Shown: positions 1-64,000 of the stretch, in pieces | Layout: every line of letters begins with the position of its first letter | How positions within the stretch are numbered: the stretch's first letter is position 1 | Sequence record: OZ035806.1 | Reading direction: 5' to 3' (one strand) | Source: Felixounavirus NRG857CP1 | Length of the DNA: 64,000 bases | The notes under the pieces: generated by a model | Told to the model about the DNA's origin: nothing | What the model saw: the letters and a program-made list of their open reading frames with translations, nothing else | Database searches by the model: none | Position numbers and translations under genes: made by a program

Positions 1-29
1 CTGAATAATTCTATTTGCGGAGGCGCTTA

Positions 30-1631
30 ATGGACTTAAATGCTGTTAAGCAGAAGCGAGTGGAAGATGTTAGGAAAGTCCTAGCTGGAGAGTTGGGGCT
101 TTCTGATGAAGTAAAAGAAATTATCAAATCATTCGGTAAAGACCCCTCTAAATTCCTTCCAACTCAAATTCTGACTTTATTAAGATACACACCAGACCAA
201 GTTAGACTTATCTTCAAATTGATGACTGATAAGAACTATGTAGCCCCTCAGCCGGGTTCTCAAGAGGTCTTTTTAAATACTAATGCTGACTTGGTTCTTT
301 ATGGTGGTGCTGCTGGTGCTGGTAAAACTGCTGCATTGTTAATGGACTCTCTAAGATTTATTGAAGACCCTAACTATAATGCTGTATATTTCCGTCGAAA
401 TACAACACAGCTACAAGGTGGTTTATGGCCTGCTGCAAAGAAACTATTTGGTAAGTTTGGTGGGATTCCTCACGAGCAGAAAATGACTATCACATTCCCT
501 TCTGGGGCAACTATCAAGTTTACCTACCTAGAACTTGAAAAGCACGCTGAAGGTCATCAGGGTATTGAATACTCAGCTATTTACTTTGACGAAGGTACAC
601 ACTTCTCTGCTTCACAGATTTCATACCTACAAACCCGTCTACGTTCTGGTGCTGAAGGCGATTCATACATGAAGATTTCCATGAACCCAGACAGAGACCA
701 CTTTATTTACGATTGGGTAGAGCCATTCTTAGATGAAGAAGGCTATCCAGACCCTGAAAAGTGTGGTCGTATTCGATGGTATGTAATGAATGATGGTGTG
801 ATGGTTTCTGATTGGGAAAGGGATAAGATTCTTGAAATGTTCCCTCTTGAGATTCCTCAAACATACACATTCATCTCTGGTACGATTGATGATAACCCAA
901 TCCTTGACTTCTTAGAACCTAAGTACCGTGGTAAGTTGGAAAACAACACCCCTGTAAACGTTGCAAGACTTCGTTTCGGTAACTGGAAGGCTCGTGCAGA
1001 AGGTTCAAACTATTGGCAAAGACAGTGGTGTGAGATTGTTGATTCACTCCCAGAAGATGTATTTGATGTTAGAGCATGGGACTTAGCAGCAACTTTACCA
1101 TCTGAGATTAACCCTAATCCAGACTGGACAGCAGGTGTTAAGATGGGTAAATCTAAAAAAGACGGTTGCTATTATATCATTGATGTAGTAAGATTTAGAG
1201 ATAGACCCTCTGGAGTCGAAACACAAATTAATTTGACTGCTGAAAGTGACGGTAAGCGAACTGGTATTTTTATCCCTCAAGACCCAGGCGCTGCTGGTAA
1301 ATCCTACGCAACATCCCTCATCAGGAAACTTGCCGAGAAAGGTTATCGTGCAAGAGCCAAACCAACAAATAAAGATAAAGTTACCCGATTTGCGGGGTTT
1401 TCTGCTGCTTCTGAAGCTGGACTTGTGAAAGTCTTGAGAGGTAGTTGGAACGAAGCTTACTTTCAAGAGCTTGAAGGCTTTTGTGGTGATGGCAAAACTA
1501 AAGATGACCAAGTGGATGCTACCAGTGATGCTTTCAACAGTCTTAACGAAGTTAAATTATTCAAGCCACCATCAATGGGTGCTCACACAGATTTAGTGAG
1601 AGGAAACCCATATGAGGGGCTTAGACGTTGA
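30..1631 (+). CDS. terL: terminase large subunit (ATPase + nuclease)
   Basis: P-loop-like motif in LYGGAAGAGKTAAL; about 530 aa; GGAGG 6 nt upstream of ATG at 30 (ORF track opens at TTG 15); immediately followed by portal-size gene. Confidence 0.85.
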   Translation: MDLNAVKQKRVEDVRKVLAGELGLSDEVKEIIKSFGKDPSKFLPTQILTLLRYTPDQVRLIFKLMTDKNYVAPQPGSQEVFLNTNADLVLYGGAAGAGKTAALLMDSLRFIEDPNYNAVYFRRNTTQLQGGLWPAAKKLFGKFGGIPHEQKMTITFPSGATIKFTYLELEKHAEGHQGIEYSAIYFDEGTHFSASQISYLQTRLRSGAEGDSYMKISMNPDRDHFIYDWVEPFLDEEGYPDPEKCGRIRWYVMNDGVMVSDWERDKILEMFPLEIPQTYTFISGTIDDNPILDFLEPKYRGKLENNTPVNVARLRFGNWKARAEGSNYWQRQWCEIVDSLPEDVFDVRAWDLAATLPSEINPNPDWTAGVKMGKSKKDGCYYIIDVVRFRDRPSGVETQINLTAESDGKRTGIFIPQDPGAAGKSYATSLIRKLAEKGYRARAKPTNKDKVTRFAGFSAASEAGLVKVLRGSWNEAYFQELEGFCGDGKTKDDQVDATSDAFNSLNEVKLFKPPSMGAHTDLVRGNPYEGLRR

Positions 1632-1638
1632 TAGCTAG

Positions 1639-3114
1639 GTGAGAAGAATGGCAGATATTACAGAAACACAAGAAAGCTTACCACCATTTAGAATGGGTGA
1701 AGTAGGTTCTTTGGGTCTGAAGGTTAAGAATGGAAGAATCTATGAAGAACCTCGTCAGGCACTAAGGTTCCCTGAAAGTATTAAAACTTTCCAATTAATG
1801 ATGCGTGACCCTGCTGTAGCAGCATCTGTAAATATTATTAAGATGTTTGTCAGAAAAGTCAACTGGAGATTCGTACCTCCAAAGGGAAAAGAGCAAGACC
1901 CTAAAATGCTTGAAAGAGCAGACTTCTTTAATTCTTTAATGGATGACATGGAGCATGATTGGGCAGATTTTATTAATTCTGTAATGTCATTCTGCACTTA
2001 TGGGTTCTGTGTTAACGAGAAAGTTTATAAGAAGCGTCAGGGTAAAAAAGGAAAGTATCAGTCTAAATTTGATGATGGTCTAATTGGATGGGCTAAATTA
2101 CCAATTAGAAACCAATCAACACTTGATAAGTGGTATTTTGACGAAGACTTTAGAAAAGTTACTGGTGTTAGGCAGAATCTGAGAAATGTTTCACATATTG
2201 CTGGAGCAATTAATCTCGGAGAAAGACCACTAACAAGAAAACTTCCACGAGCTAAATTCATGCTGTTTAAGTATGACGATGAATATGGAAACCCAGAAGG
2301 TCGCTCACCATTACTTAATGCTTATGTACCGTGGAAGTATAAAGTTCAGATTGAAGAGTACGAAGCTGTTGGTGTCTCAAGAGATTTAGTAGGTATGCCA
2401 AAGATTGGTTTACCACCAGATTATCTGGATGAAAATGCAGAACCTGAAAAGAAAGCTTTCGTACAATACTGCAAAACTGTTGTTAACGATATGATTGCTA
2501 ATGATAGAGCGGGTTTAATCTGGCCTAGATATATCGACCCAGAAACTAAAGAGGATATTTTCGAGTTCTCATTAGTTTCTAGACAGGGTGCTAAAGCATA
2601 CGATACAGGTTCTATTATTGACAGATATTCCAAGCAGATTATGATGGCATTTATGTCAGATGTTCTTGCTATGGGTCAGTCAAAATACGGTTCATTCTCT
2701 CTTGCAGATTCTAAGACAAGCTTACTAGCGATGTCAGTAGATATTCTGCTTAAGCAAATTAAGAACGTAATTAACCGTGACTTAGTTGCACAGACTTATG
2801 CTCTTAATATGTGGGATGATGAAGAACATGTACAAATCACATATGATGATATCGAAACTCCAGACCTTGAAGCAATTGGTTCTTATATTCAGAAGACTGT
2901 TGCAGTAGGTGCTTTGGAAGTTGACAAAGAGCTATCTAACAAGCTTAGAGAGCATATTGGTCTTCCTCCTGCTGATGAATCTCAGCCAGTATCTGAAAAG
3001 CTTTCTCCAAATAGTCAAAGCCGCTCAGGAGATGGTTATAAGACCGCTGGAGAAGGTACTGCAAAGACACCTTCAGCGAAAGACCCAAGCACAGCAAATA
3101 AGGCAAATAAATAA
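1639..3114 (+). CDS. portal protein (putative)
   Basis: 491 aa ORF directly downstream of terL, acidic/Ser-rich C-terminus; assignment by size and conserved gene order. Confidence 0.6.
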   Translation: MRRMADITETQESLPPFRMGEVGSLGLKVKNGRIYEEPRQALRFPESIKTFQLMMRDPAVAASVNIIKMFVRKVNWRFVPPKGKEQDPKMLERADFFNSLMDDMEHDWADFINSVMSFCTYGFCVNEKVYKKRQGKKGKYQSKFDDGLIGWAKLPIRNQSTLDKWYFDEDFRKVTGVRQNLRNVSHIAGAINLGERPLTRKLPRAKFMLFKYDDEYGNPEGRSPLLNAYVPWKYKVQIEEYEAVGVSRDLVGMPKIGLPPDYLDENAEPEKKAFVQYCKTVVNDMIANDRAGLIWPRYIDPETKEDIFEFSLVSRQGAKAYDTGSIIDRYSKQIMMAFMSDVLAMGQSKYGSFSLADSKTSLLAMSVDILLKQIKNVINRDLVAQTYALNMWDDEEHVQITYDDIETPDLEAIGSYIQKTVAVGALEVDKELSNKLREHIGLPPADESQPVSEKLSPNSQSRSGDGYKTAGEGTAKTPSAKDPSTANKANK

Positions 3115-3614
3115 TGGCTGAAGTTATCTCTATTTCAAATGCTACACGAGTGCATTCGTATAGAGGTGTTCTTATTATCACTGACAAATTATCTGTAGGG
3201 GCTGGCTCAAGGGTCAGCCTTTCAGGTTATGTAAGTGATGGTGGAACCTCTGACGTTTTCACTATTTGCAGGTTACTTGATGCACCAATGAGTGGAAAAC
3301 CGTTTATTTCAGGAAATTGTAGTGAAATTGTTAAAATTCCATTTGACAGTTCATGCCTTTTGGGTGTAAAGTTATATAACTGCGAGAATAAACGTATCAA
3401 TGTTAATAGCATTGAAGCCGCTTTCATTACCCTCGACACTGCATTTCAATCTCCAATGACAGTTAATAAAGAAACAAACAGACTTGAATACATTTTTTCA
3501 CAAAATGATTACAAAGTACTTGTCAAAGGCAAAGTATATGATATGATTGTAAATGTGGTAGATGAATCTGGTAACCATTCAACAGTCCTTAAACAAAAAG
3601 TAAGGTTTAATTAA
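3114..3614 (+). CDS. hypothetical protein (head module)
   Basis: 166 aa ORF, start overlaps portal stop (ATGA-type coupling). Confidence 0.35.
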   Translation: MAEVISISNATRVHSYRGVLIITDKLSVGAGSRVSLSGYVSDGGTSDVFTICRLLDAPMSGKPFISGNCSEIVKIPFDSSCLLGVKLYNCENKRINVNSIEAAFITLDTAFQSPMTVNKETNRLEYIFSQNDYKVLVKGKVYDMIVNVVDESGNHSTVLKQKVRFN

Positions 3615-3946
3615 TGGGAACATTAACTATTGATGGTAAGAATAAAATCCTCGCCACGCTAACCCCAACGACTATTATTTTACACAATGTAGACCCAACG
3701 GCAGACCCTACAGCAAATAAGGTTACTCAGCCAGTGGCTATTTATTTTTCTGAACCGGATAATGGCTTAATTGCCTCAGAAGACACAGTTAATATCACTG
3801 TTCCAGCTTCTGCAACGGTCTCACACTATAGCTTGTGGGATGCTAACGATAAATGCGTGGCAACTGGTGCTCTTAGCAAACCTCAATTCTTTGCTGAAGA
3901 AGGTATCTATGTTATCTCTTCAGTCTCTGTAGATTTAAACAAATAG
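3614..3946 (+). CDS. hypothetical protein (head module)
   Basis: 110 aa ORF translationally coupled to upstream ORF. Confidence 0.35.
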   Translation: MGTLTIDGKNKILATLTPTTIILHNVDPTADPTANKVTQPVAIYFSEPDNGLIASEDTVNITVPASATVSHYSLWDANDKCVATGALSKPQFFAEEGIYVISSVSVDLNK

Positions 3947-3957
3947 GGTGAGTAAAA

Positions 3958-5304
3958 ATGAGTTCGAATATCTTCAGACTTGCTGATAGATTATTCAACC
4001 AACCTTTACTAGCCACTGAATCATTAGCTCACTCAGCAGCAACTTATGTGAATAACAGATTGCTGGGTGATGTCCAAGCAGCAGTAAACTTTGATAAACC
4101 CAAAGGTGAAGCAAGAAGTCTTTTAAAAGTAAAAGATGACATTGCTATTATCCCTATTATGGGTGGTTTAACCCATCGTATGACATTCATTGATGCAATG
4201 TGTACAGGTGGATTAAGCTCTTATGAAGGTTTGCGCAGAGGCTTTGACGAAGCTTTAGCAGATGAGTCAATCAAGACTATTGTTCTGCACATCGATTCTG
4301 GTGGTGGTGAAGCTTCAGGTTGCTTTGAATTAGCACGTCACATTATGGCTTCAAGAGGCCAAAAGAAAATTATTGCTTATGTAGATGAGTTCGCTTGTTC
4401 CGCTGCATACGCTCTTGCATCTTCTGCTGAAGAAATTATTGCATCACCAGATGCAGATGTTGGTTCTATCGGTGTAATCATGGTTCATCAGGAATTAACT
4501 AAGGCATTTGAAAAGAATGGCGTAACAATTAACGTCATCAAAGCTGGTGAGTTTAAAGGTATGGGTTCACCATTCCAAGCACTCTCAGAAGAAAGCAAAG
4601 AAAGACTTCAAAAGAGAATTAATGATACCTACGCAACCTTTACAGGTTTTGTAGCTGAATCTCGTAATCTCTCTGAAGAAGCTGTAAAGAATACTGAGGC
4701 GAATGTTTATTCTGCTCAGGAAGCTCTTGAACTTGGTTTAATTAACTCAATCATGTCTCAAGATGATTTCTTAAATTACTTACAAGGTTCTGAAGAGGCT
4801 CCTGTAAGTTTAAACGTTAACAATTCAGGTGAAGAAATGACTGAACAAGAAAAGCAAGAACTAGAAGCTTTGCGTCTTCAGGTTGCTCAAATGAAAGCTA
4901 AAGAACAGGAAGCTGCTTTGTCAGATTTGACTAATAAGATTTCTGCTTCTGCTGAAGCTTTTGGATTTGATGCAAAAGAAGCTGCAACGACTATTTTAGG
5001 TGCTGGTCTTGATAACCCTCTGAGTGTTCTGTTTATGAATGCTATGGAAGGTGCTAACCAGAAACTTAATGAAACTATCGCGTCCCATGCTTCTGCAATG
5101 GAAGAAAAAGAATCAGAAATTACCAAGCTGAAAGAAACTGCTGGTGCTGTTCTTGAACATTCTAATGCTATGGAAGAAATGGGTAATGACGGCGAAGCTG
5201 ATTTGGTTGAAGAAGAAAAAGAACCAGCTAAGAATGCTTCCGAAGACACCGCTGAACAACGCAAACTGGCTCTCCAGAATGCTCTAAAATCTCTTATCAA
5301 ATAA
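3958..5304 (+). CDS. prohead protease, S49 (SppA/ClpP-like) family, with C-terminal coiled-coil scaffold-like domain
   Basis: N-terminal half resembles S49 peptidases (HIDSGGGEASG, FACSAAYALASSAEEI, GSIGVIMVHQEL); C-terminal half is Glu/Ala/Lys-rich and coiled-coil-like; lies between portal and capsid genes as lambda gpC/Nu3 does. Confidence 0.7.
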   Translation: MSSNIFRLADRLFNQPLLATESLAHSAATYVNNRLLGDVQAAVNFDKPKGEARSLLKVKDDIAIIPIMGGLTHRMTFIDAMCTGGLSSYEGLRRGFDEALADESIKTIVLHIDSGGGEASGCFELARHIMASRGQKKIIAYVDEFACSAAYALASSAEEIIASPDADVGSIGVIMVHQELTKAFEKNGVTINVIKAGEFKGMGSPFQALSEESKERLQKRINDTYATFTGFVAESRNLSEEAVKNTEANVYSAQEALELGLINSIMSQDDFLNYLQGSEEAPVSLNVNNSGEEMTEQEKQELEALRLQVAQMKAKEQEAALSDLTNKISASAEAFGFDAKEAATTILGAGLDNPLSVLFMNAMEGANQKLNETIASHASAMEEKESEITKLKETAGAVLEHSNAMEEMGNDGEADLVEEEKEPAKNASEDTAEQRKLALQNALKSLIK

Positions 5305-5315
5305 GGAACACAATA

Positions 5316-5693
5316 ATGGCATATCAAGGTTTTACTAAGTTAGGTAACAGAGAACCTCTGAATGATATCATTCTTTGGGAACAGATTACCCCAACAGGCC
5401 ACTCTCGTAAAGAGTACACTCCAGTTGCTTCAACAGAATACCGCGTAGGTGAAGTTCTGAAAGCAGATGGTACTAAGGTACAAGCTGGAGAAGAAGCCCA
5501 AGCAGACTCTGTATGTATCGTTAATTTCTACGCAGACCTACAACTGTCTTACCACGGTCAGTTGAAAGTTGTTGGTATTTACCGTGACGCAGAACTAAAA
5601 GACCTGCTTACTCTTGAATCAGATGTTGATGCTGATGCAGTCAAGACAGCTCTGGCTGCTAAAGGTATTGATTTCGTACCAACTGGCCTGTAA
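5316..5693 (+). CDS. head decoration-like protein (putative)
   Basis: 125 aa ORF immediately upstream of the major capsid gene, the position of lambda gpD; no motif proof. Confidence 0.4.
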   Translation: MAYQGFTKLGNREPLNDIILWEQITPTGHSRKEYTPVASTEYRVGEVLKADGTKVQAGEEAQADSVCIVNFYADLQLSYHGQLKVVGIYRDAELKDLLTLESDVDADAVKTALAAKGIDFVPTGL

Positions 5694-5726
5694 TAACAAT
5701 AATAAGACATTCTGGAGAATTTTACA

Positions 5727-6836
5727 ATGTTGACTAATTCTGAAAAAAGCAGATTTTTCCTTGCTGACCTGACTGGTGAAGTCCAGTCTATCCCAAATAC
5801 TTATGGGTATATTTCCAACTTAGGTCTATTCCGTTCAGCACCAATCACCCAAACTACTTTCCTTATGGACTTGACTGATTGGGATGTTAGCTTGCTTGAT
5901 GCGGTAGACCGTGATAGCCGTAAAGCAGAGACTAGCGCACCTGAGCGTGTTCGTCAAATCAGCTTCCCAATGATGTACTTCAAAGAAGTTGAAAGCATTA
6001 CTCCTGATGAGATTCAGGGTGTACGTCAGCCAGGCACTGCAAACGAACTGACTACTGAAGCTGTAGTACGTGCCAAGAAGCTGATGAAGATTCGTACCAA
6101 GTTCGATATTACTCGTGAGTTCCTGTTTATGCAAGCTCTGAAGGGTAAAGTTGTTGATGCTCGTGGTACTCTGTATGCTGACCTGTACAAGCAGTTCGAC
6201 GTTGAGAAGAAAACTGTTTACTTCGACCTTGACAACCCTAATGCTGACATCGACGCTTCTATTGAAGAACTGCGTATGCACATGGAAGACGAAGCTAAGA
6301 CTGGCACTGTAATCAACGGTGAAGAAATTCACGTAGTTGTTGACCGTGTATTCTTCAGCAAACTGGTTAAGCATCCTAAGATTCGTGACGCTTATCTTGC
6401 ACAGCAGACTCCGCTGGCTTGGCAACAGATTACTGGTTCTCTGAGAACTGGTGGTACTGATGGCGTTCAGGCTCACATGAACACTTTCTACTACGGTGGT
6501 GTTAAGTTTGTCCAGTACAACGGTAAGTTCAAAGACAAGCGTGGTAAAGTTCACACTCTGGTTAGCATTGATGGTGTTACTCAGGATGGAACTGTAGGTG
6601 TAGGACATGCTTTCCCTAACGTCTCTATGCTGGGTGAAGCAAACAACATCTTCGAAGTGGCATATGGCCCATGTCCTAAGATGGGTTATGCGAATACACT
6701 TGGTCAGGAACTATACGTATTTGAATACGAAAAAGACCGTGACGAAGGTATCGACTTTGAAGCTCACTCTTACATGCTGCCATACTGTACTCGTCCTCAG
6801 TTGCTGGTAGATGTTCGTTCTGACGCTAAAGACTAA
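5727..6836 (+). CDS. major capsid protein (putative)
   Basis: 369 aa ORF downstream of protease/decoration genes; high-expression-like codon usage; assignment by order and size. Confidence 0.6.
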   Translation: MLTNSEKSRFFLADLTGEVQSIPNTYGYISNLGLFRSAPITQTTFLMDLTDWDVSLLDAVDRDSRKAETSAPERVRQISFPMMYFKEVESITPDEIQGVRQPGTANELTTEAVVRAKKLMKIRTKFDITREFLFMQALKGKVVDARGTLYADLYKQFDVEKKTVYFDLDNPNADIDASIEELRMHMEDEAKTGTVINGEEIHVVVDRVFFSKLVKHPKIRDAYLAQQTPLAWQQITGSLRTGGTDGVQAHMNTFYYGGVKFVQYNGKFKDKRGKVHTLVSIDGVTQDGTVGVGHAFPNVSMLGEANNIFEVAYGPCPKMGYANTLGQELYVFEYEKDRDEGIDFEAHSYMLPYCTRPQLLVDVRSDAKD

Positions 6837-6857
6837 TATTCTTAAGGAGGGTTATGA

Positions 6858-7307
6858 ATGTGTTATACAGGCGACCCAGCCAATAACCCTCTTGATAGAG
6901 TAAGAATCCTCTGCACAGACACCAATAATGACGAAATTCTTATTGAACAGTCTGTGCTAGAGTGGTTCTACCTAGAATCTGGAAAGGATGAAAAGAAAGC
7001 AGCCATCAAAGCTCTTAAATATTTACTCTTTCAAGTAGCCAAGATGGGAGATGAGAAGGTTGGTGGTGTTTATTTACGTAACTCTTCCAGATTCAAGTCT
7101 CTGAAAGCTGTTTATGACGACCTTGTTAAAAGCTCTGTTTCAGGACTACCCTATGCAGGTGGTATTAATCAGTGTGATATTGACATGCGTCGTCAGAATC
7201 CTTGCTCTGTCAAGAAATACACAGAATATGGTGATGCTGCCAGATACGAAGGCAGAGATTACTGCAACCGTGTTAATGGCGTATTTATTATCGAGCGAGA
7301 TGAATAA
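6858..7307 (+). CDS. hypothetical protein (head-tail joining region)
   Basis: 149 aa ORF with GGAGG RBS. Confidence 0.35.
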   Translation: MCYTGDPANNPLDRVRILCTDTNNDEILIEQSVLEWFYLESGKDEKKAAIKALKYLLFQVAKMGDEKVGGVYLRNSSRFKSLKAVYDDLVKSSVSGLPYAGGINQCDIDMRRQNPCSVKKYTEYGDAARYEGRDYCNRVNGVFIIERDE

Positions 7308-7789
7308 TGGTTAAAAGGGTTATTCACCCCGCTAGAGCAAAATTAGTCGGGGCTATGAAGAACTTGCAAACGGCTAATGCTCAAGTTGGGTATTTTCAAG
7401 AACAAGGTCAACATAGCTCTGGTTTTTCTTATCCTGCTTTAATGTATTTACAAGAAGTTATTGGGGTTCCTTCAGCTTCTGGTAAAGTATATCGTAGGTT
7501 GTTTGAAATCACTATGATGCTAAACAAACAGACCTTGTTAGAGCAGACTAAGAAGAATCTATATAAGCAACTTAGCAGTCTCAACACAGACCCTTCAAAT
7601 ACCTTAGAAGCATTTGCAAAGAATGCTCAAAAGGCAATTAAAAGGGGTTTTGGTAATTCTGCTATCCTCCCTCCTAACGCACCTTCCACAGTCAAGAAAA
7701 AAGGCTTTAACGCACCTCTTGTTGAAACAGGTGACTTAAGAGATAACCTTGCTTATAAAATTTCTACTAAGAAGGGTATTAAGAAATGA
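7307..7789 (+). CDS. hypothetical protein (head-tail joining region)
   Basis: 160 aa ORF, start overlaps upstream stop. Confidence 0.35.
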   Translation: MVKRVIHPARAKLVGAMKNLQTANAQVGYFQEQGQHSSGFSYPALMYLQEVIGVPSASGKVYRRLFEITMMLNKQTLLEQTKKNLYKQLSSLNTDPSNTLEAFAKNAQKAIKRGFGNSAILPPNAPSTVKKKGFNAPLVETGDLRDNLAYKISTKKGIKK

Positions 7790-8187
7790 GACTCTTAAAC
7801 AGACACAGCTTTGTAGTAAAGCGTAAAGTCTCTGAAGACGGTTATTATAATGATGATGGTGATTGGGTAGCTTCACAAGATATTGTAGAGGTTAACTGCA
7901 AAGGTAATATCCAGCCATATATCAAAGGTTCTGTAAAGAATGGTACACAGATTGCTTTACCGGAAGGTATTAGACTTACCGATACAAGAATCCTGTATAC
8001 CACATATAAACTTAGAACTTCAGATGATGTAGAGTGGAATGAGTCTGATATTGTTATGATTGATGGTCATGAGTATGAAGTATTTATGACTATGGATTGG
8101 TCACAGCAATTAGCCCATACGTCCCATTATGAATATATCATTATTAGAAGGGATAAAATGAATGCAGTTAGAAACAGCAGAACTTGA
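7786..8187 (+). CDS. hypothetical protein (head-tail joining region)
   Basis: 133 aa ORF overlapping upstream stop (ATGA). Confidence 0.35.
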   Translation: MRLLNRHSFVVKRKVSEDGYYNDDGDWVASQDIVEVNCKGNIQPYIKGSVKNGTQIALPEGIRLTDTRILYTTYKLRTSDDVEWNESDIVMIDGHEYEVFMTMDWSQQLAHTSHYEYIIIRRDKMNAVRNSRT

Positions 8188-8761
8188 AAAAGGTCTAGTT
8201 AGAACCTTAGTGGATGTTATTGGTCACAGATTAGCTCGTGATAAAAATAATAGACCAAACGTAATTAGAGCTTACCCTTCTGATAACTCAAATGATAAAG
8301 GTTTAAAACCTGACCAGCCATTTATCACCGTATATTGTCAAGATGCTGCAACACCTTATGGTTGGGTTCTTGATAAGTTTGTTGAAGATGATGTAGTTTG
8401 TTACAGAATTGCTTTTCAGATTCCTGTATTAATTACGGTGAATGGTAAAGGTGCTCACAGCATTATGCTTGAGCTTAAACAACGATTAGAGATGAGTTCA
8501 GTCAGGGATTTAATTCTTGAAGAAACAGGAGCTACAGTACTGGACACTGGAGCAATCCCAAATGATTACACTTATCTCAATACAGATTTCGAAAATTCTG
8601 CACCTCTTGTTGTAACTCTTGTAAAGAACTCAGTCCTAAAAGATGAACGTGGAAGTATTATTGAGCGTGTCATTGTTGATGGTGAGTTGGTTTATGAAGA
8701 AGGACAAGAGCCACCAGAATATACTATCCATCTAGATGTAGACTCCAAAGGGGTAAAATAA
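8162..8761 (+). CDS. hypothetical protein (tail completion/neck candidate)
   Basis: 199 aa ORF immediately upstream of sheath-size gene. Confidence 0.35.
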   Translation: MQLETAELEKGLVRTLVDVIGHRLARDKNNRPNVIRAYPSDNSNDKGLKPDQPFITVYCQDAATPYGWVLDKFVEDDVVCYRIAFQIPVLITVNGKGAHSIMLELKQRLEMSSVRDLILEETGATVLDTGAIPNDYTYLNTDFENSAPLVVTLVKNSVLKDERGSIIERVIVDGELVYEEGQEPPEYTIHLDVDSKGVK

Positions 8762-10114
8762 ATGTGGAATCCAATTGTTAATGTAGATATTACATTGAAC
8801 ACCGCAGGAACTACAAGAGAAGGTTTTGGTTTGCCACTATTCTTAGCTTCAACAGATAACTTTGAAGAAAGAGTGCGTGGCTACACTTCCTTAACTGAAG
8901 TTGCTGAAGATTTCGATGAAAACTCTGCTGCATATAAGGCTGCTAAACAACTTTGGAGTCAGACTCCTAAAGTAACTCAGCTTTATATTGGTAGACGTGC
9001 TATGCAGTACACTGTATCAATTCCTGATGCCGTTACAGAAAGTACAGACTACTCAATTACTGTAGCTGCTGGCGGCGGAATCTCTCAACCATACCAGTAC
9101 ACAGCACAAGACTCAGACACTGCTGAGGTAGTGTTGCAACAGTTTAAAACACAGATTGAAGCTGACCCAACAATCAAAGATAAGGTTTCTGTGAATGTAA
9201 CTGGTAGCAATGGTTCTGCCACAATGGTTATTACCAAAGCGGGTGATAATGACTTTGTGAAAGTAACAACTACAGCACAGACTGTGTATATTGCAAGTAC
9301 AACTGCTGATACAGCATCAACTGCTCTGGCAGCTATTGAAGCTTATTCTACTGACTGGTATTTCATTGCAGCAGAAGACAGAACTCAACAGTTTGTCTTA
9401 GCAATGGCTTCTGAGATTCAGGCTCGTAAGAAAATCTTCTTCACTGCTAACTCTGATGTATCAGCACTACAAGGTACAGAATTAGCCAGTGCAAATGATG
9501 TTCCAGCACAGCTTGCTAAGAATATGTACACTCGTACAGTTTGCTTGTGGCATCACGCAGCAGCAGAAGACTATCCAGAGATGGCATACATTGCTTATGG
9601 TGCTCCATATGATGCAGGTTCAATTGCTTGGGGTAATGCTCAGCTAACTGGTGTAGCAGCTTCTCTACAACCTTCTAATCAGAGACCTCTGACAAGTATT
9701 CAGAAGTCAGCTTTAGATGCACGTCACTGTAACTTTATTGACCTTGATGGTGGTGTTCCAGTGGTTCGTAGAGGGATTACTTCTGGTGGGGAATGGATTG
9801 ATATCATCCGTGGTGTTGACTGGTTAGAATCAGACCTGAAAACTTCTCTGAGAGACTTGCTAATTAACCAGAAGGGTGGTAAGATTACTTATGATGATAC
9901 TGGTATTACCCGTATTCGTCAAGTCATTGAAACCTCTCTGCAAAGAGCAGTCAACAGAAACTTCCTGTCATCTTACACAGTTAATGTTCCTAAAGCCTCT
10001 CAAGTTGCTTTGGCAGACAAGAAAGCACGTATCCTGAAAGACGTTACCTTCGCAGGTATCTTAGCAGGGGCTATCTTGGATGTTGACTTGAAAGGTACAG
10101 TGGCTTACGAATAA
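8762..10114 (+). CDS. tail sheath protein (putative)
   Basis: 450 aa ORF followed by a 148 aa ORF, an intrinsic terminator, two small chaperone-like ORFs and the tape measure gene: the sheath-tube-chaperone-TMP order of contractile tails. Confidence 0.5.
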   Translation: MWNPIVNVDITLNTAGTTREGFGLPLFLASTDNFEERVRGYTSLTEVAEDFDENSAAYKAAKQLWSQTPKVTQLYIGRRAMQYTVSIPDAVTESTDYSITVAAGGGISQPYQYTAQDSDTAEVVLQQFKTQIEADPTIKDKVSVNVTGSNGSATMVITKAGDNDFVKVTTTAQTVYIASTTADTASTALAAIEAYSTDWYFIAAEDRTQQFVLAMASEIQARKKIFFTANSDVSALQGTELASANDVPAQLAKNMYTRTVCLWHHAAAEDYPEMAYIAYGAPYDAGSIAWGNAQLTGVAASLQPSNQRPLTSIQKSALDARHCNFIDLDGGVPVVRRGITSGGEWIDIIRGVDWLESDLKTSLRDLLINQKGGKITYDDTGITRIRQVIETSLQRAVNRNFLSSYTVNVPKASQVALADKKARILKDVTFAGILAGAILDVDLKGTVAYE

Positions 10115-10129
10115 TAGAGGTAAATTGGA

Positions 10130-10576
10130 ATGGCTATGTATCAGCAATATTCCCCTAAAGACGTTGTATGTAGCTGGAATGGTATTGCCATTGAAGGCTT
10201 TGCCCCAGACTCATTCTTACGTCTACAGAGAACATCACCACTTGTGACACCAGTTGTTGGTGCAGGTGGTCAGGTTGCTCTGACAAGAAATGCAGACAAG
10301 ACAGGTACTATTGAGATTGAGCTAATGCAGACTTCTCTCTCTAACCAGATGCTTTCTGCAATTCAAGCTAAACAAGACAATATGGAACTTGAAGAAGATA
10401 TCTCTTCTAACTTCGTAATCTACGACCCATCAGGCTCTGTTCTGGCAACCGGTATTAATGCTTGGTTGCAGGAATTACCACAGATTGAACTTGGTCGTGA
10501 CCAGAACTCTAAAACTTGGATTTTTGGTTGTGAGAAGCTAGACTACACTTCTACAATTCCAGCGTCAAGTGTTTAA
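10130..10576 (+). CDS. tail tube protein (putative)
   Basis: 148 aa ORF after sheath candidate, followed by a strong terminator. Confidence 0.45.
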   Translation: MAMYQQYSPKDVVCSWNGIAIEGFAPDSFLRLQRTSPLVTPVVGAGGQVALTRNADKTGTIEIELMQTSLSNQMLSAIQAKQDNMELEEDISSNFVIYDPSGSVLATGINAWLQELPQIELGRDQNSKTWIFGCEKLDYTSTIPASSV

Positions 10577-10588
10577 TAAATCCTATAA

Positions 10589-10621
10589 GGGGGAGACTTT
10601 AAAAGGTCTTCCCCTTTTTTG
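10589..10621 (+). terminator. intrinsic terminator after tube candidate
   Basis: stem ggggagac / gtcttcccc (one bulge) with loop ttttaaaag, then tttttt. Confidence 0.6.
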
Positions 10622-10649
10622 TTTCTTTTAAAAGTATTAAGGAATCACA

Positions 10650-11048
10650 ATGAAAACAGAATCTAGAGTAATTAATGGCAAGAAAGTAAATATCGTTCTG
10701 CTTGGGGCAAGAGATGGTATTAAGATGTCTATGAAGTTGGGTAAAATTGTTGTTCCAACTTTTGCACAGATGCTATCAAGTCTGACTGACAAGGGTAAGA
10801 AAGAAGCTCCAATGGTTCCATTTAAAGAACTTGTTGAAGCTTGTTTTGACAGAATTGAAGAAATTAACCTTGAAGAGATGGCTACCTTATTATTTCAAGG
10901 GGCAACTGTTGATGACTTCCCACTTAATATTGATACATACTTCCAAGCAAACTATGGTGAATTTATTGATTACTTAGCATTTGCGCTGGAGGCAAACTTC
11001 GGAAGTTTTTTCGAAGCAAGCATTTTCAAAAGCCTAACTTCTCAGTAA
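10650..11048 (+). CDS. tail assembly chaperone (G-like)
   Basis: 132 aa ORF directly upstream of tape measure; contains slippery heptamer T_TTT_TTC at 11006-11012 in the correct frame. Confidence 0.5.
   Translation: MKTESRVINGKKVNIVLLGARDGIKMSMKLGKIVVPTFAQMLSSLTDKGKKEAPMVPFKELVEACFDRIEEINLEEMATLLFQGATVDDFPLNIDTYFQANYGEFIDYLAFALEANFGSFFEASIFKSLTSQ
11006..11012 (+). other. candidate -1 programmed ribosomal frameshift site (T_TTT_TTC) linking the two chaperone ORFs
   Basis: Zero-frame codons TTT-TTC preceded by T; the -1 frame is open without stop from 11009 into the ORF at 11051-11290. Confidence 0.5.
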
Positions 11049-11050
11049 AC

Positions 11051-11289
11051 ATGGGTAACACTCTACAGACACCACTAACTGATGCTGCTGTAGAGGCAAC
11101 CTATGAAGAAGCAGACGAGATGAAATTTGTGCTTGCTATTTATGGTATGGAAGGGTGTAAAGAAACACTTGACCAACTCTTTGCTATGACATTCTCTGAT
11201 TTATTATCATTGAGACAATTTCTTGAAATTCAGAGGTCGTATAAAGAGGAAATTGCTTACAACGAACTTAGAAGAGCAGGAAAAATGTA

Positions 11290-11290
<1 letters not shown>
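11051..11290 (+). CDS. tail assembly chaperone, frameshift-extension (GT-like) ORF
   Basis: 79 aa ORF in the -1 frame relative to 10650-11048, open from the slippery site; stop overlaps tape measure start. Confidence 0.4.
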
Positions 11291-19309
<8,019 letters not shown>

Positions 19310-19311
19310 TA

Positions 19312-20499
19312 ATGGCGGTAGGTGAAATTCAAATTAGTGCCTTGCCTCAAGCAGCCTTACCAATTGACCTTAGTGATATCTTCCATCTTAAGCAGGGTAT
19401 TGAGGATAAGAGATGTACTCTTGAGCAATTACTTGCTCCACACTCAAGCCTAAGAAATAACCCTCATGGTGTTACTAAAACACAAATTGGTTTAGATAAC
19501 GTTATCAATGCTCTTCAGTTAGTTGCTGCAAATAACTTATCAGACGTTACTAATGTAGCTCAGGCAAGAGCAAATCTACAGATTATGTCTTCAGAAGAGG
19601 TTAATAATCTTGTTCAACAGCATATTCAGGACAAGAGCAACCCACATAATACAACTAAGGCACAGGTAGGATTGAGTAATGTTCAGAACTGGACAACATC
19701 TAACCTTTATAACGAAGATGCAGATAAGTATGCTACAGCAAGAGCAGTAAATAACTTGTACAAGGCTGTTCAGGCTTCCTATCCAGTAGGTACTATCCAT
19801 CTTTCCATGAACTCTGCAAACCCTTCTACATATTTAATTTGTGGAGGTACTTGGGAGTTAGTTTCAAAAGGTAGAGCATTGGTTGGTTATGACTCTGACA
19901 CAAGACCAGCAGGTTCTGTATTTGGTGCTTCAACTGTCACTTTGTCAGTTAATAACATGCCTCAACACTCTCACTCTGTGTCTCTTAGTGGTGGTGGTCA
20001 TACTCATAATGCAACTGTGTCAATTTCAGCTTTTGACTATGGAACTAAGACTACCAACTCTTTTGACTATGGAACTAAGACCACTAACACAACTGGTAAC
20101 CATAACCATGTTGGTAGTGGGTCAACAAGTTCTGCTGGTGCTCATAACCACAGATTGACCTATGAAGCAGGCGGTGGCCTATCGGAAAGACCTGCAATGG
20201 TTTGGTCTACAAGGAATGACCAATCATGGTACTCAGCAGATGCTGTCTGTGAAGTAGCTGGTGCACACACTCACTCTTTCAGTGTTACCACTAACACAAC
20301 TGGTAACCACAACCATACGGTCGGTATTGGTGCTCACAGCCACACAGTTGGTATTGGTTCACATACACACAATGGTACTGTAACAGTTTCTTCTTCTGAG
20401 CATACGCATAGCGGGAACACTAATAGTGTTGGTGGTGGACAAGCTTTCAACATTGAGCAGCCATCCTTTGTACTGTATGTATGGCAGAGAACAGCTTAA
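19312..20499 (+). CDS. tail fibre protein (short) with His-x-His repeat tip domain
   Basis: C-terminal HxH repeats (GNHNHTVGIGAHSHTVGIGSHTHNGT, EHTHSGN) typical of metal-binding fibre tips; duplicated FDYGTKTTN motif; C-terminus ...VWQRTA shared with the next gene. Confidence 0.65.
   Translation: MAVGEIQISALPQAALPIDLSDIFHLKQGIEDKRCTLEQLLAPHSSLRNNPHGVTKTQIGLDNVINALQLVAANNLSDVTNVAQARANLQIMSSEEVNNLVQQHIQDKSNPHNTTKAQVGLSNVQNWTTSNLYNEDADKYATARAVNNLYKAVQASYPVGTIHLSMNSANPSTYLICGGTWELVSKGRALVGYDSDTRPAGSVFGASTVTLSVNNMPQHSHSVSLSGGGHTHNATVSISAFDYGTKTTNSFDYGTKTTNTTGNHNHVGSGSTSSAGAHNHRLTYEAGGGLSERPAMVWSTRNDQSWYSADAVCEVAGAHTHSFSVTTNTTGNHNHTVGIGAHSHTVGIGSHTHNGTVTVSSSEHTHSGNTNSVGGGQAFNIEQPSFVLYVWQRTA
20031..20090 (+). 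repeat. 30-bp tandem duplication inside the short tail fibre gene
   Basis: ttttgactatggaactaagactaccaactc followed by ttttgactatggaactaagaccactaacac (26/30 identical), encoding FDYGTKTTNS/FDYGTKTTNT. Confidence 0.9.
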
Positions 20500-20508
20500 T
20501 TTCTTTAC

Positions 20509-20530
20509 AGGGGCTTTATAGCCCCTTTTA
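20509..20530 (+). terminator. intrinsic terminator candidate after short fibre gene
   Basis: stem aggggc / gcccct with loop tttata, followed by tttt. Confidence 0.5.
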
Positions 20531-20545
20531 AGAGGAAAATTTATA

Positions 20546-22927
20546 ATGGCAGATTACAAATTGAGTGAATTAAACTCAATCGATACAATCCGTTCAGACG
20601 ACCTTCTTCATGTCAGGGTTAAAAAGAGACCTGAAATGCTGGGTGATGAAGACCGTCGAATGACCTATCAAGACTTCTTAGCATCTTTTAAACTTGAAAG
20701 ATTTGTTCAGATTACTGGTAGCACTATGGCGGGTGACTTAGGGATTGTTAAGTTACTTTATGGTGGTAAGGTAGTCTTTGACCCAACAGGCTCTTCTGAG
20801 ATTACTATTGGGGATGTTTTAAAGTCTTTTAAAATCAATGCAAATGGCCTTAAACTAACTATTGCTGACGCTTCAAGGTCGGCAACTGTTTATCATACTC
20901 TGAATAAACCAAGCCCTAATGAACTTGGGATGAGAACTAATGAAGAGAATGATGCAAGATATGCAAGGCTTGCTGTGAATAATACCTTTAGAGGTACTCA
21001 AGCTATTCTCTCTGACAATGAAGCCCTTATTGTTAAGAATATTACACAAGGGATGCCACTCTATATTCGTGGTCAAGATGCAGATGGCACTAACAGATGG
21101 TATCTAGGCAATGATAATAAAGGCACAGACAACCTTGTTTTAAAAAACGTTAAATCTGGTGCATACGTAGCGATTTTAGCTAACCTAATCTCTGTGAATA
21201 AATCAATTCAAATCACTGGTCAAGTTCAACCTTCTGATTGGGCTAACTTAGATACTAGATACTTTACTCAGACAGCAGCTAATCAGAGATTTGCGCAGTT
21301 AGCTGGTAATAACACATTTAGTGGTTCTAATATTTTTACTAATTTTGTTGTTAAGAAGAATGCTAATGCTATTACTATTCAAAATGTAGATACAACTGCG
21401 GCTTTGTATATCCAAGCAAGAAAGTCAGATGGGACTAATAAGTGGTACATTGGTAATGACGGTGATGAGAACATTGTAAACATCTATAACTATTTAGCAA
21501 AAACACAAATCTCATTAGGTAACACCATTACCATGAGCAGAACAGTCCAAATTGGTGGTCAAGTTCAACCTTCTGATTGGACTAACATTGACTCTAGATA
21601 CATTCCAGCAGGAACTTTGAGTAATCTTGCTAAACTAAGTGATGTAAACACTTTCAGGTATGCACAGGTTATTAAGCAGAATGGTTCATTGTTACAGCTA
21701 AAGAACACTACACAAGACAGAGAGCTTTACTTTGCTGGTCATAATGCTGATGGTGTTAGAAGGTGGTACATCGGTAATGGGGAACCATCCAACCCAACAA
21801 GATTTACTATCCGCAACGACAGAACTGCAACTACGCTTTATATGCAAGACGATTTCTTGTTGGATAAAACTGTCAGAATTACTGGTCAAGTTCAACCTTC
21901 AGATTTCTCTAACTTAGATGCTAGATATTTCTTAAAAACAAAACTGTTAAACCAATCTTTAATGACAAGGACAGCTAATAGACTGGATGACCCATCATCA
22001 TTCAACAAAGATTGTTCAGGGTTTGTAAGAAACAACGCTATTGAGCAGGGTCTGAAAGATTTAGCCATCCATGTAGCACATTCTGCTGGTATTGCTCATG
22101 CCAGAGGTATTGCTTTTACATATGGGTCTAAAGGTCTTGATGTCTTCACATACGCTTATGGGTCAGATGGAGCATATGTTGGAGAGGCACAGTTGTATTC
22201 AACGGCATTTAAACCAGCCCCTTCAGATATTGGTGCATACACTAAAGCTGAAACTGACCAGAAGATTGCACAGGCAGTAAGTGACTCTACAGACCTTAAC
22301 AAAATCTATCCAGTAGGTATTGTAACATGGTTTAACAGTAATGTTGACCCTAATACGGCACTTCCTGGTCTAACTTGGACGTACCTGAACAATGGTGTTG
22401 GTAGAACTATCAGAATTGCAGCAGCAAATGGTTCAGATGTTGCTACAACTGGCGGTTCAGATTCTGTAACGTTAGCTGTTGGTAACTTACCATCACACAC
22501 CCACAGCTTCTCTGCTACCACTTCATCTTTTGATTATGGTACGAAGAGCACTAATAGCACTGGTGGTCATACTCACTCTGTAAGTGGTACAACAAGTGCT
22601 GCTGGTAACCACGCTCACCACTTAGGTCTGCTATTGGTTAATGGTGGTGATGCTCAGTACGGTTATACAACTGTTAGCAATAACAAGACGAGAACTCTTG
22701 ACTGGCTTGACAGAACTGATAACAAGTTCCCTAACACTAACACAACTGGTAACCATACACACACATGGTCTGGTACTACAAGTAACACTGGTGCTCACAC
22801 CCACTCTGTAGGTATTGGTGCTCACACCCATACAGTTAGTGGTAACACTGGTGGTACAGGTTCTGGTTCAGCATTTAGTGTCACTAACCAGTTCTACAAG
22901 TTAATGGCTTGGGTGAGAACTGCTTAA
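20546..22927 (+). CDS. tail fibre protein (long) with internal ~110-aa repeats and His-x-His tip
   Basis: 793 aa; three repeats of [16 protein letters not shown] and [11 protein letters not shown]-type motifs; C-terminal domain paralogous to 19312-20499 ([54 protein letters not shown], ...AWVRTA). Confidence 0.7.
21060..21930 (+). repeat. three in-frame ~330-bp imperfect tandem repeats within the long tail fibre gene
   Basis: ggtcaagttcaaccttctgat recurs at about 21218, 21557 and 21884, with conserved flanking codons. Confidence 0.8.
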
Positions 22928-22934
22928 TCCCTTG

Positions 22935-22963
22935 TTGACTGATTGTTAAGATGGTGTTAATAT
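22935..22963 (+). promoter_or_regulatory. sigma70-like promoter candidate (TTGACT-17-TAATAT)
   Basis: -35 ttgact at 22935-22940, 17-nt spacer, -10 taatat at 22958-22963, upstream of ORF 23007. Confidence 0.35.
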
Positions 22964-23006
22964 TCTTTATGGGTATTCTCACCATCTTGGCTGATGAGGT
23001 GATTAA

Positions 23007-23201
23007 ATGCCTACAATCCTAGCAATTCTTCTAAAAAATCTAGGTAGCTTCTTCTGGAAACTCATTTTATCCCTTCTAAGTGAATACATGATTGAGAAAG
23101 TGTTCTTTAAGCTTGCAAGATACCTTGCGAGTAAAACAGACACACCTATTGATGATGAGTTCGTAGATAACTTAGAAAAAGCTTTTAAGGGGGAGAAATA
23201 A
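23007..23201 (+). CDS. small hydrophobic protein (holin-like?)
   Basis: 64 aa; N-terminal hydrophobic stretch ILAILLKNLGSFFWKLILSLL; function not established. Confidence 0.3.
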   Translation: MPTILAILLKNLGSFFWKLILSLLSEYMIEKVFFKLARYLASKTDTPIDDEFVDNLEKAFKGEK

Positions 23202-23573
23202 ATGAAGTGGCTAGAGGAAGCTTTTAAAAATAATATTGGTGTAATTGTAGTTGGTATTTTTAGTGTTATTGGGATGTATACCACGATGCAAGTTTCAAGT
23301 GGTAAACAAGAAGTGTCTGTCACAACAAAGTTACAGCAGCTAGATAATTATTCCAAAAGTAACTATTCAGCTATTCGTGATTTACAGTCTGACATGAGAC
23401 TGATTCAGCTAGGGATGGAGAACCAGAAAGTTCAGTTAGAGAATGTTAAGGGTGAAAACGCAAAACTTACCAAAACTCTTGATAAATTCTCTGACAGTGT
23501 GAATAATCTGGCTCAATCAGTATCAGCCCTCCAAGCTATTACTGAGAAGAACACAAAGAATACTGAGAAATAA
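23202..23573 (+). CDS. membrane-anchored coiled-coil protein
   Basis: 123 aa; TM-like IGVIVVGIFSVIGMYTT followed by Gln/Leu-rich helical region; followed by terminator. Confidence 0.35.
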   Translation: MKWLEEAFKNNIGVIVVGIFSVIGMYTTMQVSSGKQEVSVTTKLQQLDNYSKSNYSAIRDLQSDMRLIQLGMENQKVQLENVKGENAKLTKTLDKFSDSVNNLAQSVSALQAITEKNTKNTEK

Positions 23574-23580
23574 AATTTTA

Positions 23581-23612
23581 AGGCTCCTTTTGACGGGAGC
23601 CTTTTTTGTTTT
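23581..23612. terminator. intrinsic terminator between convergent transcription units
   Basis: stem aggctcc / ggagcct with 8-nt loop, then tttttt; lies between plus-strand ORF ending 23573 and minus-strand thyA ending 23612. Confidence 0.6.
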
Positions 23613-24511
23613 TACTTACCTACTGACAAAGGTGCTTCAATCTTTCCTGCATGTTTGTAGTTGTTGATGCCACCAATAAAGTCACTTGCAGTAAGATGTT
23701 TTAAGTCACTTAAGGTGTTAAGTTGTACACCAATCTCAAAAGTAGGTGCATGGAACTCTTCATTGTTCATCAGTTCATAAACCTGCTTCATATGGTTCTG
23801 GTAAATCTGAGTGTCTCCAAAGACACCTATCAAGTATCGTGGAGTGTATCCAGTCATCTTACAAAGAACTTCTAAGATGAAGCCATAAGACGCAATATTA
23901 AACGGAAGTCCTAAAAATGTGTCTACAGAACGCTGATACCATTGCAAATCTACTTCACCTTCGTTGGTGATATAAATCTGAAACAGAACATGACAAGGTG
24001 CTAAAGCCATCGAGTTTGCTGCAATATCTGCTGCATTCCAAGCATTAACAAGCATGTAGCGGTCTGTGATATCACCTTTCATCTTTGTTACTAAGGTCTC
24101 TAACTGGTCTACAACACAACCATTATGACCTTCAAAGTTTCTCCACTGAACCCCGTAGATTCTCCCACCTGCATCTTCTAACCAATCTTGTTCAGAAGAA
24201 TAATTAGAGCTTAACCAGCGTTTAAAATCATCTGACCAGATAGTCCAACGCTCCCCATCATTTTCACCCCAAGTACGATAACGGAGTTCACCAAGTTTAT
24301 TCTCACCATTCAGGAACCATAAAGCTTCCCCAATAACTTGCCGTGTAAACACCTGTTTAGATGTTAAGAGTGGAAAACCAGTACGCATATCAAAACGAAA
24401 CTGTGGTGGAGCAAATGCAGAGATAACATCTCCAGTTCGTGTAGTACGCAGTTCACCAACGGATAAAACATGGTTCAGGATATTTTTGTAACTTGAATCT
24501 GCTTGTGACAT
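23612..24511 (-). CDS. thyA: thymidylate synthase
   Basis: ThyA hallmarks: FPLLTSK, catalytic-Cys region LAPCHVLFQIY, QRSVDTFLGLPFNIASYGF. Confidence 0.9.
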   Translation of the reverse strand: MSQADSSYKNILNHVLSVGELRTTRTGDVISAFAPPQFRFDMRTGFPLLTSKQVFTRQVIGEALWFLNGENKLGELRYRTWGENDGERWTIWSDDFKRWLSSNYSSEQDWLEDAGGRIYGVQWRNFEGHNGCVVDQLETLVTKMKGDITDRYMLVNAWNAADIAANSMALAPCHVLFQIYITNEGEVDLQWYQRSVDTFLGLPFNIASYGFILEVLCKMTGYTPRYLIGVFGDTQIYQNHMKQVYELMNNEEFHAPTFEIGVQLNTLSDLKHLTASDFIGGINNYKHAGKIEAPLSVGK

Positions 24512-24512
24512 A

Positions 24513-25058
24513 TCAAAAGTGTCCTTTTACTTGTGGAACATAAATTTCAAAAGTTGCTTTACCATCCTCTGATGGTTTTGACTGTACCTTTGTAAATACA
24601 CGGTTATCATACAGCTTCTCAAAGAAGTTTTCAAAAGGTAAATGTACAGTGACCTCTTCAGTAACTTTATGGAAAACAGTATGGAACACTACATCAGCAT
24701 ATGGTAAAGCATTGACAAGGACACCTGCACCACCAATTACAAAGACATCTTCATCAATAGAGCTATCAAGATACTTCAAAAATGCTCCAAATGACTCTTT
24801 ACTGGCTTTAGCATACATTACATCATCTTTGCCAAAGTCTATGCCTAAGTATGGTACAGAATTTGTTAAGACGAGGTTTGCACGTTCTGGTAATGGTTTA
24901 CTGCCCAGAGTCTTAAAAGTCTCGTTACCCATGACTACTAAGTTATTTTTAGTGAGTCTCTTAAACTCTTGCATATCCTGTTTATGTCGAGGCCACGGCA
25001 TACCAGTTGGAGTACCAAACTCCCCATTTTCACCACTTGCAAAGATTAATTTAATCAT
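24513..25058 (-). CDS. dihydrofolate reductase
   Basis: DHFR-like N-terminus MIKLIFASGENGEFGTPTGMPWP...VVMGNETFKTLG; stop adjacent to thyA start, the phage td-frd pairing. Confidence 0.8.
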   Translation of the reverse strand: MIKLIFASGENGEFGTPTGMPWPRHKQDMQEFKRLTKNNLVVMGNETFKTLGSKPLPERANLVLTNSVPYLGIDFGKDDVMYAKASKESFGAFLKYLDSSIDEDVFVIGGAGVLVNALPYADVVFHTVFHKVTEEVTVHLPFENFFEKLYDNRVFTKVQSKPSEDGKATFEIYVPQVKGHF

Positions 25059-25315
25059 TTTGTAAATCCTTTCTTAATGAACCAGTTGATAACATTCTTC
25101 ACAGCTTTATTGCTATGGTAGATTAAGTGTGGTGTAGGTTGGTATGAACCATAAGCCCAGAAAGCAATGATTTCATTACATCCTGTACACCTTGTACTCT
25201 CTTCAGCAATATGACCGTTGACTATTTCACTTACCTCACCTTGTAAGTCTGTACACCCACAATGTGGACATCGGATAGGTGTTCCATCAGACTCATAGCA
25301 GTGTTCAATTTTCAT
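25055..25315 (-). CDS. zinc-ribbon protein
   Basis: 86 aa with CPHCGC and CTGC pairs. Confidence 0.4.
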   Translation of the reverse strand: MKIEHCYESDGTPIRCPHCGCTDLQGEVSEIVNGHIAEESTRCTGCNEIIAFWAYGSYQPTPHLIYHSNKAVKNVINWFIKKGFTK

Positions 25316-25831
25316 TTATTTAACCTCAAAAACTGGCTCAAGAACCAATATAAAGTCTACACAGTCATCTTCTTCATCCAGAATACCATCAAAGTTCTTA
25401 GGAACGAAGTCGAAGAGGCTCATAACAAAACAGTCAGAAGTGACCTTGATAGTTCCTCCCATGTTCTCTACAGTCAACACTGTACGACTTTCTTTTACCT
25501 CCCTCAGAAGATTACCCACAAAGTCATCTAAGAAGTACTTCATCAGTGACTTAAAACCTTTAGGGTAATCTGTACCAGAGTATGTTTCAATCTGAGGAAC
25601 AAGCTTAACATTTATACTAGTCTTTGTTAAGAATGTATTAGAGAACATACTATCAGGTAACTTACAAACAGTCTTTCCAGTACCTTCATGTTCAATCTCA
25701 ACAAAACCAGCTTCATCGCCACATGTAACTATTTTAAAAGATGCTTCATTCTCATAATGTGAAGCCATAAACTTTTTAAGCATCTCTTTAAGGAAATCTG
25801 CATGAGCATCTTGTAAGTAGATATCAATCAT
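25316..25831 (-). CDS. hypothetical protein
   Basis: 171 aa ORF in tightly packed minus-strand operon. Confidence 0.4.
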   Translation of the reverse strand: MIDIYLQDAHADFLKEMLKKFMASHYENEASFKIVTCGDEAGFVEIEHEGTGKTVCKLPDSMFSNTFLTKTSINVKLVPQIETYSGTDYPKGFKSLMKYFLDDFVGNLLREVKESRTVLTVENMGGTIKVTSDCFVMSLFDFVPKNFDGILDEEDDCVDFILVLEPVFEVK

Positions 25832-25844
25832 AGTTAATCACCTA

Positions 25845-26204
25845 TTATGGGAACAGACACTTAATGTCGTCGTTTTTGAAAACAAAACTCGTGTAGTTAT
25901 GACCGTCAACATCCAGCCAAACAGCCTGAACATCTACACCATCAAGATTCTGGTAAAGCTCTTTGATGAAGTGGTCTTTCACAATCTGACTGCTAGTTGT
26001 TTCCAGCTTAATGTTCGAGATTGCTGAACCTACAGCCATATAGCCCATGACACGTTTCTTCTCAGTATGCTTAATCTTACCATCTTTGTAAGCCATAATG
26101 AGATTGGAGAGAATCTTCACACCATAATACTTTTCAAGGTGAGTGGGTACGCCATAAAAACCTAATGCGAAGTTTTCAGAGTGGATAATGTTTTCACGTT
26201 TCAT
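25845..26204 (-). CDS. hypothetical protein
   Basis: 119 aa ORF. Confidence 0.35.
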   Translation of the reverse strand: MKRENIIHSENFALGFYGVPTHLEKYYGVKILSNLIMAYKDGKIKHTEKKRVMGYMAVGSAISNIKLETTSSQIVKDHFIKELYQNLDGVDVQAVWLDVDGHNYTSFVFKNDDIKCLFP

Positions 26205-26205
26205 A

Positions 26206-26535
26206 TTAATCTGCCAACCTTAAATTAAAATTAACACCAAATTTTTCACATACTTCCAACATATACTCAAGGGAAACATTCCCAGTGAGGTGGATTATGT
26301 TGGATACACGAGCCTGAGAGATACCACAAATTTTAGCAACTTGCTCTTGAGAAAGACCTCTGGATTTAATCTCTCTCTTAAAACGATGTGCAACGAAGTC
26401 TCTCATTTCGTCTACATCCATTGGACAAATATAACTCTCCATTTCAGCCTCTCTATCAGCCTCCCAATCATCTTGTGGGGCATAAGGGTCAAAAACCTCA
26501 TTCATCTTTCTTCTTCCGTTTGCGTGAAGTGTCAA
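26206..26535 (-). CDS. helix-turn-helix DNA-binding protein (putative regulator)
   Basis: 109 aa; XRE-type HTH-like segment LSQEQVAKICGISQARVSNIIHLTGNVSLEYMLEVCEKFG. Confidence 0.4.
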   Translation of the reverse strand: MTLHANGRRKMNEVFDPYAPQDDWEADREAEMESYICPMDVDEMRDFVAHRFKREIKSRGLSQEQVAKICGISQARVSNIIHLTGNVSLEYMLEVCEKFGVNFNLRLAD

Positions 26536-26710
26536 TCAATGAATCTATGTTTGTAGCTCTAACCTTTTCACGTTCATCGTTAAGATAATCATCAAGAGCC
26601 TTTTCAATCTGTGAATCATCTTGACAGATAACTGTAAAGACTGTAAATCCGTCTTTATCGTCAATTATCTTACCATAACCGCTTCTGGGATGTAACTTTT
26701 TAAGAGCCAT
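26498..26710 (-). CDS. hypothetical protein
   Basis: 70 aa ORF overlapping neighbour start. Confidence 0.3.
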   Translation of the reverse strand: MALKKLHPRSGYGKIIDDKDGFTVFTVICQDDSQIEKALDDYLNDEREKVRATNIDSLIDTSRKRKKKDE

Positions 26711-26711
26711 A

Positions 26712-27095
26712 TCAAATACCTGTGCAGCTTCTGTTTTCTAAGAAATACTCCACACCATACATAGCTTTTTGCATCAAATCTTCTTTAAACTGGATACGAT
26801 GGTTGAGCATAGCCTGTACATCAATATCATCATGGTGCTTCTCTTTAATGTTTGCAGATTGCAGGAAATACTCTGCAAGAACACGATATTGGTAGTCAGT
26901 CACCTTATCAGTCATCTCTGTCAAAGACTCTTCAGAGATTGGTTTAAGTAGCTCACCTTTAGATAGAGCAACACCTTTTACAATATGGCAAGTGTCTTCT
27001 GGAACACCTGATAAGTCCACATTTGGAAGTTCTGTTGCATTGACTGGTAAATTTATTGCCATAACCATTGCAGCAGCTAATAAAATCTTTTTCAT
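26712..27095 (-). CDS. secreted/periplasmic protein with signal peptide
   Basis: N-terminus MKKILLAAAMVMAINLPVNATE looks like a Sec signal peptide. Confidence 0.45.
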   Translation of the reverse strand: MKKILLAAAMVMAINLPVNATELPNVDLSGVPEDTCHIVKGVALSKGELLKPISEESLTEMTDKVTDYQYRVLAEYFLQSANIKEKHHDDIDVQAMLNHRIQFKEDLMQKAMYGVEYFLENRSCTGI

Positions 27096-27189
27096 AATGA
27101 CCTCAAAGTTATATTAAATTTTGTATTACATTGAGTATAAAAATAAGCTATAACACCTGACTTGTCAACAGATTTTATAGCTTATTTGG

Positions 27190-27515
27190 CAGATTTTTTA
27201 TAAGGCTACTGCCATCCTTCCATACATTACCTAACCAAGCCGAACATCACACAACCAGACCGAGCCGCACCCCGCCTTATTAAAAGACCCTCTTTAAAGA
27301 CCTTTTAAAAAGGTGAGTCTCATTTTAATGTAGCTGAGACTAACTACCCATACCGAACCTCACCGCACCATACTACACCTGACACCACCTTACACCACCG
27401 CACCATACCTGACCGAGCTACACATCACTTAAAAACCCTTTTCAAAGACTCTTAAGTGATGCTGGTGAGTACCCGTTGGTTTATGCTGCTCAGTATACTC
27501 ACCAAATTTTCTATG
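27190..27515. repeat. non-coding region, C/A-rich on plus strand, with two imperfect direct repeat units and two stem-loops
   Basis: No ORF of 60 aa or more; units ccgaacatcacacaaccagaccgagccgcac... and ccgaacctcaccgcacc...gaccgagctacac..., each followed by a ttaaaa-ccc-t-ttt-aaagac-...-ggtgagt segment; hairpins gagtctca/tgagact (27313-27342) and ggtgagta/tactcacc (27466-27502). Confidence 0.6.
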
Positions 27516-27704
27516 TCAACAACTTTCTAATAAAGTTTTATGAAGATTTTGCTTAACAACCCGCCTCACATGCCTGTGCTCTTTCTTAATAAAGAGTGAC
27601 CTCTTCTTGATAGAGCGCCTATTCTTGTAAGTATTACTAGGATACTTATCATGAACCGGACAACAGCTACCCGGATTGGTAAACTTGATAATCTCTCTTT
27701 TCAC
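27516..27704 (-). CDS. small basic protein (uncertain)
   Basis: 62 aa Lys/Arg-rich ORF immediately downstream of ligase; could be spurious. Confidence 0.25.
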   Translation of the reverse strand: MKREIIKFTNPGSCCPVHDKYPSNTYKNRRSIKKRSLFIKKEHRHVRRVVKQNLHKTLLESC

Positions 27705-28804
27705 TATTCATAATCCCTAATAACTAACCCGACAGGGAACTGTAAAGAACCCTTACGAGTCATCTTCTGAAACTGAACCGTTAAAGGCTTCCCGATAAAC
27801 TCTTCAGGATGTTCAGCAAGATACTGTTTCTTCTCGTGTGTAGTCTTCCATGAGACATCTACAAAGACGTTAGGAAGAGTCTCTACAACGAACTTGCCAT
27901 GACCACGTTTATCGGTCTTTACACCAGTCACTTTAAACTCTTCAGTGTGCATCTTCTTATGCTTAATCAAGAAGTATGAACGGTGACAACACTCATAGAA
28001 GGAGTCTTCAGAGATTGAGCGGTACATTGCACCTTCAAACTTAGCTTCAACCCACTTATCATGAGCTTCATCAAACTCTTCCCAAGAATTTACACGGATA
28101 GTCTGTACAGGAACCACTCTACAGGTATCCCCAAGCTCAACAATAGGTGAGTTATCAATAACTTCACGACGCTCAGGCCAAGATTTTGAATTGTCACAGA
28201 TATCATACCAGTAGAATTTAAGAAGGTGACGGTCTGGATTGTCAGCATTCTTAATCATAGATACAATATCTTCTAAGTCCCAGCCATGAGCATAAATCTC
28301 TCCATCAAAGTCTTCAACTTGCGGATGTAATTTAAGCAACAAAAGTAAGTCTGGGATTAGTTCTGCTGGAACGTTGTAAACAGTATTCTCACGAGAATAA
28401 GCTGTGAAACTGACTGAATCAGCATCTCTTGAAATTCTACAACGTACACCATCCAGTTTTGGTTGAGCATCAGCAGGGAACTTCAGATACTTTGCATGAC
28501 TAACCTTTGCAGCATCATGAGCAAGCTGTACACCTACCTTCTCAGTATTCTGTGCAGACTCTTTTGTGTAAGCATAACCTTTACGGTCAACTTGCTTTTT
28601 ATACTTAGCAGCAACTTCAAAGAGAGCTTGCTGTTCAGCGTTACGCTCATTCTTTTTACCGATGTTTTTCGGTTCTGCTGTGTACTCTTCAAACATCATC
28701 TTGCCATTTTCTTTACCATAGGTTGTAATAACTTTGTCACCTACAGCAACGCATGACCAGACGTTGAAAGAGCCATCTTTATTTTGTTTGTATAGGATTG
28801 TCAT
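27704..28804 (-). CDS. ATP-dependent DNA ligase
   Basis: Adenylation motif KLDGVRC (K-x-D-G-x-R); about 366 aa; start chosen at ATG 28804, preceded by GAGGAATAAAA RBS (ORF open to 28837). Confidence 0.8.
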   Translation of the reverse strand: MTILYKQNKDGSFNVWSCVAVGDKVITTYGKENGKMMFEEYTAEPKNIGKKNERNAEQQALFEVAAKYKKQVDRKGYAYTKESAQNTEKVGVQLAHDAAKVSHAKYLKFPADAQPKLDGVRCRISRDADSVSFTAYSRENTVYNVPAELIPDLLLLLKLHPQVEDFDGEIYAHGWDLEDIVSMIKNADNPDRHLLKFYWYDICDNSKSWPERREVIDNSPIVELGDTCRVVPVQTIRVNSWEEFDEAHDKWVEAKFEGAMYRSISEDSFYECCHRSYFLIKHKKMHTEEFKVTGVKTDKRGHGKFVVETLPNVFVDVSWKTTHEKKQYLAEHPEEFIGKPLTVQFQKMTRKGSLQFPVGLVIRDYE

Positions 28805-28806
28805 TT

Positions 28807-28998
28807 TTATTCCTCTGAGTGATACCAAGTATTGCAAGCATTACATGCGTAAAGCTCTAAGTCATTTTTATCTGGTTTATGAAAACAGTTTGCTCCGCAG
28901 TGGCAACGAAATGGCTTTCCACCAACTGTCAGGACGAAGGACTGAATCTTTCCATCAGGAGTCCGTACAGCATTTTTATACTTATCTTCTTTGTTCAT
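28807..28998 (-). CDS. zinc-ribbon protein
   Basis: 63 aa with CHC...C and CNAC cysteine clusters. Confidence 0.4.
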   Translation of the reverse strand: MNKEDKYKNAVRTPDGKIQSFVLTVGGKPFRCHCGANCFHKPDKNDLELYACNACNTWYHSEE

Positions 28999-29300
28999 TT
29001 CCTCTTGCCACCAATTTCTACGTCAATAACTTGAACATCACCAGCAACATCAAACTTATGAATGATGCTTTCCACAGTGTAAGTCCAACCATCAATGCGA
29101 ACCAACTCACCTTCTCGTGGGACGATTGGGTTACGTTGAGCTACCGTTGTAGTAGAGTGAACAACATCATAACAATAGATATAGTTTACTAGGACTTCCA
29201 TCGTGAAACCCTCACTCAATAACCGTAGTGTGTGATTGACCATTTTTGCCATAGCTATAAGATGTTGTTGTTTGGGAGTTTGGACATCTGACAACAACAA
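28995..29300 (-). CDS. hypothetical protein
   Basis: 101 aa ORF; real start may be an internal Met because it overlaps the upstream gene. Confidence 0.3.
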   Translation of the reverse strand: MLLSDVQTPKQQHLIAMAKMVNHTLRLLSEGFTMEVLVNYIYCYDVVHSTTTVAQRNPIVPREGELVRIDGWTYTVESIIHKFDVAGDVQVIDVEIGGKRK

Positions 29301-29448
29301 TATCTCTGCTTATAGCATCACCATGTAACTTGTATACTCTGCAATCTTGCATCTCTGGTGGGAGGCTGTAAGAAGCATTTTTATCTTCATAAGAAGGGTT
29401 GCAGCCAGATAGAAAAATAACACCAAGCGCAATTACTGATTTCCACAT
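29212..29448 (-). CDS. lipoprotein (putative)
   Basis: Signal MWKSVIALGVIFLSGC with lipobox LSGC; start set to second Met (ORF open to 29472). Confidence 0.4.
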   Translation of the reverse strand: MWKSVIALGVIFLSGCNPSYEDKNASYSLPPEMQDCRVYKLHGDAISRDIVVVRCPNSQTTTSYSYGKNGQSHTTVIE

Positions 29449-29635
29449 AATACACCCCTGTTTACTGTTCACGATGCTCTACTTCTCTGTATGTACGTCG
29501 ATAATGAATGATAAGTGGTGCTAATTCATTGCTTTTAACATTTGAGCGTAACAGTTGCCAGTCAAAACCTTTACCAACTCTTCCATATAAATTAAAAAAC
29601 TTAACTTTGCGTTTCATTTTCGGTATCTCCAATAT

Positions 29636-29863
29636 TCAGAGGTTAATATTAATACGTTCGCCCTTAAGGACTCCAGTACGGTCCCTTGCAATCTTACCAT
29701 CAACAATAAGGATATGCGCAGACCTTAAAGAGTCATTATTAAAACCTTTTACGAACTTACTAGGCATCACTACAATAAGCATCTCCTGAATCAACTCTGG
29801 AGTATAGCAGTTATCATGAAGTTGTTGGATAACGTCTGCAAGTGTCATTTTTGATGTCTCCAA
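29636..29863 (-). CDS. hypothetical protein
   Basis: 75 aa ORF. Confidence 0.3.
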   Translation of the reverse strand: METSKMTLADVIQQLHDNCYTPELIQEMLIVVMPSKFVKGFNNDSLRSAHILIVDGKIARDRTGVLKGERININL

Positions 29864-30054
29864 TACTCAATGTCAATAAGTTCTTGTGCAATGCTTTTCA
29901 GATTACCTTTCAAGAAAACCTTCTCAGAACCTGAAAGAGATGAATTGTCAATTAACCTGTTCATTCTCTCAAACAACTTCTGCTTACGGTTCTTGATAGT
30001 TTCCTTTGAAGCGCCTTTCATCATCGCTGCATGGGTTCTTCCACGATGGCTCAT
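29845..30054 (-). CDS. hypothetical protein
   Basis: 69 aa basic ORF. Confidence 0.3.
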   Translation of the reverse strand: MSHRGRTHAAMMKGASKETIKNRKQKLFERMNRLIDNSSLSGSEKVFLKGNLKSIAQELIDIEYWRHQK

Positions 30055-30105
30055 AAGTCCTCCTATACAAGATATTGTATAAGGTACTCTTCCCTGAGCA
30101 CCTTG

Positions 30106-30657
30106 TCAACTTAGTTTTGCAAACTCTCCGTGGAGTTTAATAGCAGCTTCACAGTAAGCTTTATGGGCTTCTTCTGGTGTGTCAAACATACCAAGATGAT
30201 AGTTTTTACCTTGTAAACGTATCATTGCTCGAAACCTTTTACTTATCTTCTGTACACCTTTTGGCAACCCAGATGGGGACTCTCTTGACCGATTGCAAGA
30301 GTTTTGTGAAGCTGTACAAACCCTTAAATTCAAGTACCTATTGTCCCAACCGTCCCCATTCTTATGGTCAACCTGTAAGGTTTTATCAGGTAGATATCCA
30401 TCCATATACAAGATAACTAAACGATTTGCTTGGTAACCCCTTCCATCAATCAGCAACTGAACTGACTTGTGTCCATCAGTATTTGTTCTGTAGTTTCCAG
30501 CCCTCTTACCTCCAAATCTAGAGTTAAAGTTTGCATTACCTTCTCTAAACTTCCAAGTAAAGACCCCTGTTTCGGGGTCGTAGTCCAATAGCTCCTTAAG
30601 ACGAATTTCTGTAATCATTTCAACACCATCAATGCACTTCCAACCAGCTCTTACCAA
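30106..30657 (-). CDS. HNH homing endonuclease with AP2-like DNA-binding domain
   Basis: HNH motif QVDHKNGDGWDNRYLNLRV...QN; C-terminal AP2-like GVQKISKRFRAMIRLQGKNYHLGMFDTPEEA; paralogue of 40197-40721; alternative start at 30618 would remove the overlap with the polymerase. Confidence 0.7.
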   Translation of the reverse strand: MVRAGWKCIDGVEMITEIRLKELLDYDPETGVFTWKFREGNANFNSRFGGKRAGNYRTNTDGHKSVQLLIDGRGYQANRLVILYMDGYLPDKTLQVDHKNGDGWDNRYLNLRVCTASQNSCNRSRESPSGLPKGVQKISKRFRAMIRLQGKNYHLGMFDTPEEAHKAYCEAAIKLHGEFAKLS

Positions 30658-33328
30658 CCTTACCTGTGCCAGTTACAAGCGTCTCACTCTTCAAACCTAA
30701 ATTCTTAGATGCCTGACCATACATCCAGTCAGTTATGGCTTTAACTTCTTGAGTCATACTTTCTGGGCACTCCCAACTGTTTTCATCGTGGTATGCCAGC
30801 AAAAGCCTAGCACCAATTGCTGGTTTTCGTCCATTTAATTTTGTCAACCCTTCTTCACATGCTCTTCTACAAGCAAGGTTAATCGCCTCATTTTGAATCT
30901 GAGCCTCTGAACCCATGAGCAAATAATTCAATAACTTATGTGGAGATTTACACCACAACCAAGCTCCAGCAACCTTTACAAAACCCCCTTTAGAGATTGC
31001 AGCAGTCTTACCAAACACCTCTTCAAGTGCCTTTTTAGTTGCTTTGTAGTCAGCTTCCAAGTCATCTAGCAGCTTCTTAATTTTAGGCAAACGAATAAAG
31101 TAAGTCTGTTTAGTCAGTGCTCCTTCCTGAGTAGTTGCAGCTTTAATCGTCTTAGCAAACTTCTCATCACCTGCACCGAACAGCAGTGCATAGATACCAT
31201 TCTTAGCTTTCTTACGACCTTTGCTAATCTCATGAAGAAGATTCTCATCCTGAGTAGCTCGACAAGTCAAGATATCCTGCTCATCATTCAAGCTAAAGTA
31301 AATACTGTTCAGTGTATGTGCATCAGTCCCTGAATAGACAACGTACAGGTCATTCTCAGAGTCATAGCGAAGGTACTTATCAATTTCTGGGTTGAGATAC
31401 TCATCAAAATGTTTGCAGTAATAGCGTCCATCTTCTTGACGAATGAACTCAATCTCTTCTTTACCTTGCGTTACCGCTTTGGTGAAGTCTTTGTCACCCA
31501 TAAAGTTACAAAGAAGAACTAGCTGGGCTGAGTTCATGTCTACAGAGACAACGTTAGTCCCTTCCTCACAAATCCACACTGCCCTCATTGGTTCCCCATA
31601 GACAGCAGCACCAGACGGTACGTTTACAATACCATATTGTGTCATACGTCCAGTTGAAGTACCAAACACCATTGCACCAGCACTAAGGCGACCATCAGGA
31701 CGAATCTGGTTCAACCAACCTTTTTCATCATCCTTTGAGTTCTCAATAGTTCTGCGTCTGTGCATCAAAGTGTAGTATTTCGCAATCTTCTGTCCAAGCT
31801 CACCTTCAATCGTATCATAAGATGATTCAGTAAGTTTTGGTGAAGTACGGATTAAGCAAGGCTCAAGCAAATCTGTGTACTTCTTCACAGACCAGTTATG
31901 CTCAATATACTGTACACCTTCGTGCTCAACATAGCTCAAACCACACCGCTCAACCATTTCCTGCCACTTAGGATGTTTTGTAATCATCTTTTTATTGTCT
32001 TTGAAACGACAAACTTTGACAGGGCGACCATCTGAGTCTTTCTTGTAGTTCCAGTCATCTGGAATCCAACCAACTGATTTCAAGTAGTCTTTAACAACTG
32101 CTACCTGAGTCATACGAGAAACTTCAAACTCAATTGGTGTATACGGTGCATCAATCAAACCTGTGTAGCGACTTGACTCAAGTTCAAAGTGGTTAACAAC
32201 GTGACTGTTATAGTACTTCACAGTTTTGACTGTTTTTACTGGCTTCCAGTCTTTGCATTTCTTACCAATCTTTGCATTCAACTCATTGCAAATTTCACGA
32301 GCATCCTTCATTGCTACAAAACCCTCCTTGTACTCTTCACCAGTTACAGAGTTGGTTGGTGTATAGCAATTCCTTTTTTCAATGTTAAAAATCTTTGTAG
32401 TTGGCTTACCAAATGGTTTGATTTCATAAGTCTGCATCTCACCATTACGTACCTGCTGACGATACTTTGTCTTAGGGTACTTGGTAATTCTTTTCAGTCC
32501 ATCTGCATGACCAAATGCTTCAACATACTCATTCCAAGCTTTTGCAAACTCTTCTCCAGTGACTTTACCTTTGGTCTTAATAGTTGGAGGTAGATGTGGT
32601 TCAACCTCTGAAGCAAGCTCATTAGTCAACTTGTCAAGTTCCTTTACATGGAACTCCATAAGCTCCTTATCAGCTTTCCAACCATTGATAGCTTGTTGAC
32701 TCATCCAGAAAGATGTTTCTTTAGCTCGCATGTAAGTTTCATAAGTGTCTATACCACACTTCTTAAGCTTGAGATACTCGTTATCAAGTGCCCGTTTAGT
32801 TTTGGCGTTAATACGGATATCTTCTACAACACGAGTGAAGATTTCTGCATTCCACACACCCCAATGTTCAATCTCTGGTTTACGAACACCAACACGAGCA
32901 CCCCATGCAGCCAAACCATGAGCACCTTTATAGCCCTTTGGAGTTGGTCTATCCATCCACTGAACACGAGACTGGATAAGAGAATCCTGAAAGAAATTAC
33001 TCCACGGTTTACACTTTGGATTATCAAAGTTCCATAAATCAGGTGCAATGTGATTGAAAACCCACCAGTCATAACCGAGACCATTGTGGATGCAAAGACG
33101 TTTTGCCTTTAACGCAAACTCAATACCTTCACGTAAGCCACCCTTGATGTACTTAGTGTACTTGTGACCGAGGATAGGCTCATCTGTAAAGACCCATACA
33201 GGTGGCTCTTCATCGTCAGATTTATAGTCTGCGAAAGCCATTACGTGCACTTTAGTGAACTCAAGGAGTAAACCATCAGTTTCTGTATCACCAACTAAAT
33301 GTAAGTTTTTAAAATCTACGTTTTCCAT
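30629..33328 (-). CDS. DNA polymerase, family A (Pol I-like), with 3'-5' exonuclease domain
   Basis: Exo I-like DTETDGL near N-terminus; motif A-like VVSVDMNSAQLVLL; motif B-like RKKAKNGIYALLFGAG; motif C-like YHDE; start set at ATG 33328 after AGAGGGAG RBS (ORF open to 33358). Confidence 0.85.
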   Translation of the reverse strand: MENVDFKNLHLVGDTETDGLLLEFTKVHVMAFADYKSDDEEPPVWVFTDEPILGHKYTKYIKGGLREGIEFALKAKRLCIHNGLGYDWWVFNHIAPDLWNFDNPKCKPWSNFFQDSLIQSRVQWMDRPTPKGYKGAHGLAAWGARVGVRKPEIEHWGVWNAEIFTRVVEDIRINAKTKRALDNEYLKLKKCGIDTYETYMRAKETSFWMSQQAINGWKADKELMEFHVKELDKLTNELASEVEPHLPPTIKTKGKVTGEEFAKAWNEYVEAFGHADGLKRITKYPKTKYRQQVRNGEMQTYEIKPFGKPTTKIFNIEKRNCYTPTNSVTGEEYKEGFVAMKDAREICNELNAKIGKKCKDWKPVKTVKTVKYYNSHVVNHFELESSRYTGLIDAPYTPIEFEVSRMTQVAVVKDYLKSVGWIPDDWNYKKDSDGRPVKVCRFKDNKKMITKHPKWQEMVERCGLSYVEHEGVQYIEHNWSVKKYTDLLEPCLIRTSPKLTESSYDTIEGELGQKIAKYYTLMHRRRTIENSKDDEKGWLNQIRPDGRLSAGAMVFGTSTGRMTQYGIVNVPSGAAVYGEPMRAVWICEEGTNVVSVDMNSAQLVLLCNFMGDKDFTKAVTQGKEEIEFIRQEDGRYYCKHFDEYLNPEIDKYLRYDSENDLYVVYSGTDAHTLNSIYFSLNDEQDILTCRATQDENLLHEISKGRKKAKNGIYALLFGAGDEKFAKTIKAATTQEGALTKQTYFIRLPKIKKLLDDLEADYKATKKALEEVFGKTAAISKGGFVKVAGAWLWCKSPHKLLNYLLMGSEAQIQNEAINLACRRACEEGLTKLNGRKPAIGARLLLAYHDENSWECPESMTQEVKAITDWMYGQASKNLGLKSETLVTGTGKVGKSWLEVH

Positions 33329-33523
33329 TTTTACTCCCTCTAAAATCATTAACCTCATACATTACTGCAAAAAATTATAAAAAGCAAGTTGACAATGCAC
33401 TTGACAAGGTGTTAATCTTTGCGAAGTGGGTTTTTACTTAAAAGGTTACTTAACAGTTTAACTATACAGATACTTTAAAACTCTTAAAAGATTATTTAAT
33501 AGCTTTTAAAAAGCTTTAAAGTA

Positions 33524-33542
33524 TAACGTATAGAATACGTTA
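33524..33542. promoter_or_regulatory. perfect inverted repeat (operator-like) in divergent intergenic region
   Basis: taacgtat-aga-atacgtta, about 45 bp upstream of the plus-strand ORF at 33586; a second palindrome agctttt-a-aaaagct lies at 33501-33515. Confidence 0.5.
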
Positions 33543-33585
33543 AGATAAAAGATTAAAACTTAATAGTTACTTAAAAGAGGCTTAC

Positions 33586-34008
33586 ATGCAGAAAATGTTT
33601 GTTCACCCAGACATAGCTGACTTTGTGAGAGCTTTGCAGAAGTTGGAAGAACTTGACATTGCTGCTCAACGGGAATATGCTCACCATCACAGGAGAATGG
33701 TTGATATACAACATGAAATAGAGTTGTCTGAAAACTATGAAGATGACTTAAAATGCTCTGTATTTGAGCATATGAAAGATGTTGCTACAGCGAGGCGTAA
33801 AGCTAAAGACACAGTTGCTTTACTAGATTCTCTTAAAAAGAGGTTGCAAAGTGGCACAGACCTGTGTAATCTAGCGTCACTGATTAACGATGTTGAAACT
33901 TCTTGGGATAGGCACTATTATCCACGTTCTGAAAAGACACTTGACTTTTCTTCATCCGAAAACTTAAAATGTTCTAGAAAGAAACTTAACCAACTGAGAG
34001 AGAAATAA
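33586..34008 (+). CDS. hypothetical protein
   Basis: 140 aa ORF, first gene of the plus-strand block. Confidence 0.4.
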   Translation: MQKMFVHPDIADFVRALQKLEELDIAAQREYAHHHRRMVDIQHEIELSENYEDDLKCSVFEHMKDVATARRKAKDTVALLDSLKKRLQSGTDLCNLASLINDVETSWDRHYYPRSEKTLDFSSSENLKCSRKKLNQLREK

Positions 34009-34009
34009 T

Positions 34010-34810
34010 ATGAATATCGATGTAGAAAAGATGCTTGAAGAGAAAGGTGTTGATGAAGCATTCTTAATCAATGCCGTAGAAAGCATGGCTATGATTCTTC
34101 GTGGTAATAACTACACAGAACAGTTTATGCCTGCAAGCTATAACTTGCCTGAAGACAAGTCTGATAACAGTGCTTTTGCAGAACAGGTCAACATGATGCT
34201 TTGCGACAAAACACTTGCTTTAGCATCTATCGTTGTAGGTGTTGATGCTCTTGCAGAGTTCATTTTTTATGAGATGCAGAAAAATGACTATATTGCCATG
34301 ACCACTGAAGAAAAAGACTTGCTACTACTCGCAGGTAATGATGAACTAATTGACCTGTTAATTTCATCAACTAGTGCTGTTATGGCTGCTCTTGAGAAGC
34401 GCATGGAAGAGAAACTTTCACGATATGAAAAACTTGATTGGGGCGTAGAAGAATTAAACCCACGAATCAAAGAGATTATACAGCAAACTAAAGAGTCTTT
34501 GGAAGAAGCTGTTGAAAATGACTCTGTAGCTGATATAGAACCACTTCAGGTGAAAGTTGCGCTGATGATTCCAGCTATCTCCACGATGATGAATATCGTT
34601 GCACTAATCCAACTTTCACAGATGATGGGTGTGAGTATTGAGTTCATTGAAGAGATGACTGGTGGCGTCAGTATGCAAGCAATCAATGATGTTTTGGTGA
34701 ACATTGGTGCTTCCATCATTGAAGAGAAACTACGCATTAACTTCGGTGATGATTTTGTGAAGCAACTCTCAGCTATGGCTGAAAAAGAGTCTGCTGAGCA
34801 ACTGAACTAA
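34010..34810 (+). CDS. hypothetical acidic protein
   Basis: 266 aa ORF, followed by terminator-like hairpin. Confidence 0.4.
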   Translation: MNIDVEKMLEEKGVDEAFLINAVESMAMILRGNNYTEQFMPASYNLPEDKSDNSAFAEQVNMMLCDKTLALASIVVGVDALAEFIFYEMQKNDYIAMTTEEKDLLLLAGNDELIDLLISSTSAVMAALEKRMEEKLSRYEKLDWGVEELNPRIKEIIQQTKESLEEAVENDSVADIEPLQVKVALMIPAISTMMNIVALIQLSQMMGVSIEFIEEMTGGVSMQAINDVLVNIGASIIEEKLRINFGDDFVKQLSAMAEKESAEQLN

Positions 34811-34827
34811 GTCTTTATAAATCTTAC

Positions 34828-34853
34828 AAGCCTCCTTAGTTGGGGGCTTTTTA
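34828..34853 (+). terminator. intrinsic terminator candidate
   Basis: stem aagcctcc / gggggctt (one G-U pair), loop ttagtt, then tttt. Confidence 0.45.
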
Positions 34854-34871
34854 GTAATTAATGGAGATAAA

Positions 34872-35615
34872 ATGAGTAATATTATAGCATTTACTGGAAA
34901 GGCGCGTTCTGGAAAAGACACCTCATGTTCTATTGTGAAGAACATCTTAGAGGATGAGCACGGCTACAATGTTGCAGTAATGGCCTTTGCAGACAACCTT
35001 AAACTATCTGCATCAAAGATATTTGACTTGACTTGGAATGACCTGTACGGTGAAACTAAAGAGACTCCGCAGGTATTTGACTTATCATATCATGAACTGA
35101 TGTTTAAAGTTACGGAAGCTATGGAGTTCACCTTCAGGGATGAACGTTACCATATGGACTTCAAGCTTATGTCAGAGTTAACCGGACGATTAATCATGGA
35201 GCTTAAGAAGGTTGCTAAACCGACTCTATTGACACGTCTGGGGTTTAGTAAAAAGTATAAATTCTCATCAAGACAAATTCAACAGATTTGGGGTACTGAA
35301 GTTGTCCGTAAAGTAATGGGCGACAAGTTCTGGTCTAAAGACCTTGAAAAAAGAATGGTTAGATTCCATGAAATGTGCTCACTTAGAAATCAATATGGTT
35401 TTGTCTTAATCAGTGATTTAAGATTTGACTCTGAAGCTGAATGGCTGAGTAGATTTGCACACCAAACTATTGAAGTAAAAAGAGACAATGTGGACAAAGT
35501 TTCATCACATGTTTCAGAAAATGGAATTTCTACAAAATATGAGCGTGACATTATTCATAATAATGGTACTCTTGCAGACCTTGAGAACAAGCTAAGAGCC
35601 ATCATTAAAGTTTAA
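34872..35615 (+). CDS. P-loop kinase, deoxynucleoside monophosphate kinase-like
   Basis: N-terminal IAFTGKARSGKDT resembles the GxxRSGKDT P-loop of phage dNMP kinases. Confidence 0.5.
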   Translation: MSNIIAFTGKARSGKDTSCSIVKNILEDEHGYNVAVMAFADNLKLSASKIFDLTWNDLYGETKETPQVFDLSYHELMFKVTEAMEFTFRDERYHMDFKLMSELTGRLIMELKKVAKPTLLTRLGFSKKYKFSSRQIQQIWGTEVVRKVMGDKFWSKDLEKRMVRFHEMCSLRNQYGFVLISDLRFDSEAEWLSRFAHQTIEVKRDNVDKVSSHVSENGISTKYERDIIHNNGTLADLENKLRAIIKV

Positions 35616-35623
35616 AAGAGATA

Positions 35624-35824
35624 ATGAAGATGAGAGTAAAAGACAATTTTAAAGTTATTGACCACCGTTTAGTGGAACTCTCATCTCTTTCCAATGAGGT
35701 AATGATTGAACGTCTTAAGAGAGTTGAATCACGAAGGAAAGAGATTGCAGATGAAATTCATGAACTGGACAAGATTGAAAATGGATTGAAGGCAGAACTA
35801 CAACGAAGAGGTGCTAATGTCTAA
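35624..35824 (+). CDS. hypothetical coiled-coil protein
   Basis: 66 aa ORF. Confidence 0.3.
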   Translation: MKMRVKDNFKVIDHRLVELSSLSNEVMIERLKRVESRRKEIADEIHELDKIENGLKAELQRRGANV

Positions 35825-37802
35825 AGGTCGTAAATTGAAAGAGGCTGGTCAGTTTGTTGGTCATTGCGCATGTCCACGTTGTGGTTCATCAGATGCTGGT
35901 TCAATCTATCACCATGACGATGATTCTTATTCAATGACTTGCTTTAGTTGTAACAAAGGTTTCCCAGAGTGGGATTTTGATAAAGGACAAATCGTGAGCA
36001 CTTATTCTACTGGTTCAGACAATAAAAACCGTACTTTCCGTGGAATGGATTTAGACGATGTGAAAGAAAACCTTGAAGCAATGGACTTAAAGGACAGGAA
36101 GATTCCTGCAAAAGTTCTTGAGCGTTTGGGTATCAAGGTTGACATTGACAGTGACGGTGAAATTGACGCACATTTCTACCCAACTTACAAACGTAATGAA
36201 GATGGTAAGCTAGAACATGTTGGCTACCGTGTTCGTCACCGTTATCCCGAAGACCATCCAAAAGAACACCTACGTGGTAAGCTAAAAGATTTCTCAGGTG
36301 GTGTTGGAGACATTAAAGGTGAACTGGCAATGTTCGGTTCATGGATTGCTCCAGAAGGTGGTAACCGTCTATTCATCTGGGAAGGTGAGATGGAATGTGC
36401 GACAGCAATCTATATGACTTCTCTTGCGATTAAGGACAAGTCTCGTCGTAAGAATTACTGTCACGTATCTGTCCCATCAGGTGCAAACATTAAGTCTATC
36501 AAAGACAACTATCAGTACATCACATCATTTGATGAGATTTACTTGTGCTTTGATAACGATGAAGCAGGTGCTAAAGCTACCAAAGAGGCTGCTGGTATCC
36601 TACCTATTGAGAAGGTTCGTTTATTCCAGTATCCAGAGGGTGTAAAAGACCTTAACGAATGGTGGACAAAGTTCTATAAAGAGAAAGATACAGTTCTTGA
36701 AGGGTTTAAGCAGCGTATATACAATGCACCCCGTTACTGTCCTGCTGGTATCAAGAACTTCGCAGATGGTTTTGAGGCAATGAAGAATCGTGGTCAGATT
36801 CCATTGATTCCTTTCCCAGAATCATTCGGAGATTTGAACAGACTGACTTATGGTGGTTATGGACTAGGTGAGATTACAACTCTGGCAGCACCATCTTCAG
36901 TAGGTAAGTCAGCTTACACTCGTGAGATGATTTATTCAGCTTGGAAGGAAACCGATTACAATATTGGTGTAATTCCTGTAGAAGATACCTACGAAGAGTT
37001 GATGGAGATGCTCTGTGCAATCCACCTGAGTAAGCAGATTTCCGAGATTCCTTATGACGAACGTGATTGGGATGAATTAAAGGAAGCACACGCAGAACTA
37101 TCTAAAGGTCGTCGTATCCATATCGTTGACCATCAAGGGGCAATTGACCAAGATAACCTGCTGGAGTTTGTTGACTATCTTGTTAATAGTTTAGACTGTA
37201 AGATTATTATTCTTGACCCTATTACGTTGGCTCTGTCACGTTCTGATACGGATGAAGAGGAAGTATTGTCTGAACTATTGCGTCGTTGCAAACGCTACCA
37301 GTATGCACAGGTAAACGTCTGTCACGTTCGTAAGAGTGCAGGTGGTCAGAAGGCTAACTCTGAAGGTGGGGATATCTCTGAAGAGGATATTAAAGGCTCT
37401 GGTGCGTATTTCCAGATTTCTATGAACAACATTCTGTTAATGCGTAACAAGGTTGACCCAGACCCTGTTAAGAAAAACTTGACAAAAATCAAGCTAACTA
37501 AATGTCGCCGTCACGGTAAGTCAACGGGTATTGCTGGTCATACTTGGTACAATCCAGATACAGGACGCCTCATCAAAGCATCTGGTTGCGGAGTTGACAT
37601 TGATGGTGCAGCAGAAAATATTCGCCAACAGTTTGGTATTGGTGAAGCTGAAGACCATTACGATGACTCTTTACCACATTATGAGGATGAAGTGTTTGAC
37701 CGTGAGACTGGTGAAGTTTATACTGAAGAGCATCGTCAAAGCTCAACGATTCCACCTGTATTAAGTGAGGATGCAGATGACTGCCCATTCGAAACTGAGT
37801 GA
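35811..37802 (+). CDS. bifunctional DNA primase-helicase (T7 gp4-like)
   Basis: N-terminal zinc ribbon CPRCGSSD...CFSCNKGF; central TOPRIM-like region; C-terminal DnaB-type Walker A APSSVGKSAY and acidic tail. Confidence 0.8.
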   Translation: MLMSKGRKLKEAGQFVGHCACPRCGSSDAGSIYHHDDDSYSMTCFSCNKGFPEWDFDKGQIVSTYSTGSDNKNRTFRGMDLDDVKENLEAMDLKDRKIPAKVLERLGIKVDIDSDGEIDAHFYPTYKRNEDGKLEHVGYRVRHRYPEDHPKEHLRGKLKDFSGGVGDIKGELAMFGSWIAPEGGNRLFIWEGEMECATAIYMTSLAIKDKSRRKNYCHVSVPSGANIKSIKDNYQYITSFDEIYLCFDNDEAGAKATKEAAGILPIEKVRLFQYPEGVKDLNEWWTKFYKEKDTVLEGFKQRIYNAPRYCPAGIKNFADGFEAMKNRGQIPLIPFPESFGDLNRLTYGGYGLGEITTLAAPSSVGKSAYTREMIYSAWKETDYNIGVIPVEDTYEELMEMLCAIHLSKQISEIPYDERDWDELKEAHAELSKGRRIHIVDHQGAIDQDNLLEFVDYLVNSLDCKIIILDPITLALSRSDTDEEEVLSELLRRCKRYQYAQVNVCHVRKSAGGQKANSEGGDISEEDIKGSGAYFQISMNNILLMRNKVDPDPVKKNLTKIKLTKCRRHGKSTGIAGHTWYNPDTGRLIKASGCGVDIDGAAENIRQQFGIGEAEDHYDDSLPHYEDEVFDRETGEVYTEEHRQSSTIPPVLSEDADDCPFETE

Positions 37803-38058
37803 TAGTTATAAAAGAGAGGGGTTCACACCCTTCTTTGAAGAAAAAAGTTTAAATAAATTTCAGGAAGAGTGTTTGACAAAGATTGATAGGTTCTATAGAA
37901 TGCTCCTTATGAAATGCGATGGGGAAGTTGAGATAAAAGAAGATTTCCACCAAAGCATGATTACAGTCATCATTGCGCTACCTCAGCATAATATTAGCTG
38001 GCTGTTTATAATTAAAGAAAATGTGTTTGAATATCAAGTATATCGGAGAATATCATGA
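37765..38058 (+). CDS. hypothetical protein (uncertain)
   Basis: 97 aa ORF overlapping the primase-helicase 3' end. Confidence 0.25.
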   Translation: MRMQMTAHSKLSDSYKREGFTPFFEEKSLNKFQEECLTKIDRFYRMLLMKCDGEVEIKEDFHQSMITVIIALPQHNISWLFIIKENVFEYQVYRRIS

Positions 38059-38204
38059 AACACTCTAAAGCATTTGAAAAAGTTTTTGGGGATTCCTTAA
38101 AAGCCACTGCTGGAAAACCAGCAAAATACTATGAAGAGAAACGTGTAAGAACTGGAAAAACTGCACGTAAAGCAGCTTCTAAAGATAAGCACAACTTCCA
38201 GTAA
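38055..38204 (+). CDS. small basic protein (49 aa, below ORF-track cutoff)
   Basis: ATG at 38055 preceded by GGAGA; translates to MKHSKAFEKVFGDSLKATAGKPAKYYEEKRVRTGKTARKAASKDKHNFQ. Confidence 0.3.
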   Translation: MKHSKAFEKVFGDSLKATAGKPAKYYEEKRVRTGKTARKAASKDKHNFQ

Positions 38205-38211
38205 TTAGTAT

Positions 38212-38240
38212 TTGACAATAGAGTATCAACAAATTAGAAT
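38212..38240 (+). promoter_or_regulatory. sigma70-like promoter candidate (TTGACA-17-TAGAAT)
   Basis: -35 ttgaca 38212-38217, 17-nt spacer, -10 tagaat 38235-38240, upstream of ORF 38277. Confidence 0.45.
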
Positions 38241-38276
38241 TGGTACTCTTCATAAATTGAGATAGAGGTTTAAATA

Positions 38277-39134
38277 ATGTCTAAAGTTGTTAAAATGAAA
38301 GCTCCGGTAGAGAAGTACAACGGTACTGAACGTCAAACTCTGCGTTACCTGCTGAAAGATGTCTGGTTTTATTACCTGAACACTTCACCACGTCCGGGAA
38401 AAGGTAAGTCTATTGATAAGAAATTCCCAGGAAAAGATTGTAACTACAGTGTGTCAATTCTGGCAGAAGATGGTAACAAGCTGTTTAAAGAGTTTACTAA
38501 GTCTAAGAAAAACCCAGAAGGTTGGGATAAAGTTACTACTGAAGCAGTTGATGCAGATGACTTCGAAGAGAAGTTTGGTTGTAAACCACCTTTTGAAGCA
38601 GACACTTACTACATCTTGAAAGTAAGTCGTGCAGCAGCTTATAAAGATGGTGCTGTATGGACAGCTAAACAGTCATTCCCTGTAATGCTGATTGAAGAAG
38701 TAAATGGTAAGCGTGTAGCTGTTAAGCAGCCGATGAAGAAAATCAAAGCTCAAGCATCTGATAAACATGAAGATGACAAGAACTATGATGTAATCCATCC
38801 AGATATTGCAGTTGGTAACGGTTCTTTTGGTAGTGTGATTCTTTCTACTCACTTCTACACTTTTGAGAACAATGTTCTGACAAAACCTATTCAGGAACAG
38901 TTTATCATTGATACTCTTGTACCTTACACTGGTGGTAACGGTGCTAATGGCGAGCCTGAACTGGATGAAGATGAACTGGCTATGCTTGGTCTTGATGGTG
39001 TTGAAGATAACGGTGAAATCACTGAAGAAGACGCAACAGACCATAAACCTTCGAATGCTTCTGATGATGGTGATGATGAAGATTTACCAGACCCAGATGA
39101 CGAAGAAGATGAAGACTTCGATACAGAAGACTAA
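38277..39134 (+). CDS. single-stranded DNA-binding protein-like (acidic C-terminal tail)
   Basis: 285 aa; very acidic C-terminus DDGDDEDLPDPDDEEDEDFDTED as in phage SSBs; own promoter and terminator; assignment by features and context. Confidence 0.4.
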   Translation: MSKVVKMKAPVEKYNGTERQTLRYLLKDVWFYYLNTSPRPGKGKSIDKKFPGKDCNYSVSILAEDGNKLFKEFTKSKKNPEGWDKVTTEAVDADDFEEKFGCKPPFEADTYYILKVSRAAAYKDGAVWTAKQSFPVMLIEEVNGKRVAVKQPMKKIKAQASDKHEDDKNYDVIHPDIAVGNGSFGSVILSTHFYTFENNVLTKPIQEQFIIDTLVPYTGGNGANGEPELDEDELAMLGLDGVEDNGEITEEDATDHKPSNASDDGDDEDLPDPDDEEDEDFDTED

Positions 39135-39152
39135 TCTCTAAAAGTTACTTTA

Positions 39153-39181
39153 AAGCCCCATACTAAGTACAGGGCTTTTTC
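39153..39181 (+). terminator. intrinsic terminator candidate
   Basis: stem aagccc / gggctt with 13-nt loop, then ttttt. Confidence 0.45.
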
Positions 39182-39196
39182 ATATGGAGAGCCATA

Positions 39197-40243
39197 ATGG
39201 AGAAGTACACATTAACAAAACTTCCCGATTCAGTTACACATGTTTTTATTGACTCTGACAGTATTGCCTATAAAGGTGCTTGTGTAGTTGAGAAAGCAAA
39301 ATATAAATATGTCAATAAACTCACAGCAGAAGAATCTGAACCATTTGATAATGCGAAAGATGCTGCAAGATGGTTAGCAGACCAGAGAATCCTTGTGGAA
39401 GAACTTGGCCTGACATTTGATGAAGATGAATGGGAAAGACAGACTTGGAAAGAAGCTAAGAGTGAAAAAGAAGCTATCATGGCTACTCAACAGGTTCTTC
39501 AGGAATGGCTTAAGGTTGTTGGTAAAGAGAGAACTTGGGTAGGTTACTTAACAGAGAAAGGTGTGCATAAACATAAAGACATTAAAGGTCTTGAGCACCA
39601 ATATCAAGGTAACCGTAAAGATGCTGTCACACCAACACACTTAGTTGCTTGTCGTGAATATCTTCTGTCAAGACCAGAGTTCAAACTCTTAAGGGGAGGC
39701 TTCGAAGCCGATTCAATCGTAATTGCTAAAGCTGAAAAGATGGGTAAGAAAGCTGCTCTTATGAGTATTGACAAAGACCTTCGACAAGCTGAAGGGACTT
39801 ATTGTATTGATATGACTTATGAAAAATCACCACTAATTTTTATCGCTGATAATAATGTTGGTAATATCTGGGATTGCCCTATCAAATCAAAACCAAAAGC
39901 TGCAAAAACAGTTGGTGTAGGTTTTAAATTCTTGTGTTATCAGGCTGTTGCTGGAGATAATGCAGACAACTACTTCGGCCTAAAAGGTGCTGGTAAAGTA
40001 GCTGTGATGAATGCTTTAGAGGGTAAAGAGACCTACAAAGAGTGTCTTGACGCTATCTATGAACTTTATGCTAAAAAAGACTCTTATACCTATGTGTCAT
40101 GGGATGGACAGACCGTTACAAAGACGCCGTTAGAGTTAATGGAACAGCATTTCTTCCTAGCTTATCAAGAGCGAAATAAATCAGATATTTTTTCATTTGA
40201 AAAGTATGGTTGGACTCCAAATGTTGACTCAGCAGATACTTAA
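39197..40243 (+). CDS. 5'-3' exonuclease / flap endonuclease (FEN-like)
   Basis: N-terminal VFIDSDSIAYKGA (cf. IDG-S-A-R of 5' nucleases), YQGNRKD, helix-hairpin-helix-like FGLKGAGKVAVMNAL; complements a polymerase lacking a 5' nuclease domain. Confidence 0.55.
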   Translation: MEKYTLTKLPDSVTHVFIDSDSIAYKGACVVEKAKYKYVNKLTAEESEPFDNAKDAARWLADQRILVEELGLTFDEDEWERQTWKEAKSEKEAIMATQQVLQEWLKVVGKERTWVGYLTEKGVHKHKDIKGLEHQYQGNRKDAVTPTHLVACREYLLSRPEFKLLRGGFEADSIVIAKAEKMGKKAALMSIDKDLRQAEGTYCIDMTYEKSPLIFIADNNVGNIWDCPIKSKPKAAKTVGVGFKFLCYQAVAGDNADNYFGLKGAGKVAVMNALEGKETYKECLDAIYELYAKKDSYTYVSWDGQTVTKTPLELMEQHFFLAYQERNKSDIFSFEKYGWTPNVDSADT

Positions 40244-40721
40244 AGAATATCTACACTATGACCCCGAAACAGGGGTCTTTACGTGGATAAAGAAATCAGC
40301 TAAAAGAACAGTTATAGGTTCCATTGCAGGTACACCACATAAGCGAGGTTATATTAGGATAAAAATTAAAAGAAAACCCTATATGGCTCATGATTTAGCA
40401 ATCCTGTACACAGACGGTTTCCTACCTAACAGAGTAGACCATCGAAATGGTATTACTAATGATAATCGGAGATTAAATCTAAGGGTTTGCACACAAGCTG
40501 AAAACTCTTGGAATAGAAGAACACACTCCAACAACACATCTGGAGTTAAGGGTGTATCTTTCTATAAGGCTAACCAAAAATGGAAGGCCAGAGTTATGAC
40601 ACACGGAGTATCTCACTTTCTGGGGTATTTTGACAGTATTGAAGATGCCAAAGATGCAGTCACAAAGAAAAGAGAAGAACTACATAAAGAGTTTTCAAAT
40701 CACGGAGAAGCTTATGAATGA
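40197..40721 (+). CDS. HNH homing endonuclease with AP2-like domain
   Basis: VDHRNGITNDNRRLNLRVCTQAEN HNH core; C-terminal GVKGVSFYKANQKWKARVMTHGVSHFLGYFDSIEDA; N-terminal YDPETGVFTW shared with 30106-30657. Confidence 0.7.
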   Translation: MKSMVGLQMLTQQILKEYLHYDPETGVFTWIKKSAKRTVIGSIAGTPHKRGYIRIKIKRKPYMAHDLAILYTDGFLPNRVDHRNGITNDNRRLNLRVCTQAENSWNRRTHSNNTSGVKGVSFYKANQKWKARVMTHGVSHFLGYFDSIEDAKDAVTKKREELHKEFSNHGEAYE

Positions 40722-41215
40722 AGATTAAAGGATTTGGCAATTGCCCTACCTACGGTCATTGGGTATCTTTATGTGGGGAAGTTGACCCCACTAAACATTT
40801 TGGCTTTGTCTATTTAGTGCACTGTAAGAAGACTGGACAATATTATATCGGAAAGAAACAGTTTAACAGTGTGACCAAAAGAAAAGTTGCTGGGAAGACT
40901 CGGAAGAAGATAGTCACTAAGGAAAGTGATTGGATGACTTATGAGACTTCTTCTGAGTATATTAAAAAAGATATTGAGAGTTTTGGAAAAGAATTTTTTG
41001 ACTTTTACATTATTCAGACCTACTACACAAAAGGTGGCCTAGTCTATGGTGAAGCAAACCTTCAACATAAATTCGATGTAATGACAAAAAGGATTGACTC
41101 TAAGCTCAGACTCTTCTACAATGCCAATATTGCAGCAATTAAGTTTATCACTAAAGAAACTTATGAAGATGCTGAAAAAAGAATCCATAAGGTAATGAAA
41201 GCAAATTGTGCTTGA
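40718..41215 (+). CDS. GIY-YIG-like endonuclease (putative)
   Basis: N-terminal FGFVYLVHCKKTGQYYIGKK resembles the GIY...YIG motif; basic; immediately follows the HNH gene. Confidence 0.4.
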   Translation: MKIKGFGNCPTYGHWVSLCGEVDPTKHFGFVYLVHCKKTGQYYIGKKQFNSVTKRKVAGKTRKKIVTKESDWMTYETSSEYIKKDIESFGKEFFDFYIIQTYYTKGGLVYGEANLQHKFDVMTKRIDSKLRLFYNANIAAIKFITKETYEDAEKRIHKVMKANCA

Positions 41216-41221
41216 TAACTA

Positions 41222-41485
41222 TTGAGAGAGAATAAAATGTTTAACAAAAGTAAAGCTGTGAGTCATGTAGCAAAAGTTGACAGCAAGATTGAAGAACTTG
41301 AGCGCATCCTTGCAAATGCTAGAGAGTCAATAATTAAAGAAGTTGAAGCTGTTGAGTCTCAAATGCAGCACCTAATGCTTAAACGTCAAGAGCTACGTGA
41401 ACATCTAGAATATATTGAAACACGAGAGCTAAAGGTTAACAAATATTTTAAGGAGTCCGAATGTTTAACTCAAGAGAATCAGTAA
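41222..41485 (+). CDS. hypothetical coiled-coil protein
   Basis: 87 aa ORF; likely start at ATG 41237. Confidence 0.3.
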   Translation: MRENKMFNKSKAVSHVAKVDSKIEELERILANARESIIKEVEAVESQMQHLMLKRQELREHLEYIETRELKVNKYFKESECLTQENQ

Positions 41486-42216
41486 AAAACTGGAACCTTC
41501 GTTGTGGAAACACTCAAAAGCAACCTTACAGTGATGAGTATTGGGAATCTTTAAAATCTCAATCTCTGTGTATGCTTGAAGAAGCAAAAGAGCTTGTAAA
41601 AGCAATTGAAGAGAAAGACCCCATTGAGACACTGGATGCTCAGGCAGATTTGCAATATGTTCTTGACGGTTTGATTTATCTGTCACAACATGACCATAAC
41701 GGTGCTATGAAAGCTGTTTGCCATAATAATGACCTGAAGTACACAGATAACTATGAAGAAGCTTTAAAACGTCTTGCAGACATTGAAAAGCGTACTGGTC
41801 AAGAGTGTATTATCAGAATGTCAGTAGTTGATGGTAAAGAGTGGTATGCTATTGTTCGTGCAGCCGATGGGAAGATTATGAAGCAATCAAATCTCCCTAA
41901 AGTACAGCTTGGTGAATACATTGTAGAACTTGAAAGCCAAGAACTTTTTGTGGTAGTATCTGAGACATGCGTTATTTGCAAAGGTATTGTAGGTAGCTTA
42001 AAGGATTTGGGTGTAGATGGTTTTGTAGAAGTTAATCCAATTACCTCTAAAGCAGATAAAGACTTCTGTAAAGAGAACGGACTATGGATTGCAGATATTG
42101 TCTACTATGATGGTGAGCAGTTCCATGTAACCTCATACCCGAAACTGAATTATGATGCTAATAACCTGAAGTGCTGGTTAAAAGGGGTTGGTTATAATGG
42201 ATTCACAGAACATTAA
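41461..42216 (+). CDS. MazG-like nucleotide pyrophosphohydrolase domain protein (putative)
   Basis: LEEAKELVKAIEEKDPIETLDAQADLQYVLDGLIYL fits the E-E-x-x-E...D-x-x-D MazG/all-alpha NTP-PPase pattern. Confidence 0.4.
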   Translation: MFNSRESVKNWNLRCGNTQKQPYSDEYWESLKSQSLCMLEEAKELVKAIEEKDPIETLDAQADLQYVLDGLIYLSQHDHNGAMKAVCHNNDLKYTDNYEEALKRLADIEKRTGQECIIRMSVVDGKEWYAIVRAADGKIMKQSNLPKVQLGEYIVELESQELFVVVSETCVICKGIVGSLKDLGVDGFVEVNPITSKADKDFCKENGLWIADIVYYDGEQFHVTSYPKLNYDANNLKCWLKGVGYNGFTEH

Positions 42217-42520
42217 TAAAGAGGGTGTGGCTCAGAAGAGCCACTTCTCAAACTACAATATTTCTATGACGGTGTTTATGAATGACCCGTTACTAGAAAA
42301 ATATGGTGAGACTCCAGATACACTTCTGGACAATGAACAAGTTTTAAAAGCAGTCCTGTACAAATACGGTATTGATATTGAGAAAGAGTATTCTTTTGAA
42401 ATCTGCCAACACAGAAACACTTTTGGTAAAGTTGTGATGGCTCCACTCTTTATGGGCGTAGAAAGGACTGACTATGGCTGGTTGTATCTGAAAAGAAACT
42501 TGGAGAAATACCGTGTCTAA
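42188..42520 (+). CDS. hypothetical protein
   Basis: 110 aa ORF. Confidence 0.3.
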   Translation: MVIMDSQNINKEGVAQKSHFSNYNISMTVFMNDPLLEKYGETPDTLLDNEQVLKAVLYKYGIDIEKEYSFEICQHRNTFGKVVMAPLFMGVERTDYGWLYLKRNLEKYRV

Positions 42521-42848
42521 AGCAAAAAAGCTATCTTATGATGACATTATCTCAGGTGCTAAGTTAGGTGTTGATAGTATCGGACAAGATGTTAAGCACG
42601 GAGACACAGTCATGTACTGTGATGACCGAAGAGGTAGAAGTGCAATCTTGTTTGGAAGAATTGTTTGCAAGATGAGAGGTAATTACGTTGTTGCAGACAT
42701 GGATGTGAACGTTACACAAAAACTTGAAACAATTATGGATGCTAGCGCACCATCATGGTTCCTAAATTGTATGCACACCTCGTCAGTCACAAAAGTAAGT
42801 GATAAGTTTTACGATATGTGGCAGAATGAGCAAATTTTCAAGATTTAA
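42513..42848 (+). CDS. hypothetical protein
   Basis: 111 aa ORF followed by strong terminator. Confidence 0.35.
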   Translation: MSKAKKLSYDDIISGAKLGVDSIGQDVKHGDTVMYCDDRRGRSAILFGRIVCKMRGNYVVADMDVNVTQKLETIMDASAPSWFLNCMHTSSVTKVSDKFYDMWQNEQIFKI

Positions 42849-42854
42849 ACTATG

Positions 42855-42877
42855 GAGCCTCTTCGGAGGCTCTTTTC
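42855..42877 (+). terminator. intrinsic terminator
   Basis: perfect stem gagcctc / gaggctc with ttcg loop, then tttt. Confidence 0.65.
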
Positions 42878-42894
42878 ATCTGTAGGATTCAAAA

Positions 42895-45129
42895 ATGATT
42901 AAGACAATTAAAAAATCAAACGGTACAGTAGTAAGCTTTGACCCAGAAAGACTGAATAAGTGGGCATCATGGGCAGATAAACGTGGGATTATCTGGTCAG
43001 AAGTCACTATGGAAGCCATGAAACGTGTCTATGAGGGTTGCACTACAAAAGAGATGCACCAAGCCATGATTGATGTTTGTGTTGATAAACAAACTCAAGA
43101 GTACTCAGATATGGCTGGACGACTGCTTTTGGGTATTATCTACAAAGAAGCCTTTGGAGGCTTTACTAAGGTTCCTACGCTGGTTACCTTCGTTAAAAAT
43201 ATGGAGAGAGCAGGACTTTGGGAGAAGATGGATTATTCACAGGAAGAGCTTGAATACCTGCAAGGTTACATCGTACACTCAAAAGATATCTCTTACGGTT
43301 ATGCAGTCTTGAAACAGTTCAGAGACAAGTATGGTATCCGTGATATTAAAACAGGAAGACTTTTTGAGTCACCACAATTTATGTTTATGGGTATGGCTAT
43401 GAAAGCCTTTGAGAAGCAACCAAAGCACCGTAGACTGCAAGATGTTATCAAGCTGTACACTTACCTATCTGACCTGAAGATTAATGCTCCTACGCCTTAT
43501 TTAAATGGTTTAAGAGCTACTAAATCAGGTTATGCGTCATGCTGTTTGATTAAGGCGAATGATACTGCTGAATCTCTAGGTATTGCTGCAAAGGTTGCCT
43601 ATGACATGACCACAAAGCAAGCTGGTATTGGGATGCTGATGGAGACTCGCACTATTGGTGATGGCATCCGTCAAAATACTATTGAACACATGGGTAAGCT
43701 GCCTTATTATAAGCTTGTACGTTCATCTGTAGAGGCAAACAAACAGAAGAGTCGTGGTGGTTCAGCTAATAACTTCTACACTGCTCTAGACCCGCAGATT
43801 GAAGATTTACTGCGTTTGAAGCACCCTACAACGGTTCCTTCTAAACGTATTAATGAGATGGACTACTCATTCGGCACAAACGATTATTTCTGGCAGTGTG
43901 TTCAGTATGATACAGATTGGTTGCTATTCTCTTACAAAGATGCACCAAAACTCTATGACATGTTCTACACAGCATCTGCTGATGAGTTTGCTATGGCAGT
44001 TGGTCACGCAGTACATTCAGGAGTTAAGCACAGACGAGTAAAGGCTCGTGAAATTGCTAAGCTGTTTATTCAACAGCGTTATGCTACAGGTCGTGTGTAT
44101 CCATTCTTCACTAACAATGCAAACACGCATACACCATTTAAAGAGTCATTGAAGATGTCAAATCTTTGTATGGAAATTGTGTTGCCAGTGTATGGTTTTG
44201 AGAAAGAGACAGACCTTTACAGAGATGATGCTGTGAAAGAGGATGGTGAGGTGGCTCTTTGCTTCCTAGCTAGTTTGGTTGCAGGGAGAATTTCAGAAGA
44301 TGAATACGCTGACGTTGCTTATTATGCTCTTGCAATGGTTGACTCCGTTATTGACCTTATGGATTATCCGTATCCGTCGATGCGTAACCATGTTCAGAAG
44401 CGTCGTTCTGTTGGGATTGGCCTTACAAATGTGGCTCATTACCTTGCGAAGAACTACGTGAACTACTCTTCACGAGCAGGTAAAACGAAGCTTCATGAGC
44501 TTGCTGAAATGCACTCTTACTATCTGCATGAAGCCTCTCTGAGACTTGCTAAAGAGCGTGGTGTTCCAGAGTACATGAAGTTCACTAAGTATCCTGAAGG
44601 CTGGGTTCCTCCAAAGACAGCTAACAAGAAGATTGATGAAAAGCATGATGCAAAACTAAGATATGATTGGGATGACTTAGCACAACGTATCAAAGAGAAT
44701 GGTGGAATCCGAAACTCTGTATTAGAAGCTTACATGCCTAATGAGAGTTCTTCACTAGCAACTAATACGACAAATGGCTTGTACCCAATTCGTGACTTTA
44801 TTTTAACTAAAAAATCTGCAACTGGTAACGTACTGTTTATTGTTCCAGATTATGAAGAGTTGAAGTATGTTTATGAAATTGCTTGGGATATTGACACCTT
44901 TGATATGATTGATTGTTATGCAATTGTTCAAAAGTTCACTGGTCAAGCTATTTCTTCAGACTTCTATGTTGACTATGCAAAGTCTAAGAAGGTATCATTG
45001 GCTCAAGCTTTGAAGTACATGATTTATGCCAACTCAGTTGGTATGAAAACCATGTACTACCTTAACAGTCGCATTGGTGTAGGTAAATCTGCACTGCAAG
45101 ATGCTTATTGCGAGGGTTGTGGTGTTTAG
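42895..45129 (+). CDS. nrdA: ribonucleoside-diphosphate reductase, class Ia, alpha subunit
   Basis: 744 aa; N-terminal ATP-cone-like region; C-terminal CEGCGV redox cysteines; directly upstream of nrdB. Confidence 0.9.
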   Translation: MIKTIKKSNGTVVSFDPERLNKWASWADKRGIIWSEVTMEAMKRVYEGCTTKEMHQAMIDVCVDKQTQEYSDMAGRLLLGIIYKEAFGGFTKVPTLVTFVKNMERAGLWEKMDYSQEELEYLQGYIVHSKDISYGYAVLKQFRDKYGIRDIKTGRLFESPQFMFMGMAMKAFEKQPKHRRLQDVIKLYTYLSDLKINAPTPYLNGLRATKSGYASCCLIKANDTAESLGIAAKVAYDMTTKQAGIGMLMETRTIGDGIRQNTIEHMGKLPYYKLVRSSVEANKQKSRGGSANNFYTALDPQIEDLLRLKHPTTVPSKRINEMDYSFGTNDYFWQCVQYDTDWLLFSYKDAPKLYDMFYTASADEFAMAVGHAVHSGVKHRRVKAREIAKLFIQQRYATGRVYPFFTNNANTHTPFKESLKMSNLCMEIVLPVYGFEKETDLYRDDAVKEDGEVALCFLASLVAGRISEDEYADVAYYALAMVDSVIDLMDYPYPSMRNHVQKRRSVGIGLTNVAHYLAKNYVNYSSRAGKTKLHELAEMHSYYLHEASLRLAKERGVPEYMKFTKYPEGWVPPKTANKKIDEKHDAKLRYDWDDLAQRIKENGGIRNSVLEAYMPNESSSLATNTTNGLYPIRDFILTKKSATGNVLFIVPDYEELKYVYEIAWDIDTFDMIDCYAIVQKFTGQAISSDFYVDYAKSKKVSLAQALKYMIYANSVGMKTMYYLNSRIGVGKSALQDAYCEGCGV

Positions 45130-45184
45130 TTTTAATAACTATGAGGGTCGTAAAAGACCCTCTAAAAATAACTTTGGAGAGACC

Positions 45185-45442
45185 ATGAAAGATTTAATAG
45201 AAAAACATGAGCGACCTATATACTTGCTCCACAAGCCTCGGAAAACGATGTACTATGTGAGTAGTACAGATATGATGATAAAACAAAAGGATGACTCATG
45301 GGTTGCTGGTATCTCTTACATCTCCACAGTAGATGGTAAAATCTATGCAAGACCTTATGAGATGTTTAACAAAGAAAATTGGGAAGTTTTAGACAGAAAA
45401 CAAGCCTCAGAAATGATAAAGAAAGGAGAAATCACACTATGA
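45185..45442 (+). CDS. hypothetical protein
   Basis: ORF between nrdA and nrdB; start set at internal ATG 45185 to avoid overlap with nrdA (ORF open to 45101). Confidence 0.3.
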   Translation: MKDLIEKHERPIYLLHKPRKTMYYVSSTDMMIKQKDDSWVAGISYISTVDGKIYARPYEMFNKENWEVLDRKQASEMIKKGEITL

Positions 45443-46512
45443 TTAACCAGCACCCAATCTTTTTAGGTGGTGAGAGAAAAACTTTTGACTCACTCAATAA
45501 GCACTACCCAAAAATCTTTGAACTTTATAAACAACAAAAAGCACAAGATTGGTCAGAAGATGAGTTCCCTTTTGAACAATCACGTCTTGATTTTGAGAGT
45601 GTCCCAGCATCAATGTCAGGTGTAATGCTTGAGATTCTTAAGTGGCAATGGGAAGCAGACACTCAAGTTGCTAAGAGCTTGGCATTTGCCTTTGCACCCT
45701 TTATCTCTGACGACATCTATGCAACTGCAATTATGAAGCAGTCTGAGATTGAAAACCTACATGCTCTTACTTACTCAGAGATTGTAAGACAATGTATTAA
45801 AAACCCTGAAACAATCTTAGATGAGATTAACCAGAATGTTGCTGTGCAAGACCGATTAAAAACTGTGAATCGTGTTCTCGAAGAATTGCTGGATGAGGGT
45901 ATAAACTATCGACTGAGTTATGTCCGTGACTCACTTCTGGACAAAGACCCTTTACACTTCCATAAAGTGATTCTAAAAGGTCTATTTGCAGTGACTGCAC
46001 TGGAAGGTATTTCTTTTATGGCATCCTTTGCATGTACTTTTGCACTTGATGCTCAAGATAAATTTCAGGGTATTGCTCAAGCTGTCCAGAAAATTATGCT
46101 TGATGAAATCCTTCACACTAAAATTGATATTGAAGTTTTAAAAGAAACTTTAAGAGATGATGAGTGGCAGAAAGCTTTTCAACAGATTCTTCCAGAGATT
46201 AAAGTAATCTTAGATGAAGTAGTTGAAAGTGAAGAGAAATGGTCGTATTATATCTTCTCCGAAGGACGTGCTGTAGTTGGCTTAAATACAAAGCTTCTTC
46301 ATGAGTGGGTTTACTATAATGCTGCACCACTGTATGATATGTTTGGCATTCCCAGAGATTTTGTAGCTCCTAAAGAACCACCTTTGAAGTACATGATTAA
46401 GAAGATGGAAATTGATAAAGAGCAGAATGCTAATCAGGAGCAACAGAACGGTGCGTACCTATTGAATACTGTTGTAGATGATTTGAATAGTGGATTTTTA
46501 GAGGTTCCTTAA
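45440..46512 (+). CDS. nrdB: ribonucleoside-diphosphate reductase, class Ia, beta subunit
   Basis: about 357 aa, ferritin-like di-iron protein context; start at ATG 45440 preceded by AAGGAG (ORF open to 45379). Confidence 0.85.
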
Positions 46513-46754
46513 TGACTTATGTAATTTACTCCAAAACTGGATGCCCTCAGTGTGAGACTGCAAAGAATTTTGCAAAAGCTCGTGGTATTGACCATGTTGT
46601 GAGAATGTTAGGGCAGGATTATGAACTGTCAGACCTGATGGATATTGCACAGATGCCAGTTCGTCAGATGCCATTCATCATGAAGACTGATGGTCAAAAT
46701 CTAAAACCTGTTGGGATGCTACAGAATTTTATGGCAGAGGTGAATAATGCTTAA
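46512..46754 (+). CDS. glutaredoxin/NrdH-like redoxin
   Basis: 80 aa; redox motif CPQC near N-terminus (YSKTGCPQCETAK); coupled to nrdB stop. Confidence 0.7.
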   Translation: MTYVIYSKTGCPQCETAKNFAKARGIDHVVRMLGQDYELSDLMDIAQMPVRQMPFIMKTDGQNLKPVGMLQNFMAEVNNA

Positions 46755-46953
46755 ACGCCTTTGGGAAGGTTTGGTTGTTGATGCACCAGCCATTGTGATT
46801 GGTATGCTTGTTGTTAACCTATTTACTGATTTTGAACAAGGTTCATTGTTTGGAGCCATGCTATTATGGGTTATCTTTGAAATATTAGAGATACAGCTAG
46901 GCATCACTGAAAAACTAAGAGAAATCTTTGCGAAGTTTTCTAAAAAGATTTAA
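46747..46953 (+). CDS. small membrane protein
   Basis: 68 aa, hydrophobic (VVDAPAIVIGMLVVNLF, GAMLLWVIFEIL). Confidence 0.3.
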   Translation: MLKRLWEGLVVDAPAIVIGMLVVNLFTDFEQGSLFGAMLLWVIFEILEIQLGITEKLREIFAKFSKKI

Positions 46954-46959
46954 AATGAA

Positions 46960-46983
46960 AGGGTCTCTTCGGAGACCTTTTTA
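46960..46983 (+). terminator. intrinsic terminator
   Basis: stem ggtctc / gagacc with ttcg loop, then ttttt. Confidence 0.6.
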
Positions 46984-47001
46984 GCATGTAAAGGGGCAAT
47001 A

Positions 47002-49146
47002 ATGAACAAAGTACAGATTATTAAAAAGAATGGCTCACTTGAAGAACCTGATATCAAAAAAGTTTTAGCAGCAGTCACAAAATCAGCTAACAGAGTTGGT
47101 TATAAAGAGCTTCCACCAGATGTTACTCAAGCTCTTGAGTCAGCATTTATGAGGATTCTGGTAAAGTCCACTAAGCAGAATAATTTGCTAATTTCGGTAA
47201 ATGATATTCACAGTATTGTTGAGGGTGCTTTGGCAGAAGTCAATCACGAGATTTATGAGTCTTACTCAACATATAGAAATTACCGTAAAGAAGTTGCTCA
47301 AAATTGGGATGAACTCTACCAGAAGACTAAAGATACACTCTTCTTAGGTGACCGTGAAAATGCTAACTTTGACAGTAGTTTAATTTCTACAAAAGGTTCA
47401 ATTATTCGTGGTTATCTGACTAAAGAAATCTTTAAACAGTACCATTTAACACCAGAGGAACTGGAAGCCATTGAAAAAGGATTTATCTATATCCATGATT
47501 TAAGAGACCTGATTTTTGGTGGTATCAACTGTTGCCTGTTTGACATTGGTAAAGTCCTGAAAGGTGGCTTTGAAATGTCTGGCATCGAATATTGTGAACC
47601 AAAGTCTGTGCTGTCGGCCTTACAGGTTATTGGTGACGTAGTTCTTTCAGCAACTGCACAACAATTTGGTGGCTTTACTTTAGCAGAGATTGATAAGGTA
47701 CTTGTACCGTATGCTAAGAAGTCTCTACGCTATCATGCTGAGAAAGCAGCATCTTATGGTATTCCTAAAGAACATTACCACAATTATGTCATGGAGCAGC
47801 TACAGATTGAACTGACTCAAGGTTTCCAGTCACTTGAAATGAAACTAAACACTGTACCTTGTAGCCGTGGGGATTTTGCATTCACAACTTTGACATTCGG
47901 GTTACTTGACTCAGATATGTCCAATGAAGATAACCGACTGCAATATATGATTGCAAGTACCCTCCTAGATGTTCGTATGAATGGTCAAGGTAAGAGCAAG
48001 AAACCTGTTGTATTCCCTAAACTGGTTTATATTTATGACCAGAAGAGACATGATGAAAATATCTGTCAAAGTCACCTGTACAGTAAAGCTATTGAGTGTT
48101 GCTCTAAAGCAATGTATCCAGACTTCTTAAGTGTATCTGGTCATGGTGCTGTAGCAGAGGCTTTTGAGCGTTCTGGCAAGGTTATTTCGCCGATGGGTTG
48201 CCGAGCGTTCTTATCTCCGTATCTTAACGAGAATGGGGAAGAGTTCTACGTTGGTCGTGCTAACATTGGTGCTGTATCTTTGAACTTACCAATGATTTAC
48301 CAGTATTCTAAAGAGAATGGTTTAGATTTCTGGAAAGAGCTTGATAAGTACCTAGAGATGATTCGTAGTTTCCACAAGAAACGTTACGAAATGATTGCTA
48401 ATATGCCAGCAAGTTCTAACCCTCTTGCATTTACACAAGGTGGTCTGTACAAAGGAACTAAGAAGCCTACTGACAAGGTTGGTTGGGATATTGTGAAGTC
48501 CTTCACAGCTTCTTTTGGTGTTACTGCGCTTGATGAGCTATCTGTTCTTGCTGAAGGTAAACGACTTCATGAAGTTGGAAGCTGTAGTTTTGCATACGAT
48601 GTTCTGGCATACATCAACATGAAAACTGAAGAGTTTAAAAATGAAGATGGCTTCTTATATGCCGTCTATGGTACTCCAGCAGAATCACTTTGCGGAACTC
48701 AGTTAAAACAGTTCAGAGATATGTTTGGCGTTATCAAAGGTGTTTCTGATAAGGAATACTTTACAAACAGTTTCCATATGAATGTTGCAGCAGACATCTC
48801 ACCATTTAAGAAGCAGGACTTAGAAGAGCCATTCTTCCATATCTGTAGAGGTGGTAGAATCCAGTATGTCAGGGTAGCTAATCCAGAAAACTTAACAGCA
48901 CTTAAAAGTTGTATTACCAGAGGGATGTTGAAAGGTTTCTATCAGGGGCTTAACTTTGACTTAGCAATCTGTGAACATTGTGGTAACAGACCAAAGGCTG
49001 ATGTTGAAGAATGTGAGGTTTGTCATTCACACGATATCTCTGTGATTAACAGGGTGTGCGGGTACTTGTCATTCACAAAAATTAAAGGTCAGTCTCGAAT
49101 GAATGACGCTAAGATGGCAGAAATTAAGGATAGGGTTTCTATGTAG
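47002..49146 (+). CDS. nrdD: anaerobic ribonucleoside-triphosphate reductase, class III
   Basis: 714 aa; C-terminal zinc ribbon CEHCGN...CEVC and glycyl-radical motif RVCGYL. Confidence 0.9.
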   Translation: MNKVQIIKKNGSLEEPDIKKVLAAVTKSANRVGYKELPPDVTQALESAFMRILVKSTKQNNLLISVNDIHSIVEGALAEVNHEIYESYSTYRNYRKEVAQNWDELYQKTKDTLFLGDRENANFDSSLISTKGSIIRGYLTKEIFKQYHLTPEELEAIEKGFIYIHDLRDLIFGGINCCLFDIGKVLKGGFEMSGIEYCEPKSVLSALQVIGDVVLSATAQQFGGFTLAEIDKVLVPYAKKSLRYHAEKAASYGIPKEHYHNYVMEQLQIELTQGFQSLEMKLNTVPCSRGDFAFTTLTFGLLDSDMSNEDNRLQYMIASTLLDVRMNGQGKSKKPVVFPKLVYIYDQKRHDENICQSHLYSKAIECCSKAMYPDFLSVSGHGAVAEAFERSGKVISPMGCRAFLSPYLNENGEEFYVGRANIGAVSLNLPMIYQYSKENGLDFWKELDKYLEMIRSFHKKRYEMIANMPASSNPLAFTQGGLYKGTKKPTDKVGWDIVKSFTASFGVTALDELSVLAEGKRLHEVGSCSFAYDVLAYINMKTEEFKNEDGFLYAVYGTPAESLCGTQLKQFRDMFGVIKGVSDKEYFTNSFHMNVAADISPFKKQDLEEPFFHICRGGRIQYVRVANPENLTALKSCITRGMLKGFYQGLNFDLAICEHCGNRPKADVEECEVCHSHDISVINRVCGYLSFTKIKGQSRMNDAKMAEIKDRVSM

Positions 49147-49153
49147 AATACAA

Positions 49154-49717
49154 ATGAATTACGAACTAATATATAATGCAATTATTAAAAAGGCACATTC
49201 TGAAAGGGGTGTGCCTCTCACATACTACAAATGTCAAGGTAAGGGTTATGAAAGACACCATATCATACCAGTATGTCTAGGTGGCGATAAAATTAGTGGA
49301 GATAACATTGCTTTACTTACACCTAGAGAGCATTATATAGCTCATAAATTACTGGTTAAGATGTATCCAAACAATCATAAGTTATGGTTTGCATGGAGCA
49401 GGTTAGCTCATGATGGCCTAGATAGGAAAATATCATCCAGAGACTATGAAAAGGTAAGGGCTTTAAACTCGAAAGCTCTATCGATTGTGAATAAAGGTAG
49501 GGTTTTCACTGAAGAGCATCGAAGACGATTAGGAGAAGCTCAAATAGGTAATACAAAGTCAAAAGGTTGTAAAAGGTCTATGGAAACAAGGAAGAAGATG
49601 TCAGAAGCCGGAAAAAAGCCAAAGAAAAAGAAAACTTGCCCGCATTGTGGCATGACTGGTGGTGCTGGTAACATGACTCGATATCATTTTGACAATTGTA
49701 AGAAAAAAAAAAAATAA
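49154..49717 (+). CDS. HNH homing endonuclease with NUMOD-like repeats
   Basis: ERHHIIPVCLGGDKISGDNIALLTPREHYIAH HNH core; two NUMOD-like units (FTEEHRRRLGEAQIG, SMETRKKMSEAG); Lys-rich C-terminus; start at ATG 49154 just after nrdD stop. Confidence 0.7.
   Translation: MNYELIYNAIIKKAHSERGVPLTYYKCQGKGYERHHIIPVCLGGDKISGDNIALLTPREHYIAHKLLVKMYPNNHKLWFAWSRLAHDGLDRKISSRDYEKVRALNSKALSIVNKGRVFTEEHRRRLGEAQIGNTKSKGCKRSMETRKKMSEAGKKPKKKKTCPHCGMTGGAGNMTRYHFDNCKKKKK
49703..49716 (+). repeat. homopolymeric A tract at 3' end of HNH gene
   Basis: About 13 consecutive A encoding the terminal lysines. Confidence 0.8.
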
Positions 49718-49789
49718 CCTTATGTAAAACTTGACAAGGTGGTGTGGGTCTTGATAGGCTTACATCACCTTTTTATTTGGAGTTACATT

Positions 49790-50125
49790 ATGGACTTGTG
49801 GCTTTATGTAGCAGTTTGTGGGATTGTATGTCTGATAATCTTATTTATTCTTGGAATAATGCGATTTAGAGACATCATACAGTCAGATTTTTTGCCTGAG
49901 TTTGCCATGATGGTTGGAGTTATTGCACTTTGTGTCTTGGCGGTGTTCTATTCATACAAAACTGTGATATGGATGAAGTCAAACAATTGTGTAAAAACTC
50001 ATCAACATCGTGAGGTTACTTATTTTGTGAGTGTACTTAGTGGGAACACCACTGTACTTGTCCCACAAACTTCTGTAGAGTATCTTTACACATGTGATAA
50101 TGGTAAAACTATATGGTGGAATTAA
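49790..50125 (+). CDS. membrane protein (two predicted TM segments)
   Basis: hydrophobic segments VAVCGIVCLIILFILGI and MMVGVIALCVLAVFY; start at ATG 49790 after GGAG (ORF open to 49739). Confidence 0.35.
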   Translation: MDLWLYVAVCGIVCLIILFILGIMRFRDIIQSDFLPEFAMMVGVIALCVLAVFYSYKTVIWMKSNNCVKTHQHREVTYFVSVLSGNTTVLVPQTSVEYLYTCDNGKTIWWN

Positions 50126-50328
50126 CAATGGCAACACTCTTAAAGGTATTGACACCCACACTACACATAGTAATCTTCTTCTTTGGGGTTAGTGTTATGG
50201 TATGGGGTTTTTCAGACCCACAATGGAGTTTCTCATATCATGGTCAGATGGATTTATGGTCATGCTTCAAACCATTTTTAGGGTTAGTCATAGCATTCAG
50301 TGCATTACCAACTAAGGTGAAATTATGA
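50113..50328 (+). CDS. small membrane protein
   Basis: 71 aa, hydrophobic segments HIVIFFFGVSVMVWGF and FLGLVIAFSAL. Confidence 0.3.
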   Translation: MVELTMATLLKVLTPTLHIVIFFFGVSVMVWGFSDPQWSFSYHGQMDLWSCFKPFLGLVIAFSALPTKVKL

Positions 50329-50720
50329 TTAAGTTGAGTCAAAAACAGTTAGAGTGGATTAAAGATTATGCCTCAGAGTGTGGCTCTTGTGAAAAGAATC
50401 ACGTAAGATACTCAACATTCCACACGGTCTTCACATTGTATATCGGCGACAATGTTCTAAGTGATTCTGTAGAAGATGGTGTAGCATTGCCTAATGAATT
50501 GCTTGACAAATTAGCTGTAGTCACTGGAACTTGGTCTGAAGAAGATGGTCACGAACTATCTGATGATGTTGTCTTCTACAGTCTTGAAAACATCATGAAT
50601 CCAGAGTACATTATGCTAATGACTTGCGCACAAGATTGTGTACCATTACAAAACTTCATTAAAGAGCACTGTGAAGAATTTATTACTAAACAGGTTCCTT
50701 GTCAGGTGGTGTTTGAATGA
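50325..50720 (+). CDS. hypothetical protein
   Basis: 131 aa acidic ORF. Confidence 0.35.
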   Translation: MIKLSQKQLEWIKDYASECGSCEKNHVRYSTFHTVFTLYIGDNVLSDSVEDGVALPNELLDKLAVVTGTWSEEDGHELSDDVVFYSLENIMNPEYIMLMTCAQDCVPLQNFIKEHCEEFITKQVPCQVVFE

Positions 50721-50779
50721 GTAAAACAATTCGAAGAAAAGGTTTAAAGAACGTTTATATTTATTGGTGAGGTAACTAG

Positions 50780-51265
50780 ATGAATTACATGGAGATTAGG
50801 CCATTTGACACAGCTAATGGTGAAGGGGTTCGTGTAAGCCTCTTCGTAGCTGGTTGTAAGCATCACTGCGAAGGCTGCTTTAACAGGGAGTCTTGGAAGT
50901 TTAATGCTGGTAAAGAGTTTACTTATGCAAACCTCTACGGTATCATTAAGTTAATGGATGATGAGGCCATCAGTGGGTTGTCAATACTCGGTGGAGAGCC
51001 TCTGGATGATAGAAATATTCAAGAGGTTACCAACATATGCAAGCGTATTAAAACTGTTTATCCAGAAAAGTCTATATGGCTTTGGACAGGTTTTCAGTTA
51101 CATGAAAAAATTCACCTTGATGTGATGAAATATGTTGACGTGGTGATTGATGGTAAGTATGATTCATCTAAACCAACAGTTAAACCGTATCGTGGTTCAG
51201 ATAACCAAAACCTCTGGAGAAAAGAGTACGGATGGCAAGGTGATTGTCAGTGGAGAGCAGAGTGA
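50780..51265 (+). CDS. nrdG: anaerobic RNR activating protein (radical SAM)
   Basis: CxxxCxxC radical-SAM cluster motif CKHHCEGCFN; 161 aa. Confidence 0.8.
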   Translation: MNYMEIRPFDTANGEGVRVSLFVAGCKHHCEGCFNRESWKFNAGKEFTYANLYGIIKLMDDEAISGLSILGGEPLDDRNIQEVTNICKRIKTVYPEKSIWLWTGFQLHEKIHLDVMKYVDVVIDGKYDSSKPTVKPYRGSDNQNLWRKEYGWQGDCQWRAE

Positions 51266-51345
51266 TTATTCTGGCAAATGGACTAAGGTATAACTCCAAT
51301 TGGTATCACTGAAGAAGAACTTCATAAGTTCTGTATTAAACTTTA

Positions 51346-51627
51346 ATGAGAGAGGCTAAAATGGGAATTTTAGGTAATATGAAAGCTGGCTTCTTGAAGG
51401 CACTGGCAAAAGCAGCAGCAATCATTTCTATGACTGGAAAGCAGGTTGGTGTAGATGCTTCAGCAGTTGCACAAGTTCTTACAAGCCAAATTGAACAGCA
51501 ACCTTACATCTATGTAGGCCGTGGCAAAGGTGGTAAGAAACAAGCCCACCGTCCGTCTGGTGCAGCAGCTATTAAACGAGCAGCCAAGAAAGCTCGTAAC
51601 CGTAAACGTAATAAGAAGGCTAAATAA
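51346..51627 (+). CDS. small protein with highly basic C-terminus
   Basis: C-terminus KKQAHRPSGAAAIKRAAKKARNRKRNKKAK. Confidence 0.35.
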   Translation: MREAKMGILGNMKAGFLKALAKAAAIISMTGKQVGVDASAVAQVLTSQIEQQPYIYVGRGKGGKKQAHRPSGAAAIKRAAKKARNRKRNKKAK

Positions 51628-51629
51628 TC

Positions 51630-51950
51630 ATGAGCAAAGTTTATAACACTCGCAAATTACAGATTTTCGTACTGTGCCAGTTTATGGCTAAAGAATACAA
51701 CTTCTACTATTGCGGCACAGGTTTTATTAGTGATGATGATGGCTCATACCTTCCATTCAAAGAAGCTGTGAAGCTCTTTAATGAAGAGGAAAGCTCTAAG
51801 AAAGATATTGAAAAGGTGAAACTGACCTACAGCAAGAAAGATAAGAAGATTATCTGCCTAGATAACTTTGTAAAAGTTACTGGAAAAGCAAAAGAGCTTA
51901 TGGATGAGAGTGAGATTCCATTCACAAGCCTCTTGAAAGTAGCTCAGTAA
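51630..51950 (+). CDS. hypothetical protein
   Basis: 106 aa ORF followed by terminator. Confidence 0.35.
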   Translation: MSKVYNTRKLQIFVLCQFMAKEYNFYYCGTGFISDDDGSYLPFKEAVKLFNEEESSKKDIEKVKLTYSKKDKKIICLDNFVKVTGKAKELMDESEIPFTSLLKVAQ

Positions 51951-51963
51951 ACAGATACTATAG

Positions 51964-51990
51964 GGGAACTGTAAAGGTTCCCTTTTTATT
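51964..51990 (+). terminator. intrinsic terminator
   Basis: stem gggaac / gttccc with 7-nt loop, then tttttatttt. Confidence 0.6.
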
Positions 51991-52001
51991 TTGGAGGTAA
52001 A

Positions 52002-52517
52002 ATGTATCTGTCAAACCTGAAACGTTCGGTTGCAATGTCAGTTCTAAGACTCAGCTTTGATGAGCGTCAAGAATTTATAGACTCCCACAAATATGACCCT
52101 TCAAATTCTAATCACATGGTTCTTTGGAATCGTGATAACTTCCGTGAAAGAGCACTTGTCCGTTATTACCCACACTACACAATAGATAACCTGTATGAAT
52201 GGTGTGTTGTGAAGAACACCATTGCAACACTGAACAATCTTTGCAGGTATACGGGTAAGCAAACATTTACACTAGGCCACCACAAACCTGTTACAAAGGG
52301 TGGTGAGCATCACTGTGCAAACTGGTTTATCCAGACTAAACTTGATAACCAGAAGCAAGGAGATAACCTTCTAAGCACACCTAAGATGACCTATGAAGAG
52401 CAAGAGAAATATATCAAAAACAATATGCCAGATGTGCTTGACAACAACTATACAGATTTGGCAATATCTCTCCTGTTGAAGTTCGAGACAGTTTATAGGG
52501 CAACTTACAATGGCTAA
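52002..52517 (+). CDS. HNH-motif protein (putative small nuclease)
   Basis: LGHHKPVTKGGEHHCANWFIQTKLDNQKQG resembles an HNH core (HH...N...N). Confidence 0.35.
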   Translation: MYLSNLKRSVAMSVLRLSFDERQEFIDSHKYDPSNSNHMVLWNRDNFRERALVRYYPHYTIDNLYEWCVVKNTIATLNNLCRYTGKQTFTLGHHKPVTKGGEHHCANWFIQTKLDNQKQGDNLLSTPKMTYEEQEKYIKNNMPDVLDNNYTDLAISLLLKFETVYRATYNG

Positions 52518-52788
52518 AGAAAAGTGGGAGATTTTACCATTAGTCAGTGAAGGTGGTAATGGTTGTGAGATGTACATGATACGTGGTCATGTCCCAGAGC
52601 CAATTGCACTTGAGATGGTAAACAACTTTACAGATGGTTCTTACAAAGACTTAGGCGAACCAACTGTCAAGCAACAATGGGTTAAACCTGTACCAGACAG
52701 CACAGGTAACTGTAGTGTACTTTATCACGTTGTAGACCCTGCAAAATGCAAATCTGCAATGGCAGTAACAAACGTAACTTTTGATTGA
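52510..52788 (+). CDS. hypothetical protein
   Basis: 92 aa ORF. Confidence 0.3.
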   Translation: MAKEKWEILPLVSEGGNGCEMYMIRGHVPEPIALEMVNNFTDGSYKDLGEPTVKQQWVKPVPDSTGNCSVLYHVVDPAKCKSAMAVTNVTFD

Positions 52789-52799
52789 GAGAGAAAACT

Positions 52800-53681
52800 A
52801 TGAAAACATCTATCCGTGTTACAGTTCATTCACCAACTAAAGGGACTCATGAAGAAGAGTTTAACATCATCCAATTTCCTTCTGGTGAGATTGGTGGACA
52901 CTTTTCGCCAGAGTTTGTTGATTTCACTGCTTATGCAGCATCATCCATCAACAATGTGATTATGATTGTAAAAGGTTATGATAAGGACACATTGTTTGCT
53001 GTGGCACTTGCTAAAGAAGCAATTGATGATTTAATTCCTCATGATTATGCTTTAAAGACTGTCATCTTTTACTACTTACCAAATGCACGATATGACCGTC
53101 ACATGTTTAAAGGCGACGCAGCAGCTTTAAAGGTTTTTGCTAAACAGGTAAATGCAATGGGATTTGGTGCAGTCTGTGCAGTTGACCCTCACAGTTACGT
53201 TCCAGATAACCTGTTTAACTGCTTCCAGAGTATTCCTCAAAAGGAGATTGCAGTCCACTATGCAAATGACCCACTGGTTGATTACTTAGTAGCCCCAGAT
53301 GCAGGTGCTGCTAAGAAGGTTGCAGAGACAGCTAAAGAGGTGGATAAACCATATATCACAATGTCTAAGGTGCGTAACCTTAAGACTGGTGAAATTACTG
53401 GTATGCGAATCCTTGATGATGTTGATTTGACAGATAAAACCGTCATGATTCTGGATGATATCTGTGATGGTGGTCGAACCTTCATAGAAGCAGCTAGACA
53501 TCTTCGTGAAGCAGGTGCAAAACGTGTGGAACTCTATGTAACACATGGTATCTTCTCTAAAGATGTTGAAAACCTTCTTGACAATGGCATTGACCACATC
53601 TACACTACAAACTCTTTAGGGGAAGCTAAAGACCGTGGCTTAACACATTATGGTCAAGTTACTGTAGCAAACCTTGATTAA
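52800..53681 (+). CDS. PRPP synthetase (ribose-phosphate pyrophosphokinase) family protein; candidate ADP-ribose pyrophosphokinase of a phage NAD+ reconstitution pathway
   Basis: Aligns by eye with Prs: YLPNARYDR (cf. YFGYARQDR), LVAPDAGAAKKV, PRPP-loop VMILDDICDGGRTF, THGIFS; start at ATG 52800 (ORF open to 52785). Confidence 0.75.
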   Translation: MKTSIRVTVHSPTKGTHEEEFNIIQFPSGEIGGHFSPEFVDFTAYAASSINNVIMIVKGYDKDTLFAVALAKEAIDDLIPHDYALKTVIFYYLPNARYDRHMFKGDAAALKVFAKQVNAMGFGAVCAVDPHSYVPDNLFNCFQSIPQKEIAVHYANDPLVDYLVAPDAGAAKKVAETAKEVDKPYITMSKVRNLKTGEITGMRILDDVDLTDKTVMILDDICDGGRTFIEAARHLREAGAKRVELYVTHGIFSKDVENLLDNGIDHIYTTNSLGEAKDRGLTHYGQVTVANLD

Positions 53682-53690
53682 AACTTTATA

Positions 53691-53711
53691 GGGGCTTAAA
53701 AGCCCCATTTT
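53691..53711 (+). promoter_or_regulatory. stem-loop between the Prs-like and Nampt-like genes
   Basis: ggggct-taaa-agcccc followed by atttt; weak terminator or RNA processing/attenuation signal. Confidence 0.35.
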
Positions 53712-53726
53712 GAGAGAGATTAAAAG

Positions 53727-55508
53727 ATGACTAAATCACTTTATGCAGTACCAGCAGGTTTAAACGCAGATGCTTACAAATCTGGTCACATTTACCAGTA
53801 TCCTAGTGCAACAGAATACTTGATGTTCAACCTGACACCACGTAGTGATAAATGGTTTAACAGCCCTTTAGCAATTGACGGTGTAGTGGCTTTTGGTATT
53901 CAACGTTTTGTTAAAGATTACTTGATAGACCACTGGAATGCCACTTTCTTTGAACGTGATAAAAAAGAAGCCATTGATGAAATCTTAGAAGTCATGAATG
54001 GTGTTCTGGGTAAAGATGCTATCGGTCGAGAGCATTGGGAAGCACTTCACGACTTAGGTTATCTACCAGTTGAAGTATACGCTGTAGAAGAAGGCACAGT
54101 TGTTCCAATGCGTGTCCCGATGATTGTCTTTCAGAACACTGTTTCAGGTTTTCATTGGGTAGCAGGTTATCTGGAAGATGCTTTCTCTGCTGAAATTTGG
54201 AAGGCTTGCACCATTGCAACTATTGCATTGCATTACAAACGCATCTGTAAGAAGTGGGCTGAACTTACTTGTGACAATGACTTACATTTACCTTATCAGT
54301 GCCATGATTTTGCTATGCGTGGTATGTCCGGCTTTACTGATGACGCATTTAACGCTGTAGGCCACTTAACCAGCTTTAAAGGAACTGATAGCTTCCCTGC
54401 TGTGTATACGGCTAAACGAATCTATGGACAGCCTTACCCAATCTCTGATATTGGTAGCTCTGTACCAGCCACTGAGCACTCTGTAATGTGTGCAAACATT
54501 GCTTGGGAAGGTGGTAATGAGTTGATTGAAGAAGAAAGACGCTTTAAAGGTGAGTTACAAACCTTCCGTCGCTTCTTAACAGAAACTTACCCAACTGGTA
54601 TTGCAAGTGTTGTTTCAGACACTTATAACTTCTGGAGAACTGTGTCAGAAATTTTACCAGCACTTCGTAAAGAAATTATGGAACGTGATGGCAAACTGGT
54701 AATTCGTCCTGACTCTGGAGACCCTGTACATATTGTCACAGGTTATAAAGCAATCCACTTAGAATGTGCTAAGAAGGCTTATTATGAACATCTTAGCAAG
54801 CTGGAAGCTAGTGATACAATGCTAAGCTCTGTCCTGAACATGAAGCTTGAAAACATCAACTATGGTATTGCTGGATGGCTACTGTCAGAAGGCTACGAAA
54901 TGGTTGTTGACAGAGAAGACTTTGAAGTTGCTGATACAGTGATGTTGAAAAATGCTTATATGGTTGGTTCTGCAAACGTTGTAACACGTCCTATAGCTGA
55001 GATTGATGGAGCTATTAAGACTCTGTATAACATCTTTGGAGGAACTATTAACTCTAAAGGTTTTAAGGTACTTGATGAGCACATTGGCCTTATCTATGGC
55101 GACTCTATCACGTTGGAACGTGCAAACGAAATCCTGAAGCGTCTGTATGAAATGGGTTTTGCAAGCTCTAACGTAGTTTTTGGTGTAGGTTCTTACACTT
55201 ATCAGTACATGACTCGTGACACCTTTGCATTTGCTGTTAAAGCAACTCTTGCAAGCATCGGTGGTAAAGAGATTATGCTTGCAAAAGACCCTAAAACAGA
55301 TAGTGGTGTTAAGAAATCTGCCTTTGGTGGTGTAGCACCTATGTGGGATGGTGATAAGCTGAAAGCTGTAGATGGCTACGGATTCCAGAGTTTTGCAGAT
55401 GTACTTGACCACCCAGCTTGTGCTTTACGTTTAGTCTTTAGTGACTCTGAGCAGTTTGGTTACACAACTCTTGGTGATATTCGAAATAATATTGACAAGC
55501 AGCTTTAA
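53727..55508 (+). CDS. nicotinamide phosphoribosyltransferase (Nampt) family protein; candidate nicotinamide ADP-ribose transferase
   Basis: Nampt-family blocks: DAYKSGHIYQYP, CHDFAMRGMSGF...FKGTDSFPAV, SVPATEHSVM, SVVSDTYNFW, VIRPDSGDPVHIV, GLIYGDSI; 593 aa, longer than typical Nampt. Confidence 0.8.
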   Translation: MTKSLYAVPAGLNADAYKSGHIYQYPSATEYLMFNLTPRSDKWFNSPLAIDGVVAFGIQRFVKDYLIDHWNATFFERDKKEAIDEILEVMNGVLGKDAIGREHWEALHDLGYLPVEVYAVEEGTVVPMRVPMIVFQNTVSGFHWVAGYLEDAFSAEIWKACTIATIALHYKRICKKWAELTCDNDLHLPYQCHDFAMRGMSGFTDDAFNAVGHLTSFKGTDSFPAVYTAKRIYGQPYPISDIGSSVPATEHSVMCANIAWEGGNELIEEERRFKGELQTFRRFLTETYPTGIASVVSDTYNFWRTVSEILPALRKEIMERDGKLVIRPDSGDPVHIVTGYKAIHLECAKKAYYEHLSKLEASDTMLSSVLNMKLENINYGIAGWLLSEGYEMVVDREDFEVADTVMLKNAYMVGSANVVTRPIAEIDGAIKTLYNIFGGTINSKGFKVLDEHIGLIYGDSITLERANEILKRLYEMGFASSNVVFGVGSYTYQYMTRDTFAFAVKATLASIGGKEIMLAKDPKTDSGVKKSAFGGVAPMWDGDKLKAVDGYGFQSFADVLDHPACALRLVFSDSEQFGYTTLGDIRNNIDKQL

Positions 55509-55522
55509 AAGTATATGATAAG

Positions 55523-55545
55523 AGGCTCCTACGGGAGCCTTTTTA
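55523..55545 (+). terminator. intrinsic terminator
   Basis: stem aggctcc / ggagcct with tacg loop, then tttt. Confidence 0.6.
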
Positions 55546-55561
55546 ATTTCTGGAGAAAACT

Positions 55562-55897
55562 ATGAAAATCAAAGAGATGAACATCAACATTGTCTTAGAA
55601 GAACGTTGGGAGAACATCAAGAAGCCTGAAGATGGTCATAAGTTCCTTAACAAAATCTTGGTAGCAGCTAAAGAAGAACTGACTGGCAAGGTCGCAGCAG
55701 CAATCACAATAAAGGTCTGCGTAAAAGGTCTTCCGCAACATCACCAATTTGCACTTGACGAGTTTAAAGAGAGCTTCTACAATCCAAACAAACAGATGCT
55801 TGAAAGTAACTTTGCAGTGTCTACAAGTATTGTCCATGACAGAAGCTTTATCCTTTACAAGAATATGAGAGGTGAGTCATGCAAGCATATTGGATAG
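55562..55897 (+). CDS. hypothetical protein
   Basis: 111 aa ORF. Confidence 0.35.
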   Translation: MKIKEMNINIVLEERWENIKKPEDGHKFLNKILVAAKEELTGKVAAAITIKVCVKGLPQHHQFALDEFKESFYNPNKQMLESNFAVSTSIVHDRSFILYKNMRGESCKHIG

Positions 55898-56055
55898 AAA
55901 TTTTACTGTCACTTGGTAGTGTAGCAGTATTTGTTTACCTCCTTTGTAAGTACTTTGCAGAGCACAAAAAATGTGACTACTGTAATGGAGAGGGGTACAT
56001 AAGGGCAGGATGTTGCCCTATGTGTGGTGGTTCTGGTAAAATGTTTAATAAGTAA
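55879..56055 (+). CDS. small membrane-anchored zinc-finger protein (58 aa, below ORF-track cutoff)
   Basis: Translates to MQAYWIEILLSLGSVAVFVYLLCKYFAEHKKCDYCNGEGYIRAGCCPMCGGSGKMFNK: one TM helix plus CxxCxGxG...CxxCxGxG DnaJ-type zinc motif. Confidence 0.3.
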   Translation: MQAYWIEILLSLGSVAVFVYLLCKYFAEHKKCDYCNGEGYIRAGCCPMCGGSGKMFNK

Positions 56056-56083
56056 TTTAACAGTAAACTGAGAGGAAAGTATT

Positions 56084-58450
56084 ATGCGCATGGTAAACGA
56101 CCACGCAGAAGTGATTAAGAGTTCAACTTCTTTAGAGACGTCTCAAGCACAGATTACAATGACACCTGAAATGTTCAGCCTTTTGAGTTCTGGTGTATAT
56201 ACCTTTAAAGAAAGGGCAGTGATTCGTGAACTGTCATGTAACGCAGTAGATGCTCAGAAAGAAGCTGGAAAAGAGAATATCCCGTTCCATGTGCATTTAC
56301 CTACTCGTTTTGAGCCTTACTTTGAAGTCCGTGATTTTGGAACTGGATTGACTCATGATAAAGTTATGAGTTTGTACCTAAACTACGGGGCTTCTACGAA
56401 GAATGACTCTAATGATTACATTGGTGCAATGGGTATCGGCTCAAAATCTCCATTTGCAATTGCTCAGTCATTCACAGTATCTAGCTATGTTGACGGTGTT
56501 GTTAATAAGTACTCAGTTTACCTTGAGAATGGTATCCCTCAAGTAACTAAGCTTACTACCAACCCAACAAAGGAACCTAATGGCTTAGCTGTACGTGTAG
56601 CAGTTGCTGACCATCGTATCTCAAAATTCTTTGAAGAAGCTGGTCACGTATACTCATACTTTGCTGTAAAACCAGAAAGCAATATCGAGTATGACGATGT
56701 ATTAGCAGATATGAACGTCATTGCCCGTGAAGAAGGTGTTTATGATGCCATGATTCATAAGCAAAGCTGGCGTTCTAGTAGTAACAGGACAGAGTTTAAT
56801 GTGGTGATGGGTAACATTGCATACCCTGTTAACATGGAAGCATTACTTGGTGATGATTTCTTCAAAGTCTTGCCAGAATTTTTCCGTAGGAGCGTAGACC
56901 TTGTAAACATCTACATGCCTATTGGTTCAGTTGCTATTGCAGCTTCTCGTGAAGCATTGCAGATGAATGACACGACAAAAAATGTTATCATTGAGGCTAC
57001 TAAAAAGATAACTGAAGCAATTACAAAGGATGTTATCAAGAAAGTTAATAGCCAACCTACACTCATGGATGCTGCACAGGCTTATGCTGAGTTACGTTTG
57101 AACTCACGAGAGATGTTTAATGCTGTGTGTACAAAGCTAGAGTGGGGAGGTGTTAAGCTTGATTCTCTGGAAGAAGAATTACTAAACATTCGTCGTGGAA
57201 TTATCTACGCAGAGGACGGCTCAGTCATCTATGAACGTGACGGCAAAGGTAATATTAAGGTTGACAGTAAAGGAAACAACATTCCTAAAGTGGACTACCT
57301 ATACAATCCAGTTGCTTATGTTAAGTTCAACTCTTTAGAGAGTAAGATTCGTGCAACAGCACTTTCCTACACTCAAGAGGCGAGCATGTTCAATATCTTT
57401 GGTGCAATGCGTAAAAGTCAAATTGAACAGTTTTTGTTCGTGATTAATGACCGTCGCAATAAAAACGGTACTGAGAAGACTGTAGGACGCAATCAAATCT
57501 TGCGTGGTGCATGTCGAGATTATGCCAGTGAGTCGAATCTGTTTCACAGATACAATGGTATTGTGTTTGTATTCTCGACTGAAAAAGAGTTAGATGATTT
57601 AATCAATCTACATAAACTTGATAAAAGCTTGTTAAAGATTGTGAAAATGTCTGATAAGGAGCACCATTACCAGCGCAAAGAAGCTGTAAGGGGTGTTGTA
57701 AAACTCTGGAAAGCTGTTCCAGCAGAAGGTGTAGCTTCCTATAAAGAGGTTTCAGAGGACTTTGATACAATTGAAGAACCTCAGCTTTACATTAAGGCAG
57801 TTGGTGACACAGTTGATGGCGAATGTTTTTGCTCATCTCCAGAAGATGTAGCCAAGTCAGTTGCTAATGTTACAGGGAAGACAGTCTATGTTTTCCGAAA
57901 AGCAAATTGGAAAAAGATACCAGAAGACTGGATTGAAGTAGATGAGAAACTCTTGAACGACAGCTTAACTGATGTTCATTGGATTAATCATAACAGGTAT
58001 ATGACACGTATCTATATGAATGGTGTCCTTGACCTTACAAGCAGTTGGATTATTGCCAGAAACTTTACGTTCAATAACAGGAAGATTTCTCGTGGCTATT
58101 GCTATTCACGGGATACAAACAAAACTATCTTCCTAGAAGGAAATGAAGATGCTGTAGAGGCAATGTTCGGTAAAATCCAATACGTTGCTGCACCATTTGC
58201 ATACACTTATACTATTAGTGTATTGAAAACTTTGAAAGACTGTCTTGACAATGATACAAAGCTTTACAAGAAAATTAAGAAAGCTGGTGACCGTATGGTC
58301 ATTAAGGTGACAAACTACCTTTCAAAAAGAAAACAAGAAAACTTCTTGCTTTCTCATTTAGATTGGAATAAAGTGTCACCCATCGAAGTGAGTAAGTTCT
58401 TAGGCTTTGATGTAAAATGTGTTCCAGAAGGGACTACAATTTATGATTAA
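56084..58450 (+). CDS. rIIA: rIIA-like protein with N-terminal GHKL-type ATPase domain
   Basis: GHKL boxes: ELSCNAVDA (N box), VRDFGTGL (G1), GAMGIGSKS (G2); 788 aa, size and architecture as T4 rIIA. Confidence 0.5.
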   Translation: MRMVNDHAEVIKSSTSLETSQAQITMTPEMFSLLSSGVYTFKERAVIRELSCNAVDAQKEAGKENIPFHVHLPTRFEPYFEVRDFGTGLTHDKVMSLYLNYGASTKNDSNDYIGAMGIGSKSPFAIAQSFTVSSYVDGVVNKYSVYLENGIPQVTKLTTNPTKEPNGLAVRVAVADHRISKFFEEAGHVYSYFAVKPESNIEYDDVLADMNVIAREEGVYDAMIHKQSWRSSSNRTEFNVVMGNIAYPVNMEALLGDDFFKVLPEFFRRSVDLVNIYMPIGSVAIAASREALQMNDTTKNVIIEATKKITEAITKDVIKKVNSQPTLMDAAQAYAELRLNSREMFNAVCTKLEWGGVKLDSLEEELLNIRRGIIYAEDGSVIYERDGKGNIKVDSKGNNIPKVDYLYNPVAYVKFNSLESKIRATALSYTQEASMFNIFGAMRKSQIEQFLFVINDRRNKNGTEKTVGRNQILRGACRDYASESNLFHRYNGIVFVFSTEKELDDLINLHKLDKSLLKIVKMSDKEHHYQRKEAVRGVVKLWKAVPAEGVASYKEVSEDFDTIEEPQLYIKAVGDTVDGECFCSSPEDVAKSVANVTGKTVYVFRKANWKKIPEDWIEVDEKLLNDSLTDVHWINHNRYMTRIYMNGVLDLTSSWIIARNFTFNNRKISRGYCYSRDTNKTIFLEGNEDAVEAMFGKIQYVAAPFAYTYTISVLKTLKDCLDNDTKLYKKIKKAGDRMVIKVTNYLSKRKQENFLLSHLDWNKVSPIEVSKFLGFDVKCVPEGTTIYD

Positions 58451-58455
58451 AGTGT

Positions 58456-58485
58456 TTGACAAGGGGCTTTGAAGCCCCTTAAAAT
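58456..58485 (+). promoter_or_regulatory. sigma70-like promoter candidate with hairpin in spacer (TTGACA-18-TAAAAT)
   Basis: ttgaca at 58456-58461, -10 taaaat at 58480-58485; spacer contains the palindrome aggggcttt/gaagcccct. Confidence 0.35.
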
Positions 58486-58529
58486 AGCATCACAAAATGA
58501 TTTATTAACTAACAAGAGAGAGTAATAAG

Positions 58530-59639
58530 ATGACTACTAAAACTAAAGCACAGATTGACGCAGAAATTTACAAACTGGTTAAAGAGGGCAAGCTGACTAA
58601 AACCGCTATTGCACAGAAATTTAACACCTCAACCCGTTCAGTCGGTCGTGCTGTAGAGCGTCATGAAGCAACCTTAAAAGGGAATAAGAAGGTGACTTCT
58701 ACACCAGCTACGAAGACTTTGAAGCAAGTTGCCAAGACCTTTAAAAAGAAAGCTGGCAAACCAGTTGAAAAGGTCGTTAAAGATGCTGTACAGAAAGCTC
58801 CAGTAAATAAACTACATGAAGCTATGCAGAAAGATGACAAGATTGAGTACATGATTACTGGTGACTCTGTAATTATGACTTACGGTTCAGAATCTGAAAT
58901 TGTTGAGTCTACTCATCCGAACTATCAAGAGATTGTAGTTCATGTTGTGAAAGGTGAGTTCAAGAAAGCTTTCGAACTGATGAACATTCGTAAGTCTATC
59001 GAAAACTTCACTCAGGGTGCTATCACAATCAAAGGTGACAAGTTATTCTACGGTGCTGTTGAGATGCGTTCTACTCTGGTTGACCGTATTCTTCACATGA
59101 TGAAGACTGGAGATAAAGGTTTTGAACGCCTTGTAATGTTCTTTGAAAAACTGATGGAAAACCCATCTAAAGATTCCGTAGAACAACTTTGGGGCTTCGT
59201 ATCTCACCTTGATGTTGAAATTGATGAAGAAGGCTACATCATTGGTTGGAAGAAAGTCTCTACTCGTGAAGGCAAGCTGGTTGACTCCCACACCTACAGA
59301 GTACCTAATGATTTGGGTAACATTGTAGAAATGCCACGTTGGATGGTTGATAATAACCGTAACGTGACTTGCTCTCAAGGTCTTCACGTTGGTGCTTGGG
59401 ATTATGTTCGCTGCTTCTCAGGTGATACAATTCTTAAGGTTCGTGTTCATCCACGAGACGTTGTATCCGTACCAACTGATTACAACGATATGAAGATGCG
59501 TTCATCACGTTATGAAGTTGCAGCAATCGTTGATAATCAACGTAAAGTACTGAAAGCATGGGATGGTAAGACTGAAGCTTTACATGTCATCGTTGGTACT
59601 GCTGGTGAACTTATCTCTCAGCGTAAACGTGAAAGCTAA
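58530..59639 (+). CDS. hypothetical protein, possible rIIB-like by position
   Basis: 369 aa ORF immediately after the rIIA-like gene, own promoter-like element and terminator; no motif support. Confidence 0.3.
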   Translation: MTTKTKAQIDAEIYKLVKEGKLTKTAIAQKFNTSTRSVGRAVERHEATLKGNKKVTSTPATKTLKQVAKTFKKKAGKPVEKVVKDAVQKAPVNKLHEAMQKDDKIEYMITGDSVIMTYGSESEIVESTHPNYQEIVVHVVKGEFKKAFELMNIRKSIENFTQGAITIKGDKLFYGAVEMRSTLVDRILHMMKTGDKGFERLVMFFEKLMENPSKDSVEQLWGFVSHLDVEIDEEGYIIGWKKVSTREGKLVDSHTYRVPNDLGNIVEMPRWMVDNNRNVTCSQGLHVGAWDYVRCFSGDTILKVRVHPRDVVSVPTDYNDMKMRSSRYEVAAIVDNQRKVLKAWDGKTEALHVIVGTAGELISQRKRES

Positions 59640-59654
59640 TAAGTAATTTCTTAA

Positions 59655-59678
59655 AAGGCTGCTTCGGCGGCCTTTTTT
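59655..59678 (+). terminator. intrinsic terminator
   Basis: stem aaggctgc / gcggcctt (one G-U), loop ttcg, then tttttt. Confidence 0.55.
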
Positions 59679-59739
59679 ATTTGTGTTTTGTGCAGAGTGC
59701 TGTATAATTGTTGTCACGATAAACTAAACAGGAGAACCA

Positions 59740-60288
59740 ATGAAGAAATTGATTCTAGGTTTGTGCTTAATGTTTACAGCACACTTATCTTATGCAGTTG
59801 ACTGCCCAGAGCTATCAATTAGCCAAAAAGTAAACATGTTAAAAGCTTACCAGTATGGTGAGAATAACATGGGTAAAGGTTGGGGTATAACTCTAGCTGC
59901 TATAGCCTTACAAGAGTCAGAGTTAGGTCTGAAGGTAGAGAATAAAAAGACACATGATTATGGTATTTTCCAGAATCACTTGAAGACTGTTGTAAAGCGT
60001 AACAAAATTAGCCCTAATGTGGCTAAAAAGAAACTCTTAAAAGATTTTGACTATGCTGCGAAGGAAACGCACAAAGAACTTGAGTTTTGGACAAAGGTGC
60101 ATGGTCAGCCAAAGTCAAAGAGGACTTTACAAAAAGTTTTAGCATCATATAATGCTGGGTATTCGTACAGAATCCCTAAAGCTAAGAAGTATTCTCAAGA
60201 TGTCTATAACAACATGAAAGTTATTGCTCAATGTGAATTTGCAACAAACATTTCTAAGGTAAATCATGAAAAAATTAAGAAAGTCTGA
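59740..60288 (+). CDS. secreted lytic transglycosylase-like protein (endolysin candidate)
   Basis: Signal peptide MKKLILGLCLMFTAHLSYA; SLT-like catalytic region AIALQESELG...DYGIFQN. Confidence 0.4.
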   Translation: MKKLILGLCLMFTAHLSYAVDCPELSISQKVNMLKAYQYGENNMGKGWGITLAAIALQESELGLKVENKKTHDYGIFQNHLKTVVKRNKISPNVAKKKLLKDFDYAAKETHKELEFWTKVHGQPKSKRTLQKVLASYNAGYSYRIPKAKKYSQDVYNNMKVIAQCEFATNISKVNHEKIKKV

Positions 60289-60961
60289 TGAAGTACTGTG
60301 TCATGCTTATGACTTACATCCTCATGAGTTAGGTCTTGATTCCTGTGTATGGACTCCAGAACAGTGTAGGGATTTTGAAGACACCGCAAGAGAGGTTGTA
60401 TGTTCACTCGAAGAGTTCCACACATCAGAGCCAATTGTTAATGTTGTAGATAAAGAGACTGGACAAGCTATAGGTGTAAGTCGTGATAGCTTAGTCATAG
60501 TCAATAAAGACCTTGTAGAAAAAGGGAATCTCATCTTAGCAGATATTGATGGTGTTCTTACAAATTTTAATCACGAAGATTGTTCAACGGAATTGACTGA
60601 CGGTTCATTCTCGCAGTATACCAATCTTCTTGATTCTGTAAGAGCAAAGCCGACGTATGTTTTCAATATCATTGATGCAATTGCTAATCATGCTGCTGTT
60701 GGACTCTTGACAGCGAGAGGTGAATCTCAGAGAATACCTACTGAGATGTTTTTAAGGCACAACATAGAGCATGACTACATGCTTTTTATGCGTGGTTTTG
60801 GAACTAACTCTATAAGTGCAGAAAGTTTGAAAGTGAGGATGATTCAGTCTTGCATCCTGCCTTACTTTAATATAGTATGTTTTATAGAAGACACAGAGAA
60901 GAATGTGCAGAAGGTGAACAGAATCCTTCCACACATTAAAACCATGTTAGTTAAACATTGA
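60266..60961 (+). CDS. HAD-superfamily hydrolase-like protein (putative phosphatase/nucleotidase)
   Basis: HAD motif I-like LILADIDGVLTNF (DxDG[TV]) and C-terminal acidic motif IEDTEKNV. Confidence 0.4.
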   Translation: MKKLRKSDEVLCHAYDLHPHELGLDSCVWTPEQCRDFEDTAREVVCSLEEFHTSEPIVNVVDKETGQAIGVSRDSLVIVNKDLVEKGNLILADIDGVLTNFNHEDCSTELTDGSFSQYTNLLDSVRAKPTYVFNIIDAIANHAAVGLLTARGESQRIPTEMFLRHNIEHDYMLFMRGFGTNSISAESLKVRMIQSCILPYFNIVCFIEDTEKNVQKVNRILPHIKTMLVKH

Positions 60962-60971
60962 GAGAAAACTT

Positions 60972-61436
60972 ATGAACAATATCATTACGGTAGCACTGGA
61001 CGATACGGTAAACAAATCTGCAATAGTTCGTAAAATGATTCAAGGTAACTTTGAAGGTAAAATTTTTCGTGCTGTTAATGTAAAAGCTGATGGCAGCATT
61101 CGTGAATATCGTGCATTATTGAATGTTAAAAAACACGTAAAAGGTGCTGGTTCAACTACTGCACACAAAGAAAACCTGATGACTATCTATGATATGGGCA
61201 AGGCTTCAGAGTTAGGTGCTGAAGGTATCGTTAAAGAAGGTGCTCCGTATCGCTCTTTCAATCTGGAAACTACTCTTATGCTTTCCTTTACAAGTGGTTC
61301 TAAAACAATCACTTATCTCTTTACTGATGCTGCAACGGTATCTGCTATTAAGGATAGCACTGTCAAAGCTGGCGTAGTTGCTGCTGCAAAAGCTTCTTCG
61401 ATGGCTGCGAATATCCTTGCTAAAGTCCTCGGTTAA
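60972..61436 (+). CDS. hypothetical protein
   Basis: 154 aa ORF followed by terminator. Confidence 0.4.
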   Translation: MNNIITVALDDTVNKSAIVRKMIQGNFEGKIFRAVNVKADGSIREYRALLNVKKHVKGAGSTTAHKENLMTIYDMGKASELGAEGIVKEGAPYRSFNLETTLMLSFTSGSKTITYLFTDAATVSAIKDSTVKAGVVAAAKASSMAANILAKVLG

Positions 61437-61447
61437 GGTTAAGATAC

Positions 61448-61470
61448 AGGCTCCTTCGGGAGCCTTTTTC
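61448..61470 (+). terminator. intrinsic terminator
   Basis: stem aggctcc / ggagcct with ttcg loop, then ttttt. Confidence 0.6.
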
Positions 61471-61488
61471 ATTTTAGGAGATTGTTAA

Positions 61489-61836
61489 ATGACATTTAAA
61501 GAGTTCTGTCAAGCTACTTTCATAATTGTTTTCTTAGTTGGTGCAGGTGTCTGGGGAGGATACTCTTACAGAGACTATCAAGTTGCTGAAACTGAGCTAA
61601 ATAATGAGAAACTAATAAGTGTTGCTAAAGATGCTTATCAGGAAGGTTTAGCCACACTCAGCACCAATTACAAAAATGATTTGAAAGATGTGCTTGCTAA
61701 GAATAAGCATACAAAAGAGGTACTAACATATGAAAAAACTAAGCCAGAGTTTTATAATGTTTGTGTTACTGATAACTATGTCAGGGTGTTCAACGAACAA
61801 AGTGAGCAGTACATTCAAAAACTCCCAAGTAAGTGA
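61489..61836 (+). CDS. i-spanin-like protein (Rz-like, N-terminal TM anchor)
   Basis: N-terminal TM FIIVFLVGAGVWGG then helical periplasmic-like domain; 3' end overlapped out of frame by a lipoprotein ORF. Confidence 0.4.
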   Translation: MTFKEFCQATFIIVFLVGAGVWGGYSYRDYQVAETELNNEKLISVAKDAYQEGLATLSTNYKNDLKDVLAKNKHTKEVLTYEKTKPEFYNVCVTDNYVRVFNEQSEQYIQKLPSK

Positions 61837-61999
61837 GGGTGATAAGTACACCCAAGAAGAATCACGGTATATCATCAAAGGCAACACAGGCAGCGATGTA
61901 GCAGCAGCCCTTGAGTTCTATCGTGACGGCTTTTACCAGTGCACAATCAAAGCTAACAACCTTATTGACATGATTTTATTAGGGAATAAGCAGCAATGA
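61730..61999 (+). CDS. o-spanin-like outer-membrane lipoprotein (Rz1-like)
   Basis: Signal MKKLSQSFIMFVLLITMSGC with lipobox ITMSGC; starts inside the i-spanin-like gene in another frame. Confidence 0.4.
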   Translation: MKKLSQSFIMFVLLITMSGCSTNKVSSTFKNSQVSEGDKYTQEESRYIIKGNTGSDVAAALEFYRDGFYQCTIKANNLIDMILLGNKQQ

Positions 62000-62265
62000 C
62001 AGAGAATCAAGATACTTTTTACGTAGAAGGGTACTTACTGTTACCACGACCAAAAGAGACTTATATGCGAATTGATTTCTCACCAACCATTATGGATAAT
62101 GTGATGTGCCATATCTTTATGCAAGGTGTCACAGCACAGCTTAAACATGTTGGTAAAGAGTGCAAAATAAAGGTTGACACTCATCCAGAAATCAAAGAGA
62201 ATCACTACACATGGTTCTTACCAGATTCTAAAGAAATCTTAGCAGTTCTTAAAACGAGGAAGTAA
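61996..62265 (+). CDS. hypothetical protein
   Basis: 89 aa ORF, translationally coupled. Confidence 0.3.
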   Translation: MTENQDTFYVEGYLLLPRPKETYMRIDFSPTIMDNVMCHIFMQGVTAQLKHVGKECKIKVDTHPEIKENHYTWFLPDSKEILAVLKTRK

Positions 62266-62267
62266 CT

Positions 62268-62594
62268 ATGCAGATTAATGGAAGAGACTTTGTAGCCGTT
62301 TACTATGAGAAAGGTAAAGAAGTTGGCGTAGCACAAGTATCTTATGGCAATGGTAAGTGGCTATATGGAACAATCGCAGTAGTAGGAACAAGAAGTGATA
62401 CAAAAACCTTTAAAGATTGTGTTGACCTTCTTGAAGAATCCATCCAGAATCATTGGTGTCTGATATGGATGACTGATAACGAAGTGATGGAGCGTTTCAA
62501 AAAGATTGATATCAACATTGACAGTATTGAGCATGTTGATTTATATGAACTAACTGAGAAGGTAAACTATGAAAGTAATACTAGCCAGAGATAA
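62268..62594 (+). CDS. hypothetical protein
   Basis: 108 aa ORF. Confidence 0.3.
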   Translation: MQINGRDFVAVYYEKGKEVGVAQVSYGNGKWLYGTIAVVGTRSDTKTFKDCVDLLEESIQNHWCLIWMTDNEVMERFKKIDINIDSIEHVDLYELTEKVNYESNTSQR

Positions 62595-62796
62595 AAAGAC
62601 ACGAAAACTTATAAGGTCAGCAGTATTCATTGGACGAAATGAGGTCATCCCATTTACAGCAAATGATGTGATAGCTTACAGGAAGAACTTAGTATTCACT
62701 GACTGCTTACGTGGCTTCATCTCTGAACCATTGGAAGACTTTAAAAGTCGTTGTGGTAAAGGTATCATCATTCAAGAGGCAATTATTCATGGCTGA
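62569..62796 (+). CDS. hypothetical protein
   Basis: 75 aa ORF. Confidence 0.25.
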   Translation: MKVILARDKKTRKLIRSAVFIGRNEVIPFTANDVIAYRKNLVFTDCLRGFISEPLEDFKSRCGKGIIIQEAIIHG

Positions 62797-62989
62797 CTTC
62801 TGTAAAGACTGTTCTATCGAAATGTTCGGACGTGATACAGGTGACTTAAAAGGTCTTATCACTGAAGATGATTTTAAAGCTGGTTATGCAATGCCAGTAA
62901 TCTGTGAAGGTTGTGGGTGCATCTGGGTAGACCATGAGGGGCAACGTGTAAAACCTTCAGAAGATAAAGAATCTTGGGAGAGATGCTAA
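62789..62989 (+). CDS. zinc-ribbon protein
   Basis: CKDC...CEGCGC cysteine pairs; start at ATG 62789 (ORF open to 62711). Confidence 0.35.
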   Translation: MADFCKDCSIEMFGRDTGDLKGLITEDDFKAGYAMPVICEGCGCIWVDHEGQRVKPSEDKESWERC

Positions 62990-63775
62990 ATGGGTATTGT
63001 AAAAATCATCAATGGTGATATCTTTGCTGCATTTGATAAAGGTAAGTTTGACATCATTGGTCATGGTTGTAACTGCATGAACCTAATGGGCGCAGGTATC
63101 GCTGACAAGATTTCTAAACTTTACCCAAAAGCATATGAGACCGATACAGAAGTTTATCTCTATGCAGGTGGTATAGGTCACAAACCCTGTGAGAATTTAC
63201 TAGGTAATTTCTCTGTAGCACGCTTAAAACAAGGTCGTATAGCTAACCTTTACACTCAGCTTAAGACTGGTAAAGATGCCCGATACAGTGCTTTAGAGTC
63301 ATCTTTGAAACAGCTTAACAGATACTGTGAAGTCAATCAGTTGAAGAAAGTTGGTTTACCTATGATTGGTGTAGGTATCGGTGGACTTGACCCTCAAGCC
63401 GTCACAGTTATCATCAATCAGGTGATGAAGAGTGTAGATGTTTATCTATATGTCTATGAAGGAGAGATGTACCACAAGTTACTCTCAGGTTGGAAGAACT
63501 ACTGTGAACCAGAATACTTTGCAGGTGTAGCAGTGTTCACAGATAACGCAGTTACCCTCTTCAGACGAAGAAAAGGTAAGATACATCAAAGTAACCCTCC
63601 GGTTGAAAAGATGTCTCTAAGTAACGCTCTAGTTACCCACCTGTCAAAGAGCAATCACAGAATTGCTGTAACATTTGGTAGTGATGCAGAAGCTTATATC
63701 TATGCAAGAACTGATGAGGATATTGAGGCAATCTTCTCTTCACCAGAAGTTACCTTCTTAGACGCAAAGAACTAA
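62990..63775 (+). CDS. macrodomain-like (ADP-ribose binding/processing) protein
   Basis: N-terminus IINGDIFAAFDKGKFDIIGHGCNCMNLMGAGIADKI matches the macrodomain pattern GDIT...D-x-IVNAAN...GGGV by eye. Confidence 0.45.
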   Translation: MGIVKIINGDIFAAFDKGKFDIIGHGCNCMNLMGAGIADKISKLYPKAYETDTEVYLYAGGIGHKPCENLLGNFSVARLKQGRIANLYTQLKTGKDARYSALESSLKQLNRYCEVNQLKKVGLPMIGVGIGGLDPQAVTVIINQVMKSVDVYLYVYEGEMYHKLLSGWKNYCEPEYFAGVAVFTDNAVTLFRRRKGKIHQSNPPVEKMSLSNALVTHLSKSNHRIAVTFGSDAEAYIYARTDEDIEAIFSSPEVTFLDAKN

Positions 63776-63839
63776 GAAACTCTGTAGGATATCCACAATA
63801 GCCTAAGCCTTTCTTATCTGGTAAATTTTTCAGGTAAGG

Positions 63840-63985
63840 AGGGCTTTTTCATTTCAGATTTGTGCAGGTAGATTTCTCTACAGAACTCTATAGAGAAAAT
63901 TTTGAACTCCAAAGAGAAAATTCATTTTCAAACTGTGCAGGTAATCTCCAAAGAGCTTTTTCATTTTCAAAACGTGCAGACCCCG
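63840..63985 (+). repeat. three copies of a ~23-bp motif (ttcattt-caaa-tgtgcagg) in terminal non-coding region
   Basis: ttcatttcagatttgtgcaggta (about 63848), ttcattttcaaactgtgcaggta (63921), ttcattttcaaaacgtgcagacc (63957); related tttgtgcag element at about 59690 upstream of a TATAAT. Confidence 0.6.
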
Positions 63986-64000
63986 CTCAGGTCGGGCAAG

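Follow-up and report, generated by a model that had tools for sequence, protein, structure and literature searches.

Two baseplate tail fibres with T4 gp37-type tips and a cassette-like long-fibre rod in Felixounavirus NRG857CP1

The fibre locus

The DNA analysed here (the window) is a stretch of 64,000 nucleotides from Felixounavirus NRG857CP1 (OZ035806.1), and it is 100% identical to the record OZ035796.1. Two open reading frames on the + strand were confirmed with the precise limits 19312-20499 (395 aa) and 20546-22927 (793 aa). A preliminary description had taken both for tail fibre genes, which they are: they represent the orthologues of gp26 and gp27 of Escherichia phage JohannRWettstein (Bas63). 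The ORFs of 489, 285, 100, 395 and 793 aa match bas63_0023 to 0027 and Felix O1 ORF174 to 184 in order, and the arrangement wedge 2, wedge 1, platform, short fibre, long fibre is the same in Bas63 and Felix O1. A gp9-like role as long-fibre platform was described for Bas63 gp25 (PMC12609058).

19007..19309, + strand: 100-aa ORF, orthologue of Bas63 gp25 by synteny (long-fibre platform, gp9-like); order and length as bas63_0025; phrog_4141, E 3e-62
19312..20499, + strand: gene of the short tail fibre, 395 aa, orthologous to Bas63 gp26 and Felix O1 ORF180; phrog_2097 (tail fibre), E 1e-136
20546..22927, + strand: gene of the long tail fibre, 793 aa, orthologous to Bas63 gp27 and Felix O1 ORF184; full-length match to phrog_4277, 1208 bits
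23580..23603, no strand given: bidirectional terminator-like hairpin at the end of the late structural operon

The N-terminal 130 aa of the short and of the long fibre alike share 94.6% identity with Bas63 and 91-100% genus-wide; the overall identity between the long fibre and Bas63 gp27 is 63.7%. The pair is the known set of short and long tail fibres of Felix O1-like coliphages, the architecture of which was published for Felix O1 in 2010 (PMC3185647), VpaE1 in 2015 (PMC4690856), Sf14 (PMC11821841) and Bas63 in 2025 (PMC12609058). The closest systems, all from the same genus or subfamily, are Bas63 gp26/gp27, Sf14 gp52/gp53, Felix O1 gp76/gp77 and VpaE1 gp74/gp75. They have in common with NRG857CP1 the gene order, N-termini of about 95% identity, a C-terminal strand ending in RTA and a domain plan of baseplate-binding domain, rod, collar, HxH needle and head. 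NRG857CP1 differs from them in its alleles of the rod cassettes and heads, and its short fibre has nine HxH and two FDYGTK units, compared with seven and three in Bas63. In themselves the two fibres are textbook knowledge for the genus and add nothing new; no literature naming NRG857 together with Felixounavirus was found.

A T4 gp37-type tip on both fibres

The short fibre is composed of the following parts, its hypervariable head being located at about aa 281-320.

19312..19716, + strand: N-terminal baseplate-binding part and shaft, aa 1-135; 89-99% conserved among relatives
19717..19956, + strand: collar, about aa 136-215 (Gp10_C / gp37 collar); Pfam PF21939, E 3e-18
19957..20421, + strand: needle with head, about aa 216-370; of its nine HxH the ascending strand has four and the descending one five
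20030..20088, + strand: 30-nt tandem duplication encoding FDYGTKTTNS/FDYGTKTTNT; TRF period 30, 2.0 copies, 93% matches
20422..20496, + strand: C-terminal return strand (...FNIEQPSFVLYVWQRTA); 78-91% conserved

The T4 counterpart of this return strand ends in RLA. The role of the N-terminal part in baseplate binding and as shaft is known from Bas63 (PMC12609058). The collar aligns to T4 gp10 (2FKK, 5HX2) and to the collar of the T4 gp37 tip (2XGF), and the short fibre scores 67.5 bits with PF21939 (Gp10_C), above the gathering threshold of 27. The long fibre remains below this cutoff with 21 bits, yet its collar aligns to that of the short fibre.

The C-terminal regions of the two fibres had been described as paralogous and rich in HxH triplets, and the comparison bears this out. 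GNHNHT, GAHSHT and GAHTHS are all present, FDYGTK occurs twice in the short and once in the long fibre, and both proteins end in RTA. In BLASTP with composition-based statistics the two regions share 35% identity over 233 aa (E 1e-21). The alignment begins in the non-repetitive collar (YPVG...) and is thus not merely an effect of His, Gly and Thr composition. The short fibre has nine HxH triplets where 1.4 are expected and the long fibre six where 0.4 are expected, and none of 20,000 shuffles reached the observed count. A common resemblance by convergent low complexity of His-, Gly-, Thr- and Ser-rich sequence, instead of common descent, could draw on the fact that the needle is compositionally biased and internally repetitive. 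We consider it extremely improbable, as the composition-adjusted alignment takes in the collar and the C-terminal strand, both tips independently match 2XGF and Gp10_C, and the two tips of Felix O1 are 81% identical in DNA.

Common descent of the tips extends to T4 gp37 (PDB 2XGF; Bartual et al. 2010), whose collar, needle and head are homologous by sequence to both fibre tips. Residues 146-367 of the short fibre matched residues 18-228 of 2XGF (phmmer E 5.1e-26), and residues 646-772 of the long fibre matched residues 94-218 (E 7.7e-20), which agrees with the T4-type tip proposed beforehand. The T4 tip is a homotrimer with octahedrally coordinated Fe ions, whose chain turns round at the head and runs back to the collar. 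The short fibre aligns at all seven iron-binding HxH positions of T4 and has two further HxH, at aa 219 and 364; in the long fibre six of the seven are aligned and the last one is missing. The FDYGTK and GIGAHxHTV units are common to the T4 tip and the NRG857CP1 fibres. In contrast to T4 gp37, the NRG857CP1 tip is borne by two paralogous, single-protein fibres joined directly to the baseplate, its needles comprise nine and six HxH layers instead of seven, and its heads are unrelated in sequence to that of T4. Judged by these motifs, the HxH triplets of NRG857CP1 may bind metal ions as well, which the preliminary description had rightly left as an inference. In Bas63 the chain-reversal topology of the tip was reported at domain level, and the fibre densities were too poor for side-chain modelling (PMC12609058).

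Among relatives, many tblastn alignments of the long fibre, including that of Felix O1, stopped at aa 664 and suggested the absence of an HxH tip. This was ruled out by ORF extraction: every intact long fibre ends in a conserved WV(R/K)TA strand, mostly with four to seven HxH. The alignments stopped because of head divergence and low-complexity filtering and not because of another tip.

Three tandem units in the long-fibre rod

In the long fibre a rod with three tandem units precedes the tip, and the hypervariable head lies at about aa 681-745.

20546..20935, + strand: aa 1-130, N-terminal region for baseplate binding with the first rod domain; conservation 86-96%
20936..21265, + strand: repeat unit 1 (R1), aa 131-240, variable core aa 141-220
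21266..21604, + strand: repeat unit 2 (R2), aa 241-353, variable core aa 261-335
21605..21931, + strand: repeat unit 3 (R3), aa 354-462, variable core aa 361-440
21206..21265, 21545-21604 and 21872-21931, + strand: conserved linker motif of 20 aa in three copies, putative crossover sites
21932..22225, + strand: fifth rod domain (D5), aa 463-560, without detectable homology to the three units
22226..22489, + strand: collar, about aa 561-648; 88-96% conserved
22490..22924, + strand: needle, head and C-terminal strand, aa 649-793; six HxH plus one HH

The three units of about 110 aa and 330 bp that had been noted before are present, 33-42% identical to one another and with DNA periods of 339 and 327 nt, and Pfam PF20744 (gp37_trimer) matches in three stretches (E 4.1e-52; 174.6 bits at a cutoff of 21.7). 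A protein self-BLAST returned the identity match only; hence, the units were compared pairwise by BLASTP, which yielded alignments of 34-43% identity with E values of 2e-27, 1e-25 and 3e-20. The similarity that the preliminary description had put forward as refutable, both between the C-termini and among the repeats, was therefore found. On the DNA level the units share 69-74% identity over 90 nt only, and the longest exact repeats measure 25 and 20 nt. The protein is not built from these units as a whole: together they make up 42% of it. An HMM of 77 distinct units did not match aa 1-130 or 463-560, so only three repeats are detectable by sequence; the authors of the Bas63 study count five beta-helix rod domains in the long fibre (PMC12609058). 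The PF03335 Phage_fiber repeat did not reach its threshold of 20, with 17 bits (E 0.006) at aa 756-768 only.

A profile of 48 units matched the pyramid domain of T7 gp17 (4A0T/4A0U/7BOZ; E 8.6e-8 to 1.1e-7). Positions 25-95 of the profile align to gp17 residues 368-436, WYxGxG motif included, which suggests that unit and pyramid domain are related. T7 gp17 has one copy directly before its tip domain, whereas the NRG857CP1 long fibre has three tandem copies with conserved linkers between them, followed by a further rod domain. Neither the long fibre protein nor the 48-sequence profile matched T4 gp34 (5NXH) at E <= 1. The likeness to the T4 gp34 rod type, proposed for Bas63 on structural grounds, thus rests on the structural comparison (PMC12609058).

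Repeat number and fibre length

Tandem repeats may act mainly as substrates of unequal crossover, which would alter the number of units and hence the length of the fibre. The three units with linker motifs sharing up to 25 identical nucleotides fit such a role, as does the out-of-register transfer of cassettes presented below, which indicates that non-allelic pairing occurs. However, three units are present in every one of the 37 related loci whose long-fibre genes are intact, without any repeat-number variant, no hit spans differing by about 330 nt were observed in 60 records spread over 416 phage records, and the repeat number was reported to be without variation across the genus (PMC12609058). 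The length differences that were found map outside the repeats. They comprise an insertion of about 45 aa in the fifth rod domain of some relatives, indels in the head domains and the number of 10-aa FDYGTK units in the short-fibre needle, which among 27 distinct aligned tips is two in NRG857CP1, three in Bas63 and four in three more distant loci. With at most 25 nt of exact identity between repeats within the genome, intragenomic unequal crossover should be rare. Judging from the description of Bas63, the retracted fibre docks on the sheath, which probably limits the length it can have. Unequal crossover as the main role of the repeats is therefore unlikely.

Cassette reassortment among relatives

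The fibre loci were compared among 27 IMG/VR and reference loci and then among eight independently sequenced isolates. In the 27 loci, and again in the eight isolates, the identity of each unit core was about 60-100% or 16-45%, whatever that of its neighbours. Across the 37 loci with intact long-fibre genes, unit cores, fifth rod domain and head domains reassort independently and show these two classes of identity. All eight isolates carry the long-fibre head of NRG857CP1 (91-100%), yet they differ in their combinations of R1, R2, R3 and D5 alleles. Within the genus, most linkers shared 70-100% identity and a few 55-68%; in more distant loci the values were 52-77%. The amino-acid conservation of the linkers across phages amounts to 75-87%. 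Breakpoints fall in these conserved linkers. At locus L003 the nucleotide identity to NRG857CP1 is 91-100% over most of the region, with isolated bins at 86-90%, and only 46-55% in the core of unit 2 across 21292-21591, with two border bins at 73-78%; this core has been replaced, with borders near 21292 and 21590.

Cassettes were also found out of register. Unit 1 of Alf5/Tribble corresponds to unit 3 of BPS17W1 with 94.1% identity over 290 nt, and unit 1 of Bas63 to unit 3 of LF82P9 with 80.9% over 267 nt.

The variable cores could have arisen by fast point-mutation divergence in mutation-tolerant, beta-rich domains and not by recombination, one of three options offered in the Bas63 study (PMC12609058). 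Being surface-exposed fibrous domains, the cores may tolerate substitutions. We regard this explanation as very unlikely for several reasons. The identities for R1 form two clearly separate classes, about 20-50% and 70-100%, and those for R2 and R3 are for the most part bimodal too, with some intermediates. Cassettes of 99-100% identity adjoin others of 25-45% within one phage pair, and in L003 a nucleotide identity of about 91-100% gives way, at the linkers and within bins of 60 nt, to one of about 50%. Finally, one and the same cassette is found at different repeat positions. An origin of the mosaic pattern in chimeric metagenome assemblies seems hardly credible. Many of the IMG/VR loci do originate from a single metagenome (3300045988), in which several Felixounaviruses occur together, but the same mosaic is present in isolates from different laboratories (Bas63, Felix O1, Z31, KhF2, ASO1B and the LF82/LF110 series). 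Moreover, the long fibres of Alf5 and BPS17W1, the out-of-register pair, each recur at 98.5-100% identity in four to eight or more independent isolates.

In Felix O1-clade phages, the same head segment is present on the short and on the long fibre. The 81% identity between the two Felix O1 genes extends over 270 nt, and at locus L026 short and long fibre are 91% identical over 200 nt; in both, about 70 aa of distal needle and head are nearly identical between the two fibres.

In T-even distal fibres, short conserved motifs including His boxes flank variable segments and serve as crossover points. Motif-mediated domain swapping in these loci was reportedly described by Tetart et al. in 1998 and by Sandmeier in 1994. 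In Felixounavirus fibres conserved short motifs border the variable segments as well. Unlike in T-even phages, shuffling extends to rod domains distant from the receptor-binding head, and the putative crossover motif coincides with the boundary of a tandem repeat, which makes out-of-register moves possible. The Felixounavirus and Mooglevirus fibre papers on Bas63, Sf14, VpaE1 and Felix O1 contain no mention of recombination in the fibre rod.

Megablast matches to Tequatrovirus were rejected as a feature of NRG857CP1. They trace to 47 nt of the relative BPS17W1, outside the window, with 96-100% identity to the His box of T4 gp37.

Proposed mechanism and implications

We are highly confident in the overall reading, that of two Felixounavirus baseplate fibres with T4 gp37-type tips at a locus that evolves as a cassette array. 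Each fibre is expected to form a homotrimer, with a conserved N-terminal baseplate-binding part and, at the C-terminus, a receptor-binding tip of the T4 gp37 type. In the tip, the collar would lead into a six-stranded needle stabilised by metal ions, with three HxH motifs per ion. The needle would end in the small hypervariable head that touches the receptor, from where the chain would return to the collar. Only the long fibre has an added rod, three domains of which are the units of about 110 aa joined by conserved linkers. The trimer architecture and the attachment sites are known from cryo-EM of Bas63 (PMC12609058), a study that also gave the HxH interpretation for the genus. LPS is the receptor for the genus.

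From the sequence patterns we infer that relatives recombine by homology during co-infection: crossovers, located in conserved linkers and conserved segments of the needle, would replace a single unit core, the fifth rod domain or the head independently. As the same linker flanks every unit, cassettes would occasionally land in another repeat position, and the conserved needle would enable the paralogous fibres to exchange heads. The preliminary description had seen in repeats and paralogues a substrate for recombination that can change fibre length or receptor specificity and had suggested comparing fibre loci among relatives. In that comparison rod cassettes and heads reassort, mostly in register and occasionally out of it, and heads are shared between fibres; a change of fibre length by repeat number did not hold.

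A further step, which we put forward tentatively and consider rather doubtful, is that the long-fibre rod is a combinatorial array in which four rod modules and the head reassort among co-circulating phages, with the rod domains under diversifying or balancing selection. Deeply diverged alleles (16-45%) persist and are reshuffled among phages with the same head, so the rod domains would be under selection. If so, candidate pressures on the rod are lateral contact to O-antigen or LPS and the need to evade a fibre-sensing host defence; any function of the rod cassettes is presumed.

Felix O1-like phages are used in Salmonella diagnostics and in E. coli phage therapy, and the similarity of their fibres cannot be reduced to one tree or one identity value, as the head, the fifth rod domain and the individual repeat cores have each had a history of their own. 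Natural junctions for engineered chimeric fibres are marked by the conserved linkers. If rod cassettes affect host range or the evasion of defence, typing of the alleles per cassette would improve host-range prediction.

Organization of the fibre locus

The two tail fibre genes of NRG857CP1 are followed by two small ORFs and a hairpin that closes the operon:

19312-20499, plus strand: short tail fibre ORF (395 aa)
20546-22927, plus strand: long tail fibre ORF (793 aa)
23007-23201: small ORF 3' of the long fibre gene (64 aa), phrog_402
23202-23573: small ORF 3' of the long fibre gene (123 aa), N-terminal hydrophobic segment and coiled coil, phrog_4038
23580-23603: bidirectional terminator-like hairpin, 9 pairs, T-runs on both strands

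Both fibre ORFs have exactly the boundaries assigned in the preliminary description, and every motif quoted there is present. Upstream lie, in order, a 489-aa Baseplate_J protein, a 285-aa baseplate protein and a 100-aa ORF. Phage Bas63 (bas63_0023 to 0027) and Felix O1 (ORF174 to 184) have these five genes in the same order and at the same lengths. The cryo-EM study of Bas63 assigns the first two products to wedge 2 and wedge 1, the third to the long-fibre platform, and the last two to the short (gp26) and long (gp27) tail fibres (PMC12609058). Residues 1-130 of each fibre protein share 94.6% identity with the Bas63 counterpart. The record OZ035796.1 (Felixounavirus NRG857CP1) equals the window at 100% identity and with equal coordinates, and the fibre region is matched by 243 phage records, nearly all of them Felix O1-like and from Escherichia, Salmonella, Shigella and Citrobacter.

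The 64-aa and 123-aa ORFs are kept in Bas63 and Felix O1 and could encode fibre-assembly or membrane proteins. At the hairpin the plus-strand late operon meets the minus-strand genes of thymidylate synthase and dihydrofolate reductase. The GC skew switches sign twice, near 24000 and near 34000. GU169904.1 (84219-86555), a 147-kb record labelled Staphylococcus phage SA1, also contains a full-length Felixounavirus long fibre gene (60.6% amino acid identity, 100% coverage), and two records labelled 'Campylobacter' phage likewise carry one. These records are probably mislabelled or chimeric. The GenBank record of KhF2 annotates a 10-nt 'cos site' within the long fibre coding sequence (L035:3477-3486), which looks like a pattern-match annotation and not a real packaging site.

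Paired tips and the HxH needle

The C-terminal regions of the two fibres are paralogous, as had been proposed (E 1e-21, 35% identity over 233 aa, composition-adjusted), and their alignment begins within the non-repetitive collar. HxH triplets number nine in the short fibre (1.4 expected) and six in the long fibre (0.4 expected), counts reached in none of 20,000 shuffles. The reading as tail fibres with a T4-type tip was borne out by matches to the receptor-binding tip of T4 gp37 (2XGF) in the short fibre (aa 146-367, E 5e-26) and the long fibre (aa 646-772, E 8e-20). The short fibre also matches the C-terminal collar domain of T4 gp10 (Pfam PF21939, E 3e-18; PDB 2FKK, 5HX2).

The seven HxH motifs of T4 bind iron in 2XGF, and each has an aligned counterpart in the short fibre, whose two extra motifs (aa 219 and 364) lie at the collar-proximal end, one per strand. 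The long fibre aligns six of the seven; it lacks one FDYGTK-type unit in the ascending strand and the last GIGxHxH unit in the descending strand. The needles of NRG857CP1 may thus bind metal, with nine layers predicted from the motifs in the short fibre and six in the long fibre, whereas the T4 gp37 tip has seven and the two Bas63 fibres have seven and six (PMC12609058).

A 30-nt tandem duplication at 20030-20088 encodes the two copies of a 10-aa FDYGTK unit in the short-fibre needle; Bas63 has three copies, and three loci that are more distant have four. Among short-fibre tips of Ounavirinae, including loci L001, L015, L017 and L028, the HxH count (7 or 9) shifts with the copy number of FDYGTKxTxx (2 to 4). 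On this small scale, the length of the needle is polymorphic.

Tandem units of the long-fibre rod

The three tandem units of about 110 aa, likewise noted beforehand, make up 42% of the long fibre protein:

aa 131-240: unit 1
aa 241-353: unit 2
aa 354-462: unit 3

They are similar in pairwise BLASTP (E 2e-27, 1e-25 and 3e-20) and account for three matches to Pfam PF20744 (gp37_trimer; E 4e-52). The DNA periods between them are 339 and 327 nt, and as DNA the units share just 69-74% identity over 90 nt; no exact match is longer than 25 nt. With an HMM of 77 distinct units, neither aa 1-130 nor the fifth rod domain (aa 463-560) yielded an additional copy. Sequence repeats are thus detectable for only three of the five beta-helix domains, which were counted on structural grounds in the Bas63 rod (PMC12609058). 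A 48-unit profile matched the pyramid domain of T7 tail fibre gp17 (4A0T, 4A0U, 7BOZ; E about 1e-7) and had a weak match to Mu protein S. It gave no match to T4 gp34 (5NXH), the structural analogue named for the rod in the Bas63 paper (PMC12609058).

Exchange of modules among relatives

The window was compared with 27 related loci (IMG/VR and reference genomes) and eight further isolate genomes (LF82P9, LF82P2, LF82P1, Z31, KhF2, ASO1B, LF110P1 and LF82P5). All intact long fibres in this set contain three units, and their length varies by an insertion of about 45 aa in the fifth rod domain and by indels in the head. The long fibre ORF is shorter in two relatives, with 453 aa (L021:4813-6174) and 541 aa (L023:4755-6380); the gene may be genuinely split there, or a frameshift or sequencing error may be the cause.

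When two phages are compared, the head, the fifth rod domain and the three unit cores are each either about 60-100% or 16-45% identical, and these modules vary without regard to their neighbours. The linkers at the unit boundaries are mostly 70-100% identical within the genus (a few 55-68%) and 52-77% in more distant loci. All eight additional isolates share the long-fibre head of the window (91-100%), yet their combinations of rod alleles differ. Locus L003 agrees with the window in 91-100% of nucleotides over most of the region, with isolated bins at 86-90%, but within 21292-21591 the core is down to 46-55% and the two border bins are at 73-78%; on its downstream side the border of this block falls in the conserved linker. 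Out-of-register similarity was found between unit 1 of Alf5/Tribble and unit 3 of BPS17W1 (94.1% over 290 nt), both long fibre genes recurring in several isolates of independent origin (98.5-100% identity), and between unit 1 of Bas63 and unit 3 of LF82P9 (80.9% over 267 nt). Gradual divergence, the first option in the Bas63 paper (PMC12609058), does not explain these patterns, as it accounts neither for the bimodal identities nor for the sharp breakpoints and the changes in cassette position. An origin of the mosaic in assembly chimeras is ruled out by the isolate genomes.

Heads are exchanged between the two fibres as well. In Felix O1 and close relatives, about 70 aa of the distal needle and head are nearly identical between short and long fibres; the DNA of the two genes agrees at 81% over 270 nt in Felix O1, and locus L026 reaches 91% over 200 nt. 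The window has unrelated heads on its two fibres, and its tips agree in DNA at 75% over 81 nt at best. The BPS17W1-type long fibre tip holds 47 nt (L025:7112-7158) that match the His-box region of T4 gp37 in Tequatroviruses at 96-100% identity and, separately, 156 nt that are 83% identical to a tail fibre gene of prophage Fels-1. Both stretches, absent from the fibre genes of the window, are traces of exchange beyond the genus.

The preliminary description regarded the repeats and paralogues as a recombination substrate that can change fibre length or specificity. Cassette replacement and head exchange in relatives uphold the first part, but a change of length through repeat number does not occur in any intact long fibre. 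Judged from these alignments, the natural outcome is cassette replacement and head exchange rather than an altered number of 110-aa units. The patterns point to homologous recombination between co-infecting relatives as the most likely mechanism, with crossovers that would fall in conserved linkers and needle segments. The rod cassettes may themselves be selected determinants of specificity or evasion, though this is less likely than not.

That fibre genes of T-even phages swap segments through motifs is an old general principle. The architecture of the fibre pair is already known, since it was described for Felix O1 (gp37-like C-termini of gp76 and gp77, 2010; PMC3185647), VpaE1 (conserved N-termini, gp37-like tips and a variable middle in gp74 and gp75, 2015; PMC4690856) and, explicitly for collar, HxH needle, head and rod repeats, in the 2025 cryo-EM studies of Sf14 and Bas63 (PMC11821841, PMC12609058). 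Recombination of rod cassettes is unmentioned in these four papers. The finding on cassettes adds modestly to this picture and does not amount to a new kind of system.

Follow-up and report, generated by a model that had tools for sequence, protein, structure and literature searches.

Two vrRNA genes of a type II VIPR system, very probably stranded without their effector, in the Felix O1-like phage NRG857CP1

We report here that an ORF-free region in the genome of Felixounavirus NRG857CP1 very probably harbors two vrRNA genes that belong to a type II (SUSP1-clade) VIPR system and remain there without its effector. We term these vrRNA-A and vrRNA-B. The window analyzed is a stretch of 64,000 nucleotides (OZ035806.1), to which all positions in the phage refer; it is 100% identical to the NRG857CP1 record OZ035796.1, with the same numbering, and the whole genome comprises 84,421 bp. 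Genes of this kind have already been described in recent preprints, whose text does not treat a guide-only state like that of these two SUSP1-clade genes.

VIPR was described in two unreviewed bioRxiv preprints of 2026, on which the mechanism rests (10.64898/2026.04.26.720920, 10.64898/2026.04.26.720927). According to these, a vrRNA is composed of 9-16 YNNGG repeats, in which GGY is conserved and NN is hypervariable, and ends in an invariable tail, which in the SUSP1 clade folds into a pseudoknot; internal repeat degeneracy is also noted (10.64898/2026.04.26.720920, 10.64898/2026.04.26.720927). In phage SUSP1, four vrRNAs of ~100 nt flank the genes vipr and vap, were seen in small-RNA sequencing, and co-purify with Vipr, an ~20-kDa RAMP homologue that forms a filament and not a ring; Vap of type II is a predicted DNA-binding accessory protein (10.64898/2026.04.26.720920, 10.64898/2026.04.26.720927). 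Cryo-EM showed one Vipr protomer per repeat, with GGY flipped out and a 3' pseudoknot present; base pairing of the NN dinucleotides with double-stranded DNA omits every third target base and silences transcription (10.64898/2026.04.26.720920, 10.64898/2026.04.26.720927). Among the SUSP1-clade guides with identifiable targets, 18/20 match a satellite that parasitizes the phage, and satellites with a vrRNA but without vipr are also mentioned (10.64898/2026.04.26.720920, 10.64898/2026.04.26.720927). The text of the VIPR preprint makes no mention of vipr-less phages that keep vrRNAs.

Results

An ORF-free interval with a 5-nt period

All genes flanking the region are on the minus strand; a DNA ligase gene adjoins it, and a DNA polymerase gene is located within a few kb (Table 1). 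A reading of the window made from its sequence only had claimed a gene-free interval here, and the claim holds: no ORF of 60 aa or more is present in 27096-27515, and even with the limit lowered to 30 aa, both strands are free of ORFs between 27117 and 27516. At 420 nt, compared to 227 nt for the runner-up, this is the longest such interval in the window. The sequence-only reading had ranked it as the largest apart from a divergent promoter region; the rank stands, and the exception does not, since the interval exceeds that region too.

The strand skew described in the same reading is likewise present. The minus strand of 27184-27429 is rich in G and T (83 G, 77 T, 56 A, and 30 C), and the GC skew of the plus strand over 27100-27499 is -0.34 to -0.51, against approximately -0.1 to -0.25 in the flanks, which amounts to a local dip without a change of sign. 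The skew results from two arrays of 5-nt GGY+NN repeats. On the minus strand, GGT or GGC recurs with a strict 5-nt period in two blocks, a period that the earlier reading had missed; the two related units that it had reported do exist, but their description was imprecise, the underlying order being this pentamer. Over 12 units the periodicity scores of the two blocks are 33/36 and 29/36. The mean over the window is 8.2 (sd 2.5), and the highest score outside the two blocks is 20; the periodicity is far beyond chance. There are no GGY+NN arrays besides these two in the whole 84,421-bp genome.

Among the repeat units of vrRNA-A, 10/16 have an exact GGY, the others beginning with TGT, AGT, or AGC, and in vrRNA-B 8/11 are exact and 3 are TGT, with a pseudo-unit AATAA before the tract. 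Degenerate units like these are also found in phages that possess vipr. The predicted lengths of the RNAs, counted as tract plus tail, are ~118 nt for vrRNA-A and 93-98 nt for vrRNA-B, with ends inferred from SUSP1 only.

No matches were obtained for the whole window with Rfam (at gathering thresholds) or ARAGORN, Pfam had none for Vipr and Vap or for the 62-aa and 127-aa products, and the genome papers on Felix O1 and UAB_Phi87 do not discuss the region. The 62-aa ORF that precedes the interval encodes a basic, Cys-containing product (VKREIIKFTNPGSCCPVHDKYPSNTYKNRRS...) and starts with a GTG overlapping the ligase stop codon (TAGTG). Relative to an unannotated copy in SUSP1, a by-eye comparison gave ~11 synonymous and 2 non-synonymous changes, and because the former far outnumber the latter the ORF is probably a real gene. 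It is missing from AYO145A-type loci.

Table 1. Features of the NRG857CP1 vrRNA region, listed in the direction of the minus strand
Feature	Position	Strand	Sequence, basis, or remark
DNA ligase gene	end at 27704	-	
62-aa ORF	27516-27704	-	
Promoter P1	27492-27519	-	TTGACA-N16-TATACT; 11/12 consensus positions
Inverted repeat	27464-27503	.	GGTGAGTA-N24-TACTCACC; the perfect 8-bp hairpin of the sequence-only reading
Leader a, hairpin ahead of array A	27423-27461	-	CATCACTTAA-N19-TTAAGTGATG; inverted-repeat search, comparison
vrRNA-A repeat tract, 16 units GGY+NN	27350-27429	-	periodicity, register
vrRNA-A guide core, units 3-14	27360-27419	-	12/12 dinucleotides match satellite tape-measure gene
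vrRNA-A 3' tail	27312-27349	-	alignment, covariation
vrRNA-A pseudoknot helix	27344-27347 with 27330-27333	-	GTAG with CTAC
vrRNA-A tail stem	27335-27341 with 27316-27322	-	the gagtctca/tgagact hairpin of the sequence-only reading
Leader b, between tail A and array B	27277-27311	-	TTTTTAAAAGGTCTTTAAAGAGGGTCTTTTAATAA
vrRNA-B repeat tract, 11 units GGY+NN	27222-27276	-	periodicity, register
vrRNA-B 3' tail	27184-27221	-	alignment, covariation
vrRNA-B pseudoknot helix	27216-27219 with 27202-27205	-	AAGG with CCTT
vrRNA-B tail stem	27209-27213 with 27188-27192	-	GGCAG with CTGCC
Promoter P2	27140-27168	-	TTGACA-N17-TATTTT; part of element 27140-27187
127-aa protein gene	ATG at 27095	-	

Leaders, pseudoknot tails, and promoters of the two arrays

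Each array has a conserved leader at its 5' side and a 38-nt tail at its 3' side. The two leaders share the motif GTCTT..AA.AGGGT.TTTTAA, and leader a is a candidate processing signal or 5' handle. Across the related loci described below, 17 distinct 38-nt tails of four classes align without gaps and support an H-type pseudoknot, composed of a stem of 5-7 bp and a 4-bp helix in which the 5' flank pairs with the loop. In this set of 17 tails, 94.7% of the cells are paired, compared to 28-38% when the partners are slid against one another; compensatory changes occur at 9/11 pairs, and the pseudoknot helix is 100% paired. Both tails of the window conform to this structure. A hairpin noted from the sequence alone, gagtctca/tgagact, is present at 27313-27322 and 27335-27344.

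The second such hairpin, ggtgagta/tactcacc, is also present, at 27464-27471 and 27496-27503, as an inverted repeat that is identical in SUSP1. It spans the -10 box of promoter P1 and the likely transcription start, so that its 5' arm is probably not contained in the RNA, and a candidate DNA operator is more plausible here than an RNA structure. P1 is presumed to drive a vrRNA precursor, and the two vrRNAs are probably still transcribed. The -35 box of promoter P2 is situated between the 19-nt arms of a further inverted repeat, 27141-27159 and 27169-27187; P2 drives the downstream 127-aa gene, as context outside the vrRNAs proper. Both promoters are thus embedded in inverted repeats of operator-like appearance. 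A gene for an HTH_3 regulator of 99 aa is located three genes downstream of the region (26209-26505).

Related loci in other phages

The SUSP1 locus (L148) contains, in this order, ligase gene, small ORF, P1, inverted repeat, leader, arrays, P2, and 127-aa gene. The window is syntenic with it, and the constant parts are nearly identical. For a broader comparison we used 27 syntenic loci, including that of the window, from GenBank phages and IMG/VR, with the final set of arrays extracted by anchoring on the tails. On the gene-sense strand these loci have 1-5 arrays each and yield 64 distinct arrays of 7-20 units, every one located behind one of two related leaders and ending in one of four tail classes. 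GGY is preserved across the 64 distinct arrays, whereas NN and the number of units vary. In a set of arrays selected by GGT, which does not include those of the window and in which the positional contrast is therefore partly built in, unit positions 1-3 (G, G, T/C) carry 1.2-1.3 bits each, compared to 0.12 bits for positions 4-5, and the triplet is GGY at 86-89% per position. Phages that are otherwise nearly identical differ freely in the sequence of their arrays and in the number of units.

Unrelated phages of Gordonia, Pseudomonas, Mycobacterium, and Vibrio have arrays of the same kind beside their vipr homologues. An exact search of IMG/VR for seven GGTNN units returned >120 stretches, among them simple microsatellites and coding cases, and many unrelated viral contigs contain tandem "arrays of arrays", for example seven in L036 and nine or more in L046 and L124. 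In these contigs and in L043, L131, L146, and others, 7 to 11+ tandem GGTNN arrays are present, each ending in a contig-specific motif (GGTAAGGCTA; GGTAAGGAATGGTTT; GGGCAG). The multi-array contigs presumably represent further VIPR types, in which the guide arrays are large.

In every phage record examined, the vrRNAs, vipr, and vap are hypothetical or unannotated. Parts of the arrays are annotated only as unnamed direct repeats in wV8 (DR_4) and in bumzen, garuso, and others (repeat_region).

Loss of vipr and vap

Both vipr and vap, together with 3-5 arrays, are present at 18/27 loci; the other 9/27, including the window, are without both genes and have 1-2 arrays. In AYO145A, wV8, and bumzen, a two-gene cassette is located between two copies of the non-coding sequence of the window. 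One of its genes in AYO145A, orf090, encodes a 195-aa protein with 97.9% identity to the Vipr of SUSP1 (agp039), and the other, orf089, is a homologue of SUSP1 agp038 (Vap). Using the AYO145A proteins as tblastn queries against the whole 84,421-bp NRG857CP1 genome, the best E values were 0.34 for Vipr and 0.93 for Vap. An HMM built from six diverse Vipr proteins gave a best E of 0.87 against the six-frame translation, compared to 1e-91 for AYO145A as a positive control.

This state is common. A total of 230 phage records match the region and ~118 Felix-like records encode Vipr, so that about half of the related records are without vipr and yet keep the region. The nine vipr-less loci comprise three architectures, with gaps of ~275, 425, and 560-610 nt, and in each of the nine the inverted repeat and P2 are still present, together with a leader, one or more arrays, and an intact tail. 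P1 has its TATACT form in 8/9 of these loci (the window and 7/8 of its vipr-less relatives) and in SUSP1; in the exception, L009, the -10 box is TATGCT.

The arrangement in the window is that of vrRNA#1 of a vipr-containing phage joined to vrRNA#4. vrRNA-A equals the first vrRNA of AYO145A apart from a two-unit indel. The last array of the vipr-containing phage L020 is identical to vrRNA-B, and that of another, L011, deviates from it at 1 nt. Relatives with vipr contain a repeated tail-plus-leader block of ~80 nt, which is the likely recombination substrate by which vipr and vap were deleted. An ancestor would have lost vrRNA#2, the array of vrRNA#3, and the vipr and vap genes through homologous recombination between the ~80-nt blocks behind vrRNA#1 and vrRNA#3, and this would have left vrRNA#1 fused to vrRNA#4.

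Matches of the guides to E. coli satellites

Satellites were located by blastn with the SUSP1 baseplate gene named in the preprint, of which homologues were detected in 474/5,426 complete E. coli genomes. Of these 474 satellite-bearing genomes, 11 satellite loci (L165-L175, all E. coli chromosomes; for example, NZ_AP024114.1 2091363-2113875) were used in the target tests. The satellites are islands of ~12 kb, most of them inserted in yecE (DUF72) or between yciI and tonB and often disrupted by IS elements. They carry genes for a serine recombinase and for tape-measure and baseplate proteins, as well as HNH, Dam, or AP2 genes, and the baseplate gene has 71-85% DNA identity to the SUSP1 gene.

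When arrays of nine or more units were scored on the 11 satellite loci, 44/62 reached at least 80% of their NN positions with NNx spacing (one base skipped). The same 62 arrays gave 1 at this threshold with no base skipped, 0 with two, and 3 with three. The published targeting rule is thus reproduced on independent data.

For vrRNA-A the score with one skipped base is 27/32, compared to no more than 21/32 in the skip-0, -2, and -3 controls. Units 3-14 (TC CA AT GC GG AA GG CA GT AT GC GA) form 12 consecutive perfect dinucleotides with the tape-measure gene of a satellite, at position 9585 of L174 and position 9693 of L170; the site in L174 reads TCACAGATGGCTGGTAAGGGTCAGGTTATGGCTGAA. The match is in frame with the gene, the skipped base being the wobble position, and the last two units do not match this best target. 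A related site occurs in at least ~170 genomes. In a search with a designed "perfect" 48-mer target of vrRNA-A, no variant did better than the tape-measure sites of L174 and L170.

The score of vrRNA-B is 21/24 at L173 3315-3350 on the minus strand, against no more than 18/24 in the skip-0, -2, and -3 controls, a target that rests on one satellite. Here the site covers the ribosome-binding site, ATG, and first codons of a small satellite gene situated just 3' of a TTGACA-N17-TAAGAT promoter, and one and a half units are unmatched.

No comparable target was found in the phage itself. The best skip-1 scores in its own genome, 20/32 and 16/22, are level with those at other spacings, and for the vrRNAs of Felix-like phages scored against the NRG857CP1 genome, skip 1 was no better than the controls. 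Exact 10-unit NNx patterns of both vrRNAs had no matches in IMG/VR. In GTDB genomes, that of vrRNA-A had 15 matches, all in cyanobacteria (L149-L163); these were judged to be a coincidence arising from a conserved protein motif, G-K/N-G-Q/H-V-I/M-A-D/E-S-I/M, of a gene family in cyanobacteria, and were dropped as targets.

The AYO145A copy of vrRNA-A (the first upstream array, L001/L019) contains 10 additional nt, equal to two units (AAGGTGGTGT), and because of this insertion it is out of register with the tape-measure target. Its best match is 64% (five satellites), compared to 84% for the version in the window (eleven satellites). The AYO145A copy is either a slippage variant with a disabled guide or aimed at a satellite allele outside our sample.

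Two of the satellites, L168 (minus strand, 21330-21409) and L174 (minus strand, 18640-18719), contain a GGY/NN array of their own that ends in a phage T2-type tail (GGGTGGAT.G...GTAGCCAC). Both are without vipr or vap and would need the Vipr of a helper phage. A blastn search with tail plus leader against the 5,426 E. coli genomes gave no match, and satellite vrRNAs surfaced only in the retrieved satellites.

Discussion

The region of NRG857CP1 contains GGY+NN tracts with pseudoknot tails, in synteny with the SUSP1 locus, and its guides have satellite targets under the one-base skip and no self-target; the vipr and vap genes of a complete VIPR locus were not found in this phage. Of the interpretations offered by the sequence-only reading, structured non-coding RNAs of the minus strand have held up, in view of covarying pseudoknot tails, a near-consensus sigma-70 promoter, and ~100-nt transcripts from the orthologous region of SUSP1, and those of an iteron-type origin and a packaging or regulatory element have not. 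If the mechanism proposed in the preprints applies, a Vipr protomer would bind each repeat and flip out its GGY, and the 3' pseudoknot would cap the Vipr filament. The exposed NN would then pair with target DNA, skipping the third base, to give an R-loop triplex that would block transcription of the target, naturally a satellite parasitizing the phage.

In a single infection the two vrRNAs have no protein partner, and they are therefore most likely recent relics that are still transcribed and would be active only with Vipr supplied in trans. A rather unlikely alternative is that orphan vrRNAs owe their maintenance to a function in trans, either by loading onto the Vipr of a co-infecting relative that possesses vipr or by acting as decoys that titrate the Vipr of a rival, an anti-VIPR analogous to RNA anti-CRISPRs. 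The abundance of vipr-less records, about half of those matching the region, is in line with such a use, as is the intactness of the remnants: across three architectures, 9/9 vipr-less loci keep array, leader, and pseudoknot tail, nearly all with the TATACT form of P1. Moreover, satellite matches are about equally frequent for arrays of vipr-less loci (8/13) and of loci with vipr (36/49; Fisher p = 0.50), and the GGY fidelity of the two groups is similar (0.70 versus 0.77, p = 0.13). Guide-only carriage already exists in the satellites L168 and L174, which have a vrRNA with a phage tail and no vipr. However, the arrays are identical or nearly identical to those of vipr-containing phages, and recent loss together with frequent recombination would explain their intactness without selection. 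Recombination between the repeated tails and leaders necessarily leaves one hybrid vrRNA, and P1 and the last tail, which abut P2, may be kept for the expression of the downstream operon. With so little divergence since the loss, there has been no time in which decay could have become visible in the window's arrays, whether these are relics or are used in trans.

If orphan vrRNAs do act in trans or as decoys, guide-only carriage would be a selected strategy in an RNA-guided system and not the debris of a deletion. Phages without vipr would then either hijack the Vipr of a co-infecting phage that possesses the gene, a guide parasitism of the kind that vrRNA-bearing satellites must practice, or bind up that of a rival.

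Explanations that do without VIPR fare much worse. A replication origin, of the iteron or R-loop type, would suit the neighboring replication genes, with DNA ligase adjacent and polymerase a few kb away, and also the strong promoter, the abundance of G on the non-template strand, and the presence of palindromes rich in A and T, for example CCTTTTTAAAAGG and TCTTTAAAGA. Iterons, however, are conserved initiator-binding repeats of ~17-22 bp, and the unit found here is strand-specific, 5 nt long, and has 3 conserved bases; array sequence and unit number vary freely, the NN positions, when read by the VIPR code, correspond to DNA of satellites and thus of foreign elements, such arrays also adjoin vipr homologues in the unrelated phages of Gordonia, Pseudomonas, Mycobacterium, and Vibrio, and the GC skew keeps its sign through the dip. 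We therefore regard an origin as very improbable.

Equally hard to credit is a TRAP-like attenuator or protein-sponge RNA, in which a ring-shaped protein would read 11-16 GGU triplets 2 nt apart. A triplet every 5 nt, repeated 11-16 times and followed by a hairpin and U-run, would look much like this, and the idea is loosely right in that an oligomeric protein reads one triplet per subunit. But the reader of GGY is Vipr, which forms a RAMP-fold filament rather than a ring, the triplet is GGY and not (G/U)AG, and the NN spacers carry target information for which a sponge or attenuator has no need. In our view the target matches already refute it as a separate explanation.

The least probable reading of all is a decaying pentanucleotide microsatellite or a Rho-utilization site on antisense transcripts of the plus strand: that strand is indeed C-rich and G-poor, and simple GGTNN microsatellites do occur in other viral contigs, but decay would bias all five positions of the unit, against the 0.12 versus 1.2-1.3 bits observed (a contrast that is partly built into the GGT-selected set), and neither version accounts for the pseudoknot tails or the target matches.

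A packaging or regulatory element finds no support in a strand-specific 5-nt unit whose NN match satellite DNA under a code that skips 1 nt, and a packaging site leaves the information in NN, the covarying tails, and the presence of arrays beside vipr homologues unexplained. Chi-like GGTGG, two-tetrad G-quadruplexes, and a ribosome (anti-SD) sponge were also considered. These ideas were dropped, along with those of TRAP, an R-loop, and rut, because the NN positions carry target information. A repeat search for a CRISPR array detected only the pentamer register and the copies of leader and tail, and none of the identical repeats of 23-50 nt.

The two genes in NRG857CP1 are thus best understood as vrRNA genes stranded without their effector. 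Rfam does not contain vrRNAs, nor do the annotations of the phages examined, in which they are at most an unlabelled "repeat_region" or "DR_4", and the 5-nt GGY/NN signature can be detected in raw sequence alone. The effector cassette is often missing, in roughly half of the sequenced relatives, while the guides are still there, their promoter, tail, and target matches intact, and this bears on the turnover of VIPR and on a possible sharing of guides between co-infecting elements. It also bears on Felix O1-like phages, which are employed in typing and biocontrol, on E. coli that carry satellites (474/5,426 complete genomes).

Compared to the type II VIPR of SUSP1, the locus of NRG857CP1 occupies the same slot, from DNA ligase to the 127-aa gene, has the same promoter, inverted repeat, and leader sequences, contains GGY+NN tracts of 11-16 units with the same classes of 3'-pseudoknot tails, and has NN dinucleotides that, read with a 1-nt skip, match E. 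coli satellites of the same kind. It differs from SUSP1 in being without vipr and vap and in having two vrRNAs, not four. Like CRISPR crRNAs, vrRNAs are guides in which a variable targeting part is combined with a constant handle bound by RAMP-fold proteins. Unlike in CRISPR, there are no contiguous spacers here and no acquisition machinery; the information is contained in dinucleotides every 5 nt, with a target base skipped. A second parallel is provided by the TRAP site in the trp leader of Bacillus subtilis, in which 11 (G/U)AG triplets separated by 2-3-nt spacers are bound by an 11-mer ring. Here, too, a conserved triplet recurs approximately every 5 nt, one per subunit of a homo-oligomer. 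In vrRNAs, by contrast, the triplet is GGY, Vipr forms an open helical RAMP filament, and the spacers are informational and pair with DNA, so that the output is DNA targeting and not attenuation. The guide-only state reported here has a parallel in the orphan CRISPR mini-arrays and solitary repeats (RNA anti-CRISPRs) borne by phages, which are guides without effector genes and which rely on, or interfere with, an effector encoded elsewhere, as orphan vrRNAs might.

Follow-up and report, generated by a model that had tools for sequence, protein, structure and literature searches.

Free-standing homing endonuclease genes beside replication and nucleotide-metabolism genes of a Felix-O1-like phage

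Five ORFs in the replication and nucleotide-metabolism region of a Felix-O1-like myovirus had been taken, in an initial annotation, for nuclease genes and for mobile insertions, which raises the question of how many of them are homing endonuclease genes and how many belong to the resident gene set. We asked this of a 64,000-nt stretch of DNA from Felixounavirus NRG857CP1 (OZ035806.1; hereafter the window), which covers that region and has 100% identity to the Felixounavirus NRG857CP1 record OZ035796.1. An ORF check of the window found all five where they had been annotated. Together with their neighbors, these are:

30106-30618, minus strand: HEG1, free-standing HNH_3+AP2 homing endonuclease gene, 170 aa (Pfam, PHROG, similarity to I-HmuI)
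30629-33358, minus strand: polA, family A DNA polymerase gene, 909 aa, intact and intron-less (Pfam DNA_pol_A, phrog_17, relatives' annotations)
39197-40243, plus strand: 5'-3' exonuclease (FEN-like) gene (phrog_107, relatives' annotations)
40221-40721, plus strand: HEG2, second free-standing HNH_3+AP2 homing endonuclease gene (Pfam, PHROG)
40718-41215, plus strand: Seg-type GIY-YIG nuclease-domain protein, 165 aa (SegE_GIY-YIG, PF19835)
47002-49146, plus strand: nrdD, anaerobic ribonucleotide reductase large subunit, intact and intron-less (relatives' annotations)
49154-49717, plus strand: free-standing HNH+NUMOD3+zinc-ribbon endonuclease gene, 'MobE-like' only by the annotation of its orthologue in phage Barry (Pfam, PHROG, motif alignment)
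50780-51265, plus strand: nrdG, activating enzyme (annotations of relatives)
52002-52517, plus strand: near-core 171-aa protein (phrog_3500) with a degenerate HNH-like strand-strand-helix motif (PHROG, motif, structure model)

The homing endonuclease genes here are real, ordinary and already known for Felix-O1-like phages. Judged from the comparisons below, the three HNH genes behind polA, the exonuclease gene and nrdD are very probably selfish free-standing homing cassettes, with the GIY-YIG gene and ORF 52002-52517 as fixed or nearly fixed residents.

HEG1 is co-oriented with polA and begins 10 nt past the polA stop codon (30629-30631). The annotated gene at the 3' end of polA stands, with its coordinates corrected from 30106-30657 to 30106-30618, because N-terminal conservation and the position of the earliest in-frame ATG both point to ATG 30618 as the start; the longer ORF is the same frame at its fullest extent, opened by a TTG, and would run 29 nt into polA. 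Its product matches Pfam HNH_3 (6e-12, 45.4 bits, above the gathering cut-off of 24.8), phrog_99 'HNH endonuclease' (7e-61) and, among PDB sequences, I-HmuI (1U3E, E = 0.0017), and the gene has 100% DNA identity to an annotated 'putative HNH endonuclease' of phage LMP34. The AP2 match of HEG1 (7e-6, 26.6 bits) stays under the 33.3-bit gathering cut-off, as does that of HEG2 (0.005, 17.6 bits). The AP2 motif KGV...W.A.I...GK...LG.FdT.EEA..AY is visible in the HNH-AP2 proteins, and their orthologues in Mushroom are annotated 'AP2/ERF domain'. The catalytic motif is intact: D84, H85, N93, N97 and N109, which take in the catalytic His (DH) and the pair of Asn of the HNN variant, do not vary among six allele families.

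On the same N-terminal alignment, HEG2 most likely starts at ATG 40221 and not at 40197. The start overlaps the end of the exonuclease gene and the stop codon overlaps the start of the GIY-YIG gene (ATGA). It matches HNH_3 (2e-7, 31.1 bits, above the 24.8-bit cut-off) and phrog_99 (4e-71). The third HNH gene, 49154-49717, starts 7 nt past the nrdD stop codon and matches NUMOD3 (2.5e-6, 27.8 bits, above the cut-off of 20.4) and phrog_655 'homing endonuclease' (2.5e-57), and its HNH motif ERHHIIP..GG..N..LTPREH aligns to the DNase motif of pyocin AP41 and colicin E9 (E = 0.004-0.01).

The product of 40718-41215 matches SegE_GIY-YIG (PF19835, 3.7e-28, 98.7 bits, cut-off 25), with Y32, Y43, E112 and N135 invariant and R62 nearly so. 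Searches of Pfam, PHROG and NCBIfam revealed no DNA-binding module past residues 21-138, which leave ~27 residues, and a PDB sequence search gave nothing real. All five domain calls hold, that for ORF 52002-52517 weakly. This ORF has no Pfam match, a remote match to the HNH family phrog_2214 (4e-6) and a similarity to the HNH region of IscB (E = 0.046), and its PDB sequence search returned spurious protein-A repeat matches only. The motif GH(H/Y)xP..GG.HH..NW..DN is invariant in its homologues, and an AlphaFold2 model places a strand-strand-helix at residues 89-122 (pLDDT 70). A Foldseek search of the PDB with this model gave no significant match (best E 0.5, with HNH proteins among the insignificant top matches). 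With no Pfam match, a remote PHROG and an insignificant fold match, the HNH call for this ORF is weak.

Among window ORFs of at least 60 codons we found no further HNH-AP2, GIY-YIG or NUMOD paralogues, and an NCBIfam profile search returned nothing over cut-offs. The small ORFs 51630-51950, 52510-52788, 51346-51627, 50325-50720, 49790-50125 and 41222-41485 belong to PHROGs of unknown function, and endonuclease signal is absent from them. Orthologues of 51630-51950 are widely labelled 'HNH homing endonuclease', and this label needs correcting. An Rfam scan of the window at gathering thresholds detected no intron and no other RNA family, so the window's endonucleases are not intron-borne; HEG1, HEG2 and the nrdD-site gene are each an intergenic ORF of their own, outside any intron or intein.

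Comparison with related phages, the check proposed with the initial annotation, revealed empty sites for all three HNH genes, which are therefore not present in all relatives. At polA, the exact empty site was found in Moogle and at related loci L013-15, L023 and L033. The HEG2 block (40214-40712) is absent, leaving exact empty sites, from JLBYU28 and warpig, and the nrdD-site block (49149-49720), flanked by a ~9-nt repeat TATGTAxAA, is missing in the same exact manner from FelixO1, ekra, JLBYU28 and Moogle. All three insertions are ORF-sized and each follows directly on the stop codon of its neighbor, be it polA, the exonuclease gene or nrdD, with 5-9 nt of junction microhomology at each empty-site locus. 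The alleles are sporadic, full-length in 27 (HEG1), 27 (HEG2) and 51 (nrdD site) of 262-297 matching phage records. Another endonuclease site is empty in the window itself:

53682-53726, plus strand: empty site in the prs/nadV interval (occupied by a third HNH-AP2 gene in FelixO1, Mushroom, Moogle and ekra)

The essential genes beside the three insertions are locally mosaic, and to this extent the annotated hotspots of mosaicism were borne out at polA, the exonuclease gene and nrdD. The final codons of the exonuclease gene extend into the HEG2 insertion, and identity over its last ~400 nt drops to 73-80% against FelixO1, Mushroom and warpig. A local identity dip lies in nrdD beside the insertion; nrdD is also split in Mushroom and JLBYU28, and Rfam assigns the insert in JLBYU28 to the group I introns. 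All three HNH genes are under purifying selection, with dN/dS of ~0.1 for HEG1 (against alleles of 94% identity), 0.12-0.25 for the nrdD-site gene and 0.06 for HEG2 (against Moogle, a rough value because dS is saturated at >1).

The mobile reading did not extend to the other two ORFs. Of the 297 matching phage records, 295 carry a full-length GIY-YIG gene, whose position is kept even in Erwinia Ounavirinae, so that it is essentially present in all relatives without empty sites, and ORF 52002-52517 comes close to this (240 of 273 matching records). Both are under purifying selection (dN/dS 0.04 and 0.11, respectively). That all five genes are nonetheless active mobile homing endonucleases is very unlikely, despite the conserved GIY-YIG catalytic residues, the label 'GIY-YIG homing endonuclease' in relatives and the loss of ORF 52002-52517 together with its neighbor 52510-52788 from JLBYU28 (block 52043-52753) and likewise from GE_vB_7A. 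The GIY-YIG protein lacks a recognizable DNA-binding module, ORF 52002-52517 shows no allele replacement, and a gene that is fixed everywhere has no empty sites left for homing. On its distribution, the GIY-YIG gene is a core Ounavirinae gene without evidence of present movement, and ORF 52002-52517, on the same kind of evidence, is a nearly fixed subfamily gene and not a sporadic endonuclease gene. Both are most plausibly resident nucleases that descend from endonucleases and may have been domesticated. In relatives, the GIY-YIG core gene is mislabelled 'NAD synthetase' or 'homing endonuclease', which needs correcting.

Further features lie in and beside polA and at the nrdD site:

30632-30900, minus strand: hyper-divergent polA 3' tail, including the motif-C codons LLLAYHDEN (identity dip in close relatives)
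31183-31187, minus strand: unoccupied group I intron insertion site in polA motif B (introns in relatives)
30099-30109, minus strand: TTGACAAGGTG box, -35-like, overlapping the HEG1 stop codon
49731-49741, plus strand: second exact TTGACAAGGTG box, directly after the nrdD-site insertion

In close relatives, identity is 62-81% over the final ~270 nt of polA, compared with 93-100% just upstream and 93-98% over the preceding 270 nt. Synonymous changes crowd around YHDE in this tail, and its haplotypes track the allele family of the downstream endonuclease. The site holds competing alleles: across 38 related loci and the window, which are non-independent samples since many IMG/VR loci are the same isolates as GenBank phages, it was empty in 15 and otherwise carried one of five HNH-AP2 families of 39-71% amino acid identity. 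At L012, the endonuclease gene is ~92% identical to HEG1 and the adjoining polA ~85%; because the endonuclease is closer than its flank, this points to transfer between backgrounds. Two other loci (L008 and L017) combine the window's polA tail with a 44%-identical endonuclease, a mismatch that indicates allele replacement.

These patterns suggest that polA is likely both host and target gene of HEG1, with the target and the co-conversion tract located in the tail at 30632-30900. By analogy with the seg and mob genes of T4, the enzyme would nick or cut the endonuclease-free allele of a related phage during mixed infection, within the conserved gene beside the insertion and, for HEG1, most likely close to the motif-C codons, inside the final ~270 nt of polA. 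The break would be resected and then repaired off the endonuclease-carrying genome; repair would copy the endonuclease gene plus the stretch between cut and gene and would thereby generate divergent flanks linked to each allele. We infer cleavage, target position and homing of the three HNH genes from such comparative patterns, and the divergent flanks could instead stem from ordinary recombination hotspots at module borders.

It is also conceivable, if unlikely, that the three HNH genes are no longer mobile and serve the phage as resident nucleases of an accessory kind or as DNA-binding regulators of the AP2 type, in a role such as competition with co-infecting phages, counter-defence or regulation of neighboring genes, with patchiness arising from loss and ordinary recombination. 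The strong purifying selection (dN/dS 0.06-0.25) and the occupation of the polA site in most sampled relatives (24 of 38 loci) would fit such a role, and phage homing endonucleases can act in competition or immune evasion (PMC11620839, PMC13096335). A competitive benefit is, however, compatible with homing and hence no true alternative, and immobility leaves unexplained how five lineages of 39-71% identity came to swap at one site, why the empty sites are ORF-exact and carry microhomology, why the L012 endonuclease is more conserved than its flank and why one polA tail is found with different endonucleases.

A further possibility involves the intron site in polA motif B. At the equivalent of 31183-31187, relatives carry polA introns of 268, 311 or ~800 nt, with Rfam Intron_gpI matches in Mushroom and JLBYU28; the ~800-nt intron of L033 encodes an EndoVII-type HNH ORF (one intron read). 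HEG1 and such an intron might home collaboratively or in trans, a published concept (PMC2988022), if the enzyme cut at 31183-31187 and the ORF-less introns acted as immunity partner. The ORF-less introns of 268 and 311 nt do occur only beside a family 1 or 2 HNH-AP2 gene, in four of four cases (Mushroom, warpig, JLBYU28 and L037), and four of the five genomes with the ~800-nt intron have no downstream endonuclease, the L033 copy having its own endonuclease ORF. However, this sample is small and non-independent, HEG1 accompanies an intron-less polA in the window, ekra, L007 and L012, and identity to endonuclease-free relatives dips only slightly at 31100-31300 (90-98%) and collapses in the last 270 nt. 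With HEG1 found beside intron-less polA and the dip sitting at the tail, collaborative homing with the polA intron was not supported, and we consider it improbable next to homing of HEG1 as a free-standing cassette.

The TTGACAAGGTG box lies 6-7 nt after the polA stop codon in endonuclease-free genomes. It may have a promoter function, as its -35-like sequence would suggest; as a sigma-70 promoter it was rejected, the -10 elements being poor or ambiguous, and it is counted here as a conserved box only.

The initial annotation had further proposed that the two HNH-AP2 genes arose by recent duplication or mobility, on the basis of a common peptide and matching nucleotides. Both similarities are real: the peptide YDPETGVFTW is common to the two proteins, and an exact 16-mer, GACCCCGAAACAGGGG, occurs at 30564-30579 (minus strand) and 40260-40275 (plus strand), with two matches in 0 of 100 shuffles and none expected by chance. 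Recency did not hold up. Amino acid identity is 39% (BLASTP) or 44% (global alignment), dS is saturated at 1.7, and DNA-level similarity is confined to a 33-nt patch. All Ounavirinae HNH-AP2 lineages examined retain this patch, which indicates conservation or constraint and not recency, and on these distances HEG1 and HEG2 are old paralogues. The common 16-mer belongs to an 18-nt GC hairpin in each gene:

30562-30579, minus strand: GC hairpin or palindrome GACCCC-GAAACA-GGGGTC in HEG1 codons 14-19, DPETGV (sequence, lineage comparison)
40260-40277, plus strand: the same GC hairpin GACCCC-GAAACA-GGGGTC in HEG2, 39 nt after the start codon, as in HEG1

The stem codons are invariant in nine of nine Ounavirinae lineages and freely variable in 40 HNH-AP2 lineages of other phages. 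They are codons hardly used elsewhere in this genome of 39% GC (CCC makes up 1.9% of Pro codons in window genes). As an internal control, a GGGG-N7-CCCC hairpin in the GIY-YIG gene (40775-40789) is not conserved, with Felix O1 and Mushroom using GGT and CCA. A family-wide RNA structure was rejected, as the 40 other-phage lineages keep the peptide, vary the codons and show no compensatory pairing. A strong intrinsic terminator is unlikely, the U-tract being set by variable Phe, Leu and Thr codons; HEG2 is, moreover, translationally coupled to the downstream core gene, which needs read-through. We tentatively raise the possibility, to which we give well under even weight, that GACCCC-N6-GGGGTC, which every YDPxxGV-type Ounavirinae HNH-AP2 paralogue carries 39 nt into the gene, is a lineage-specific cis-acting control element. 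It could serve as an operator for autorepression through the AP2 domain of the enzyme itself, which is known for I-TevI, or as an mRNA hairpin that throttles a toxic nuclease. If true, an endonuclease control element would lie inside the coding sequence and would have been kept while the gene diverged to 39% identity.

The closest known counterparts of HEG1 and HEG2 are Felix O1 ORF95 (after polA) and ORF106 (after the exonuclease gene), which share their sites, HNH_3 domain with putative AP2 domain, YDPxxGVF N-terminal motif and C-terminal motifs and whose orthologues are annotated in ~280 Ounavirinae genomes. The window's alleles fall into other allele families than those of Felix O1: HEG1 and ORF95 have 42-43% amino acid identity, and the middle of HEG2 lacks any DNA-level match in ORF106. 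The nrdD-site endonuclease is present in the window and not in Felix O1, whereas the prs/nadV endonuclease ORF128 is present in Felix O1 and not in the window. By sequence, the closest solved structure to HEG1 is I-HmuI of Bacillus phage SPO1 (PDB 1U3E), with the motif hRLv...vDHkdGn...NLR..T..N aligned. Both are linked to a phage DNA polymerase gene. I-HmuI is encoded within an intron, nicks a single strand and binds DNA through NUMOD/helix-turn-helix modules, whereas HEG1 is free-standing and has a putative AP2 domain. The GIY-YIG domain at 40718-41215 matches SegE_GIY-YIG over nearly its whole length, as in T4 Seg proteins (SegE and others), with catalytic positions conserved. Unlike the mobile seg genes, the window gene encodes a 165-aa protein without a recognizable DNA-binding domain, is universal in the subfamily and is under strong purifying selection.

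In T4, free-standing endonucleases cleave at distances of hundreds to thousands of bp from the gene that encodes them, accompanied by co-conversion, and T4-type mob targets lie in the adjacent conserved gene, with flanks co-converted during homing (PMC2988022). In T4-type phages, mobC is situated between nrdG and nrdD and mobE between nrdB and nrdA (PMC2988022). Like the T4-type mob genes and Aeh1 MobE, the nrdD-site gene is a free-standing HNH gene in an intergenic position among ribonucleotide reductase genes; its product has NUMOD3 repeats and a C-terminal zinc ribbon. A 2010 study counted six HNH copies in Felix O1 (PMC3185647), and an HNH-AP2 protein of Felix O1 was noted by Magnani in 2004 (cited in PMC5318435). 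With such genes published since 2004/2010, the HEG1 allele already annotated and behavior that matches the T4 seg/mob paradigm, the loci carry little weight as a discovery.

Their value lies in what they explain about these phages, some of which have been proposed as biocontrol agents (PMC8300805). The three HNH loci explain locally discordant polA, exonuclease and nrdD phylogenies in Felixounavirus, and the ends of polA, the exonuclease gene and nrdD should be masked when these phages are typed or placed in trees. The conserved hairpin offers a modest lead on how the endonucleases are regulated, one that could be tested at low cost, and the polA site is a convenient natural system for endonuclease competition, as five competing lineages and empty alleles meet there and three intron variants occur 555 nt upstream.

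OZ035796.1, a record of Felixounavirus NRG857CP1, was 100% identical to 6-kb and 24.6-kb slices of the window at equal coordinates. These slices matched 262 and 280 phage records, respectively, nearly all from Felix-O1-like phages (Ounavirinae) and mostly at 90–98% identity. The region studied is the replication and nucleotide-metabolism module, with ligase, polA, primase/helicase, a 5'-3' exonuclease gene, nrdA, nrdB, nrdD, nrdG, prs and nadV. All five ORFs that the initial annotation had proposed as mobile endonuclease genes are present in the window:

30106-30657 (-): ORF with Pfam HNH_3 above threshold and an AP2 match below threshold; phrog_99, E = 7e-61
40197-40721 (+): ORF with Pfam HNH_3 above threshold and an AP2 match below threshold; phrog_99, E = 4e-71
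40718-41215 (+): GIY-YIG gene; SegE_GIY-YIG, 3.7e-28
49154-49717 (+): nrdD-site gene; NUMOD3, phrog_655 and a classical HNH motif
52002-52517 (+): ORF 52002; remote PHROG HNH match only

The first two contain HEG1 and HEG2, which follow polA and the exonuclease gene. Based on the sequence and an alignment of allele families, the HEG1 start is placed at ATG 30618, 10 nt past the polA stop, rather than at TTG 30657. Among solved structures, HEG1 comes closest to the HNH homing endonuclease I-HmuI, and the HNH motif of the nrdD-site protein aligns to the DNase motif of colicin E9 and pyocin AP41. ORF 52002 encodes a conserved motif, GH(H/Y)xP..GG..NW..DN, with no Pfam domain found; its model has a predicted strand-strand-helix element and gave no significant match in a fold search.

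Comparing the window to six annotated relatives and 32 IMG/VR loci revealed exact empty sites for HEG1, HEG2 and the nrdD-site gene, which by sequence behave like free-standing homing endonuclease genes. At the polA site, the window carries an extra block (30111-30619) relative to Moogle and several Felixounavirus contigs; it consists of the HEG1 ORF, with a 5-nt repeat (GTTGA) at its ends. Empty genomes have TTGACA(A/G)GGTG within 6–7 nt after the polA stop, and in the window this box overlaps the HEG1 stop codon. At the exonuclease site, JLBYU28 has 8 nt in place of block 40214-40712, which is also missing in warpig; the last codons of HEG2 recreate the TATGAATGA junction and thereby preserve the ATGA overlap of the HEG2 stop with the start of the following gene. 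At the nrdD site, block 49149-49720, flanked by a ~9-nt repeat of the nrdD end, is missing in Felix O1, ekra, JLBYU28 and Moogle. Full-length window alleles occurred in only 27 (HEG1), 27 (HEG2) and 51 (nrdD-site gene) records of the phage collection, and all three genes are under purifying selection (dN/dS 0.06–0.25). The prs/nadV site is empty in the window and holds a third HNH-AP2 gene in Felix O1, Mushroom, Moogle and ekra.

The proposal of five mobile genes is supported for these three, which are sporadic and have empty sites, and is not supported for the GIY-YIG gene and ORF 52002, which are near-universal. The GIY-YIG gene was full-length at a constant position in 295 of 297 matching records, Erwinia Ounavirinae included, with dN/dS of 0.04. 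In its protein (165 residues, no DNA-binding module found) the GIY, YIG, Glu and Asn positions are invariant and the Arg position nearly so, and the gene is translationally coupled (ATGA) to whichever gene precedes it. It is a core gene of the Ounavirinae and encodes a predicted nuclease with a Seg-type domain. Its annotation in Felix O1, Moogle and JLBYU28, and in PHROG 447, reads 'NAD synthetase'. ORF 52002, whose homologues are confined to this Felix-O1-like group, was full-length in 240 of 273 matching records (dN/dS 0.11). Loss of ORF 52002 was seen only within a two-gene deletion: JLBYU28 lacks a 711-bp block (52043-52753; 13-nt overlap at the junction) covering most of ORF 52002 and of ORF 52510-52788, and GE_vB_7A retains just 36 nt of ORF 52002, indicating that this pair is dispensable. 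In ekra, warpig and JLBYU28, orthologues of the nearby 51630-51950 (+) carry the label 'putative HNH homing endonuclease'; the only PHROGs hit by the protein have no assigned function, no NCBIfam model matches it, and the label appears unfounded.

Across 38 loci and the window, the polA site was empty in 15 cases and otherwise carried one of five HNH-AP2 families just 39–71% identical in protein. The last 270 nt of polA form discrete haplotypes that follow the endonuclease family, with A found beside family 1, B beside an empty site, C beside family 2 and D beside family 4. Identity of these tails to the window is 62–81%, compared to 93–98% in close relatives for the 270 nt just before; over the middle 300 PolA residues it is 90–100% in all loci except the three most distant. 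The changes are mostly synonymous and dense around the motif-C codons (LLLAYHDEN). Family 3 occurs on five different tails, two loci (L008 and L017) combine the window's tail with a 44%-identical endonuclease, and a third (L012) has HEG1 at ~92% DNA identity beside a polA gene of ~85%. Around HEG2, identity also dips in the final ~400 nt of the exonuclease gene and the initial ~150 nt of the gene that follows, and a further dip covers the end of nrdD (~100 nt), in keeping with the mosaicism initially proposed at these insertions. All five families (L001-L038) share an almost identical C-terminus of ~24 residues (TPEEAHKAYCEAAIKLHGEFAKLS; window 30106-30211(-)), and many DNA-divergent alleles are identical over their last ~70 nt, a pattern suggestive of recombination breakpoints, or of a shared element, within the gene's 3' end.

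In relatives, polA is interrupted at the motif-B codons (window 31183-31187) by a group I intron of 268, 311 or ~800 nt; the ~800-nt intron of L033 encodes an EndoVII-type HNH ORF. The insertions in polA or nrdD of relatives were noted at these locus coordinates:

L002: 3089-3393
L004: 3103-3386 and 19761-20111
L033: 2251-2790

An insert also splits nrdD in two relatives: that of Mushroom contains an HNH ORF, and that of JLBYU28 is a group I intron by Rfam score. Neither polA nor nrdD carries an intron in the window, and none were reported in Felix O1 (PMC3185647). Collaborative homing of HEG1 with a polA intron might be read from the co-occurrence of ORF-less polA introns with downstream family 1 or 2 (4/4 cases), but HEG1 also sits beside intron-less polA and divergence is concentrated in the tail, not at the intron site, so this explanation is not supported. 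The empty sites, allele competition and flank patterns, from which we infer cleavage, target position and homing, fit the T4 free-standing endonuclease model of a distant cut in an adjacent conserved gene, resection, donor repair and co-conversion of intervening sequence (PMC2988022). Here, the endonuclease would cut at a distance within the conserved gene adjoining its insertion; the break would be resected and repaired from an endonuclease-carrying donor, co-converting the sequence between cut and endonuclease gene.

The initial annotation read DNA shared by HEG1 and HEG2 as recent duplication or mobility. The shared 16-mer is real and not expected by chance, but the proteins are 39–44% identical, dS is saturated and only 33 nt are alike, contradicting a recent origin. 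In this patch, 39 nt past each start codon, lies a perfect hairpin or palindrome (GACCCC-N6-GGGGTC):

30562-30579 (-): hairpin in HEG1, inside the DPETGV codons
40260-40277 (+): hairpin in HEG2, inside the DPETGV codons

All Ounavirinae HNH-AP2 alleles of this type (window; L001-L038, L040-L093) carry it, and it is present in the minimum-free-energy and centroid folds predicted for five alleles. Stem codons GAC, CCC, GGG and GTC are invariant in 9/9 Ounavirinae lineages (<90% amino-acid identity to one another), while synonymous sites of flanking codons and several loop positions vary; CCC makes up 1.9% of Pro codons and GGG 7% of Gly codons in window genes. In 40 HNH-AP2 lineages of other phages, the peptide YDPETGVF is kept, all codons are used and pairing is not maintained. 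Because the stem codons are invariant in Ounavirinae and free elsewhere, the 16-mer signals nucleotide-level constraint, or possibly repeated micro-conversion, within this lineage rather than recency. The hairpin is absent from a third Ounavirinae HNH-AP2 family (YEPETGL), and the comparable GGGG/CCCC element of the adjacent GIY-YIG gene is not kept in relatives. The most plausible candidate roles are an expression-limiting mRNA hairpin or an AP2-domain-bound operator; a strong terminator is unlikely.

Three intergenic GGGGCTT-N3/4-AGCCCC hairpins (20510, 53691 and 58463) look like the phage's usual terminators, that at 53691 lying within the prs/nadV site where relatives carry the HNH-AP2 gene. 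The 11-mer TTGACAAGGTG occurs exactly at 33401-33411(+) and, immediately behind the insertions at the polA and nrdD sites, at 30099-30109(-) and 49731-49741(+); with up to one mismatch, 8 were found versus 2.15 expected. It may be a promoter -35 box, with ambiguous -10 elements. Blocks 49794-50156 (between nrdD and nrdG) and 51300-51507 (after nrdG), which include a small membrane-protein-like ORF and no endonuclease signature, vary in presence among Felix O1, Mushroom, ekra and warpig, and prs drops to 63–69% identity to Felix O1 and ekra at 52800-53100.

Homing endonucleases in Felix-O1-like phages are a real but ordinary finding, already known: six HNH copies were described in Felix O1 in 2010 (PMC3185647), a 2004 mention of its HNH-AP2 protein is cited in PMC5318435, and records of relatives label the flagged genes HNH or GIY-YIG homing endonucleases. 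The association with nrd genes mirrors that of T4 mobC and mobE (PMC2988022), and the BASEL study avoided homing-endonuclease-infested regions in building phage phylogenies (PMC8594841). What is added here is the exact empty sites, the competition of five allele families for the polA site, linkage of the polA tail to endonuclease family, a conserved hairpin, and the reclassification of the GIY-YIG gene and ORF 52002 as core or near-core.

Follow-up and report, generated by a model that had tools for sequence, protein, structure and literature searches.

The adps–namat gene pair of Felixounavirus NRG857CP1 very probably encodes the NARP1 route of NAD+ reconstitution

Do the neighbouring Prs-like and Nampt-like genes at positions 52800-55508 of this phage serve ordinary NAD+ salvage, or do they rebuild NAD+ from ADP-ribose? 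The window analyzed here (64,000 nucleotides of sequence record OZ035806.1) is the first 64 kb of an 84-kb genome with about 111 ORFs, and it is 100% identical to Felixounavirus NRG857CP1 as given in record OZ035796.1. From the letters of the window alone, the initial annotation had favored an ADP-ribose-based route over classical salvage and had presented the pair as a candidate counter-defence module. The choice of route is borne out by orthology to genes 79-80 of phage Bas63, by a Namat-specific signature and by the lack of an Nmnat among the 38 ORFs scanned, and we consider it very probable that the pair constitutes NARP1, in which NAD+ is rebuilt, independently of Nmnat, after its cleavage by host defences. 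The novelty of the pair had, however, been over-rated, since the locus lies in the genus of the NARP1 type example: NARP1 was discovered in Bas63 genes 79-80 (bas63_0079-0080; Osterman et al., bioRxiv 10.1101/2024.02.11.579819), is already described, and the present locus is not a new candidate.

In the proposed mechanism, a host defence (SIR2-HerA, DSR1/2, Thoeris, SEFIR, Kongming or others) would cleave NAD+ to ADP-ribose and nicotinamide. Adps would then take the beta,gamma-pyrophosphate from ATP and attach it to the terminal ribose of ADP-ribose, producing ADPR-PP. Finally, on Namat, nicotinamide would displace the pyrophosphate of ADPR-PP to give NAD+ directly, without NMN and without Nmnat.

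As the initial annotation had described, the two genes are adjacent and co-oriented; both lie on the + strand, 45 nt apart, between two terminator-like hairpins with T-runs whose positions match those given earlier. The same unit also holds two small ORFs that had not been mentioned. Its features are:

51962-51990 (hairpin 51962-51984), + strand: terminator-like hairpin and T-run closing the upstream unit, with a 9-bp stem, 4 GC pairs and a T-rich tail (consensus match only)
52002-52517, + strand: 171-aa ORF, phrog_3500, with a weak HNH-like motif, HHKPVTKGGEHHCANW...N, upstream of adps
52510-52788, + strand: 92-aa ORF, phrog_4726
52800-53681, + strand: adps, putative ADP-ribose pyrophosphate synthetase (PRPS-like) and first NARP1 enzyme, 293 aa, assigned by Pfam, phrog_619 and orthology to Bas63_0079
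53727-55508, + strand: namat, putative nicotinamide ADP-ribose transferase (Nampt-like) and second NARP1 enzyme, 593 aa, assigned by Pfam, identity to Bas63_0080 and fold
55520-55549 (hairpin 55520-55543), + strand: terminator-like hairpin and T-run, with a 10-bp stem and 5 GC pairs

A TTG at 52785 offers the Prs-like ORF an alternative start (298 aa), but the ATG at 52800 is preceded by a Shine-Dalgarno-like stretch, GAGAG, and agrees with the annotated start of Bas63 adps. The downstream hairpin begins 12 nt past the namat stop codon. Because the three terminator-like sites in 7 kb do not exceed the shuffle mean of 4.5, it is the position of the hairpins, and not their number, that serves as evidence. 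Across both strands of 51000-56500, Rfam yielded a single sub-threshold chance match, on a terminator hairpin, and the PADLOC matches were no more than generic echoes of PRTase and Macro domains (ShosT, PsyrT, DarG). A homologue of the 171-aa ORF (51.5% identical) lies upstream of adps-namat in Erwinia phage Rouille, with one small unrelated ORF intervening. Its Bas63 orthologue, gene 77, was left out of the deletion that defined NARP1 (bioRxiv 10.1101/2024.02.11.579819). In the other genera examined, the corresponding position holds no homologue of the 92-aa ORF. The adps-namat pair is present in 258 related phage records; the GenBank labels that relatives carry are prs and nadV, and the Pfam and PHROG names are likewise Prs and Nampt.

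The Prs-family and Nampt-family blocks quoted in the initial annotation are all found in the translations, and Pfam agrees with them. In Adps they are YLPNARYDR, VMILDDICDGGRTF and THGIFS, and the protein matches Pribosyltran (PF00156, 3e-12), Pribosyl_synth (PF14572, 4e-10) and phrog_619 (5e-96). It aligns with Bas63_0079 over its full length and free of gaps, with 229 of 293 residues identical (78%). BLASTP scores fall from 481 bits against Bas63 Adps to 115-166 bits against the Adps of five other NARP1 phages, ICP1 included, and to 61.6 bits against E. coli Prs. The biochemically validated ICP1 Adps shares 36% identity over 218 aa (115 bits) and E. coli Prs 29% (62 bits). By bit score, then, the protein appears to fall with the phage Adps group, nearer to a validated Adps than to cellular Prs.

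Adps was also compared with ICP1 Adps residue by residue, by sequence only. ICP1 R87, H121, D161 and K185 align with identical R97, H131, D167 and K190, the last being the catalytic lysine (SpβL1 K162), and D212, D213, C215, D216 and F221 with identical D219, D220, C222, D223 and F228. The PP loop, CDGGRT, is intermediate between ICP1 CDGAAS and E. coli IDTGGT: C222, D223 and G224, plus F228, are kept, and the loop ends in GRT where ICP1 has AAS. Two ICP1 adenine contacts are changed, F92 to M102 (with F103 adjacent) and F18 to T16, in a comparison whose N-terminal alignment is uncertain; ICP1 F223 aligns with E230. At the PP-loop and aromatic contacts the window protein departs from the functional Bas63 allele only at position 16, which is a phenylalanine in Bas63. 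Relative to Bas63, dN/dS over Adps codons 101-293 is 0.07-0.15.

Namat, which carries the Nampt-family motifs DAYKSGHIYQYP, FKGTDSFPAV, SVVSDTYNFW and VIRPDSGDPV and matches NAPRTase (PF04095, 6e-35) and NAMPT_N (PF18127, 2.7e-5), is identical to Bas63_0080 at 583 of 593 residues (98%), with a dN/dS of 0.04. The initial annotation had proposed distinguishing NARP1 enzymes from true Prs and Nampt by profile or structure, and such comparison places Namat closest to the Namat of Bacillus phage SpβL1. This is its top PDB sequence match (9W5W, E 7e-128); phmmer gives it 431 bits, against 182 for Xanthomonas Nampt and 144 for human Nampt. An AF2 model (pLDDT 93.3) finds SpβL1 Namat, 9W5X/9W5W, as its top fold matches at a target-normalised TM of 0.95. 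Identity is about 28% to KVP40-like NARP2 NadV and 23-24% to human NAMPT.

Three regions of Namat stand out:

53844-53867, + strand: selectivity-clamp loop (SCL), S40-D41-K42-W43..., identical to Bas63
55188-55220, + strand: selectivity-clamp helix (SCH), G488-S-Y-T-Y-Q-Y-M-T-R-D498, matching the Namat consensus
54753-55007, + strand: insertion of about 85 aa (residues 343-427), predicted from the model to be a compact alpha/beta subdomain

The SCL rule asks for a third residue that is Arg, Lys or Tyr, followed by a stacking residue (PMC12774641), and Namat fits it with K42 third and W43 fourth as the stacking residue; in Bas63 Namat the stacking residue has also been modelled as W (PMC12774641). 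The published SCH consensus is GS-X-Φ-X-Φ-X-Φ-TRD with aromatic X; the window helix reads GSYTYQYMTRD, as against GAQTYQRNTRD in H. ducreyi NadV and GGALLQKVDRD in Xanthomonas Nampt. The Nampt-like catalytic core is present (D15, Y17, F195, R198, D221, H251, R327, D329, G458 and D459, the phospho-histidine included), and all of these residues except F195 are invariant in a 35-sequence alignment. The initial annotation had judged the protein about 100 aa longer than canonical Nampt; indeed, compared with the roughly 490 aa of SpβL1 Namat, it has the insertion of about 85 aa and another of about 15 aa near residues 258-272. The larger insertion is confidently modelled, yet no fold match to it was found.

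Could the pair nevertheless carry out ordinary NAD+ salvage or boosting, with a true PRPP synthetase feeding an NMN-making Nampt, and host NadR or PncC/NadD, or an unrecognised phage Nmnat, finishing the synthesis? The prs and nadV annotations of relatives and the Pfam/PHROG names would fit, and the GGRT of the Adps PP loop resembles cellular Prs. Moreover, the Namat of SpβL1 still yields NMN in vitro when given PRPP (bioRxiv 10.1101/2024.02.11.579819), so some salvage-type activity of the window Namat is possible. Against this stands the work on Bas63, which loses its protection from SIR2-HerA when genes 79-80 are removed: its counter-defence is independent of host pncC/nadR, persisting in a ΔpncC ΔnadR host, and ADPR-PP (m/z 720.010) accumulates, appearing only when the wild-type phage meets a defence system (bioRxiv 10.1101/2024.02.11.579819). 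In the same study, a Prs-type assay of the SpβL1 enzyme yielded no product. The window protein has the aromatic SCH clamp by which Namat is told apart from Nampt, and the low identity to NARP2-type NadV also speaks against salvage. So does the original survey, in which NARP1 and NARP2 never occurred together in one phage; 97% of Adps-clade genes have a neighbouring Namat.

The search for a finishing enzyme agrees with this evidence. The initial annotation had recognised no Nmnat in the window, and Pfam scans of 38 of the roughly 111 ORFs, extended to the remaining 20 kb of the 84-kb genome, found no Nmnat (CTP_transf_like), NUDIX or NadR. Those 38 took in the neighbours of the pair, all ORFs of 130 aa or more that were both unassigned and non-structural, and a few shorter ones; ORFs of the structural module, those whose Bas63 counterpart has a name and most of those below 130 aa lay outside the scan, which would also overlook a non-Pfam Nmnat. 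Taking the missing Nmnat, NUDIX and NadR matches in these 38 ORFs together with the Namat clamp and the contrary Bas63 genetics, we rejected classical salvage/NARP2 and regard it as very unlikely. Other known pathways fared no better. NARP3, a PnuC-like transporter with a NadR-like enzyme, had no such Pfam matches in the 38 scanned ORFs; an in-operon NARP1-AP, which calls for a Macro-domain phosphatase gene inside the operon (within two genes), was set aside because neither side of the pair has an ORF with a Macro domain; and no RyDEP-type accessory genes were seen among the scanned neighbours (elsewhere, ORFs below 115 aa were left out).

If the pair is NARP1, as we conclude, one part of it still differs sharply from the type example:

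52800-53300, + strand: 5' segment of adps (N-terminal domain) in which the allele is divergent, delimited by the DNA identity profile against Bas63

Identity to Bas63 falls from 99% to 60-64% exactly at the adps start codon, over the first 300 nt, and is back to about 90% past 53300; the flanking regions are 95-99% identical. The N-terminal domain of the protein is about 67% identical to the Bas63 allele, and residues 1-60 are 58% identical. Relatives carry three allele classes, of which the window type is the majority (167 of 254 records). This pattern raises an alternative in which the system is NARP1-like, and the N-terminal Adps allele has an altered acceptor specificity or regulation that sets it apart in function from the enzyme of Bas63; use of a modified ADP-ribose as acceptor, or escape from a host factor directed against Adps, would be examples. 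The sharp mosaic boundary and the three classes are consistent with this idea, as is the finding that the N-terminal domain of ICP1 Adps provides the adenine contacts for ADP-ribose (PMC13586617), among them F18, which aligns with T16 in the window and F16 in Bas63. Nevertheless, the catalytic and ribose/phosphate contacts are the same in the two alleles, and both have F26 in the QFPSGE motif that aligns with RFSDGE of E. coli Prs. Majority status, too, argues against a special function. Synonymous sites across codons 1-100 are saturated, implying that old divergence plus recombination is likelier than recent positive selection; local positive selection as the cause of the divergence is thus unsupported, and the N-terminal allele is probably recombinant. 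Finally, because the partner Namat is 98% identical to that of Bas63, the Adps product must still be ADPR-PP. A functionally distinct allele therefore seems highly improbable to us. We infer by analogy with Bas63 that this phage's own proteins, the divergent Adps allele included, would work as NARP1.

Might the pathway extend beyond the operon? Among the scanned ORFs there is a single Macro gene, about 7.5 kb downstream of adps-namat with at least 11 ORFs between:

62990-63775, + strand: Macro-domain protein, 261 aa (PF01661, 3.7e-7), orthologue of bas63_0095 'putative phosphatase'

The protein is 29% identical (pairwise E 9e-15) to gp169 of Vibrio phage Noelle, which is encoded between adps and namat and whose own identity to the validated Adpp locus of phage Gary is 97.5%; the window protein and gp169 have the same PDB match profile. 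The window protein also has a C-terminal extension of about 100 aa, whose full length is seen in just 256 closely related records, and homologues are also present in records whose names point to T-even-type phages, T2 among them. Judged from these similarities, it is possibly an accessory ADPR-1''-phosphate phosphatase. A more extended model, that felixounaviruses run a dispersed NARP1 in which this distal Adpp-like protein would feed Adps with ADP-ribose, made from ADPR-1''-phosphate or another ADPR derivative, is one we hold as doubtful. If it were true, aRES-type defence would be resisted even though the Macro gene is not part of the operon, and regulation or evasion specific to the lineage could come from the orphan 85-aa subdomain of Namat and from the recombinant N-terminal alleles of Adps.

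The main value of this analysis lies in correcting annotation. The record itself carries none, and the labels prs and nadV in relatives imply PRPP/NMN salvage; the evidence favors Adps and Namat instead. By analogy with the studied systems, the pair would be a counter-defence by which these phages of E. coli and Salmonella, including many candidates for typing or therapy, can replicate in hosts equipped with SIR2-HerA, DSR, Thoeris, SEFIR or comparable systems that deplete NAD+. The roles of the Adps alleles, the Namat insertion and the distal Macro protein could refine the NARP1 picture without changing it.

Among known systems, Bas63 (JohannRWettstein) is the nearest: it belongs to the genus of the window phage and agrees with it in gene order, protein lengths, upstream genes (77-78) and downstream terminator context, and its Namat shares the 85-aa insertion and both clamp elements. 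It differs in the allele of the first 100 or so adps codons and in an extra small gene, 0081, after namat. The Bas63 protein purified poorly (bioRxiv 10.1101/2024.02.11.579819), so the NARP1 chemistry rests on homologues of 36-45% identity; enzymatic activities have been shown for SpβL1, ICP1, DyoEdafos and P. foliorum proteins, and activity in vivo for Bas63. SpβL1 has the same two-gene pathway, and the crystal structures of its Namat (PMC12774641) show the same catalytic residues and a closely similar SCH (GSFTYQYNTRD); at about 38% identity by Foldseek alignment, it lacks both insertions, and its SCL stacks with Arg40 where the window and Bas63 have the Lys-Trp pair. ICP1 Adps, known from structures and kinetics (PMC13586617), is like the window protein a PRPS-like two-domain enzyme, with conserved catalytic lysine, acceptor and ribose contacts, and in both DDICDG opens the PP loop. 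NARP1-AP of Vibrio phage Gary (Adps-Adpp-Namat; bioRxiv 10.64898/2026.01.28.702374) also includes a Macro-domain protein, but there it is encoded within the operon, whereas the window homologue lies outside it and bears the C-terminal extension. NARP2 of Vibrio phage KVP40 (NadV plus the bifunctional Nmnat NatV) likewise uses a Nampt-family enzyme to restore NAD+ against depletion, but it draws on PRPP and requires an Nmnat, of which the 38 scanned ORFs hold none; unlike KVP40 NadV, the window Namat is paired with a Prs-like gene, the defining feature of NARP1. Cellular Prs and Nampt/NadV, finally, share the folds and catalytic cores of the pair, from which they are set apart by the adenine clamp of Namat and by an Adps C-terminal region that is shorter than in E. 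coli Prs.

The two genes that the initial annotation had singled out lie, with two small ORFs, in a unit bounded by terminator-like sites:

51962-51984: hairpin followed by a T-run, terminator-like, upstream of the pair
52002-52517, + strand: small ORF, 171 aa
52510-52788: small ORF, 92 aa
52785 (TTG) or 52800 (ATG)-53681, + strand: ORF1 (adps), 298 or 293 aa
53727-55508, + strand: ORF2 (namat), 593 aa, 45 nt downstream of ORF1
55520-55543: hairpin followed by a T-run, terminator-like, downstream of namat

All of the Prs-family and Nampt-family motifs reported earlier were found in the translations of the two ORFs, and the flanking terminators proposed at the same time are indeed present as hairpins with T-runs. 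A 7-kb scan returned three terminator-like sites vs 4.5 expected from shuffles, that is, no excess, and the function of the hairpins is argued solely by their placement at gene ends, not by their number. Pfam assigned ORF1 to Pribosyltran (3e-12) and Pribosyl_synth (4e-10), and ORF2 to NAPRTase (6e-35) and NAMPT_N (2.7e-5). The adps start is likely the ATG at 52800, which is preceded by GAGAG and matches the annotated start in the related phage Bas63. The unannotated record OZ035796.1 (Felixounavirus NRG857CP1, 84,421 bp) shows 100% identity to bases 52700-55600 with no shift in coordinates, which makes the window the first 64 kb of this genome. The pair is present in 258 phage records of this group, from Escherichia, Salmonella, Shigella and Citrobacter phages, and the usual annotation is ribose-phosphate pyrophosphokinase and nicotinamide phosphoribosyltransferase. 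In Erwinia phage Rouille (Kolesnikvirus, Ounavirinae), a homologue of the 171-aa ORF (phrog_3500, with a weak HNH-like match and the motif HHKPVTKGGEHHCANW) occupies the equivalent place, with a single small unrelated ORF between it and adps; the two homologues are 51.5% identical, more than the 41% of Adps. No counterpart of this ORF was found beside NARP1 in three other genera, and conservation of the 92-aa ORF is limited to the group.

NARP1, the NAD+ rebuilding pathway formed by Adps and Namat, was defined in the BASEL phage Bas63 (JohannRWettstein), and was discovered via its genes 79-80 (bioRxiv 10.1101/2024.02.11.579819). Without these genes Bas63 is sensitive to SIR2-HerA and NAD+ depletion is deeper, an effect still seen in a ΔpncC ΔnadR host; ADPR-pyrophosphate (ADPR-PP; m/z 720.010) was detected only for wild-type Bas63 in defence-carrying cells (bioRxiv 10.1101/2024.02.11.579819). 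The SpβL1 Adps makes ADPR-PP from ADP-ribose and ATP and gives no product in a Prs-type assay, the SpβL1 Namat makes NAD+ from ADPR-PP and nicotinamide and prefers ADPR-PP over PRPP, and the original survey placed NARP1 in 859 phage genomes (bioRxiv 10.1101/2024.02.11.579819).

Is the first enzyme an Adps rather than a Prs? In ICP1 Adps, the acceptor is contacted by R87, H121, D161, D212, D213 and D216, the catalytic-loop lysine is K185, the PP loop spans C215-S220, and F18' and F92 make aromatic contacts with adenine (PMC13586617). A four-way alignment showed that R97, H131, D167, D219, D220, D223, K190 and C222 of the window protein are identical to their ICP1 equivalents, that F92 aligns with M102, with F103 adjoining, and that the counterpart of F18 is T16 in the window protein and F16 in the Bas63 allele. 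The PP loop reads CDGGRT, vs CDGAAS in ICP1 and IDTGGT in E. coli. With the exception of position 16, the functional Bas63 allele carries the window's residues at these variable positions. Both Felixounavirus alleles also share QFPSGE (F26), which aligns with RFSDGE of E. coli Prs; because the 'flag' Phe of Prs stacks on adenine from the neighbouring subunit, F26 might plausibly substitute for ICP1 F18. By BLASTP the window protein scored 481 bits against Bas63 Adps, 166 against Rouille, 158 against SSE121, 138 against PaGz-1 and 115 against both ICP1 Adps and Noelle, with 61.6 bits for E. coli Prs, scores that place it with the phage Adps proteins. In each phage compared in this way, a Nampt-like gene lies directly downstream or one small gene away.

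The second enzyme carries the features of a Namat. A 'selectivity clamp' in SpβL1 Namat binds the adenine of ADPR-PP: its helix (SCH) has the consensus GS-X-Φ-X-Φ-X-Φ-TRD, with positions 3 and 7 aromatic, and its loop (SCL) has Arg, Lys or Tyr as third residue, the fourth residue stacking when the third is Lys or Tyr, as modelled for Bas63 (PMC12774641). The window SCH, G488 to D498 (GSYTYQYMTRD), fits this consensus; the motif is GSFTYQYNTRD in SpβL1 Namat, GAQTYQRNTRD in Haemophilus ducreyi NadV (deposited as Nampt, 9KE8) and GGALLQKVDRD in Xanthomonas Nampt; the SCL is S40-D41-K42-W43. The catalytic residues common to Nampt are kept (D15, Y17, F195, R198, D221, H251, R327 and D329), and all except F195 are listed as invariant in a 35-sequence alignment. 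Among solved structures, SpβL1 Namat is closest in sequence (E 7e-128, 431 bits), and the bit scores then fall to 350 for H. ducreyi NadV, 182 for Xanthomonas Nampt and about 141-144 for human NAMPT; a KVP40-like NadV of NARP2, the Nampt and Nmnat pathway, is about 28% identical. The structure-based comparison suggested by the initial annotation gave the same neighbour, as an AlphaFold2 model built with 35 homologues (mean pLDDT 93.3) found its best Foldseek matches in the Namat crystal structures 9W5X and 9W5W (target-normalised TM 0.95).

The extra length noted earlier in the Nampt-like protein corresponds to two insertions relative to SpβL1 Namat and bacterial homologues, one of about 85 residues (343-427) and one of about 15 near 258-272. 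The larger is predicted to be a compact alpha/beta subdomain (pLDDT >90 in the full AlphaFold2 model and 89.4 modelled alone), and other phages' Namat homologues have different insertions at the same site; we found no discussion of it in the NARP1 literature searched. The insertion is compatible with function, since it is also present in Bas63 Namat, which works in vivo.

The initial annotation had counted an Nmnat encoded outside the pair among the signs of ordinary NAD salvage. We added the remaining 20 kb, called ORFs and ran Pfam on 38 of them. The set comprised the ORFs around the pair, all non-structural ORFs of 130 aa or more that were unassigned, and a small number of shorter ones; it leaves aside most ORFs below 130 aa, those of the structural module and those that have a named counterpart in Bas63, and a non-Pfam Nmnat would escape it. 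Across these 38 ORFs Pfam found no CTP_transf_like, NUDIX, NadR or PnuC domain, and thus no Nmnat; NARP3, which consists of PnuC and NadR, is excluded on the same scan. As judged from sequence, then, the locus is NARP1, and the ADP-ribose-based reading first proposed for this Prs and Nampt homologue pair is upheld by the shared architecture. Host NADase effectors would release ADP-ribose and nicotinamide; Adps would pyrophosphorylate the ADP-ribose; and Namat would swap the pyrophosphate for nicotinamide, so that each NAD+ restored costs one ATP.

Elsewhere in the genome, four putative homing-endonuclease genes (two HNH_3+AP2, one SegE-like GIY-YIG and one NUMOD3 adjoining nrdD) lie amid replication and nucleotide-metabolism genes:

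30106-30615, - strand: putative homing endonuclease
40206-40718, + strand: putative homing endonuclease
40718-41212, + strand: putative homing endonuclease
49103-49714, + strand: putative homing endonuclease
41461-42213, + strand: putative nucleotide pyrophosphohydrolase, 251 aa, MazG-like PRA-PH (PF01503, 8e-6)
L005:13794-15206, + strand (L005 being the rest of OZ035796.1 beyond the window; about 76793-78205 of that record): 471 aa, DUF2828, DUF7788 and weak VWA

The nrdD annotation in Bas63 consists of two joined pieces flanking a homing endonuclease. The 471-aa gene lies just upstream of the position at which Bas63 has its tRNA gene cluster.

The adps gene itself looks mosaic. DNA identity to Bas63 is 60-64% over 52800-53099 vs 95-99% on both sides, dropping sharply and exactly at the adps start codon; it rises to 76-80% as far as 53300 and to about 90% beyond. 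At the protein level, residues 1-136 are 67% identical and residues 137-293 are 88% identical. Codons 1-100 show saturation at synonymous sites (pS 0.81) with dN 0.32, and later segments have dN/dS of 0.07-0.15. The N-terminal allele therefore looks like an old, recombination-borne form under purifying selection, rather than a recent adaptive change. When the first 504 nt of Bas63 adps were used to query about 254 relatives, 56 records were at least 90% identical, 31 (including phiSUSP1 and Silverhawkium) were at 80-90%, and 167 were at 60-80%, with close relatives of the window among the records listed in this last class. The experimentally studied Bas63 allele is therefore the minority form, and the window's allele belongs to the majority class.

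A further gene raises the question of whether NARP1 is extended here:

62990-63775, + strand: Macro-domain protein, 261 aa (PF01661, 3.7e-7), about 7.5 kb downstream of the pair

The aRES defence converts NAD+ to ADPR-1''-phosphate, which NARP1 cannot use, and 15% of NARP1 phages have an in-operon (within two genes) Macro-domain phosphatase, Adpp, forming NARP1-AP, which was validated for Vibrio phage Gary (10.64898/2026.01.28.702374). The orthologue of the window's protein in Bas63 is bas63_0095, a 'putative phosphatase' by annotation. Over residues 3-154 the window's protein shares 29% identity (pairwise E 9e-15) with Noelle gp169; the latter is located between adps and namat and is 97.5% identical to the corresponding locus of Gary, Noelle and Gary both being Thalassavirus. 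The window's protein and gp169 have the same PDB match profile, with TARG1/OARD1 best and Poa1p weak.

This homology to an in-operon proxy of Gary Adpp makes a specific link to NARP1 possible. However, 2,839 phage records contain homologues of the Macro domain, T2 and other T-even-type phages among them, and T-even phages are not known to carry NARP1. Moreover, PADLOC matched the protein to the DarG macro domain (1e-12), which makes de-ADP-ribosylation just as plausible; the protein may act to supply NARP1 or to undo ADP-ribosylation. Full-length proteins that include the C-terminal extension of about 100 aa number 256 records, close to the 258 with the NARP1 locus, but this agreement is confounded by shared ancestry. 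We consider it rather unlikely that the genome holds a dispersed NARP1-AP, or lineage-specific modulation via the Namat insertion or the Adps alleles.

In NARP1-AP, Adpp sits in the operon, whereas the window's Macro gene is distant from the pair and carries the extension. The closest comparison is with Bas63 (MZ501086), itself a Felixounavirus, in which bas63_0079 (293 aa) and bas63_0080 (593 aa) share the context of the window's pair. The alignments are gap-free for both Namat (583/593 identical, 98%) and Adps (229/293, 78%). Bas63 has an extra 345-nt gene, bas63_0081 (6009-6353 of the Bas63 stretch, L002), between namat and the next ORF; the window lacks it at about 55509-55561, leaving an alignment gap of about 350 nt. 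The system is already known, and this phage belongs to the same genus as the type example and comes close to it in sequence.
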